The notes under the pieces: model-generated
What the model was told of the DNA's origin: nothing
The model's input: the letters and a program-made list of their open reading frames with translations, nothing else
Databases searched by the model: none
Assembly: GCF_003010495.1 (NCBI RefSeq)
Contig: NZ_CP027570.1
Span: 870,001 to 902,000 of the forward strand
Source: Megasphaera elsdenii DSM 20460
GTDB lineage: Bacteria > Bacillota > Negativicutes > Veillonellales > Megasphaeraceae
Length of the DNA: 32,000 nt
Direction: 5' to 3'
Part shown: positions 1-32,000 of the stretch, in pieces
Layout: each line of letters opens with the position of its first letter
How positions within the stretch are numbered: the stretch's first letter is position 1
Position numbers and translations under genes: made by a program

Positions 1-3000
1 CCGACTTTGTCGACGCGGCTGTCCAGCTTGTTGACCTTGTTTTCAACGCCCGTGACGCGTTCATTGGTCTGATAGAGCTGGGCCCCGTTGACGGCGTCCG
101 TGCTATTGGCCGAAAGGTCACCGGCTGCCACGTTGACAACCTTCTGATTGTTGGCGTTGATGCCGCTTTCGCTGATGTAAGTCTTGTCACCGACCTTGTA
201 GGAAGAAGCGGTCATGCTGCCAGCAACCGTAGCGTTGCCACCGACGCTGAGATCTTTTTCCATAGTGACAATATCCTTAAAGGTGGCTGTGCCATCGAAG
301 GTAGACGTGCTGGTGACGTGGAGCGTATCCGTCGTCGTGCCACCTTTGATAGTAGCACCGTTGTTGACGACAAGTTTATTTGTCGTCGTTGTCCCGTTTA
401 CAGTCAGGTCTTTCTGAACCGTAGCGTTGGATTCCATGGTGACGTTGCCTTTCAGGTCAGATGTGCCATTGACAGTTAAGTTCTTGCCAACGTTTGCATT
501 GCCCTGCAGGTCCGAATCGCCTTTGACAGTCAGTTTCTGATCAACCGTTGCATTGCCATGGACACCGAGGTCCTTCATGACTTCGGCATAATCCATCTTA
601 GCCTGACCCGTTTCAATCGTGTTGCCAGAAATGGTGGTCTTTGTGACAGTCCCTTCTTTAATGGCCGTATTGTGTGCCTTATTTTCGAAGGTAGTACCAT
701 TGGTATCACTGGTCACTGTGTTATCGCCGGTAATATTAGTAATCTTAGTGGCTACGTTACCAATTTCTCCATCAGCAAAGTTCAGGATGTCGCCGGAAGC
801 TTCATTTAGAATATCTTTCGACTTGTTGTAAATAGTGCCGCCTTCCGCAGTATTGGTGATACCATCAGCAGTCATTTCGCTCTTCACAGCAGAGCCATCA
901 CCAATCTGACTGGTAATCTTTTCAGAAGCTTTGTTGGTAATGTTCTTGGCACTCAGGCTGCTGTCGCCGGTCACCGTGGTAGTCTGGCTGCCGCCGATGG
1001 TGTTGACCTGGTCACCGGTAATGCTATTGGTCTGCTTGCCAGTTACTGTCGTGCTCTGGTCGCCATTGACTTTCGTAGTCTGGCTGCCGTAGGTTTCGTT
1101 CACGGCACCCTTCACGGTTTCAGTCTTGTTACCGCTGACCGTATTGGTCTGATCCTTGGCTACCACAGTAGTCTGGTTGCCACCAATGTTCGTGCTCTGG
1201 TCGCCATCTACGGTAGTTGCCTGGCTGCCGTACTTCTCGGTTACAGAACCCTTGACAGTTTCGGTCTTGCTGCCGCTGACATTATTGGTCTGGTTACCGG
1301 TTACGATGGTAGTCTGGTTGCCGCCCACAGAGGTCTTCTGGTCGGTCTTGACGTTGGTCTCCAGGGCATTGAAGTTTTCAGTTTCGGTGCCCTTCACATT
1401 GACGGTACGGTTGCCGGAAACCGTGGTGGTCTGGTTGCCCGTTACCGCATGGGTTTCGTCGCCGCCCACCTTCGTGCTCAGGTCGGACTTGTAATCTTCC
1501 GTGACCTTGCCGGTTACGGTGGTGGTGCTGGTCCCCATGATGGTGTCGATCAGGTTGCCGCCGACGGTGTTGGTCATGTTCCCAGTGGTGGTATTGCTGA
1601 TGTTTGCAGCGCTGTTGCTGATATCGCCGCTGGTGGTATTGGTGATGCCGCTGGCCGTCATGGTGCTGCCGGTGGTATTGGTGCCATCGGTCACGGCTGC
1701 ACTGATGGTACCGGTGCCGGAATCTTTCACCACATCCAGGATCGTGGAACCGTTCACCAGGGCATCTTCCATCTTAGTAGCTGTCTTAGACGTAGCGCTG
1801 TACTGGGTATCGCTGGCTTTGATCAGCTGTTCCGATTTGTCTACGGTGTTGCTGCTGTTGTTGACCTTGGTTCCGTCGGTAATGGAGGAAGCGAGGCTTC
1901 CGGCATTCTGGTTCACAACCGTGGTGTTGGTGCCGTCCGTTACGGAAGAGGCAACCTGGTCCGCCTTCTGCAGGCTGTTGGAGGTATTGGTTCCATCGGT
2001 AATGTTGGTGTTGGTCTGACCGGCTACGGTGTCGATGGTGGTCTTCTTGTCACCATCAATCAGCTGGGATTTTTCTTCTGCTGCACCGCGGAGATAGGAA
2101 GCGGTCTTGCCATCAGCCTGGCTCATTTCTTCTTTAGTCTGATAAGACAGCTGGGTGGAAGTATTGGAACCGGCATCGTTCGTCACTTTCTGTACGATGG
2201 AGCTGGTAGCATCGGTTTCTACATCGATAGCCTTGTTGGTAATCTTGTTCTTCGCTTCGTTGGTGATGTTTTCTGCCGTCAGGCTGCTGTCACCAGTTAC
2301 AGTCGTGGTCTGATTGCCACCTACCGTGGTGCTCAGGTTAGCTTTATAGTCTTCCGTTACATCGCCGGTCACCGTGGTAGTCTGGCTGCCGCCGATGGTG
2401 TTGACCTGGTCACCGGTAATGCTATTGGTCTGCTTGCCGGTTACTGTCATGCTCTGGTCGCCATTGACTTTCGTAGTCTGGCTGCCATAAGTTTCGCTCA
2501 CCGCGCCTTTGACGGTTTCCGTCTTGCTGCCACTGATGGTATTGGTCTGGTTGCCAGTTACCACATTTTCCTGATTGCCGCCCACATGGGTGCTCTGGTC
2601 ACCATCAACCGTAGTTGCCTGGCTGCCATAAGTTTCGCTCACAGCACCTTTGACGGTTTCGGTCTTGCTGCCGCTTACGGTATTCTGCTGATTGCCGGCT
2701 ACGATGTTGGTCTGGTTGCCACCTACAGAAGTTCTTTGATTCGTCTTGATGCTGGTGACCTGGGCATTGAAGTTTTCCGTTTCCGTCCCTTTCACATTGA
2801 CCGTACGGTCTCCGGACACGGTATTGGTCTGGCTGCCAGCTACATAATGGGTTTCATTGCCGCCAACCTTGGTAGACAGGTCGGACTTGTAGTCTTCTGT
2901 GACCTTGCCGGTAACTGTTTCCGTCAGAGTTCCTTTTACGGTATTGCTCTGGTTACCAGTTACTTCGGTACTCATATCACCACCAACAGTCGTCGTCAGA

Positions 3001-6000
3001 TTCTTGCCAATGGTATTGGTCATGTTATCTGTCGTAGTGTTGGTGATGTTCTTGGCGTTGTTGCTCAAGGTTTCCGAAGCAATGTTAGCAATGTTCTTGG
3101 CATCGTTTGTAATACTTCCATTCTTAGCTGTATTAGTGATATTTTCCGAAGCTGTATTTTCGATATTTTTAGCAGTGTTGGAAATAGTACCGTTATTAGC
3201 TGTATTGGAAATATTTCCATTGGTCGATGTATTGGTAATGTTATTTGCTGCTTCATTGGAAATCGTATCCGATGCTTTATTGACCAATTTCTGAGCTTCG
3301 TTAGTGATAGTACCCTGTTTTGCCGTATTGGTAATATCCGTCGTAGTCTGGGCGGAAGAAGTCGTGTTGGTTCCATCGGTGACTTCGCTGGTGATGTTAT
3401 CTACCTTCTGATCTACCTTGGAGAATACCGTATCAGACGAATTAATCTGATTCAGGATTTCATTGACACGCTGCTGGAACGTCGAGGTCTTACCTTCCTT
3501 ATCTTGGAGGACACTACTGGATTTCGTTGCACTCTGAGTTGCTGTATTGGTGTTACTATCTTTATCCTTCAGTGTGCTCTGTGACTGAGTAGATGTCTGT
3601 GTAGACAGGTTGCTGTTCTTTTCAGAATCGATAACCTTGGACGTTACATCGTTGCCTTCTACAGTCAAAGTACTCTTGTTCCAGTTACCATCTGCATCGG
3701 TAGATTTCGCCCATGTAGAAGTGCCGTTTTCATCATAATCAATGGCACTTTCTTTTTCACTGCCATCTTTCGTGCTGGTAGCTTTCTTATAGGACGTGAT
3801 TTCACCGGCTGCCACTTTCGTGCTGGCCGTTACGTTGTTGTCACCTACAATACCATTCTTGGTCAGGTCGATTTCATCCACATTCAGCTTGCCATTGACC
3901 GTTAAGTCACCGCCGATGGTGGCATTGCCGCTGGTGGTGATGGTTTCAGCGCTCAGGTTCTTCACACCGGTGAGGTTGCCATTCTGCATAGTTGCCGTGC
4001 CATCAGAGATGCTCTTACCCTGGATAGCGCCGCCGGCGGTCAGGTCACCGGTAATGGTGGCGCTGCCTGCTGTGAGAGCGCCCTGGATGGAAGCGCTGGC
4101 TCCCGTAATGGCGCCGCCTGCGTGGATATCACCCACTGCAGAGATGTTGCCTGTGGAAGTTACGGTGCCGCCGGTAATGGTACCGCTGGTATTGATGTTG
4201 CCATTGGTAATGGTAGCAATCCCATCGGTCAGGGTCTTGCCGGTTACTGTTCCGTTGCTCATGGAAGCACCCTTACCGTCGGTTACTGTTTCGCCGGTGA
4301 TAGTTGCCTTAGAAGTGACATTTCCATTTTCATCCACGGTGAAAGCCCCGTTGGCCCCTTTGATCTTGCCGTCAGCGCTCATAGCTGCTTTGGCTTCGCT
4401 ATAGGTATCGCCGCCGGTGTAGACACCGTCTTTATCCACCACCGTGCTGTTGGTGCCAACCTTGATTCCATTTTCGTTCATGGTGATCTGGTTGTCCTTG
4501 CCCTTGTTCAGGATCATTTCATTGGCATCGGTCTTGGAAGTGGTCACCATACCGTCATCAGCCACCGTCGTGGTGTTCTTTTGCAGCACGTTGTCTTCGC
4601 TCAGGCTCAGGCCGCTGTTCACGGCTTCCGCCAGTTTTTTATCAGCCCCGATGCGGGCTTCTTTTTCGGCGGCGTCGGCTGCGTTCAGAGCCGCAAACCC
4701 ATTGGCCATATTGGTATTGATGGTATTGAACCCATCCACCATATTCTGGTTGACCTGTTCAATGACCTTGTCTTGGGCTGCATCGGCACCGATCCGGGCT
4801 GACGTTTCCTTAGCAAGGGCCGCATCGAGATTAGTTACGTTTTCACCGATGGTTTTGGCCGCTTTCACAATGGCCCCATCCTGTACGGTGGCATCGGTCT
4901 TGCTCACATAATTGTCAGAAGTCTGTTTTTCCAGATATTCTTTCACATTGGTGATACGTTCGTTCAGAGCTGTATCGCCAGCTTCACGAGCAGCCGTTTC
5001 CGTATTGAGGTCACTTTGCAACTGATTCGTCGTTTCGTGAATCGCATTTGCTTCGTTTGTAATGCGTTCGTTCAGTTCATTATCGGCCGCCTCACGAGCA
5101 GTCGTTTCCGTATTCAGGTCATCCTGCAATTTATTCGTGGTTTCGTGGATTGCATTGGCTTCGTTCGTAATCCGTTCATTCAGTTCATTGTCTTTAGCTT
5201 CACGAGCCGCAGCTTCGTTATTAATATTGGTCTGCAGCTGTTTATCCGCATTTTCCAGATTGGTAACCGAATATTTGCGCTTCCGTGCTTCTTCCTCAAT
5301 GGCATCGGCATTGGCTTTGGCTTGCGTATCGAGGGCAACGATATTTTCGCCTACCGTATTGCCGGCCGTTACATAATTCCCGCTGATAAGGGTATTATCC
5401 ACGACGCCCTGCATGCCGACGACTTTATTTTTAGCGGTAATATTGGTCTGGGAAACGATTTCGTTACCGTTGATGGTAGACTGGGAAGTCAAGGTACCTT
5501 TGACCAGAGCATTGCCATCCACGTTCAGGTTGCCACGGCTGTTCAGGCTGCCCGCATTGACGGCACCGCCTACATTGGCGTTGTGGCCTACGCTGATAGA
5601 ATTGGTCACCCTGGCAGAGCCGGCAGTGAGTTTATCGCTTACATCGACAGAAGCGGCGCTGATATTGCCCGTAGCGTCGATGCTGCCCGTGGAAATGGCA
5701 TTGCCTTTAATGGTGGTAGAGGACGAAGAAGTTCCATCATTATAAGTAAAGGTTGTCCCGGTCGATTTAGCAGTAGCAACCTGGGAATATTCTCCTGCAG
5801 TATCTCCCGCAGTATCAATAATCTGTCCATTTGAAGATGTACTGGAAATGTCATTAGTTGCCTTGCTCACAATCGCTCCAGTTCTGGCGCGATATTCTGT
5901 ATAAGCTGTACCGCCATCATTGGCAAGTCCTGCCGCCTCATTATTGACTACACCAATCTGTGCTCCGCTTCCATTGACCTGAAGAGTTGCGCTATACTGA

Positions 6001-6491
6001 TTGCCCTTATATGTCATGGATTCATTAATAGAAGTACTATTAGCATCTGCTACTCTGGTAAGAGAGGCTGTCTTAGTTTCAACCGCGGAAGTTCTGGAAT
6101 CCAGTTTGGTATCCGCCGCTTCACGGGCTGCTGCTTCATTATCGATATTGGTCTGCAGCTGTTCATCCGCAGTTTTCAGATCCGAAATATCACTGGTATT
6201 TTTACTTACAGTCGTATTTTTGGCATATTCACCTAGCTGAATGTCTACGCCATCTTTCGTATAAACCGTCTGCTCTGTACCAGACACATCTTTGACAGTA
6301 ACATAATCATCAGCAGCTGATACATATCCCGCTCCGAGGGGGCTAATCAATAAAGCTGCTACGGCTGCCAGTACAGCCCGTTTCGCCATACGGCCCGTGC
6401 TCGTGGATTTGCTCGTTCCTTTGGCTAATTCTGAAGCTACGACGTAGCAATTTTTTGTTTTACTCCATATGACTTTAAATATCCTATTCAT
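1..6491 (-). CDS. Trimeric autotransporter adhesin (YadA-like, type Vc); 5' end complete, 3' end beyond window (2163 codons in window)
   Basis: The minus frame runs from ATG 6491 (SD aaagga 8-13 nt upstream) to the window edge with no stop. The track reports no minus ORF in this frame, as expected for an open-ended ORF. The N-terminus MNRIFKVIWSKTKNCYVVASELAKG is the extended signal peptide region typical of type V autotransporters. NSTDAVNGAQLYQTNERV (DAVNGAQLY = 72..98), followed by coiled-coil sequence, is the YadA-type stalk motif that precedes the anchor. The passenger is T/N/G/S-rich and repetitive. All + strand ORFs listed for 214..6240 are antisense shadows. Confidence 0.9.
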   Translation of the reverse strand, partial: MNRIFKVIWSKTKNCYVVASELAKGTSKSTSTGRMAKRAVLAAVAALLISPLGAGYVSAADDYVTVKDVSGTEQTVYTKDGVDIQLGEYAKNTTVSKNTSDISDLKTADEQLQTNIDNEAAAREAADTKLDSRTSAVETKTASLTRVADANSTSINESMTYKGNQYSATLQVNGSGAQIGVVNNEAAGLANDGGTAYTEYRARTGAIVSKATNDISSTSSNGQIIDTAGDTAGEYSQVATAKSTGTTFTYNDGTSSSSTTIKGNAISTGSIDATGNISAASVDVSDKLTAGSARVTNSISVGHNANVGGAVNAGSLNSRGNLNVDGNALVKGTLTSQSTINGNEIVSQTNITAKNKVVGMQGVVDNTLISGNYVTAGNTVGENIVALDTQAKANADAIEEEARKRKYSVTNLENADKQLQTNINNEAAAREAKDNELNERITNEANAIHETTNKLQDDLNTETTAREAADNELNERITNEANAIHETTNQLQSDLNTETAAREAGDTALNERITNVKEYLEKQTSDNYVSKTDATVQDGAIVKAAKTIGENVTNLDAALAKETSARIGADAAQDKVIEQVNQNMVDGFNTINTNMANGFAALNAADAAEKEARIGADKKLAEAVNSGLSLSEDNVLQKNTTTVADDGMVTTSKTDANEMILNKGKDNQITMNENGIKVGTNSTVVDKDGVYTGGDTYSEAKAAMSADGKIKGANGAFTVDENGNVTSKATITGETVTDGKGASMSNGTVTGKTLTDGIATITNGNINTSGTITGGTVTSTGNISAVGDIHAGGAITGASASIQGALTAGSATITGDLTAGGAIQGKSISDGTATMQNGNLTGVKNLSAETITTSGNATIGGDLTVNGKLNVDEIDLTKNGIVGDNNVTASTKVAAGEITSYKKATSTKDGSEKESAIDYDENGTSTWAKSTDADGNWNKSTLTVEGNDVTSKVIDSEKNSNLSTQTSTQSQSTLKDKDSNTNTATQSATKSSSVLQDKEGKTSTFQQRVNEILNQINSSDTVFSKVDQKVDNITSEVTDGTNTTSSAQTTTDITNTAKQGTITNEAQKLVNKASDTISNEAANNITNTSTNGNISNTANNGTISNTAKNIENTASENITNTAKNGSITNDAKNIANIASETLSNNAKNITNTTTDNMTNTIGKNLTTTVGGDMSTEVTGNQSNTVKGTLTETVTGKVTEDYKSDLSTKVGGNETHYVAGSQTNTVSGDRTVNVKGTETENFNAQVTSIKTNQRTSVGGNQTNIVAGNQQNTVSGSKTETVKGAVSETYGSQATTVDGDQSTHVGGNQENVVTGNQTNTISGSKTETVKGAVSETYGSQTTKVNGDQSMTVTGKQTNSITGDQVNTIGGSQTTTVTGDVTEDYKANLSTTVGGNQTTTVTGDSSLTAENITNEAKNKITNKAIDVETDATSSIVQKVTNDAGSNTSTQLSYQTKEEMSQADGKTASYLRGAAEEKSQLIDGDKKTTIDTVAGQTNTNITDGTNTSNSLQKADQVASSVTDGTNTTVVNQNAGSLASSITDGTKVNNSSNTVDKSEQLIKASDTQYSATSKTATKMEDALVNGSTILDVVKDSGTGTISAAVTDGTNTTGSTMTASGITNTTSGDISNSAANISNTTTGNMTNTVGGNLIDTIMGTSTTTVTGKVTEDYKSDLSTKVGGDETHAVTGNQTTTVSGNRTVNVKGTETENFNALETNVKTDQKTSVGGNQTTIVTGNQTNNVSGSKTETVKGSVTEKYGSQATTVDGDQSTNIGGNQTTVVAKDQTNTVSGNKTETVKGAVNETYGSQTTKVNGDQSTTVTGKQTNSITGDQVNTIGGSQTTTVTGDSSLSAKNITNKASEKITSQIGDGSAVKSEMTADGITNTAEGGTIYNKSKDILNEASGDILNFADGEIGNVATKITNITGDNTVTSDTNGTTFENKAHNTAIKEGTVTKTTISGNTIETGQAKMDYAEVMKDLGVHGNATVDQKLTVKGDSDLQGNANVGKNLTVNGTSDLKGNVTMESNATVQKDLTVNGTTTTNKLVVNNGATIKGGTTTDTLHVTSTSTFDGTATFKDIVTMEKDLSVGGNATVAGSMTASSYKVGDKTYISESGINANNQKVVNVAAGDLSANSTDAVNGAQLYQTNERVTGVENKVNKLDSRVDKV
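965..1520 (-). repeat. Intragenic long direct repeat, copy A (pairs with 2363..2918)
   Basis: It aligns with 2363..2918 at a constant offset of 1398 nt (466 codons, in frame) at both ends. I see only 2 mismatches in the first ~115 nt; the remainder is roughly 75-85% identical by eye. Confidence 0.8.
2363..2918 (-). repeat. Intragenic long direct repeat, copy B
   Basis: See copy A. The shared string cgccggtcaccgtggtagtctggctgccgccgatggtgttgacctggtcaccggtaatgctattggtctgcttgcc occurs at 965 and 2363. Confidence 0.8.
4953..5276 (-). repeat. Tandem 108-nt (36-aa) coiled-coil stalk repeats, about 3 units
   Basis: Units start at 4953, 5061 and 5169 (..acgttcgttcag.. / ..gcgttcgttcagttcatt.. / ..ccgttcattcagttcatt..). 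They encode NELNERITNEANAIHETTNKLQxDLNTETxAREA-type heptad sequence. A related partial unit lies at about 6105..6190. Confidence 0.75.
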
Positions 6492-6584
6492 ATTTTCGCA
6501 TCCTTTCTGCATTAAAATTCGTCCTCGACCCTATTTTTGCGTACAAAAATAGAACCTGATGAAATACGAACTTTTTTTGATTTT

Positions 6585-6932
6585 TTATGCATCTTTGCTG
6601 AAGATGAATTTGAAATAATCTTCCTGGAACTGGCGATATTTCCGTTTGGCCAGAGGAATTTTGTGTCCCTTCACTTCGATGTATTCGCTCTTTATGATGT
6701 GAATTGCGGACTGGTTGACGATGTAACCTTTTCCGGGAGAGACGAACTGGCCGGGGGCGAGGGTTTCAAAGGTCTGCAGCATGGCCAGCAGGGACTGGCG
6801 CGTTTCCAGCATGGAGCCATCTACGGTATGGACTTGTTGGACGTGGCCGTTGCTCTCGACGAAGAGGATATGATTGATTTCCTCGACCTGGATGCCGCCA
6901 CCGACAAGGCGAAAGATGACTTTTTTCCGCAT
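6585..6932 (-). CDS. Stand-alone LytTR-domain DNA-binding protein (115 aa)
   Basis: The sequence MRKKVIFRLVGGGIQVEEINHILFVESNGHVQQVHTVDG...GYIVNQSAIHII...KIPLAKRKYRQF follows the LytTR fold pattern, although the usual HRS is replaced by GKG. The start was moved to ATG 6932 because of the SD aggagg at 6939..6944. There is no receiver domain. The gene is co-directional with the adhesin and lies 93 bp upstream of it. Confidence 0.7.
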   Translation of the reverse strand: MRKKVIFRLVGGGIQVEEINHILFVESNGHVQQVHTVDGSMLETRQSLLAMLQTFETLAPGQFVSPGKGYIVNQSAIHIIKSEYIEVKGHKIPLAKRKYRQFQEDYFKFIFSKDA

Positions 6933-7121
6933 AGGATACCTCCTTTCTGTTCGTGATAGGGAAGCACTTGTATTGGCAATCTTATTATAGCGTAATTTTC
7001 TGATTAAATATTCAACGCGAACTGAAATGCACATTTTTTGGCGTAAATTGATAAATGTAACTTATAGAATTATAAAACAGAAAAGTATATAGTTATCTCC
7101 GATGAGAGCGAGAAAGGCCAT

Positions 7122-7150
7122 TGCATCGTGTTCCTAAATATGGTATGATA
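7122..7150 (+). promoter_or_regulatory. Sigma-70-type promoter with extended -10
   Basis: TTGCAT (7122..7127), a 17-nt spacer, then TGgTATGAT. Confidence 0.6.
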
Positions 7151-7313
7151 CGGCCGAGGCAAAAGATAGCATCACCTGGTGTGAGTTATACTTTTTTTTC
7201 GGATATTTCTAAAGATGGTTTTGTCATCTGCTTGGATCTGATTCAGACCGAGACAGAAAGGATTAGGTGGGATTGTTACAGATTTCACCTGCACTATGGA
7301 TATTTGTCGCTTA

Positions 7314-7349
7314 GACACCTTTCGGTCTGTGCCGGAAGGTGTTTTTTTG
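7314..7349 (+). terminator. Intrinsic terminator/attenuator in the leader of the BASS-panC operon
   Basis: An 11-bp stem, acacctttcgg (7314..7324) pairing with ccggaaggtgt (7331..7341), encloses the 6-nt loop tctgtg and is followed by TTTTTTTGTTCTTTT. There is no upstream + strand gene to terminate. The RBS and start of the transporter follow about 25 nt later. Confidence 0.7.
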
Positions 7350-7386
7350 TTCTTTTGCCCCAGATTCCAATAGGGAGGTTTTTTTG

Positions 7387-8361
7387 TTGAAAAAGTGTTG
7401 TGATTTTCTGGTAAACAACATGGCCATTTTCGTCGTCCTCATCGGTATCGTCGGCGCCGTATGGCCGCAGACCCTGCAGTGGGTCAAGCCTTATGTCGGC
7501 TGGCTCCTGGGTATCGTCATGTTCGGCATGGGCATGACCTTGACCGTTCAGGATTTCAAGACCGTCTTCAAACGGCCGTGGGAAGTCCTCATCGGCGTCG
7601 TCGCCCAGTTCATCATCATGCCCTTCGTGGCCTGGGCCCTGGTCCGTCTCTTTACCCTGCCGCCGGAACTGGCTATTGGCGTCATCCTCGTCGGGACCTG
7701 CCCGGGCGGGACGGCATCGAATGTCATTTCCTACCTGGCTAAGGGCGATGTCGCCCTGTCCGTATCGATGACCATGTCGACGACGCTCCTGGCGCCCATT
7801 GTGACGCCGACCCTGACCTGGTTCCTGGCAGGCGCCTGGATCCACGTTTCCTTCGTGTCCATGATGATTTCCATTGCGGAAATGGTCCTGGTACCGGTCC
7901 TGCTCGGCCTGGCAGCTCATCATTTCTTTGCCAGCCGCGTCGAAAAGGTCCTGCCGGCGATGCCCGTCATTTCCGTCGTCACCATCGTCATCCTCGTCGG
8001 CTGCGTCGTATCCCTCAGCGCATCGCGCCTGTTCGACGTTGGCCTGCTCATGGCAGCCATCGTCATCTTGCACAACGTCTTTGGCCTGGCCCTGGGCTAT
8101 GGTATGGCCAAATTGTTCCGCCTCGATTCGCGTAAATCCCGGACCGTGGCCATCGAAGTGGGGATGCAAAATTCCGGTATGGCTGCCTCCCTGGCTGTCT
8201 TATATTTCAATCCGGCAGCGGCTATCCCCGGCGCTATCTTCAGCGTATGGCACAATATTTCCGGGTCCATCGTGGCCAATTTCTTCTCGCGCCGCGATGA
8301 AAAAGCCGAAGAAAAGGCCCGCGCCCTGTCTGTCGATAAATCGAGTGTTCCTACTCATTAA
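7387..8361 (+). CDS. Bile acid:sodium symporter (BASS/SBF) family transporter, possibly PanS-like
   Basis: The translated sequence has BASS hallmarks (GMGMTL, CPGGTASNV, EVGMQNSG). The start is probably TTG 7384 or 7387, downstream of GGGAGG 7373..7378. ATG 7420 is the alternative. Confidence 0.85.
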   Translation: MKKCCDFLVNNMAIFVVLIGIVGAVWPQTLQWVKPYVGWLLGIVMFGMGMTLTVQDFKTVFKRPWEVLIGVVAQFIIMPFVAWALVRLFTLPPELAIGVILVGTCPGGTASNVISYLAKGDVALSVSMTMSTTLLAPIVTPTLTWFLAGAWIHVSFVSMMISIAEMVLVPVLLGLAAHHFFASRVEKVLPAMPVISVVTIVILVGCVVSLSASRLFDVGLLMAAIVILHNVFGLALGYGMAKLFRLDSRKSRTVAIEVGMQNSGMAASLAVLYFNPAAAIPGAIFSVWHNISGSIVANFFSRRDEKAEEKARALSVDKSSVPTH

Positions 8362-8388
8362 TTTATATTCCAAAGGAGTCTTAATATC

Positions 8389-9234
8389 ATGAAAATTTTC
8401 CGTACTGTCAAAGAAATGCAGGCATTTGCTGGTGAACAGAAAAAAGCTGGTAAGGTCATCGGTCTGGTCCCGACCATGGGGGCTCTCCACGAAGGTCATC
8501 TGACCTTGATGCGGGCTGCTAAAGCCAAATGCGACGTCGTCATCGCTTCGGTCTTCGTCAACCCGACCCAGTTCGGCCCGAACGAAGATTATGACGCTTA
8601 TCCGCGCCGCTTCGATGAAGACTGCCAGAAGTTGGAAAGCGTCGGTGTCGATGCCGTCTTCCATCCGGAACCGTCGGAAATGTATCCGGAAGGTTATTGC
8701 ACGTATGTCAACGTCGACGGCGACATTACCCATAAACTCTGCGGGGCTCAGCGTCCTATCCATTTCCGCGGCGTCGCTACGGTCGTTACGAAATTGATGA
8801 ACATCACCCGTGCCGATGAAGCTTTCTTCGGTCAGAAAGATGCTCAGCAGGTCGTCGTCGTCCGCCGTTTCGTCAGCGACCTCAACCTCCCGGTCCACAT
8901 CAATATGGTCCCCATCGTCCGTGAAGAAAGCGGTCTGGCCCGGAGCTCGCGCAATGCTTACCTTTCGCCGGAAGAAAAACAGGCAGCCTTGGTTTTGTCC
9001 CGTAGCCTGCGCAAAGCTAAAGCAGCTTATGAAGGCGGCGAAAAAGACGTAGAAACGCTGAAATCCATCGTCACCAAGGAAATCCAGGCTGAACCGATGG
9101 CTTCTATCGATTACGTTGATCTCTTCTCTTTCCCGGCTTTGAAACCGATCCAGACTGTCGACCAGGAAAGCCTCTTGGCCATTGCCGTCCGTATCGGCAA
9201 GACGCGCCTCATCGATAATGTCATCTTAGGCTAA
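8389..9234 (+). CDS. panC: Pantoate--beta-alanine ligase
   Basis: The sequence PTMGALHEGHLTLM...FVNPTQFGPNEDY...RPIHFRGVATVVTKL...FGQKDAQQ is classic PanC. An SD aaaggag lies upstream. Confidence 0.95.
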   Translation: MKIFRTVKEMQAFAGEQKKAGKVIGLVPTMGALHEGHLTLMRAAKAKCDVVIASVFVNPTQFGPNEDYDAYPRRFDEDCQKLESVGVDAVFHPEPSEMYPEGYCTYVNVDGDITHKLCGAQRPIHFRGVATVVTKLMNITRADEAFFGQKDAQQVVVVRRFVSDLNLPVHINMVPIVREESGLARSSRNAYLSPEEKQAALVLSRSLRKAKAAYEGGEKDVETLKSIVTKEIQAEPMASIDYVDLFSFPALKPIQTVDQESLLAIAVRIGKTRLIDNVILG

Positions 9235-9240
9235 GGAAAT

Positions 9241-9295
9241 CTTCACATTTTCTTCACATTTCCTCCACATCTTTTTCGCACGTCTCTGGTATAGT
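9241..9295 (+). promoter_or_regulatory. Three phased 11-bp direct repeats plus an extended -10; candidate response-regulator-activated promoter
   Basis: The repeats are cttcacatttt (9241), cttcacatttc (9252) and ctccacatctt (9263). TGgTATAGT lies at 9287..9295. There is no recognisable -35; the third repeat occupies that position. Confidence 0.55.
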
Positions 9296-9333
9296 AAAAG
9301 CATAAACAGAGGGGTACTACAAAGGAGGTTTTC

Positions 9334-9633
9334 ATGATGAAGAAAAAAATCCTAGCCGGATTGGCGGCACTCGTCGTAATTGCCGGTTTTTCCGCCTTTG
9401 CAGCCACACCAGCTGCTTTAGAAGGTTCATCGTCAGGGACTTACGGCTCAGGTTATACATGTTATGACAACGGTAACGGGTATTGCCGGGGGCCGCAGGC
9501 CTGCTATGATGACCACGATAACTGCTATACTGGAAATGGTTATTGCCAGGGACCGCGCCGCGGCTGCCGGGCCGATGGCCAGCGCGGCTGTCAGGGCCGT
9601 CAAGATTGCCCTGCCTATAGCGAACAACAGTAA
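9334..9633 (+). CDS. Secreted cysteine-rich mini-protein (99 aa, 8 Cys in the mature part), uncharacterised
   Basis: SD aaggagg precedes the start. The Sec signal peptide is MMKKKILAGLAALVVIAGFSAFA. There is an internal duplication, CYDNGNGYCRGPQAC / CYTGNGYCQGPRRGC. Confidence 0.7.
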   Translation: MMKKKILAGLAALVVIAGFSAFAATPAALEGSSSGTYGSGYTCYDNGNGYCRGPQACYDDHDNCYTGNGYCQGPRRGCRADGQRGCQGRQDCPAYSEQQ

Positions 9634-9661
9634 GCCGTTCTAATCAAAGGGGGAAAACAAT

Positions 9662-10279
9662 ATGGTAATGACTCACTACATGGAACTCTTATCGCTCCAT
9701 GAACCTTGGTTCTTGATTCTCTTCATGCTGGTACCGATGGTATTGGCTGAAACGATTTTAGCGTCTGGTGCTTTTTCCTTGCTCTACAAGGACAGCCGCA
9801 GTGAAAAATGGGACAGCCTGAGCCACGTCTGCGGACTCATCTTAGGCGTCTTCTTCATTGTAGCTACGGTATACATCGTCACATCCTATGTGCCGACTAT
9901 CCAGTGGCGCGGCCCGATTGATTATATTTCTATTTGGGCTTATGTCTTAGGCGTCATCCCAGCCGTCCTCATCCTCTTGCAGGAATTGGGCATTATCTTT
10001 AAGAGCTCCGATTCGACGGCCAAGATCAAGAAACACATCGTCCTCATGATTCTCTTCGTCCTGTTCACGCACTTAGCCATGGTCTTCGGCATGGCTGACC
10101 CACAGCTCGCAGGTTACGTTCCGCCGAAACAGAACAACATGCAGATGCAGATGAACGGCAATATGCCCATGGACCACAGTCAGATGGACCATAGCCAGAT
10201 GAACCATGACCAAATGAACGGTCAAATGAATGGCCAGATGAATAACAATAACGGCCAGATGGACCACAGTAAGATGTAA
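9662..10279 (+). CDS. 4-TM membrane protein with a C-terminal Met/His/Gln-rich tail, uncharacterised
   Basis: Four hydrophobic segments are present. The last 46 aa (10139..10276) contain 12 Met and 4 His (MQMQMNGNMPMDHSQMDHSQMNHDQM...). SD aggggga lies upstream, and the gene starts 28 bp after the Cys-rich gene. Confidence 0.7.
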   Translation: MVMTHYMELLSLHEPWFLILFMLVPMVLAETILASGAFSLLYKDSRSEKWDSLSHVCGLILGVFFIVATVYIVTSYVPTIQWRGPIDYISIWAYVLGVIPAVLILLQELGIIFKSSDSTAKIKKHIVLMILFVLFTHLAMVFGMADPQLAGYVPPKQNNMQMQMNGNMPMDHSQMDHSQMNHDQMNGQMNGQMNNNNGQMDHSKM

Positions 10280-10280
10280 A

Positions 10281-10466
10281 ATTCGTGGCTAGTGGTTCGG
10301 TGGTTCGTGGCTTCGTAGGGGCCGTCCCAGAGGGCGGGCCGCCTCTCCTGTTAGGAGAGGTGGCTCGAAGGGCCGGAGAGGTTTAACCTCTCAGTCAGCT
10401 ATAGCTGACAGCTCCCCTATAAGGGGAGCCATTATACGAGCCACGAACCACTATAACAACGAACCA
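10281..10466. repeat. GC-core palindromic intergenic element, copy A (string of hairpins)
   Basis: The left arm ttcgtggctagtggttcggtggttcgtggcttcgtagggg pairs with the right arm tacgagccacgaaccactataacaacgaacca. Internal hairpins include ctctcctgttaggagag, gagaggtttaacctctc, gtcagctatagctgac and gctcccctataaggggagc. Confidence 0.7.
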
Positions 10467-12364
10467 ATCGAGTAGGAGGGATTTCTGAGTAGAAATCCCG
10501 ACCTCTCACACCACCGTGCGTACCGTTCGGTACACGGCGGTTTCCTAGTTTTCGCATACTTGCTTGTAATAGCTCGTCATGGTTATGTAGCCAAGGCGGG
10601 CTATTTCTTTATTCGTAAGAACTGAGTTCAGCATTGCCGCTGCTCGCCACGGACCTTTTCGGCAGTTAGCCATTTCCAACACTACCCACTTGGGCGCGCC
10701 GTATTGGCTTATCATCCGGTGTTTCGTCCGTACCTTCTTCCATTGTTTCCAGTATATGGTTCGTATTTTGCGTCGAATCCATCTGTCAATTTGAATTAGC
10801 AGTTCCTTCATATTCGCTAGTTTAAAGTAATTCACCCATCCCTTTATGAATCGTTTCAATAGAAGGGCTCTCACTTCGTTTCCTTTTCCATTGCTTCGTT
10901 TCAATATAAACCGCAAACGGTCTTTCATCTTAGTAATGGATTTCGGATGCACCCGGAGTCGGCATTTTCCATTCTTTCGGTAGAAGCCATATCCCAGATA
11001 TTTAACATAGCGGATGTGGGCTACGTGCGTCTTATTTCGATTCACCTTGAGAAATAATTTCTTCTCAATATATCGAGTGATGCTTTCCAAGGTCCTTTCG
11101 GCACTTCTTCTGCTTTTGCAGAGTATCATGCAGTCATCTGCATAGCGGACAAATTTATGTCCGCGCCGTTCCAGCTCCTTATCCAGCTCATTCAGCATGA
11201 TGTTACTCAAGAGCGGACTCAATGGCCCTCCTTGGGGAACCCCCTGTTCACTTCGTTCGAACATCCCATGCCGGATAACACCAGCATGGAGATATTGGTG
11301 TATCAGCGAGATGACCCGGCCGTCTTTTACGCTCCTTGACAGAACTTCTATCAATTTGCTTTGGCAGACATTGTCGAAAAATTTCTCCAAGTCCATGTCT
11401 ACGACGTAGACATAGCCCTCATCTGCATAGGCCTGGCATTGTTTCAACGCATCGTGGGCGCCCCGTTTGGGACGGAACCCGAAACTGCTATCTGAAAACT
11501 GTGGCTCGTAGATAGGCACAAGAACCTGCGTAATCGCCTGTTGTATCATGCGGTCTACGACCGTAGGGATTCCTAATTTCCGGAATTTCCCTTTTTCCTC
11601 TTTGGGTATTTCAACCCGACGGACTGGCTGGGGCTTATATTTCCCATTCCGTATTTGCTGAAGGAGGTCCAGGCGATGTTCCCGCAGGTAGGGTAGAAGT
11701 TCATCTACACTCATCCTGTCGACCCCGCCGGTTCCTCGATTAGACTTTACCTTCTTATAGGCACCATTTAAGTTGTCTCGTGATAAAATCTGCTTCAACA
11801 GACTGTCCGCTGGCAAGCTTGCAATGATGTCGTTGTGTTCAGCAATCCTCGCATGGGCAGACGCTTCCACATATCCCGGTTGTTCCGCAACCTCTTTTTG
11901 TGGACAGCCTTCTTGATGAAGTTTTCTGTCTTTCATTCCATGATTGGTTACTTTCATTAACTAACATCTCCTAGGATTCGGCCCTTTCCTCATGGTCTAT
12001 AGCCCATAAGGTACTATGGCCTCGGCTGACTCCTCATGATAAATCTTATTTCAACCATGATGTCCAATCTATATGGCACCATCATGTCCATGAGGCCTCC
12101 CCGGGTAAGAACGCACTCTTTCTCTCCATGTGTCTGCCACATCTACTATTCATGGTTCCGTGTAGCTATGGGACTTCAACCTGTTAGGCGGCCTTATCCC
12201 CATGACTAGCCTTATGTGATTTCTGTTCGTCAGACCAGAGATTTGCCTCGACCTTCCTTCAGATTCCATCTCACGATGGACACCCTTGGTTCTGGCTATA
12301 GCCTTCCCGCTACCGGGCGGCTTAGGGACTTTCACCCATTAGAGTGCGCCCATGCCGGGCGCAC
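10467..12364 (-). mobile_element. Group II intron, bacterial class C (IIC), apparently full length (~1.9 kb)
   Basis: The 5' end is GUGCGCC (complement of 12364 downward), immediately after terminator hairpin+UUUUAG. The 5' ribozyme portion is compact, about 407 nt (11958..12364). A domain V-like hairpin ccgccgtgtaccGAACggtacgcacggtgg lies at 10511..10543. A domain VI hairpin (10472..10506) has a bulged A 7 nt from the ..CGAU 3' end. The encoded RT/maturase has no endonuclease domain. Confidence 0.8.
10545..11957 (-). CDS. Group II intron reverse transcriptase/maturase (no En domain)
   Basis: RT motifs are present: RKLGIPTVVDRMIQQA, FGFRPKRGAHDA, QGGPLSPLLSNI and the YADD box VRYADDCMILC. 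The maturase X region contains GWVNYF. The ORF ends directly before domain V. Confidence 0.92.
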   Translation of the reverse strand: MKVTNHGMKDRKLHQEGCPQKEVAEQPGYVEASAHARIAEHNDIIASLPADSLLKQILSRDNLNGAYKKVKSNRGTGGVDRMSVDELLPYLREHRLDLLQQIRNGKYKPQPVRRVEIPKEEKGKFRKLGIPTVVDRMIQQAITQVLVPIYEPQFSDSSFGFRPKRGAHDALKQCQAYADEGYVYVVDMDLEKFFDNVCQSKLIEVLSRSVKDGRVISLIHQYLHAGVIRHGMFERSEQGVPQGGPLSPLLSNIMLNELDKELERRGHKFVRYADDCMILCKSRRSAERTLESITRYIEKKLFLKVNRNKTHVAHIRYVKYLGYGFYRKNGKCRLRVHPKSITKMKDRLRFILKRSNGKGNEVRALLLKRFIKGWVNYFKLANMKELLIQIDRWIRRKIRTIYWKQWKKVRTKHRMISQYGAPKWVVLEMANCRKGPWRAAAMLNSVLTNKEIARLGYITMTSYYKQVCEN

Positions 12365-12366
12365 CT

Positions 12367-12402
12367 AAAAGGGCTTGTCGCACGTGCGACAAGCCCTTTT
12401 TT
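12367..12402. terminator. Bidirectional intrinsic terminator; 5' exon/target of the IIC intron
   Basis: AAAA, then the perfect 26-nt palindrome gggcttgtcgcacgtgcgacaagccc, then TTTTTT. Confidence 0.8.
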
Positions 12403-12436
12403 CATGCTATAATTGATATAAAAAGGGGGAAACACG

Positions 12437-12721
12437 ATGGATTTAGCGCAGCCGATTTTAGAGGGCATCATCGTTCTGGCTAAACAATACGATATTCAAA
12501 AGGTCATTCTTTTTGGCTCCCGTGCCCGTGGCGATAATTGGGAACGCAGCGATATTGACCTGGCTGTCTGCGGTGGAGATGTCACGCGGTTTTCTCTTGA
12601 TGTCGATGAGGTCATCCCGACACTGCTCATGTTCGATGTCGTCGATTTAGATGAACCGGTCCAGCCTGAACTGCGAGCCGCTATCCAACGGGAAGGAGTC
12701 GTTATATATGAAAAAGTATGA
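12437..12721 (+). CDS. Minimal nucleotidyltransferase (MNT/MntA-like antitoxin, HI0073-type)
   Basis: The sequence LFGSRARGDNWERSDIDLAV matches the GSxxxG...DxD NTase motif. The 94-aa protein overlaps the downstream HEPN gene by 14 nt. An extended -10 TGcTATAAT lies at 12405..12413. Confidence 0.8.
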   Translation: MDLAQPILEGIIVLAKQYDIQKVILFGSRARGDNWERSDIDLAVCGGDVTRFSLDVDEVIPTLLMFDVVDLDEPVQPELRAAIQREGVVIYEKV

Positions 12722-13097
12722 GAATTTCTGCAAAGCCTTGAATAACCTCAAAGAAATACAAAAAGAAATACCACCTTATTCGACGGTCGTCCAAACGGGA
12801 ATGGTTTCTCTTTATGAAATCTGTTTTGAACAGGCTTGGAAAGCCATGAAAGAAGTATTGGAAAATAATGGCTATAGCCAGCATAAGATAGGGTCATCGC
12901 GGACAATTATCAAAATGGCTTATCAGGCAAATCTGATTGACGATGAGGATTGCTGGCTGGAGGCCTTGCGGGACCGGAACAATGTAGTCAATTCTTATAA
13001 TGAAGAAATTGCCAATAATATCATTAAAGACAGCAAAGAGAAGTACATTACCATGTTTGAAGGGCTGCAAAAGGAAATAGAAAAAAATTGGTTGTGA
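12708..13097 (+). CDS. HEPN-domain protein (HI0074 / nucleotidyltransferase substrate-binding family, HepT-like) with an altered Rx4H motif
   Basis: The start was moved to ATG 12708 (MKKYENFCKAL...), which fits the family length of about 130 aa. The motif region reads RDRNNVVNSYNEE, where the family normally has RNxxxHxY. Confidence 0.7.
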   Translation: MKKYENFCKALNNLKEIQKEIPPYSTVVQTGMVSLYEICFEQAWKAMKEVLENNGYSQHKIGSSRTIIKMAYQANLIDDEDCWLEALRDRNNVVNSYNEEIANNIIKDSKEKYITMFEGLQKEIEKNWL

Positions 13098-13119
13098 AGA
13101 TGATAGGGAGGTGGATTTT

Positions 13120-13827
13120 TTGCGAACGAATTCGATTTTAATCGTCGATGATGATGAAAAGCTTTGTGCTTTGTTGAAATCTTATTTTGAGCAGGAACAG
13201 TTCATCGTCTATGTGGCTCACGATGGCATGACGGCGTTGCATACGCTGCGCAACCAGAAACCGCAGATTATGCTCCTCGATTTGATGATGCCCGGCATGG
13301 ATGGCTTCGAGGTCTGCCGCCGTATCCGTCAGTTCAGCGATATTCCCATTATCTTCTTGTCGGCCAAGGACGATGAAACGGACCGCCTAGTCGGTCTTAA
13401 TATGGGCGGCGACGATTATGTGACCAAGCCTTTTCACGTCAAAGAAGTTATTGCCCGCGTTTACAGCCTGCTGCGGCGGACCCGCGGCGAAGTACTGCAG
13501 AAGACGACGTCGTATACCATACGGGATTTGACCATCGACAAGGAAAAGTTTACTGTCTTGAAAGGAAATCAGCCGGTGCCCCTGACGCCGACGGAGTTCA
13601 ATCTCCTCGAAGTCTTGGCTTCGGCTCCGGACAGGGTGTTCAGCCGCATGCAGCTCATGGACAAAGTACAGGGCGGCTATGGCTTTGAAGGTTATGAACG
13701 GACTATCGACACGCATATCCGCAACCTGCGCAAGAAGCTGGAAGCCGACCCGGCCCATCCGACGTATATCCTGACCGTATACGGCATCGGTTATAAATTC
13801 GACGGAGGGAATCATGAAGAAAGCTGA
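13120..13827 (+). CDS. OmpR/PhoB-family response regulator
   Basis: The receiver domain shows ILIVDDDE...LLDLMMPGMDG...KPF, and the winged-helix output shows LTPTEFNLLEVL...GIGYKF. The start is probably TTG 13120, 8 nt after AGGGAGG. The track's GTG 13111 abuts the SD. Confidence 0.9.
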   Translation: MRTNSILIVDDDEKLCALLKSYFEQEQFIVYVAHDGMTALHTLRNQKPQIMLLDLMMPGMDGFEVCRRIRQFSDIPIIFLSAKDDETDRLVGLNMGGDDYVTKPFHVKEVIARVYSLLRRTRGEVLQKTTSYTIRDLTIDKEKFTVLKGNQPVPLTPTEFNLLEVLASAPDRVFSRMQLMDKVQGGYGFEGYERTIDTHIRNLRKKLEADPAHPTYILTVYGIGYKFDGGNHEES

Positions 13828-14927
13828 CAGCATCGTCATCCGCCTGACCGGGATGGTCTTTATCCTCATCTTCCTGACCATCGCCATTTTGCTCATCTTG
13901 GTCAATAACCAGATGGACAACCATTTTTCCCAGTATTTAACGAATATGTCCCAGATGATGGGCAATGGACATCAAGGCATGGGCATGATGCACGGCATGA
14001 GGCATGGGCCGGCGGAAATTACCTATATCTCGGCCGTCCACCGGTCGTTGCTCTGGGTCGGCCTGGTCATGCTGGCCGTCAGCGTCACCATCAGTTATTT
14101 TATCGTCCGGGAAATCATGCGTCCCTTGTCAGCTCTGACCGACGCCGTGCAAAAAGTCAAGGCCGGTACGTATGGCCAGACGGTTCCCGTCGAACGCCGT
14201 GATGAAGTCGGGACCCTGACCGAGACTTTCAACGACATGTCCCAGGAACTGGCGAAAAACGATAAGATGCGGCGCCGTCTCTTTGCCAACATCGCTCACG
14301 AACTGCGGACGCCCCTGGCCATCTTGCAGGGCAATCTGGAAGGGATGATCGACGATGTTATCCCGACGGATAAGAAGGTCCTCTTGTCCATGGAAGATGA
14401 AACCTTGCGCATGGGCCGCCTCATCCAGGACTTGCGGGACTTGTCACTGGCGGAAATTAATGAGCTGACGCTCCATAAAGCACCGCATGATATCAACGTT
14501 CTCCTGGAACGGGCCGTCAGTATGCTCCAGCCTTTATGTGACGAAAAATCCCTGGCCGTCCATTTGGACTTGGCCAGGGATTTGCCGAAGGTATCTATCG
14601 ATGTGGACCGTATCAATCAGGTCATTTATAATCTGCTCAACAACGCCATCCGCTATATCGAAGCGGGCTGTACGATTACCGTTTCGACCTTAGCCGTCAC
14701 CGTGAAGGGACAGCCTTATGTGCAGGTTCAGATTGCCGATACGGGCAGCGGCATTGCGCCGGAAGATTTACAGCATATCTTCCAGTACTTTTACCGCAGC
14801 GAAAAATCGCGGAACCGCAAGAGCGGCGGCAGTGGTATCGGCCTGGCTCTGGCTCAGCAGTTCGTCCGCAGTCATGGCGGCAGGATATGGGCGGACAGTG
14901 AAGTCGGCAGGGGGACGACGTTTACCT

Positions 14928-17786
<2,859 letters not shown>

Positions 17787-17790
17787 TCCT

Positions 17791-18111
17791 TTATTTCATG
17801 AGTTTTTGTAAAGTGCAGACGAGTTCATCGACGACTTCGTCTTTGCCTTCACGGATGTCGTGGACGACGCAGGACTTGATGTGCTGGCCCAGGAGCTCCT
17901 TATTGAAAGAATTCAAGGCCGACTGGATGGCACTGACCTGAGTCAGGATATCAATACAATAGCGATCGTCTTCGACCATTTTTTTCACGCCCCGTACTTG
18001 GCCTTCGATGCGGTTCAGACGGGAAATGAGTGATTTATACTCTTTGCCCTCTTTATTGCGATACTTATGCTTTTCCGTATCGCAGCAAGGACAGACTTTC
18101 TTTTCGCCCAT
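17791..18111 (-). CDS. csoR: CsoR-family copper-sensing transcriptional repressor
   Basis: The family pattern LxRLxRIEGQxRGxxxM and the C..H..C ligand set (RYCIDILTQ ... HIKSC) are present. The gene lies immediately upstream of copA with a 4-bp gap. It has an N-terminal CPCC extension. Confidence 0.9.
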   Translation of the reverse strand: MGEKKVCPCCDTEKHKYRNKEGKEYKSLISRLNRIEGQVRGVKKMVEDDRYCIDILTQVSAIQSALNSFNKELLGQHIKSCVVHDIREGKDEVVDELVCTLQKLMK

Positions 18112-18135
18112 AATTGAATACTCCTTTCAAATAAA

Positions 18136-18186
18136 TACCCCTATGGGGTACATGGTTATAATATACCTACAAGGGGTATATGTCAA
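18136..18186 (-). promoter_or_regulatory. csoR-copA promoter with two CsoR-type operators
   Basis: The operators are TACCCC-TAT-GGGGTA (18136..18150) and TATACC-tacaagg-GGTATA (18162..18180). The second resembles the B. subtilis copZA operator as I remember it (approximately ATACCCTACGGGGGTAT). On the minus strand the -35 is TTGACA (18181..18186) and the -10 is a TATAAC/TTATAA-like hexamer around 18156..18162. Confidence 0.75.
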
Positions 18187-18372
18187 GGGGGAGTTGTTAG
18201 TGGTTAGTAGATGGTTTTTTATTTGTAGGGGCGACCGCGTGGGGCGCCCGCTCCGGAATATGCATGATTTCCCAATCAGTTTGCCAGGAAAATCATCCAA
18301 ACGGGCCGCCTTAACAGGACGGCCCCTACGGTGCGGCCATGAGGCCGCCACGAGCTACGAACCACGAACCAC
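18186..18372. repeat. GC-core palindromic intergenic element, copy B
   Basis: The left arm gagttgttagtggttagtagatgg...tttgtaggggcgacc pairs with the right arm ggacggcccctacgg...ccacgagctacgaaccacgaaccac. It shares the caaggggagttgtta start with copy D. Confidence 0.7.
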
Positions 18373-18373
18373 T

Positions 18374-18414
18374 AAAAAAAAGGCGCTGTCTTCACGCGAC
18401 AGCGCCTTTTTTTT
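18374..18414. terminator. Bidirectional intrinsic terminator (serves skp on the minus strand)
   Basis: A8, then the stem ggcgctgtc/gacagcgcc with loop ttcacgc, then T8. Confidence 0.85.
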
Positions 18415-18418
18415 ATCC

Positions 18419-18847
18419 TTATTTCAACAATGCTTTGACGGCTTCTGTTTCGTCCGTAGCGTTTTCGTTACCAGAGATGATGGCACCCTGGGCTACGATG
18501 CAGTCGAGGCCTTTGTCCTTGCGGACCTGGTCGACTTTGGAAACGACGTCTTTTTCAATGGGGACGATCAGCTTGTTTTCCAGCTTGCTCAGGTTCTGAG
18601 CGAGTTCACGGCCGAGGTTCTGGCGTTCCTGATCGGTCTTCATTTTCGGAGCTTTTTTAGCAAACTGTTCGTTAGCATCTTTGACAGCAGCCTGCATCTG
18701 AGCGCTGACTTTCGGGAAGTCCTTGTGGGACTGTACTAAGGTATCGAAGTTGACGTAACCGACGCCGGAAGCGAAGGCCGACGAAGCAGCGACAAGGCTC
18801 ATCATTCCCATAACGGCAAGGGATGCCAATTGTTTTTTCAGTTTCAT
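18419..18847 (-). CDS. OmpH/Skp-family periplasmic chaperone
   Basis: A signal peptide is present (MKLKKQLASLAVMGMMSLVAASSAFA). GVGYVNFDTLVQ followed by a K/E/Q-rich helical arm is the typical Skp layout. The promoter is TTGTAC-17-TATAAT on the minus strand at about 18880..18910. Confidence 0.75.
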   Translation of the reverse strand: MKLKKQLASLAVMGMMSLVAASSAFASGVGYVNFDTLVQSHKDFPKVSAQMQAAVKDANEQFAKKAPKMKTDQERQNLGRELAQNLSKLENKLIVPIEKDVVSKVDQVRKDKGLDCIVAQGAIISGNENATDETEAVKALLK

Positions 18848-18950
18848 AATGTATTCCTCCTGTACCGCAGAGCGGCTGAATTACTCTTTCTTACAATGTT
18901 CTATTCGTATATTATAACAAACTTACTGCTAAAGTACAACATGCACGGCT

Positions 18951-19364
18951 TCAGGCCTTTTCATCTTCCCCTTCTGTCTTGTCTTCGTCATCATCGTGGA
19001 TATAGATATATTTATCCTTTTTCATCTTATCGATGATTTCCGGAGCCATGGCGATGAGTTTTTCAAAAGCCGAAGCCTGGTAGCCATCTTTCTTGATGGA
19101 GAACATTTCGACCCGGTCGCCTTTGATGACCAGGATGGCTGCCGGTTCCATCTTAGCGCCGCCGCCGCTGCCGGCACTGCTGCGGCCGTTTTCCGTCTTG
19201 CCATTGACGCCGCCGGACCCGAAACCAAAGGTGACGTCGACGAAAGGCACCAGGATTGCATCGCCGATGTGGACGGCCTGGCCGACGACGGTTTCGACTT
19301 TGATCATTTCTTTGAAACTTTCAAAAATTTCTTCCAAGTTGTTCTTGATGTACGAGTTATCCAT
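18951..19364 (-). CDS. ytfJ: Sporulation protein YtfJ (GerW family)
   Basis: The sequence ILVPFVDVTFGFGSGG...GGGAKMEPAAILVIKGDRVEMFSIK matches the YtfJ/GerW pattern. It overlaps the upstream DUF2953 gene by 8 nt, as in the B. subtilis ytfIJ pair. Confidence 0.8.
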   Translation of the reverse strand: MDNSYIKNNLEEIFESFKEMIKVETVVGQAVHIGDAILVPFVDVTFGFGSGGVNGKTENGRSSAGSGGGAKMEPAAILVIKGDRVEMFSIKKDGYQASAFEKLIAMAPEIIDKMKKDKYIYIHDDDEDKTEGEDEKA

Positions 19365-20100
19365 GTTCTTCCTCCTTGTTCACAGCGTGCCACTCAGCCC
19401 ATAGACGGCGTACAGGCCGGGAGGCGGCAAAGACGGCTGTAAACAGAAGCAGCACTGCCGGATATAGACGGCCCGAAGCACGGACGGTACAGTCATACTG
19501 TTCCTCGACGAAATTGAATTGTAAGTCTGTGACGCTCCCCGGACAGATGGCATAGAGGGCGCCGGCCAGCATCCCCGTTTCATGGGGTTCCGGGAGGCCG
19601 ATGATGCCGGTCAGGGTAAAGCGGCGGATCTGGCCATGGCCGAGCAGGCGGGACAGCCAGGTGAAGAAGGCCGCCAAGAAATCGCTATTGAAGATGCCCG
19701 GCAGGAGCTGGCATATCGGCGGCTTTTTTTTGGGGCTTCCTGACTCTGTCGATTCCGGGGCCTCCGGCCCTTTTTCGCGGAGCAGGTCTTCATACGTGAG
19801 GTGCTGGCTTTCTTTTTCCAGTTCCTCCCAGGCTTTCTTGGCTTCTTCCGGCGTCGGGGGCGGCGTTTCTACCGGCTCTTTCACGGCAGGGCTGCGCTTC
19901 CAGCAGGTATGCAGCTCGTGATGCGGTTCTTCGCCCAGGGAATAGGACCAGGATGCATCGGCCAGCTTCCGGCCCCAGCTTCCCTGGCCTTCGACCTGGA
20001 AGGGCGTGCCGATATGGACGGTCAGGGCATAGGTAATGGGCAGGCAGAGGATGAGCAGTATGCAGCTGAATAAAATGGCAAGGACGACGACAATCGCCAT
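19357..20100 (-). CDS. ytfI: DUF2953 (YtfI-like) membrane-anchored protein
   Basis: It has an N-terminal TM segment and is translationally coupled to ytfJ. The family assignment rests on synteny plus general sequence features only. Confidence 0.55.
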   Translation of the reverse strand: MAIVVVLAILFSCILLILCLPITYALTVHIGTPFQVEGQGSWGRKLADASWSYSLGEEPHHELHTCWKRSPAVKEPVETPPPTPEEAKKAWEELEKESQHLTYEDLLREKGPEAPESTESGSPKKKPPICQLLPGIFNSDFLAAFFTWLSRLLGHGQIRRFTLTGIIGLPEPHETGMLAGALYAICPGSVTDLQFNFVEEQYDCTVRASGRLYPAVLLLFTAVFAASRPVRRLWAEWHAVNKEEEHG

Positions 20101-20174
20101 AGTGCAGCCCCCTTTTGTGAAAATAATCCGTTACTTTTATTTATTCTATATATATGGGGCAAGTTCCTTTTTTT

Positions 20175-21299
20175 TTAGGCGTCCTGTTTTTCTTTTTCTT
20201 TTTTATTAAAAATGCAGTCTACGTTTTCGGCACCGAAGCAGCGGGAACAGGAAATGCACAGGGCCGGTTCCGTATCGCCCGATTTCCAGCGGTTCGGCAG
20301 GTCCGGCTGGCGCAGGAAGGGGCGGCTCATGGAAATGAAAGCCAGGTCTGTCGATTCCAGGGCTTCTTCGATATCGGCTATAGTGCGGAAGCCGCCGACG
20401 ACGCCGACGTCGGTTTTACCTTTCAGCAGGGCAGCTGCCTCTGCTGCATAGGCTTTGAAGTACATCGGTTCCTTCGTGCGGCGGATAGCCCGGATTGGGC
20501 CTTTGCGCGGCAGGGACGACGTATTGCCGCCGCTGACTTCGATGGCGTTGACGCCCTGGTCGGCCAGCCAGGCCATGACCTGTTTGCTTTCTTCAAAGGT
20601 CAGACTGCCGTCTTTCATGAAGTCGGCACAGTTCAATTTAACCCAGATGGGATAATCGGCGCCGACGGCCTGGCGCATGGCAGCGATACATTCCAAAAGG
20701 AAGCGGGCCCGATTTTCCAGGCTGCCGCCGTAGGCATCGGTGCGGGTATTGAAATGGGGCGACAGGAATTTGCTGGCCAAATAGCCGTGGGCGCCGTGGA
20801 ACTGGACGCCGTCGAAACCAGCCTTTTTGGCCCGAGCGGCAGCTTTTGCGACGGCGTCCGTCAATTCATGGATCTGGTCGACTGTCAGGGCCTGCGATTC
20901 CTGGGTCCATTTGCCGACCTTTTCCGTGACGCCGCTGGGGCTGAAGATGATGCGCGTTTCGCCTTCCGGCGTTTCCGGCATGAGGATGGCTGAGCCCATG
21001 ACGACGAGCTGGGCTACGATTTTGCCGCCGTGCTGGTGGACGCGGTCGACGACCTGGGACAAAGGAGCGATACATTCATCGTCGTCGATGCGTATCTGAC
21101 AGTGCTGGCGCGGTTCCATCTTATTGGTCGCCATCATCCCCGTGATGATGAGGCCGGCGCCGCCATCAGCCAGGTTTTCATACATTTCGGCCAGATTTTC
21201 TGTCGGAAGGCCGTAATTCCCCATTCCTTCAAAAGTAGCAGAACGGACAAGGCGGCACTTCGCTTCAATACCGCCAATGCGACATGTATCAAATGACAT
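20175..21299 (-). CDS. NADH:flavin oxidoreductase (Old Yellow Enzyme family) with a C-terminal Cys cluster
   Basis: The sequence GFDGVQFHGAHGYLASKFLSP...NTRTDAYGGSLENRARF is the OYE TIM-barrel signature. The C-terminus is CISCSRCFGAENVDC. The start was moved to ATG 21299 (SD aaggagag); the 44-aa N-terminal extension in the track has no SD. Confidence 0.85.
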   Translation of the reverse strand: MSFDTCRIGGIEAKCRLVRSATFEGMGNYGLPTENLAEMYENLADGGAGLIITGMMATNKMEPRQHCQIRIDDDECIAPLSQVVDRVHQHGGKIVAQLVVMGSAILMPETPEGETRIIFSPSGVTEKVGKWTQESQALTVDQIHELTDAVAKAAARAKKAGFDGVQFHGAHGYLASKFLSPHFNTRTDAYGGSLENRARFLLECIAAMRQAVGADYPIWVKLNCADFMKDGSLTFEESKQVMAWLADQGVNAIEVSGGNTSSLPRKGPIRAIRRTKEPMYFKAYAAEAAALLKGKTDVGVVGGFRTIADIEEALESTDLAFISMSRPFLRQPDLPNRWKSGDTEPALCISCSRCFGAENVDCIFNKKEKEKQDA

Positions 21300-21465
21300 G
21301 GTAGAAATCTCTCCTTGGTAATATAAAATGAATTTCAGTTTATCTTGAACATTATACAATATTTGCAGAAATAAGCCAATGCATTGTTTTTTACTCCTTT
21401 TATAAAGTGTGATGTTTTTAGTTGGCTTCATTAAGCGAGTATGATATAATACAAGTGTTTGTTAA

Positions 21466-22779
<1,314 letters not shown>

Positions 22780-22807
22780 AAACAACTGAATTACACCATA
22801 ATATGTG

Positions 22808-22840
22808 AAAGGTCCTGCCGCTTATGCGGCAGGACCTTTC
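22808..22840 (+). terminator. purA terminator hairpin
   Basis: The stem is aaaggtcctgccgc / gcggcaggaccttt (14 bp) with a short loop. The T-tract is weak (tttc). Confidence 0.65.
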
Positions 22841-22841
22841 A

Positions 22842-22955
22842 AGTTGTTAGTTGTTAGTAGTTCGTGGTTCGCCAAGAATAAACGCCCCAATCGGGGCATC
22901 CGTAGGGGCCGCCCTTTGGGACGGCCCCTACGAGCCACGAATCACGAACCACGAA
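22842..22955. repeat. GC-core palindromic intergenic element, copy C (cleanest copy)
   Basis: The left arm is gttgttagttgttagtagttcgtggttcg. The core hairpin is cgtaggggccgccc-ttt-gggacggcccctacg. The right arm is agccacgaatcacgaaccacgaatc. Confidence 0.75.
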
Positions 22956-23618
22956 TCATTCCCCGCAATGGCCGGCCATGGCGCAGGCGCTGCACGAGCC
23001 GGAGCAGCCGCCGCCGATGAAGTTCAGGCCGATGACGCCGGTTACGGTTTTTCTCGGCATGAGCATGCCGCTGGGCAGGAGGGAAACGCCGATTTGTTCG
23101 GCGTGGACGGCCTGGGCGATGTTGGCCATCTGGCCGGCTGGCCAGTCACCGGTACCGGGATTCATGATCCAGGCGGCTTTATAGCCTTTATCGGCGCCGG
23201 CTTCGTCGAGCATGTCGACGAGCTGTTTCGTATAGCCGGCAGTAGCGACGGCCAGGGCCGAATCGAGGGCCAGGCCACGGGTGATGTCTTTGTTCATGAA
23301 CAAGGCATCGACTTCTTTTTCCACGGCTTCGCCCAAGGTGACGGCATACATCAGGACGATGGCTGAATCTTCGATTCGCTGGCAGGCCGTCGGGCTGCTG
23401 ATGGTGAAGGGGCTGTCGCAGAGGACCATATGAGATGTATTGTCATAGAAGCACTGCTGGCAGATGGCCTGTGGTTTGGCCAATTCCATGACGCGCTGGC
23501 ACGCTTCCTGGACGAAATCATCGGAAAGTTCGGCAGCTCCGCGCTGCAAGGCATATTCTTTGACGCTGGCGGCGTCGATTTCCCGCAAGGGGTCGGTAAA
23601 TGTTGGCATTTTATACAT
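22956..23618 (-). CDS. Methionine-synthase activation-domain-like protein (Met_synt_B12 superfamily) with a C-terminal Cys-rich tail
   Basis: The sequence NPGTGDWPAGQMANI...IGVSLLPSGMLMPRKTVTGVIGL resembles the stand-alone MetH activation-domain proteins of Firmicutes. The tail is GGGCSGSCSACAMAGHC. Confidence 0.6.
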   Translation of the reverse strand: MYKMPTFTDPLREIDAASVKEYALQRGAAELSDDFVQEACQRVMELAKPQAICQQCFYDNTSHMVLCDSPFTISSPTACQRIEDSAIVLMYAVTLGEAVEKEVDALFMNKDITRGLALDSALAVATAGYTKQLVDMLDEAGADKGYKAAWIMNPGTGDWPAGQMANIAQAVHAEQIGVSLLPSGMLMPRKTVTGVIGLNFIGGGCSGSCSACAMAGHCGE

Positions 23619-23771
23619 CCTTTCTGAATCTGTACATTTGCTTCTTATTATACCATAGAAATTGTTAGAAAAATCAATGAAATCGGGGCAATAAATATTT
23701 GATTAAATGGTGGATAGACGATATACTATAATATAGACTTTAAAAATAATTTTGATAGAAATGAGGTGGAC

Positions 23772-24623
23772 ATGGTGGCAGTCGACGAGTCCCCGGCTGA
23801 ACGGGGCGCCCCGGCAGAAATCGCCGTAGAATGTATTGTCCCCAATCCCCATCAGCCGCGGCAGACCTTTGATGAACAAGGGCTGGCCGCTTTGGCGGAT
23901 TCCATCCGTCAGCATGGGCTTGTCCAGCCCGTCGTCGTCCAAAAGACAGGACCTGGCCGGTATGAACTGATTGCCGGCGAACGGCGGCTGCGGGCAGCGA
24001 AGCGCTGCGGCTTGAAAACGGTGCCGGCCATCATCCGCAAGTATACGCCGGATGAAGCGGCTGAAATCGCCCTTGTCGAGAATCTGCAGCGCAAGGACCT
24101 GGATGCCATTGAAGAAGGCCTGGCTTATGAGCGGCTCATGAAGGACTTCGGCTTGACCCAGGAACAGACGGCGCAGAAAGTCGGGAAAAGCCGGTCTCAC
24201 GTGGCCAACATGGTCCGGTTATTGCAGCTGCCAGCTGACATCAAGGAATGGATTGCGGCGGGACGCTTATCCATGGGACAGGCCCGCCCTCTTTTACAGC
24301 TGCCTTCTGCGAAATTGCAGCGTGAAGCGGCCCTGCACATTTTGAAGCATGACCTGTCGGCCCGCAAGGCCGAAGCCCTGGTGCGCCATTTGATGAGCCA
24401 GGCCAAGCCTCGTCCGGAGCCGGATGCTCACCTGGCCTGGTTGCAGGATAAGCTGAAGATGTCCTTGGGGACTGACGTTGCCATCCAAGTGGGGAAGGAC
24501 CGGAAAAAGGGGAAAATCGAGATTTCCTTTTCTTCGGAAGCAGAATTTGAACGGCTGCTGTCGATCCTTACCGAAGAAAAAGAAGACCCATCGCCGTCCC
24601 CTCTTTCTTCGTTTCACATATAA
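23772..24623 (+). CDS. parB: ParB/Spo0J-family partition protein (no adjacent parA)
   Basis: Seen are PNPHQPRQTFDE, the arginine patch LIAGERRLRAAK, the LVENLQRKDL box and the HTH QEQTAQKVGKSRSHVAN. The start is ambiguous (GTG 23766, ATG 23772 or GTG 23775). The promoter is TTGATT-17-TATACT at about 23700..23728. Confidence 0.9.
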   Translation: MVAVDESPAERGAPAEIAVECIVPNPHQPRQTFDEQGLAALADSIRQHGLVQPVVVQKTGPGRYELIAGERRLRAAKRCGLKTVPAIIRKYTPDEAAEIALVENLQRKDLDAIEEGLAYERLMKDFGLTQEQTAQKVGKSRSHVANMVRLLQLPADIKEWIAAGRLSMGQARPLLQLPSAKLQREAALHILKHDLSARKAEALVRHLMSQAKPRPEPDAHLAWLQDKLKMSLGTDVAIQVGKDRKKGKIEISFSSEAEFERLLSILTEEKEDPSPSPLSSFHI

Positions 24624-24651
24624 ATTTTTTGCAGTTCATGGGAGGAAAGAA

Positions 24652-25182
24652 ATGCTGAATGTCGATATGCAGGCTGCCCTGATGGCGCTTGCCGGTATTG
24701 GCGGGCTGATTTTATTGATTTTGCTCGTCTATATCGTCATTTTACACAAGAAAATCAGAAAATTAGAAACGAATTATACCTTTTTTATGCAAGACGAAAC
24801 GGGAGCCAGCGTCGAATCCAAGCTGCGTGACGACGTCGATAAACTGCATAATCTGCAGGGGACGCTCGACATGATCCACCAGACGCAGAAGGACATCATG
24901 GCTGTCCAGAACCATTGTTTCCGTAAAATTGGGTTCGTTAAATATAATGCCTTTGACAATATCGGCAATAATCTGAGCTTTGCCTTTACCGTCCTCGACG
25001 GGAAGAATGACGGTTTCTGCCTTTCCAGCGTCTATGGACGCAACGAATCGCGTATTTTCGCCAAACCGATCGTTGAAGGGAAATGCCTCTACGGGATGAG
25101 CGAAGAAGAACGGGAAAGCCTGGACAATGCCTTGAATTACAGCGGCGATATGCAGGCTGTTCAAAAGGATCTGGAAGAATAA
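24652..25182 (+). CDS. DUF4446-family membrane protein (common parB neighbour in Firmicutes)
   Basis: The start was moved to ATG 24652 (SD gggagg). It has one N-terminal TM segment, and the core FVKYNAFDNIGNNLSFAFTVLD...GFCLSSVYGRNESRIFAK matches my recollection of DUF4446. Confidence 0.7.
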   Translation: MLNVDMQAALMALAGIGGLILLILLVYIVILHKKIRKLETNYTFFMQDETGASVESKLRDDVDKLHNLQGTLDMIHQTQKDIMAVQNHCFRKIGFVKYNAFDNIGNNLSFAFTVLDGKNDGFCLSSVYGRNESRIFAKPIVEGKCLYGMSEEERESLDNALNYSGDMQAVQKDLEE

Positions 25183-25198
25183 TAAAGAGGGGAAAAGT

Positions 25199-26221
25199 GT
25201 GAAGATCCACATCAAGATATATCCATGGATGCGCACCCTGCAATCATGGTTCCAACGAATGAAAGCCTGGGAAACACCGTCATGGTGGCCGTCGTTCCTG
25301 AAAACGGACCGGACGGAGCCCCTGGTCGTGACACCGGCTCAATATAAGAAACTCGTTCGCGCCTGTGCTGTCGCAGTGGTCGTCATTGTAATCGCTGCAG
25401 GCATCGGCATTTACGAGTTCGTTTCGCTTCAGCAGACTAAAGCACAGGAAGCCCTGCATGAACAACAGCTGGAATTGATGCGTGAAAAGACGACATCCCT
25501 CCAGGAAAAGATGGATAAGATGGATTCCCTGGACCAGGAACTGCGGCAAATGGTCAAGGGTTCGGGGGCTGGTGACAGCCCAAAAGGTGACGGTGGCGTA
25601 GCAGGGGGACAGAAGAAATCTCCGGACCTTTCTCATGCCAGCTACAATGACCTGTTATTGGCCACCTCGCGTTTGGAAACCCGCAGTAATGCCCGCATCA
25701 TCAGCTTCATCACCTTGAAGACGGTCTTGAGCGATACGGCAGGCGAACAGGTTCGGCAAATGCAGCAGATTACCCATAAGTACCAGGGAGGAGCCCTGGC
25801 CGGCGGCCAAGGGGGCGATGCCAGCAGCACGTCGACGACGCCTTCCATCTGGCCCGTCAGCGGGACGATTACGTCCAATTTCGGCTATCGCGGCAATCCT
25901 ATTGGCGGCGGCTCCGGCTTCCACGAAGGCATCGACATCGGTGTCGACTACGGGACACCGGTCCGGGCGACGGCAGCCGGGAAAGTCACTATGGCCGGTT
26001 GGGTCGATGGTTATGGCAACCTCGTTGAAATCGACCATGGCAATGGGTTCGTTACCCGCTATGGCCATAACTCCATGCTGTTAGTTACGGTAGGACAAGA
26101 AGTCCGGGCTGGTTCGATTGTTGCCTTAGCCGGCAGTACAGGGCGCAGCACGGGACCGCACGTCCATTACGAAGTCCGCGTCAATGGAACCCCGACCAAC
26201 CCGCTGCTGTTCTTGCCGTAG
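25199..26221 (+). CDS. M23/LytM-family peptidoglycan metalloendopeptidase
   Basis: The sequence HEGIDIGVDYGTPVRATAAGKV...GNLVEIDHGNG..TRYGHNS...GSTGRSTGPHVHYEV has the HxxxD and HxH motifs. An N-terminal TM segment and a coiled coil precede them. Confidence 0.9.
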   Translation: MKIHIKIYPWMRTLQSWFQRMKAWETPSWWPSFLKTDRTEPLVVTPAQYKKLVRACAVAVVVIVIAAGIGIYEFVSLQQTKAQEALHEQQLELMREKTTSLQEKMDKMDSLDQELRQMVKGSGAGDSPKGDGGVAGGQKKSPDLSHASYNDLLLATSRLETRSNARIISFITLKTVLSDTAGEQVRQMQQITHKYQGGALAGGQGGDASSTSTTPSIWPVSGTITSNFGYRGNPIGGGSGFHEGIDIGVDYGTPVRATAAGKVTMAGWVDGYGNLVEIDHGNGFVTRYGHNSMLLVTVGQEVRAGSIVALAGSTGRSTGPHVHYEVRVNGTPTNPLLFLP

Positions 26222-26357
26222 GGGGATTAGCATACAAGGGGAGTTGTTATTATGCTAGGCCCTTTTAATCAAAGGTTTGGGGTTTGATGTTTGAAGTTTG
26301 AGGTGATGGGAAAATTTTATGTCCCTCGACATCACACATCAAACTTCACACATCAAA
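26222..26357. repeat. GC-core palindromic intergenic element, copy D (variant arm words)
   Basis: It begins with acaaggggagttgtta. The arm ggtttgatgtttgaagtttgaggtgatggg pairs with ccctcgacatcacacatcaaacttcacacatcaaac. Confidence 0.6.
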
Positions 26358-26360
26358 CTA

Positions 26361-26395
26361 AAAAAGGGCTTGTCGTAGAACGACAAGTCCTTTTT
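26361..26395. terminator. Bidirectional terminator; a paralogue of the intron-occupied hairpin at 12367..12402
   Basis: AAAAA, then gggcttgtcg-tagaa-cgacaagtcc, then TTTTT. The stem sequence is nearly identical to 12371..12396. Confidence 0.75.
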
Positions 26396-26420
26396 CACTA
26401 CCCCCAGGAAGGAGGATTTT

Positions 26421-27590
26421 ATGAAGAGATACATGGAGATACTGGCTTTTTGTATGCTTTTTATGGCTTTTTTCCTGAGTGGATGCAGCTTGTCTCCGAC
26501 GAATACGGGTGTCCTCATCGGGACGAACCTGGCTTTGAGCGGCAAGGGGATGTCCTATTCGACTTCGACAGAACGGGGCATCGAACTGGCCAAGGATATG
26601 GTCAATGACCGAGGCGGACTGTTGGGCAGGCCCGTCCAGATTGTATCCGTAGATAACCACGGCAAGCCGGAAGATGCCGAAGCGGCTATCCAGCAGCTGA
26701 CAGTACGCCACGTATCGGCCATCATCGGGCCGGACCTGACGGATTGTACGCGGGCGGTCTTACCTAATGTGGAAGCCGTGAAGATCCCCCTCATCAGCCC
26801 GGCCTGCACCCAGCCGGATATCACCGTCGATCCGAAGTCTCACGAAGTCTACCGCTATATTTTCCGGGCGGCTTATATCGATGCCTCTCAGGGACGGGCC
26901 ATGGCTGATTATGCTTTGAAACAGCTCCATGTCAAGCGGGCCGCCGTCTTTTATTATCCCGATAAGACGTATGCCCAGGGCCTGGCCGAATATTTCCGCA
27001 GTGCCTTTGCCGCCAGTGGCGGTGAGGTCCCCGTCTATATCCCCGTGGAAGAGGTGCAGGATTTGACCAAATACCTGTCCTTATTGCAGCGAGAAAATGT
27101 CGATGTCATCTATCTTCCCGGCTACGATGACTGGACGATACCGGCCATTACGCTGCTGCGCAGTCACGGTATTTCCCAGCCCCTGCTGGGTCCCGATGGC
27201 TGGAACGGGCCCAAGATGGAACGGGACGTCGATACATCCTATTTGACCCAGGTCTATTATACGGACCATTATGCCGGTCATGACGCCAGTGAAGCGGCCA
27301 GACGGTTTTCCCAGGCTTACTATGAAAAATACGGAGAATGGCCGGACAGTTATGCCGCTCTCGGCTATGATGCCTTCATGATGACGGCCGAAGCCGTCGA
27401 ACGCTGCCAGTCGGCAGAAGCGCCTGACGTGGCCCGGGAGTTGGAAAAGACCATCGATTATGACGGAGCGACCGGGACTATTTCTCTCGATGCCAATCAT
27501 GATGCGATTAAAGATGTCTTCATCATGACCTTTAAAGACGGCCAGCCCGAACTGGCTGCGACGATTCCCAAAGACCGTCAGACACAGTAA
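26421..27590 (+). CDS. ABC-transporter substrate-binding lipoprotein (branched-chain amino acid / Peripla_BP_6 type), orphan
   Basis: It has the lipobox LSGCS and a LivJ-like pattern (IGTNLALSG...A..G..LA...N..GG..G.P..). No permease or ATPase genes are adjacent. Confidence 0.8.
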   Translation: MKRYMEILAFCMLFMAFFLSGCSLSPTNTGVLIGTNLALSGKGMSYSTSTERGIELAKDMVNDRGGLLGRPVQIVSVDNHGKPEDAEAAIQQLTVRHVSAIIGPDLTDCTRAVLPNVEAVKIPLISPACTQPDITVDPKSHEVYRYIFRAAYIDASQGRAMADYALKQLHVKRAAVFYYPDKTYAQGLAEYFRSAFAASGGEVPVYIPVEEVQDLTKYLSLLQRENVDVIYLPGYDDWTIPAITLLRSHGISQPLLGPDGWNGPKMERDVDTSYLTQVYYTDHYAGHDASEAARRFSQAYYEKYGEWPDSYAALGYDAFMMTAEAVERCQSAEAPDVARELEKTIDYDGATGTISLDANHDAIKDVFIMTFKDGQPELAATIPKDRQTQ

Positions 27591-28300
27591 GGCAGATATT
27601 TTGTCATGGCTTGGCGCCGTGCCTTCCAGTCGGGCATGCGGATGGTCATGGCATCATAGAAATGGCGGGAGTGATTGGGCTGAAGAAAATGGCAGAGTTC
27701 GTGAAGCATGACGTGGTCGATGATTTCTTCAGGCATGATAGCCAGGTAGGTGTTCATGGTGACGATGCCTTTGAGGGGCATACAGGACCCCCAACGCGAC
27801 CGCATGACTCGCTGTTTCAGGACTGGGTCGGGCAAGGCGAGGCCGTCGAATAAGGGCTGCATCCGGGATAAACTAGCAGGAAAGAGCTTTTTCCCCAGAC
27901 TTTGCAGCAGCTTATGGTATAGCTTCTGTTTCATGACCAGTGTATCATCGGCCAGTTCCATGAAGACTGTCTGGCCGCTGCGGCGGATGCTGTTTTGTAG
28001 TCCCAGGCGGACATCGAGCTTATAGGGCTGGCCGGCGAGATAGAGCGTATCGCCGTCGCTGAGGGTCAGCATGGGAAATTTACGTTTCCGTTCTGCCATC
28101 TCATCCATGGCGCGGACGATGAAATCTGTCTTTTTTTGCAGGAAATCTTCGATATATTCCCAAGGGACACGGGCCGGTGCCGAAATATACAGCGTGCCGT
28201 CACTGTGGACGTGGAGATTGATGTTTTTCACTTTTTTTCGGACCAGGATGACCGGGAAGGTCTGGCCCTGGGCCGTGAATTGGCGTTGTTCGTTCGTCAT
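27578..28300 (-). CDS. YgjP-like (DUF45/M48-type) metal-dependent hydrolase
   Basis: The sequence RWGSC....TMN..L...P...IDHVMLHELCHFLQPNHSRHFYD is the family signature (HExxH). Confidence 0.8.
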   Translation of the reverse strand: MTNEQRQFTAQGQTFPVILVRKKVKNINLHVHSDGTLYISAPARVPWEYIEDFLQKKTDFIVRAMDEMAERKRKFPMLTLSDGDTLYLAGQPYKLDVRLGLQNSIRRSGQTVFMELADDTLVMKQKLYHKLLQSLGKKLFPASLSRMQPLFDGLALPDPVLKQRVMRSRWGSCMPLKGIVTMNTYLAIMPEEIIDHVMLHELCHFLQPNHSRHFYDAMTIRMPDWKARRQAMTKYLPYCV

Positions 28301-28378
28301 GGTGATACCTCGCAGAAATAAGATTTGTAGCTATTGTAAATAGAATCTGTTCGTTTGTCAAAAAAAGGAAGGTAGATT

Positions 28379-28933
28379 ATGCTCGATTTTACGGCCATTG
28401 ACTTTGAAACGGCCAATAAATATGCCAACAGCGCCTGCTCCCTGGCAGCCGTTACCATGAATGATGATCGCTGTGTCAAAGAAGGTTATACGCTTATTCA
28501 GCCGCCTTTCATGCGTTTTGATCCGGGCAATATCCAGATTCATGGCATCACGCCGGACCAGGTCGCCCATAAACCAAAGTTCGACGCCCTGTGGGACCGC
28601 ATCCGGCCGCACCTGGAAGGGCGTATCCTGGTCGCCCACTATGCCGTCTTCGATACGCGGGTCCTGCGCAGCCTGCTGCGGACGTATCACCTGGAAAAGC
28701 CCCAGGCATCCTATGCCTGTACGGTGGAAATTTCCCGCCGCGTCTGGCCGGACCTGCCGAACCATAAATTAGATACCGTCGCCGGCTATCTCGGCTACTC
28801 CTTCCGCCATCACCAGGCCCTGGATGATGCCCGGGCCTGCGCCTACATCGTCCTCAAAGCCGCAGAAATCGTCGGCGCCTCGTCCATGGAAGAACTCCTC
28901 GACGCGACGCACCTTACTTTGAAAACCTTGTAA
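28379..28933 (+). CDS. DEDDh 3'-5' exonuclease (DnaQ/epsilon-like domain protein)
   Basis: ExoI is AIDFETAN, ExoII is LVAHYAVFDTRVL and ExoIII is HHQALDDARACAYI. Confidence 0.85.
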   Translation: MLDFTAIDFETANKYANSACSLAAVTMNDDRCVKEGYTLIQPPFMRFDPGNIQIHGITPDQVAHKPKFDALWDRIRPHLEGRILVAHYAVFDTRVLRSLLRTYHLEKPQASYACTVEISRRVWPDLPNHKLDTVAGYLGYSFRHHQALDDARACAYIVLKAAEIVGASSMEELLDATHLTLKTL

Positions 28934-28935
28934 TA

Positions 28936-29278
28936 AAGTTTGTAGCATGTAGTTTGTAGTTGTAGGGGCCGTCCCCAAGGGCGGCCCGTCTGTCATGGTG
29001 GTGTACACGTAATGCATGACGGGTGATGTGTGAAAACATCATTCATCTGCCCGAATAGCTATGTCTACAATTCACAGCGGGACGCCTTAGCAGGACGTCC
29101 CCTACGATATCGCATACAGGCGATGGAAATGAACTCAAGACAGCTGGCGGAACGGACAGCAGTGGCGACGGCCCGCTTGTGGGAATCCCATGAACTGCCC
29201 GTTCTCAGGTCGTAGGTCGTTCGTCATATGGAAATAAAAATAATAAGCCGTCACGATGAACGATGAACGAACAACTTT
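28936..29278. repeat. Composite palindromic element region, copy E (at least two family-like modules)
   Basis: It contains gtttgtagcatgtagtttgtagttgtaggggccgtcccc-aa-gggcggccc, then ggacgtcccctacg, and a distal hairpin ggtcgttcgtcat...atgaacgatgaacgaac. Confidence 0.55.
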
Positions 29279-29323
29279 TGAGATAAAAGCGTCCGGCATA
29301 ATGGCAGAAAGCCTCACTGTAGT

Positions 29324-29384
29324 ATTGACTAGTCAATTTAAGAGTGCTATGATATATCCCGTCAATAAATTTGACTAGTCAATT
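29324..29384 (+). promoter_or_regulatory. MFS-marR promoter with two copies of the palindrome TTGACTAGTCAA (candidate MarR operators)
   Basis: TTGACTAGTCAA occurs at 29325..29336, where it overlaps the -35 TTGACT. A 17-nt spacer leads to the -10 TATGAT at 29348..29353. The second copy is at 29371..29382, between the -10 and the SD. Confidence 0.7.
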
Positions 29385-29402
29385 ATAAAAGGAGCGATTG
29401 CA

Positions 29403-30617
29403 TTGATAAAAGAAAGATTATGGACTCGTGATTTCGTGGCTTTGGTCCTGGCCAATGGCTTTTTATTCGCTGGTTTCCATTTTCTCTTGCCGACCATTAC
29501 CCTCTATGCTGCCAGTTTAGGGGCTACTGGCGGGGAAATCGGTCTGATTGGCGGCATCTTTGGCTATTCGGCCATTTGTATACGCCTGTTCACGGATACC
29601 GGTGTCCACTATTTAGGGAAAAAGAAGTGCCTTTACCTGGGCCTGGCTCTTTCCATTTTAGCCACCGTGTCGTATTATATGTTTGATAGTATCCACGCCA
29701 TCGTAGCCGCCCGTATCCTCCACGGCTTCGGTTTTGGCCTGAGCACGACCTTTGCAGCGGCTATCGTCGCCGATGTCATACCGGCCAGCCGCCGCGGCGA
29801 AGGAATTGGTTATTTTGGTTTAGGCAGTACGGTCATGATGGCTCTGGCTCCGGCTGTCGGTTTATTTTTACTCAATGATATCAGCCCGGCAGCCTTGTTC
29901 TTCTCGTCGGCCGCCTTCTCCTTCTTGGCCGTCCTTGTCAGTATCTTCTGTCATGCCGGTAAGAAAGTCCGTCGTGTCGAAGTTACGGAAAAGGCTTCCC
30001 TGCGTGACCGCATCTGCGAAACCGGTACGGGCCTTCCGGCTATTTTGACGATTTTCTTCGGCGCCGCCTATGGCAGTGTCAATACGTATATCGCCATGAT
30101 GGCTGCAGAAGCCCATATTGAAAATGCCGGTTTATTCTTCATCATCGGGACGCTGTTTGTCTTCATTTCCCGTCCCTTTGGCGGCCGTCTCCTCGATGCC
30201 AAAGGCGCCTTTGCCGTCGTCATGCCCGGGTCAGTCTTGTATTTGATCGGGTTGTTGCTCATCATGGCCGCCCATTCGCTCATGGTCTTATTGGCAGCGT
30301 CTGTCTTTTACGGCTTAGGTGCCGGCCTGCTGCTCCCGGCCCTGCTGACGTGGATCCTGAATATGGTCCGCCCGGAACGGCGCAGTTCCGCCAGCGCGAC
30401 CTTCTATAATATGCTCGATATCGGTACCAGCACGGGCATCCTCGTCTTGGGCGTCATCGCCGGTATGGTAGGCTATCGCCACATGTACTGGAGTGTCACA
30501 GCCCTTATGATTTGTTTTGCTGTCCTGTTCATGTTCTGTCATTATCGCTATGGCAGCGATGTCATGGCTAGTCAGAAAGTGGGAAAAGGAGCCGTCGCCG
30601 ATATCCATAAAGATTGA
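29403..30617 (+). CDS. MFS transporter (12 TM), probable efflux pump
   Basis: The hydrophobicity pattern fits, and an MFS motif-A-like D(V)IPASRRGEG is present. The start is TTG, 8 nt after AAGGAG. Confidence 0.85.
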   Translation: MIKERLWTRDFVALVLANGFLFAGFHFLLPTITLYAASLGATGGEIGLIGGIFGYSAICIRLFTDTGVHYLGKKKCLYLGLALSILATVSYYMFDSIHAIVAARILHGFGFGLSTTFAAAIVADVIPASRRGEGIGYFGLGSTVMMALAPAVGLFLLNDISPAALFFSSAAFSFLAVLVSIFCHAGKKVRRVEVTEKASLRDRICETGTGLPAILTIFFGAAYGSVNTYIAMMAAEAHIENAGLFFIIGTLFVFISRPFGGRLLDAKGAFAVVMPGSVLYLIGLLLIMAAHSLMVLLAASVFYGLGAGLLLPALLTWILNMVRPERRSSASATFYNMLDIGTSTGILVLGVIAGMVGYRHMYWSVTALMICFAVLFMFCHYRYGSDVMASQKVGKGAVADIHKD

Positions 30618-30628
30618 GAGGTATCCTA

Positions 30629-31063
30629 ATGGACGTACGAGATCGGAAAGATGATGAATTGATACGACAATTATTCTGTACGACCCGGATTTTTTCCCGG
30701 ACTTTGAACGGCTGTGTGGCCCCTTTAGGACTTCACAGCTCGGAATGGATGGTCCTGAACTTCATTCACTTGAATGACGGCATTGCCCAGGCCGATTTGA
30801 TTCGTTATTTCAAGGTGGAAGCGGCGGCGATTACGCGCACGTTGAGCCGGCTGGAGAAGAAAGGCCTGATTAGCCGTCATCCTATGGAGAAAGGGCGGGG
30901 TAAGTACATCGAATTGACCGAAGCCGGCCGGGACCTGTTTGCCAAAGCGGAACCTTTTGTAACGGCCCATCGGAGACAGGCCTTGCAGGGATTGTCAGCA
31001 ACGGAACGTCAGCAGCTATTGACGTTGTGTGCGAAAGTCCAAGCGGCTTTAGAGGCGGAATAG
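30629..31063 (+). CDS. MarR-family transcriptional regulator
   Basis: The winged HTH is AQADLIRYFKVEAAAITRTLSRLEKKGLISR. The start was moved to ATG 30629 (SD gagagg). Confidence 0.85.
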   Translation: MDVRDRKDDELIRQLFCTTRIFSRTLNGCVAPLGLHSSEWMVLNFIHLNDGIAQADLIRYFKVEAAAITRTLSRLEKKGLISRHPMEKGRGKYIELTEAGRDLFAKAEPFVTAHRRQALQGLSATERQQLLTLCAKVQAALEAE

Positions 31064-31184
31064 TATATATTTTTATCATATAGAGGGTATACCTATACTG
31101 ATTTCCCATAGATAGCTTACAAATCATCGGCATATGCGTATAATTAAATCAAGATATTACCTATGCTGAAAGGAGATTTTAAAA

Positions 31185-32000
31185 ATGAAAATTGTCTTGT
31201 TGGAATCGTTAGGTATCAGCCAGGAATTGCTTGATTCGTATGTAAAACCCTTGAAGGAAAAAGGCTATGAATTTGCTGCGTATGAACGCAATGATGACCC
31301 AGCCGTCCAGATTGAAGAAGCGAAGGACGCCGATATCCTCATCATCGCCAACATGCCCCTCAAAGCCGAAGTCATCAATGCCTGCCCGAACCTGAAGTAC
31401 ATCGACGTTGCCTTTACCGGTGTCGACCACGTCGCCCTGGATGCTGCCAAAGCCAAAGGCATCAAAGTCAGCAATGCATCGGGCTATTCGACGGTTGCCG
31501 TTGCTGAATTGACCATCGCCATGATGCTCGACTTGCTCCGCCGCGTTCCCCAGGTCGATGCGGCTTGCCGTGCTGGAGGCACGAAGGCCGGCCTTGTCGG
31601 CAACGAACTGGAAGGGAAGACAGTTGCCCTCGTCGGCACTGGCCACATCGGTCATCGCGTTGCCGAACTGGTCCATGCCTTTGGTGCTAAAGTCATCGCC
31701 TATAACGGCTTCTCTCATAAAGCCGATACGGAACTGATCAAATACTTGCCCATGAAAGAAATGATGGAACAGGCCGATATTGTCAGCCTCCATTGCCCGG
31801 TAACGGATAAATCGAAGGGCTTGATCAATAAAGAAACTTTGTCGTATATGAAACCGACAGCCTTCCTCATCAATGAAGCCCGTGGCCCTGTCGTCGTATC
31901 CCAGGACTTGGCCGATGCCTTGAACAGCGGTAAAATCGCCGGCGCCGGCATTGATGTCTTTGAAAACGAACCGCCTCTTGACACCAATCATCCGCTGCTT
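31185..32000 (+). CDS. D-isomer-specific 2-hydroxyacid dehydrogenase family protein, 3' end beyond window
   Basis: ATG 31185 follows SD aggag. The sequence GKTVALVGTGHIGHRVA (NAD-binding GxGxxG)...LINEARGPVV...GAGIDVFENEPP is present. The track omits the ORF because it is open-ended; the 260-aa minus ORF at 31209..31991 is its antisense shadow. Confidence 0.88.
   Translation, partial: MKIVLLESLGISQELLDSYVKPLKEKGYEFAAYERNDDPAVQIEEAKDADILIIANMPLKAEVINACPNLKYIDVAFTGVDHVALDAAKAKGIKVSNASGYSTVAVAELTIAMMLDLLRRVPQVDAACRAGGTKAGLVGNELEGKTVALVGTGHIGHRVAELVHAFGAKVIAYNGFSHKADTELIKYLPMKEMMEQADIVSLHCPVTDKSKGLINKETLSYMKPTAFLINEARGPVVVSQDLADALNSGKIAGAGIDVFENEPPLDTNHPLL

Follow-up and report, generated by a model that had tools for sequence, protein, structure and literature searches.

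DUF6803, a probable copper-handling membrane protein in a candidate copper/silver stress module of Megasphaera elsdenii

Here, we identify DUF6803 as probably a copper-handling protein of the cell envelope that has not previously been described. We analyzed a stretch of 32,000 nucleotides from M. elsdenii DSM 20460, referred to as the window, in which gene 2 encodes a DUF6803 membrane protein and lies directly downstream of gene 1, which encodes a small exported peptide rich in Cys (Table 1). Comparison across genomes strongly suggests that DUF6803 has repeatedly been wired into copper/silver stress circuits. We favor, with moderate confidence, a reading in which the two genes form a copper/silver stress module, the DUF6803 protein capturing metal on the outside for buffering or hand-off and the gene 1 product acting as an accessory. 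A sequence-only reading of the window had proposed an undescribed envelope module for buffering or sensing copper or silver; the composition of the DUF6803 tails, a conserved DNA box, a CsoR operator, the proteobacterial loci and the DUF305 fusions described below all lend support to this proposal.

Genes 1 and 2 are separated by 28 nt without an intervening terminator, and a Shine-Dalgarno sequence precedes each of them; we propose that they form one transcription unit. Both open reading frames are found on the + strand at the coordinates given in the sequence-only reading, and Pfam and NCBIfam profiles bear out the surroundings that it described, i.e., a response regulator (RR), a histidine kinase (HK) with a loop rich in Met and His, and csoR-copA. 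The best NCBIfam match of csoR is RicR, at a score under the RicR cut-off. Two further elements lie between the operon and the two-component system. The group II intron is missing from loci L001, L002 and L007 and is outside the module, and the toxin-antitoxin pair, which separates gene 2 from the RR gene, is likewise a variable insert and is truncated in L001.

Table 1. Coordinates of the features discussed (position 1 is the first nucleotide of the window)
Feature	Position	Strand	Description
Direct repeats TTCACAT/TTCACAT/TCCACAT	9242..9270	+	Three repeats, 11-bp-spaced; putative OmpR-family RR box
Putative -10 hexamer TATAGT	9290..9295	+	20 nt past the last repeat; putative, read from the sequence
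Gene 1	9334..9633	+	Precursor of 99 aa, exported; mature form of 76 aa with many Cys, Tyr, Gly and Asn
Gene 2, DUF6803 core	9662..10138	+	Four TM helices, N-terminal MTHYM motif; Pfam PF20617, E=4e-58
Gene 2, C-terminal tail	10139..10279	+	46 aa plus stop codon; predicted disordered, extracytoplasmic
Group II intron	10467..12366	-	RT/maturase ORF 10545-11957; Pfam RVT_1, GIIM; Rfam group-II D1-D4
MNT/HEPN-type nucleotidyltransferase toxin-antitoxin pair	12437..13097	+	Pfam Polbeta/NTP_transf_2, NTase_sub_bind
OmpR/PhoB-family response regulator (RR)	13111..13827	+	Pfam; presumed activator at the box
Histidine kinase (HK)	13814..14962	+	2 TM, HAMP, HisKA, HATPase
copA	14928..17786	-	Cu(I)-exporting P1B-type ATPase, three HMA domains; NCBIfam TIGR01511, 576.6 bits (cut-off 397)
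csoR	17791..18111	-	Copper-sensing repressor; Pfam Trns_repr_metal, E=3e-32
CsoR-type operator TACCCCTATGGGGTA	18136..18150		In the csoR-copA promoter

Gene 2 (9662-10279, +) encodes a protein of 205 aa whose residues 1-157 align with positions 1-160 of the 162 positions of the PF20617 profile at 196.6 bits (cut-off 27). Thus, the initial view that neither product of the operon matches a known family holds for gene 1, which has no match in Pfam, NCBIfam or PDB sequences, and fails for gene 2. Almost 3,000 sequence clusters match DUF6803. The family is present in Negativicutes, Clostridia, Proteobacteria, Actinobacteria, Saccharibacteria and methanogenic archaea. Our literature search returned no paper that mentions the family; some sources label it "permease", a label that is no evidence. 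AlphaFold2 models gene 2 as four long helices with pLDDT above 90 over residues 1-155, followed by a disordered tail, and this model together with residue counts corroborates the description of four TM helices and a 46-residue tail with 12 Met and 4 His. The tail is coded by imperfect 15-nt and 12-nt tandem repeats that give rise to MDHSQ and MNGQ units; a literature text search for MDHS-type repeat strings found nothing, and neither did a comparison of the tail peptide with PDB sequences. Both termini are predicted to be extracytoplasmic (N-out/C-out) because of the positive-inside distribution of Lys and Arg, with K+R values of 0.16 at the N terminus, 2.8 in loop 1 and 2.9 in loop 3, and because of the acidic tail. 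Actinobacterial members carry an additional N-terminal signal-anchor.

Several lines of evidence suggest that DUF6803 proteins handle copper or silver. First, across 73 diverged representatives, the tails contain 11.3% Met, 10.1% His and 0.8% Cys, i.e., Met and His at roughly fivefold their typical frequencies in proteins and almost no Cys, a ligand set typical of extracytoplasmic Cu(I) sites. Second, in certain members, periplasmic-type domains substitute for or follow the tail. Among these are DUF305, the domain of CopM, which is fused C-terminally in P0158, P0304, P0311 and P0383, and a cytochrome c'-like CxxCH end; the cytochrome c' domain in P0302 is only suggestive (E=0.19) and lends weak support to the predicted topology.

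Third, DUF6803 genes share a putative regulatory box with CusCBA-type pump genes. The repeats ahead of gene 1 stand where a -35 element would be, and the arrangement from box to TATAAT recurs in related loci. They are the sole match in the window to TTCAYA-N5-TTCAYA, and the same box precedes DUF6803 in 25 other loci. Overall, this pattern gave 60 matches versus 3.6 expected and, upstream of DUF6803, 35 versus 0 in shuffles. At these loci, the box also precedes OEP genes, CusB-type genes and the RR-HK operon itself. In locus L055, the pump gene downstream of the boxed OEP and CusB genes retains the Met triad of CusA and is similar in sequence to E. coli CusA (E=1.7e-224). In the M. elsdenii window, no cusCBA genes were seen.

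Fourth, in Megasphaera micronuciformis (locus L009, position 7950), a CsoR-type operator takes the place of the box ahead of DUF6803 and lies between the -35 element TTTACA and the -10 element TATAAT. It matches the operator in that strain's own csoR promoter at 14 of 15 positions, and in 1.2 Mb of sequence the motif occurs otherwise at csoR promoters only. The promoter of genes 1 and 2 has no such operator (TACCC-N4-5-GGGTA), the only copy in the window being the one at 18136. Fifth, four proteobacterial loci encode, upstream of DUF6803, a small exported protein that resembles DUF2946 (CruR/CutF) and contains a CC motif as well as (Y/F)(R/K)PP at its C terminus; published work supports such a context (PMC9426467, PMC9973294, PMC4824010). 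A DUF411/CopG gene lies downstream in two of the four loci, one of which also has an HMA gene downstream, and a fifth proteobacterial locus has an HMA gene upstream of DUF6803; CopG or HMA flanks are thereby found in three proteobacterial loci, two of them with the DUF2946-like upstream protein.

These observations also bear on whether copper is the relevant signal. The module might instead respond to nickel, zinc, cobalt or general envelope stress, with Met and His as incidental low-complexity sequence. A subset of the tails is purely His-rich and could equally serve Ni, Zn or Co, a CDF gene adjoins the Rhodospirillum rubrum copy, and the RR and HK score under the cut-offs of the heavy-metal subfamilies. 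Also in line with such a role is the uninformative context in Campylobacter concisus, where the copper-protein queries used matched no copper gene in 27 loci, no box was found, and the two neighbors scanned encode a 4Fe-4S protein and a nitrate-reductase-delta-like chaperone. However, neither the CsoR operator before DUF6803 in M. micronuciformis nor a CusA-type pump that retains the Met triad for Cu(I) is expected on this account, and the DUF2946-like proteins with their DUF411 and HMA neighbors, the DUF305 fusions, and the enrichment of Met with avoidance of Cys over so many diverged tails all speak against it. We consider a module that responds to something other than copper or silver very improbable.

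The conserved genomic unit, as judged from 80 loci kept out of 563 matches confirmed in a genome scan with a 14-sequence alignment as the query, is DUF6803 with the neighboring RR and HK rather than gene 1 with gene 2. When neighbor genes were grouped by all-against-all clustering and targeted scans, the RR and HK were the only recurrent neighbors, the HK being present in 24 of 42 non-redundant locus groups. Orthologs of both the RR and the HK directly adjoin DUF6803 in most Negativicutes loci; in Negativicutes other than Megasphaera, the adjoining RR orthologs have 45-61% identity. Gene 1, in contrast, is found in Megasphaera only.

The extracytoplasmic loop of the HK (residues 31-76, nt 13904-14041) contains 8 Met and 5 His, and HK orthologs retain a short Met-rich loop with conserved QM..F..YL and FL.SVH.SL.WVG motifs on either side. 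The HK scores 156.8 bits against NCBIfam TIGR01386 (cztS_silS_copS; cut-off 292.55) and the RR 153.5 bits against TIGR01387 (cztR_silR_copR; cut-off 279.2), and the best NCBIfam matches of both are BaeSR/MtrA-like. Scores under the cut-offs rule out the HK as a canonical member of the CusS/CopS subfamily. We regard the pair as functionally analogous to heavy-metal two-component systems and not as a member of them. A literature search on copper two-component systems in Megasphaera found nothing relevant.

The tight linkage in Negativicutes, where DUF6803 sometimes follows the RR and HK genes after only 35 nt, and the very short loop of the HK would also fit DUF6803 as an accessory co-sensor of the HK, in a three-component system in which metal capture is signaled through transmembrane contacts. 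However, DUF6803 is also found apart from this two-component system, namely in C. concisus, M. micronuciformis, Proteobacteria, Saccharibacteria and archaea, in part under other copper regulators, and this distribution favors an effector role over a dedicated co-sensor. In addition, the box precedes DUF6803 itself, as would suit an effector. A co-sensor thus seems distinctly unlikely.

The membrane domain is conserved to an extent that hints at transport or catalysis. Gene 2 has both family motifs, the N-terminal M-T-H-Y-M and the H-x-A-M-x-x-G-M-x-x-P that ends helix 4; M3, Y6, M7, H137, A139, M140, G143, M144 and P147 fall in columns at least 90% conserved among 38 diverse members. Conserved residues of gene 2 further include M22, P25, E30 and D87 in addition to H137-x-A-M140-x-x-G-M144-x-x-P147. 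M140-x3-M144 at the outer end of TM4, M22, H137, D87 and E30 are nearly invariant across phyla, and in the alignment and the AlphaFold2 model the conserved Met, His, Asp and Glu residues sit in the outer halves of the helices. The conservation of E30, D87, H137 and M140-x3-M144 exceeds what a passive anchor would need.

This pattern would also fit DUF6803 as a metal transporter, in which the outside tail collects Cu(I) and, in an oligomer, the Met/His site in the outer leaflet and E30 in mid-membrane conduct it; a variant is import of metal for detoxification, as by CopCD or MerT. However, neither a profile search of PDB sequences, with nothing below E=0.4, nor Foldseek against the PDB, with nothing better than E=0.2, TM-scores of at most 0.43 and generic helix bundles, revealed sequence or fold similarity to any transporter, and the protein has four helices only. 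Moreover, DUF6803 would be made in copper excess because of CsoR de-repression and co-regulation with a CusCBA-type exporter, an odd time for copper import although CopCD and MerT are precedents. We therefore regard a transporter as rather doubtful.

The same structural matches include di-heme four-helix bundles and cytochrome oxidase subunit III at the top, and there is a weak sequence match to cytochrome b reductase 1. Together with the c-type cytochrome genes or domains that adjoin, or are fused to, certain members, these matches raise the idea of a membrane redox protein, i.e., a heme-containing four-helix bundle with His/Met ligands acting, e.g., as a cupric reductase or as an electron path to periplasmic cytochromes. 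None of these matches reaches significance, the family has one conserved His only, and Megasphaera lacks a heme-biosynthesis or redox context. A redox role is extremely unlikely.

Gene 1 is, by the pattern of its substitutions, a real coding gene, because dN/dS is 0.17-0.21 among orthologs of the M. elsdenii clade and 0.01-0.05 in the Megasphaera massiliensis clade. Its precursor begins with an export signal, read from the sequence as the signal peptide MMKKKILAGLAALVVIAGFSAFA followed by A, and a signal-peptidase site AFA/A that leaves 76 aa. The 8 Cys are residues 43, 51, 57, 64, 71, 78, 86 and 92 of the precursor, and the modules CYDNGNGYCRGPQAC (43-57) and CYTGNGYCQGPRRGC (64-78) both fit the pattern CY..GYCxGPxxxC, so these positions agree with the mature protein of 76 aa with 8 Cys and a duplicated module that had been described. 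The searches that left gene 1 without a family gave sub-threshold noise, e.g., YjbE and lactococcin 972. Its relatives form only 12 protein clusters and, within the genome scan, come from Megasphaera loci only. The gene evolves fast: homologs have 8, 7, 5 or 2 Cys, and in sister species the protein has 71 aa and only 2 Cys. On these comparisons, we take the peptide as restricted to Megasphaera and its Cys residues as variable between relatives. AlphaFold2 yields an unstructured model (pLDDT 39, 7-sequence input) for gene 1.

Known types of protein were considered for gene 1. Its product lacks the features of metallothioneins and Cys-cluster copper storage proteins: there is no CxC or CxxC, the Cys residues are spread evenly at about one every 7 residues, and AlphaFold2 gives no fold, whereas Csp proteins are four-helix bundles lined by Cys. 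A copper-sensing leader peptide of the CruR/CutF type is suggested by the position of a small exported Cys-containing protein just upstream of a candidate copper-homeostasis gene; we reject it because of motifs, Pfam and RNA folding. The CxxC or CxxxC that binds copper in CruR/CutF uORFs (PMC9426467, PMC9973294) is absent, the Cys residues being spaced by 5-7 others; the C terminus, ...GRQDCPAYSEQQ, contains no PP and no RAPP or proline-rich arrest-like motif, which in such uORFs lies about 45 residues past the Cys motif; and Pfam PF11162 gave no match even at E<=1. Furthermore, the fold of 9575-9690 is no better than that of shuffles (z=+1.13), which leaves no hairpin to mask the downstream Shine-Dalgarno sequence, and the spacer between the genes is not the long Rho-dependent one of CruR. 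The role of gene 1 is the weakest part of our explanation, because most genomes that bear DUF6803 lack it and its Cys count varies.

Altogether, we suggest that genes 1 and 2 belong to the copper/silver stress response of M. elsdenii. With its short Met/His loop, the HK would detect excess Cu(I) or Ag(I) on the outer side of the cytoplasmic membrane and phosphorylate the OmpR-type RR, which, to judge from the conserved cis-element, would bind the three TTCACA repeats and activate the operon. Cu(I) or Ag(I) may then be captured by the disordered tail of DUF6803 and its N-terminal MTHYM motif, and passed to a conserved site that consists of Met, His and Asp residues (M22, D87, H137, M140 and M144) in the bundle's outer half. 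In this way, DUF6803 would act as a metal buffer at the membrane surface or as a donor to other components of the envelope. The product of gene 1, a periplasmic peptide that has many Cys, Tyr and Gly residues and is probably unstructured, may serve as a lineage-specific soluble metal-binding accessory with a role like that of SilE, PcoE, CusF or CopM.

More tentatively, DUF6803 may represent a widespread and so far unrecognized class of prokaryotic copper/silver membrane proteins for transport or hand-off that has come under three sensing mechanisms. Rather than acting as a sponge, such a protein would use its outside Met/His segment as a Ctr1-like arm that feeds the Met/His/Asp site in the bundle, from which metal would move across the membrane or to export machinery. 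The family would then have been wired independently under a two-component system, a CsoR repressor and possibly nascent-peptide sensors of the CruR/CutF type.

Copper and silver are antimicrobials and feed additives, and host immune cells also employ copper; Megasphaera, a major genus of the gut and rumen, is exposed to dietary copper. Our computational analysis provides a testable hypothesis for the function of an uncharacterized family and, for the diderm Firmicutes (Negativicutes), which are poorly studied, a candidate copper/silver regulon together with its DNA box. The proteobacterial loci are candidate additional cases of copper control by a nascent exported peptide. If the membrane domain of DUF6803 binds or moves Cu(I), this would be a new form of copper handling at the outer face of the cytoplasmic membrane.

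The proposed module shares features with several known systems. Ctr1 has a Met/His-rich extracellular segment and a TM helix with MxxxM at its outer end, and M140-x3-M144 together with the Met/His ectodomain of gene 2 follows the same logic. However, gene 2 is not a Ctr1 protein: it has four helices rather than three, its Met/His segment is C-terminal rather than N-terminal, it has no Ctr match in Pfam or the PDB and no detectable homology, and it would be made in copper excess while Ctr1 is made in deficiency. The MDHSQM/MDHSKM units of the tail are a near match to the octapeptide repeats (Asp-His-Ser-Gln/Lys-Met-Gln-Gly-Met) of Pseudomonas syringae CopA and CopB, except that those repeats are found in a multicopper oxidase and an outer-membrane protein and not in a four-helix inner-membrane protein.

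Similar in circuitry are the CusRS-CusCFBA, SilRS-SilE and PcoRS-PcoE systems of Enterobacteria, in which a two-component system for periplasmic Cu(I)/Ag(I) has a regulon of a CusA-type RND pump and small disordered Met/His periplasmic binders. The RR and HK of the window differ from them by their scores under the NCBIfam heavy-metal cut-offs. The periplasmic domain of CusS has ~150 aa, in contrast to a loop of ~45 aa in the HK of the window, and the main target here is a membrane protein that lacks a cus, sil or pco counterpart. The closest architecture is that of copMRS and copBAC in Synechocystis sp. PCC 6803. CopM, the periplasmic Cu(I) binder of copMRS, is by itself sufficient for copper resistance through its extracytoplasmic binding of Cu(I) (PMC4335983). 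CopM is itself a soluble four-helix periplasmic protein, whereas gene 2 has no DUF305 domain by Pfam, encodes a four-helix protein that is integral to the membrane and has conserved residues within it, and has no sequence similarity to CopM. In certain DUF6803 proteins, the DUF305 domain occupies the usual position of the Met/His tail. In copMRS, as proposed for the loci described here, the gene for a copper-binding envelope protein directly precedes those for an RR and an HK, which also govern an HME-RND efflux operon.

Here, we identify gene 2 as an unambiguous member of the Pfam family DUF6803 (PF20617; E=4e-58, 196.6 bits versus a cut-off of 27), and our data directly support that DUF6803 is tied, genetically and cis-regulatorily, to copper/silver stress circuits. 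We suggest that the operon of genes 1 and 2 is very likely part of a Cu/Ag stress response. Database proteins identical to the gene 2 product are assigned to Megasphaera elsdenii, the source of the window. The sequence-only reading was right in all details in describing both genes (8 Cys and a duplicated module in gene 1; four helices and a C-terminal 46-residue tail with 12 Met and 4 His in gene 2), and its copper/silver interpretation is supported by comparative genomics. Its statement that neither product matches a family holds for gene 1, for which Pfam, NCBIfam, and PDB sequence searches returned none, and not for gene 2. Foldseek with the gene 2 model returned generic helix bundles throughout (best E=0.2) and no fold relative, and AlphaFold2 gave no fold for the gene 1 product (pLDDT 39). 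DUF6803, the central family, is uncharacterised, spans many phyla and has no published function; a full-text literature search found it mentioned in no paper, NCBIfam has no model covering it, and no solved structure in the PDB is related to the gene 2 product by sequence. Exhaustive HMMER searching of 1.84 billion representatives recovered only 238 clusters at E<=1e-3, and a profile search of a larger collection 2,968 clusters at 90% identity.

Features of the window around genes 1 and 2 (RR, OmpR/PhoB-family response regulator; HK, histidine kinase)
Feature	Position	Strand	Description
Large gene, probable adhesin	1-6494	-	runs past window start; no stop over at least 2,166 aa; 108-bp tandem repeats at 4957-5207
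Rfam 'pan' motif	7163-7260	+	54 bits, gathering score 36
SBF-family transporter gene	7339-8361		downstream of 'pan' motif
panC	8389-9234		downstream of 'pan' motif
Direct repeats (box)	9242-9270		TTCACAT, TTCACAT, TCCACAT; 11-bp spacing; directly upstream of gene 1
Gene 1	9334-9633	+	99-aa precursor; typical signal peptide, cleavage between AFA and A; 76-aa mature part
Gene 2	9662-10279	+	205 aa; 28 nt after gene 1; own ribosome-binding site
GC-rich inverted repeat cluster	10280-10466		REP-like palindromes; right after gene 2 stop, beside intron insertion point
Group II intron	10467-12366	-	RT/maturase 10545-11957; Rfam D1-D4 matches 11981-12280
MNT/HEPN-type nucleotidyltransferase toxin-antitoxin pair	12437-13097	+	between gene 2 and RR
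RR	13111-13827	+	
HK	13814-14962	+	
copA	14928-17786	-	
csoR	17791-18111	-	

Several lines of evidence support this tie. First, in a scan of one genome per species (563 confirmed DUF6803 matches, 80 loci fetched), orthologues of RR and HK (45-61% identical by tblastn with the window proteins) adjoin DUF6803 in most non-Megasphaera Negativicutes loci, including those of Selenomonas, Pelosinus, Sporomusa, Propionispira, Acidaminococcus, and Anaerovibrio, in the order DUF6803-RR-HK or RR-HK-DUF6803. When all neighbours were clustered, HK (24 of 42 non-redundant groups) and RR were the sole recurrent ones. The scan detected gene 1 in Megasphaera loci only; copA is present in four and csoR in three of the 42 groups. 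DUF6803 plus the two-component system is the conserved unit. In the window, gene 2 and RR are kept apart by two insertions, namely the group II intron, which the Megasphaera assemblies L001, L002, and L007 lack, and the MNT/HEPN pair, which L002 and L007 share and of which L001 has a truncated copy. The palindromes following gene 2 may be terminators or the intron target. All HK orthologues have a short extracytoplasmic loop (~35-50 aa) with conserved flanks (QM..F..YL and FL.SVH.SL.WVG) and a variable, Met-rich middle, often with His. Both HK and RR score under the NCBIfam thresholds that define the canonical heavy-metal subfamily, and they form a lineage apart from it.

Second, DUF6803 shares a promoter element with exporter genes. 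The repeats ahead of gene 1 are followed, 20 nt after the last copy, by a TATAGT hexamer, and in other Negativicutes and Clostridium tanneri two to four TTCAYA copies with 11-bp spacing lie just 5' of the -10 element ahead of DUF6803. TTCAYA-N5-TTCAYA occurs 60 times in 1.08 Mb of loci, compared with 3.6 times (maximum 8) in composition-preserving shuffles; 35 of the matches, in 25 loci, lie within 450 nt upstream of DUF6803, a position at which every shuffle gave 0. Most other matches, in the same loci, precede one of the following: OEP (TolC-like) genes with CusB-type genes (Pfam) behind them, genes for Met-rich secreted proteins, for a small membrane protein with a SHOCT domain or for a DUF2933 protein, and the RR-HK operon where DUF6803 stands last. 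The pump downstream of one such box, in L055, matches E. coli CusA (E=1.7e-224) more strongly than it does the Zn pump ZneA; its three-Met Cu(I) site is kept, as is the AIGxxxDAAxVxxEN signature. OmpR/PhoB-family activators classically bind direct repeats of 11-bp period that stand in for the -35 element. We infer that the adjacent RR activates DUF6803 along with a Cus-type exporter, which would make the system functionally analogous to CusRS or CopRS. A membrane protein of 62-80 aa recurs under the box (L026 10663-10905, with a Pfam SHOCT match; L028 10604-10846; L041 3500-3742; L062 5589-5777) and is, on account of this recurrence, another uncharacterised member of the putative Cu/Ag regulon.

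Third, two further copper-sensing mechanisms appear to control DUF6803 elsewhere. M. micronuciformis has no two-component system beside DUF6803, and the DUF6803 promoter (TTTACA-ATTATACCCCACCGGGG-TATAAT) carries, between its -35 and -10 elements, a CsoR-type operator (TACCCCACCGGGGTA) that is a one-base variant of the operator at the strain's own csoR-copA promoter. The 1.2 Mb of fetched sequence otherwise contains this motif in csoR promoters only, including the window copy at 18136. CsoR releases DNA on binding Cu(I), so that M. micronuciformis DUF6803 would be made under copper excess. Four proteobacterial contexts, those of Rhodospirillum rubrum, Mesosutterella, and two metagenomic contigs, have DUF6803 preceded by an exported 110-123-aa protein with C-H, CC, and C-terminal (Y/F)(R/K)PP motifs. 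Weak Pfam DUF2946 matches (E=0.012-0.12) were obtained for three of these proteins; because they are sub-threshold, a CruR/CutF-like identity is a lead. The DUF2946 proteins CruR and CutF are copper-sensing upstream ORFs, first in copper-homeostasis operons (PMC9426467; PMC9973294; 10.1101/072470). DUF411 (the CopG family), which forms part of Cu/Ag islands in enterobacteria (PMC4824010), is encoded after DUF6803 in two loci, in one of which a small HMA-domain gene also follows; in a third locus such a gene precedes DUF6803. The C. tanneri vicinity encodes HMA-DsbD, ArsR, and a P1B-ATPase.

AlphaFold2 (38 homologues) models residues 1-155 of the gene 2 product as four long helices with pLDDT above 90 and the tail as disordered; imperfect tandem repeats of 15 nt and 12 nt encode this tail. 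Across the family the tails are unalignable, ranging from MDHSxM repeats to HHHHH ends and MPxM runs; pooled from 73 representatives with a locatable helix 4 end, they contain 11.3% Met, 10.1% His, and 0.8% Cys. The few tails without Met and His appear frameshifted. Using Met/His ligands while avoiding Cys is characteristic of extracytoplasmic Cu(I) sites (CusF, CusB, CusA, CopC, and PcoE). By the positive-inside rule in 38 members (K+R of 0.16 at the N-terminus and 2.8 and 2.9 in loops 1 and 3; tail acidic), the N-terminus, loop 2, and the tail are predicted to lie outside and loops 1 and 3 inside. Four further features agree with this topology: an Arg-rich segment and helix ahead of the actinobacterial N-terminus, an archaeal N-terminal extension rich in Met/His, a DUF305 domain instead of the tail in four independent clusters, and, by a weak match, a cytochrome c'-like CxxCH segment at the end of one group. 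DUF305 is the domain found in CopM, a Cu(I)-binding protein of the periplasm and the extracellular space (PMC4335983). The near-invariant core comprises M3, Y6, M7, M22, P25, E30, D87, H137, A139, M140, G143, M144, and P147; given this topology and the modelled secondary structure, all conserved Met, His, and Asp would occupy the bundle's outer half. The DUF6803 proteins P0302, P0314, and P0375 (metagenomic, 317-320 aa) have ~130 extra C-terminal residues; the one read, P0302, terminates in CVACHAVYR and matches cytochrome c' weakly (E=0.19). Genes for c-type cytochromes adjoin DUF6803 in two loci (L084 and L086), and a redox connection is possible.

We suggest that the kinase loop would sense excess Cu(I)/Ag(I) and that RR would switch on the operon of genes 1 and 2 through the box. 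DUF6803 would capture the metal with its Met/His tail and with the MTHYM motif at its N-terminus, and would hold it at, or pass it via, a Met/His/Asp site in the outer leaflet. With the uncertainty about gene 1 included, we regard binding or hand-off at the outer face of the membrane as reasonably probable. DUF6803 might only buffer metal, deliver it to other proteins or move it across the membrane; the reading as a transporter is kept alive by the strong conservation of E30, D87, H137, and M140-x3-M144. Because DUF6803 is also found without this two-component system, in monoderm bacteria and in archaea, we favor DUF6803 as an effector at the cytoplasmic membrane that would not be an obligatory partner of the kinase or an outer-membrane pump.

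Gene 1 is a real gene under purifying selection, as its dN/dS of 0.17-0.21 indicates, with homologues in just 12 protein clusters among 5.8 billion sequences. Its product has two copies of a CY..GYCxGPxxxC module and Cys at precursor residues 43, 51, 57, 64, 71, 78, 86, and 92. It is plastic: some strains have lost whole modules, leaving 5 or 7 Cys, one assembly has C57S, the M. massiliensis clade version (71 aa; GYYCHGNGYY...GYCHGPYMGHHGYQR) has 2 Cys only, and M. hexanoica and M. micronuciformis lack the gene. The signal peptide, the Gly/Tyr/Asn/Asp-rich composition, and the GYC[RQH]GP motif are kept and the 8 Cys are not; variants with odd Cys numbers speak weakly against an obligatory all-disulfide fold. 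Our preferred view of the product is that of a soluble accessory specific to its lineage, a putative periplasmic metal-binding peptide. A CruR/CutF leader peptide was considered and rejected: of the defining features tested, gene 1 has the signal peptide alone, with no CxxC, proline-rich end, or Pfam match, and folding against shuffles revealed no hairpin that would cover the ribosome-binding site of gene 2 (z=+1.13). In other lineages the same regulon includes different small secreted proteins: Met-rich ones in Sporomusa and Pelosinus, and a Cys/His one with a membrane anchor in Saccharibacteria. The Saccharibacteria proteins (115-121 aa; L065 487-834, L070 3730-4077, and L067 7590-7955) lie directly upstream of DUF6803, have no Pfam family, share HxENHN...C.H..C in two of three cases, and may be another lineage-specific partner.

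Several loci merit separate mention. Pelosinus L028 (5282-13740) holds three paralogous kinases with Met-rich loops and several box-preceded genes, including a second OEP gene, and looks like an expansion of the system in this genus. DUF6803 proteins at least 80% identical between Sporomusaceae (Pelosinus, Sporomusa, and Propionispora) and Acidaminococcales/Acidaminococcaceae MAGs (L026, L028, L030, L033, L037, and L055 versus L034 and L038) could reflect horizontal module transfer or contigs in wrong genome bins. In Campylobacter concisus (L011 and 26 other loci), DUF6803 with a long Met/His tail lies between genes for a 4Fe-4S protein and a TorD-like chaperone and a gene that we take, from its sequence, to be rmuC-like, with selA/selB-like genes close; the 27 loci contain no copper gene match and no box, and a TCTCAMA-N4 repeat is possible upstream. 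In the window, the large minus-strand gene (N-terminus MNRIFKVIWSKTKNCYVVASELAKG, an ESPR-type extended signal peptide) has YadA-like motifs and probably encodes a trimeric-autotransporter adhesin; the numerous plus-strand ORFs overlapping it are antisense artefacts. The 'pan' motif suggests a pantothenate-related regulated transporter operon directly upstream of genes 1 and 2.

Among the families compared, membership was found for DUF6803 only. Its Met/His arm and MxxxM resemble those of Ctr1 without homology. Altogether, we predict a metal-responsive two-component regulon that includes a metal-binding protein of the envelope. The regulon is like that of enterobacterial cus, sil, and pco; however, its two-component system is of a different lineage, and those systems have no counterpart of DUF6803, the main target here. 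The closest known architecture is copMRS and copBAC of Synechocystis (PMC4335983), to which DUF6803 is physically linked by the DUF6803-DUF305 fusions.

Follow-up and report, generated by a model that had tools for sequence, protein, structure and literature searches.

A histidine kinase family of the Negativicutes with a short methionine-rich outside segment, a candidate periplasmic sensor of Cu(I) and Ag(I)

The two-component locus and the kinase gene

The window, a stretch of 32,000 nucleotides from the genome of Megasphaera elsdenii DSM 20460, carries a response regulator gene and a sensor histidine kinase gene together with a predicted target operon and a csoR-copA pair. The features are as follows.

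9237..9295, plus strand: predicted operator and promoter, with four direct repeats 11 bp apart that reach the -35 position
9334..9633, plus strand: secreted mini-protein with eight cysteines, first gene of the predicted target operon
9662..10279, plus strand: DUF6803 four-helix membrane protein, predicted target (PF20617, 196.6 bits)
10545-11957, minus strand: group II intron reverse transcriptase, within the inserted stretch 10545..13097
12437-13097, plus strand: MNT/HEPN pair, within the same inserted stretch
13111..13827, plus strand: OmpR/PhoB-type response regulator, receiver at residues 9-117 with D57, winged helix at residues 154-230
13814..14962, plus strand: sensor histidine kinase of 382 aa, in the order TM1, 48-aa outside segment, TM2, HAMP, HisKA, HATPase_c
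13832..13903, plus strand: TM1, about residues 7-30 by hydropathy, with the basic N-terminus MKKADSIVIR ahead of it
13904..13954, plus strand: outside helix prolonging TM1, residues 31-47, from alignment and AF2, periplasmic by inference
13955..14008, plus strand: disordered Met/Gly/His tip, residues 48-65, MMGNGHQGMGMMHGMRHG, from AF2 pLDDT and the cores of relatives
14009..14047, plus strand: helix into TM2, residues 66-78, from alignment and AF2
14048..14107, plus strand: TM2, about residues 79-98, running on into HAMP, from hydropathy and AF2
14297-14299, plus strand: phospho-acceptor H162 of HisKA
14928..18111, minus strand: csoR-copA pair running toward the kinase gene, coding for a cytoplasmic Cu(I) sensor and for a P-type ATPase that exports Cu(I)

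The 3' end of the response regulator gene overlaps the start of the kinase gene, and a response regulator adjoins the kinase in every relative examined. The intron reverse transcriptase and the MNT/HEPN pair are both missing from other Megasphaera species; in DSM 20460 the stretch 10545..13097 consists of later insertions, which have moved the target operon apart from the regulator genes. CopA has one HMA domain at its N-terminus and two at its C-terminus.

In the kinase, HAMP spans residues 96-146, HisKA 152-212 and HATPase_c 263-376. None of the NCBIfam equivalogs reached its cutoff with this protein, the best being BaeS (236 against 500), and because all of them fell below cutoff the name WalK that some sources give to it is unsupported and was rejected. 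The cztS_silS_copS model (TIGR01386) gave 156.8 bits with a cutoff of 292.55 and NF007345 gave 130.9 bits with a cutoff of 423. When compared to solved structures, the kinase core was nearest to the VicK/SrrB/WalK type and not to CusS, scoring 196 bits with the VicK-like structure against 123 bits with that of HprS. The six further HisKA kinases of the genome have loops of 122-166 aa with 2-4% Met.

The outside segment and its conservation

Nucleotides 13904-14047 translate exactly to residues 31-78, NNQMDNHFSQYLTNMSQMMGNGHQGMGMMHGMRHGPAEITYISAVHRS, which hold 8 Met, 5 His and 6 Gly in 48 aa. The preliminary description had placed a short Met/His-rich segment between TM1 and TM2, and this is correct: 8 Met and 4 His lie within the first 38 aa of the outside segment, and the motif quoted there begins at residue 45. 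By the binomial distribution, 8 or more Met would occur in 48 residues with a probability of 4e-5, and only 2 of the 3411 ORFs with 150 aa or more in the whole genome contain a 48-aa window that has 8 or more Met together with 4 or more His. These two are the kinase itself and the DUF6803 protein encoded at 9662..10279, 4 kb upstream of the kinase. The similar composition that had been pointed out in the tail of the latter is indeed there, with 13 Met and 4 His in the 62 aa of its C-terminal residues 144-205 (nucleotides 10091-10276), and the positive-inside rule predicts this tail to be periplasmic.

That the kinase loop faces outward, as was also claimed, agrees with its predicted topology. 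The N-terminus carries the positive residues K2, K3 and R10 and the HAMP and kinase core is necessarily cytoplasmic, therefore the loop should be extracytoplasmic, and since Megasphaera is diderm an extracytoplasmic loop would be a periplasmic one. Thus, we infer that residues 31-78 face the periplasm.

The loop is conserved among orthologues, both in its flanks and in its Met-rich composition. When 63 kinases from Megasphaera, Acidaminococcus, Sporomusa, Pelosinus, Selenomonas and relatives were aligned, the flanks QM..F..Y and MG.E..FL.SVH.SL were invariant, and among 47 sequences of 41-96% identity the invariant residues were Q33, M34, F38, Y41, G65, E68, H76, S78 and L79, with V75 nearly so. 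H37 and M45 are kept in Megasphaera and Acidaminococcus, and most genera of the family have Leu in place of H37. Between the flanks lies a variable core, 10-31 aa long across the relatives (34-55 aa for the whole outside segment), which in the 63 kinases is made up of 22.7% Met, 9% His and 16% Gly as against 2.4% Met and 2.4% His in the cytoplasmic part. Met is therefore enriched about nine-fold in the cores, and every one of the 63 has at least one, whereas His is absent from 8 of them. Because most genera have Leu for H37 and these 8 cores are His-free, the full Met/His picture belongs to Megasphaera and Acidaminococcus only. The core of Megasphaera cerevisiae is shortened and lacks His.

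A word-based search with residues 1-105 gave matches in Megasphaera only, whereas a profile of the 107-aa sensor matched in 118 of the 301 genomes of the class Negativicutes, in 45 of its 93 genera. A profile search of 1.84 billion representative sequences gave 75 matches, many of them fragmentary and some apparently from other phyla, and the same profile also retrieved kinases with F..YL, an MMGG-rich loop, (A/P)E..FL and SLW. Judged by these alignments and searches, the kinase is a member of an uncharacterised family that is spread through the Negativicutes.

AF2 predicts a helix over residues 7-50, disorder over 48-65 and a second helix over 66-116; the model is a monomer and its confidence in the loop is low, with pLDDT below 50 over residues 48-65. 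The conserved residues of both outside helices share one helical face. No solved structure matched the sensor alone, even at E = 10. In the model, the sensor is a helical hairpin in which each TM helix is prolonged about 13-20 residues past the membrane, and the helices are joined by a disordered tip of variable length that is Met-rich and, in Megasphaera, also His-rich. The outside segment is thus more than the bare thioether/imidazole loop of the preliminary description. The sensor is predicted to be a hairpin with invariant Q33, M34, F38, Y41, E68 and H76 and a disordered Met-rich tip, and the tip can do without His, which 8 of 63 cores lack.

It could be argued that the Met/His richness has no sensing role, the tip being a tolerated low-complexity linker while the conserved helices sense something in or at the membrane. 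The core does vary freely in length (10-31 aa) and in sequence, AF2 shows the tip as unstructured, and the short His-free core of M. cerevisiae is in keeping with such a linker. However, a neutral linker would not hold its Met enrichment under drift, and the cores have held it about nine-fold in 63 of 63 kinases while their sequence drifted freely. The same rare composition also occurs in the predicted target proteins, namely, the DUF6803 tail, the DUF2680 proteins and the lipoproteins. We therefore regard a neutral linker as the least probable of the explanations considered here.

Gene context and the predicted operator

The neighbours of the family kinases were labelled by BLAST to reference proteins and by a few Pfam and NCBIfam scans of greedy longest-ORF calls; such calls pass over regulator genes that overlap and can contain spurious ORFs. 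Copper/silver export genes occur together with the family in several gene orders. In Megasphaera csoR-copA is convergent with the kinase gene; in Pelosinus csoR, the operator described below and RR-HK-copA (RR, response regulator; HK, kinase) follow one another in a single direction; one locus (L087) has the order DUF6803-RR-HK-OEP-CusB-CusA; and in Sporomusa cusBA and a Met-rich lipoprotein gene precede RR-HK. Outside Megasphaera, a CopA, CsoR or CusA-type pump is encoded at 11 of 41 loci, secreted Met-rich proteins at 7 and DUF6803 at 18, and 12 of the 41 have no copper-linked neighbour within 6 kb; these counts describe association among related genomes that are not independent of each other. 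DUF6803, also found in most Megasphaera, is the most constant neighbour. In Acidaminococcus, the closest relatives outside the genus, the kinase adjoins a PMCA-type Ca-ATPase and not a copper gene. Genes for SHOCT proteins with Met/Gly-rich N-termini lie directly before RR-HK, behind the operator, in Acidaminococcaceae and at other loci, and Sporomusa-type loci have DUF2680 proteins with Met/Gly tails behind the same operator. Some neighbours are of an envelope type (LemA, NlpC/P60 and RseC).

The predicted operator upstream of the Cys-rich/DUF6803 operon consists of the repeats TTCACA (9242), TTCACA (9253), TCCACA (9264) and TTCGCA (9275), which extend into the -35 position of a promoter with the extended -10 sequence TGgTATAGT at 9287-9295. 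The 2.48-Mb genome has this operator only once, at 9242-9280, and a search of this window for a TTCACA operator in front of csoR-copA or the regulator gene found none. Across Megasphaera species and the family, three or four TTCA(C/T)A repeats with 11-bp spacing are kept. The pattern (TTCACA-N5)x3 has 25 matches in 652 kb of family loci and none in shuffled sequence, and all 25 lie 34-112 bp upstream of, and co-directional with, CysRich/DUF6803, DUF2680 or SHOCT-RR-HK genes. The operator fronts DUF6803, Met-rich and HMA genes and sometimes the regulator genes themselves. At 9 of 9 positions the first half-site, AAATCTTCA (9237-9245), equals the reverse complement of the proven half-site TGAAGATTT of C. 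glutamicum CopR; the remaining half-sites agree with that reverse complement at 6 of 9 and 4 of 9, and the 11-bp period is equal.

These neighbours raise the question whether sensing is indirect, that is, whether the hairpin reads a partner protein or the state of the envelope, as in CpxA-CpxP, ZraS-ZraP and BceS-BceAB. Such a partner might be a secreted Met-rich protein, the SHOCT membrane protein or DUF6803, with the tip serving as a flexible linker or as the surface of contact. The constancy of DUF6803 (18 of 41 loci outside Megasphaera) and the like composition of its tail are consistent with this, as are the SHOCT genes directly preceding RR-HK behind the operator, the conserved helix faces, which resemble packing surfaces, and the envelope-type neighbours LemA, NlpC/P60 and RseC. 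But no partner is universal, kinases of loci with no DUF6803 or SHOCT gene nearby, such as those of Pelosinus and Sporomusa, still have the invariant residues and a Met-rich core, and M34, E68 and H76 are typical metal ligands. Indirect sensing is therefore unlikely, although it deserves more weight than the other alternatives.

If a metal is sensed, it could be Zn(II), Ni(II), Cd(II) or Pb(II), as in ZraS or CzcS, bound by His, Glu and Met. The invariant E68 and H76 would suit such borderline divalent ions, and His/Gly/Met-rich motifs are also found in zinc-associated periplasmic proteins such as ZraP. The composition of the cores argues against this: Met makes up 23% of them but His just 9%, His is missing from 8 of 63, and thioethers bind Cu(I) and Ag(I) by preference. 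The transporters argue against it too. Three RND pumps of the family loci scored 1164-1172 bits on TIGR00914 (cutoff 701). The pump of locus L041 was closest to E. coli CusA among solved structures (803 bits, with ZneA at 715), and it keeps the CusA-type TM4 motif with one Asp and the three Met columns and is not of the DFG-DGA divalent type. The nearby P-type ATPases are CopA-type and come with CsoR. Hence a different metal seems to us very unlikely.

Another signal to be considered is oxidation of the methionines themselves, the sulfoxide turning the kinase on, as with HOCl and E. coli HprS/HypV (YedV). Exposed Met clusters oxidise easily, HOCl-dependent signalling via Met residues has been described in YedV/HprS (bioRxiv 10.1101/2021.09.09.459708), and copper stress itself oxidises periplasmic Met (PMC9302797). 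On the other hand, the labelled or recurrent neighbours include neither msrP nor msrQ nor any other Msr gene, these bacteria live as strict anaerobes, the members of the predicted regulon point toward metal handling, and the likeness of the kinase core to HprS is distant (123 bits vs 196 for the VicK-like structure). An oxidant sensor is accordingly highly improbable.

Proposed function and comparison with known systems

We propose that the kinase is a periplasm-facing Cu(I)/Ag(I) sensor of minimal design, and give this reading a probability of about 0.55. The choice of copper and silver follows from the gene context only. In the proposed mechanism, periplasmic Cu(I), the prevalent form in a strict anaerobe, would be captured by the thioether/imidazole tip or, alternatively or in addition, by a membrane-proximal M34/H37/F38/H76 site in the kinase dimer. 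Binding would shift TM2 and HAMP, leading to autophosphorylation of H162 and phosphorylation of D57 of the OmpR-type regulator, which would then bind the four TTCACA repeats (9242-9280) that replace the -35 element and activate the Cys-rich peptide and DUF6803 operon. The DUF6803 tail, having the same Met/His chemistry, probably binds periplasmic copper or passes it on, and cytoplasmic copper would be dealt with separately by the adjacent CsoR-CopA.

A more speculative extension is a circuit of matched ligands. Here, the kinase would bind Cu(I) solely by its disordered Met/His tip, in place of any folded domain, and induce proteins carrying the same Met/His sequence, and DUF6803 and the secreted products would compete for periplasmic Cu(I) and so reset the sensor. 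This would be a buffering feedback found family-wide in diderm Firmicutes that evolved independently of CusS; we offer it tentatively and think it rather unlikely.

To our knowledge, the two-component systems for copper that have been elucidated are those of Proteobacteria, cyanobacteria and one actinobacterium; none is from the diderm Firmicutes, which include the gut and rumen genera Megasphaera, Selenomonas and Acidaminococcus that are exposed to copper-supplemented feed. If Cu(I) is indeed sensed with about 50 outside residues, the kinase would be the smallest model of metal binding at the membrane surface moving HAMP, with a sensor of a size suited to peptide chemistry and NMR. The proposal also gives the orphan families DUF6803 and the Met-rich DUF2680-type proteins a first testable role and regulator, and the predicted operator is defined precisely enough for direct testing.

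Among known systems, the loops of intramembrane-sensing kinases of the BceS/LiaS type are very short, and these kinases need an ABC transporter or LiaF. They share with the Megasphaera kinase two TM helices, a small outside segment and the lack of a folded extracellular domain, whereas the Megasphaera family has a 34-55-aa segment, invariant polar and ligand residues and HAMP. Membership in this type was rejected given the invariant Q33, M34, F38, Y41, E68 and H76 and since no recurrent ABC transporter was seen among the family neighbours. Membership in the HprS/YedV type was likewise rejected (no Msr gene among the labelled or recurrent neighbours, 123 bits against 196 VicK-like). Met/Gly-loop kinases of other phyla have a similar loop pattern but are without the invariant M34 and H76.

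E. coli CusS binds Ag(I)/Cu(I) at H42, F43 and H176, in helices that continue into the membrane, and has a second site in a disordered Met/His-rich loop with M133-M135 and His 138-149 (PMC10100754). The sequence of the Megasphaera kinase has candidate counterparts of both elements, namely, H37-F38 after TM1, H76 before TM2 and the Met/His disordered tip, although H37 is conserved only in Megasphaera and Acidaminococcus. CusS controls an envelope copper system by sensing periplasmic Cu(I)/Ag(I), as is predicted for the Megasphaera kinase, and CusCBA-type pumps adjoin some family members. However, the globular sensor domain of CusS, about 150 aa, is absent from the Megasphaera kinase with its 48 aa between the TMs, and the latter is below the cutoffs of the heavy-metal kinase models TIGR01386 and NF007345 and has a VicK/WalK/SrrB-like core. 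The likeness to CusS is functional rather than one of membership and is best read as convergent.

The closest parallel to a short loop of this kind is CopS of Corynebacterium glutamicum, a kinase whose response to copper has been proven genetically. Its periplasmic loop is 31 aa long, and the 3 His and 2 Met of this loop have been put forward as ligands of copper (PMC3140484; Schelder et al. 2011). Given this loop, and the Met/His loop that CusS also uses (PMC10100754), the suggestion in the preliminary description of an apparently undescribed way of sensing copper goes too far. Going by the published description, CopS and the Megasphaera kinase share two TM helices, a short His/Met periplasmic loop (31 aa there and 48 here) and the HAMP-HisKA-HATPase order. 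The two systems also share an OmpR-type partner and a single genomic operator, a predicted one in Megasphaera, beside a copper ATPase locus. CopR binds direct repeats with a period of 11 bp, a spacing that the predicted Megasphaera operator also has, and the CopR half-site TGAAGATTT is the reverse complement of AAATCTTCA at 9237-9245. They differ in that C. glutamicum is a monoderm actinobacterium and Megasphaera a diderm Firmicute, that the CopR operator has two repeats and those of the Megasphaera family three or four, and that the regulon is a multicopper oxidase and CopB in the former and, by prediction, DUF6803 and the Cys-rich peptide in the latter. A short-loop copper kinase is thus already known from Corynebacterium, and the Megasphaera loop is far richer in Met than that of CopS.

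Sensor anatomy of the kinase

The analysis concerns a regulator-kinase pair:

13111..13827, +: OmpR-type response regulator gene (RR), its 3' end overlapping the kinase start
13814..14962, +: histidine kinase (HK) of 382 aa, with HAMP (96-146), HisKA (152-212) and HATPase_c (263-376) domains

By hydropathy, TM1 covers approximately residues 7-30 and TM2 approximately residues 79-98. Residues 31-78, the exact translation of 13904-14047, make up an outside segment of 48 aa with 8 Met, 5 His, and 6 Gly; translation bears out the preliminary description on both points, the 8 Met and 4 His among 38 residues and the quoted motif. Given a basic N-terminus, and a HAMP domain and kinase core that can only be cytoplasmic, topology rules predict that this segment faces the periplasm of the diderm host, which agrees with the orientation proposed earlier. 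An AlphaFold2 monomer model made with the family alignment (mean pLDDT 76.7) has residues 7-50 as one helix and residues 66-116 as another that runs via TM2 into HAMP, with disorder at 48-65 (pLDDT <50) in between. Because the model consists of two helices with a disordered stretch between them, the sensor is read not as a bare loop but as a helical hairpin whose Met/His tip is floppy. A structure-sequence search with the sensor gave no match among solved structures, and the kinase core is nearest to the VicK, SrrB, WalK, and AdeS types.

The loops of the six other HisKA kinases of this genome are 122-166 aa long with 2-4% Met. Of the 3411 ORFs that reach 150 aa in the 2.48-Mb genome, only 2 have 8 or more Met together with 4 or more His within a single 48-aa window, namely the kinase (13814-14962) and the DUF6803 protein (9662-10279) encoded 4 kb upstream. 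The recurrence of this composition in the latter protein, which had been pointed out before, is thus real, and sensor and predicted target share a density seen in no other ORF of that size.

Conservation across the class

All Megasphaera orthologues, with identity down to 61%, keep the short loop. A class-wide sample of 301 genomes, which are not independent of one another, contained matches to a profile of kinase residues 1-107 in 118 genomes and 45 of 93 genera; the 45 genomes sampled for family f2 contained no match. The named loci are from Megasphaera, Acidaminococcus, Sporomusa, Pelosinus, Propionispira, Selenomonas, Dendrosporobacter, and uncultured relatives. In a 47-sequence alignment (41-96% identity) Q33, M34, F38, Y41, G65, E68, H76, S78, and L79 are invariant in the outside segment, which is as many positions as in a catalytic motif, and in each flanking helix they lie along a single face; conservation of H37 is limited to Megasphaera and Acidaminococcus. 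The core between these flanks has 10-31 residues, free in sequence and fixed in chemistry: in 63 kinases it is 22.7% Met, 9.0% His, and 16.1% Gly, compared to 2.4%, 2.4%, and 7.1% in their cytoplasmic part. Invariant flanks and Met-rich cores across the family alignment bear out the expected conservation among orthologues. That the Met/His stretch is a functionless linker would suit the free sequence but not the fixed chemistry, and is very improbable. All 63 cores contain one Met or more, and 8 of them lack His. Sensing of methionine oxidation, as in HprS, is a quite improbable reading; no methionine-sulfoxide reductase genes recur among the family neighbours.

Gene neighbourhood and predicted operator

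The order in Megasphaera is a small secreted ORF, DUF6803, RR, HK, and then convergent copA-csoR. A gene order common to one genus could be inherited synteny. In this strain, DUF6803 is separated from the RR gene by two insertions, a group II intron and an MNT/HEPN pair. Since this pair, with an extended -10 promoter-like site upstream (12386-12413), ends 13 bp before the RR gene, the inserted cassette may now drive transcription of RR-HK.

Gene orders outside Megasphaera (L-numbers are loci of related genomes)
Pelosinus: csoR, operator, RR-HK-copA, all one direction
L087: DUF6803-RR-HK-OEP-CusB-CusA
Sporomusa: cusB-cusA, Met-rich lipoprotein, RR-HK
Acidaminococcaceae: SHOCT-RR-HK-DUF6803, then csoR-copA
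Selenomonas: DUF6803 divergent from RR-HK

By crude gene calls, CopA, CsoR or a CusA-type pump is present at 11 of the 41 named loci outside Megasphaera, DUF6803 at 18, and secreted Met-rich proteins (DUF2680, GerD-like repeats, lipoproteins) at 7, while 12 have none of these within 6 kb. Sensing via a partner protein is an unlikely alternative. The three RND pumps scanned scored 1164-1172 bits on the CusA/CzcA model (cutoff 701), and the one checked against solved structures (L041) scored 803 bits with E. coli CusA versus 715 with ZneA, has the CusA-type TM4 motif and, at the Cu(I)/Ag(I) site, retains all three Met columns. In Acidaminococcus, the nearest outgroup, a PMCA-type Ca-ATPase adjoins RR-HK instead of a copper gene. 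Sensing of a different metal, against which the CusA-type pump checked speaks, is improbable.

Several neighbours deserve description. The Acidaminococcus kinases (L032/L033 and L068/L071), the closest outside the genus, have loops as Met/His-rich as those of Megasphaera and lie directly 3' of the calcium P-type ATPase gene (TIGR01517, 606 bits, above cutoff). Lipoproteins with GHEGxxMxxGDPMPMMKDM motifs and no Pfam match follow CusA-type pump genes, the position of CusF in E. coli (L041 1-237, L049 14155-14403, L043 9446-9901). Secreted proteins of repeats such as MMKSPEMQ.AM, with a weak match to the Pfam GerD core, adjoin the kinase pair and CusA-type pumps (L043 8402-8863, L045 5104-5535). 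In several lineages, operator and RR-HK are separated by genes for small SHOCT-domain membrane proteins whose N-terminus is of the MMMGYGGGFGGFGMM type (L049 4882-5118; L051 6024-6263; L077/L078 ~5089-5262); these proteins may be accessory to the system.

The predicted operator upstream of the Cys-rich gene and DUF6803 consists of four phased repeats:

9242: TTCACA
9253: TTCACA
9264: TCCACA
9275: TTCGCA

They extend into the -35 position of an extended -10 (TGgTATAGT, 9287-9295), and the three-repeat pattern has no second occurrence in the 2.48-Mb genome. The operator is kept in M. massiliensis and in a 67%-identity Megasphaera, where flanking DNA has diverged. Allowing up to 2 mismatches, (TTCACA-N5)x3 has 25 matches in 652 kb of family loci and 0 in shuffled sequence, all 34-112 bp upstream of and codirectional with Cys-rich/DUF6803, DUF2680 or SHOCT-RR-HK genes. 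With TTCAYA as the repeat, further sites appear in Sporomusa, in Selenomonas (where DUF6803 diverges from RR-HK) and, between csoR and RR-HK-copA, in Pelosinus; in a 20-locus set an HMA-domain gene and a 97-aa Met-rich gene likewise have repeats in front of them. Taken together, these comparisons are strong evidence that the genes behind the operator are under the control of the family's regulator. The sole predicted target in this genome is the operon 9334-10279; no operator site was found at its csoR-copA, which is presumably left to CsoR.

Two variants were seen within Megasphaera. The M. cerevisiae type (L064, L010; kinase L010 3269-4393) lacks DUF6803 upstream of RR-HK, has a shortened, His-free core (QMNMLIGMERMAKGPA) and no TTCACA operator at up to 2 mismatches, and may represent natural decay of the circuit. 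A MAG without DUF6803 (L003, stretch 5810-6092) keeps the phased repeats (5810-5848) upstream of a 56-aa secreted peptide ending GDWGRNHHRR.

Proposed mechanism and comparison with known copper kinases

Our comparisons establish the sensor anatomy and its conservation, the co-occurrence with copper/silver genes, and the conserved operator. We propose that periplasmic Cu(I)/Ag(I) would bind the tip, or a dimer site of M34, H37, F38, and H76, or both, and would thereby shift TM2 and HAMP; H162 would then hand phosphate to D57 of the regulator, which would activate the Cys-rich/DUF6803 operon, and copper would be handled by the periplasmic Met/His tail of DUF6803. We put this whole mechanism at slightly better than even (about 0.55). 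The motif is well defined and, like the operator and the candidate regulon, ready for testing.

The kinase family is probably an uncharacterised variant among copper-responsive two-component systems. The earlier interpretation is partly supported: the loop is conserved, is predicted to be periplasmic and belongs to a family tied to copper/silver genes, but it is not modeled as a bare loop, and the claim of an undescribed mode of sensing was too strong. A short-loop copper kinase is already described in Corynebacterium glutamicum, where CopRS is needed for copper resistance and the 31-aa periplasmic loop of CopS has 3 His and 2 Met as proposed ligands (PMC3140484); the likeness is drawn from this published description of CopS. 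The C. glutamicum CopR target, TGAAGATTTgaTGAAGATTT, is an 11-bp-period repeat that has no second copy in the C. glutamicum genome. In Megasphaera the first half-site (9237-9245), AAATCTTCA, is the exact reverse complement of the CopR half-site, and the next two match that complement at 6/9 and 4/9.

E. coli CusS binds Ag(I)/Cu(I) at H42, F43, and H176, in helices continuing into the membrane, and also at a disordered Met/His loop (PMC10100754). The Megasphaera kinase has candidate counterparts of both elements, H37-F38 with H76 and the Met/His tip, but not the globular scaffold. It fails the curated CusS-type models and the kinase core belongs to another kinase group; therefore, any likeness to CusS is functional and probably convergent. 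Other-phyla-looking kinases from the profile search (P0160, P0177, P0180, P0183-P0185, P0189, P0191) have the frame F..YL, MMGG-rich loop, (A/P)E..FL, SLW, lacking M34 and H76, and P0174 and P0197 have a domain of ~100 aa inserted in it. Since this frame is common to them, the short Met/Gly loop may be a sensor design of far broader occurrence.
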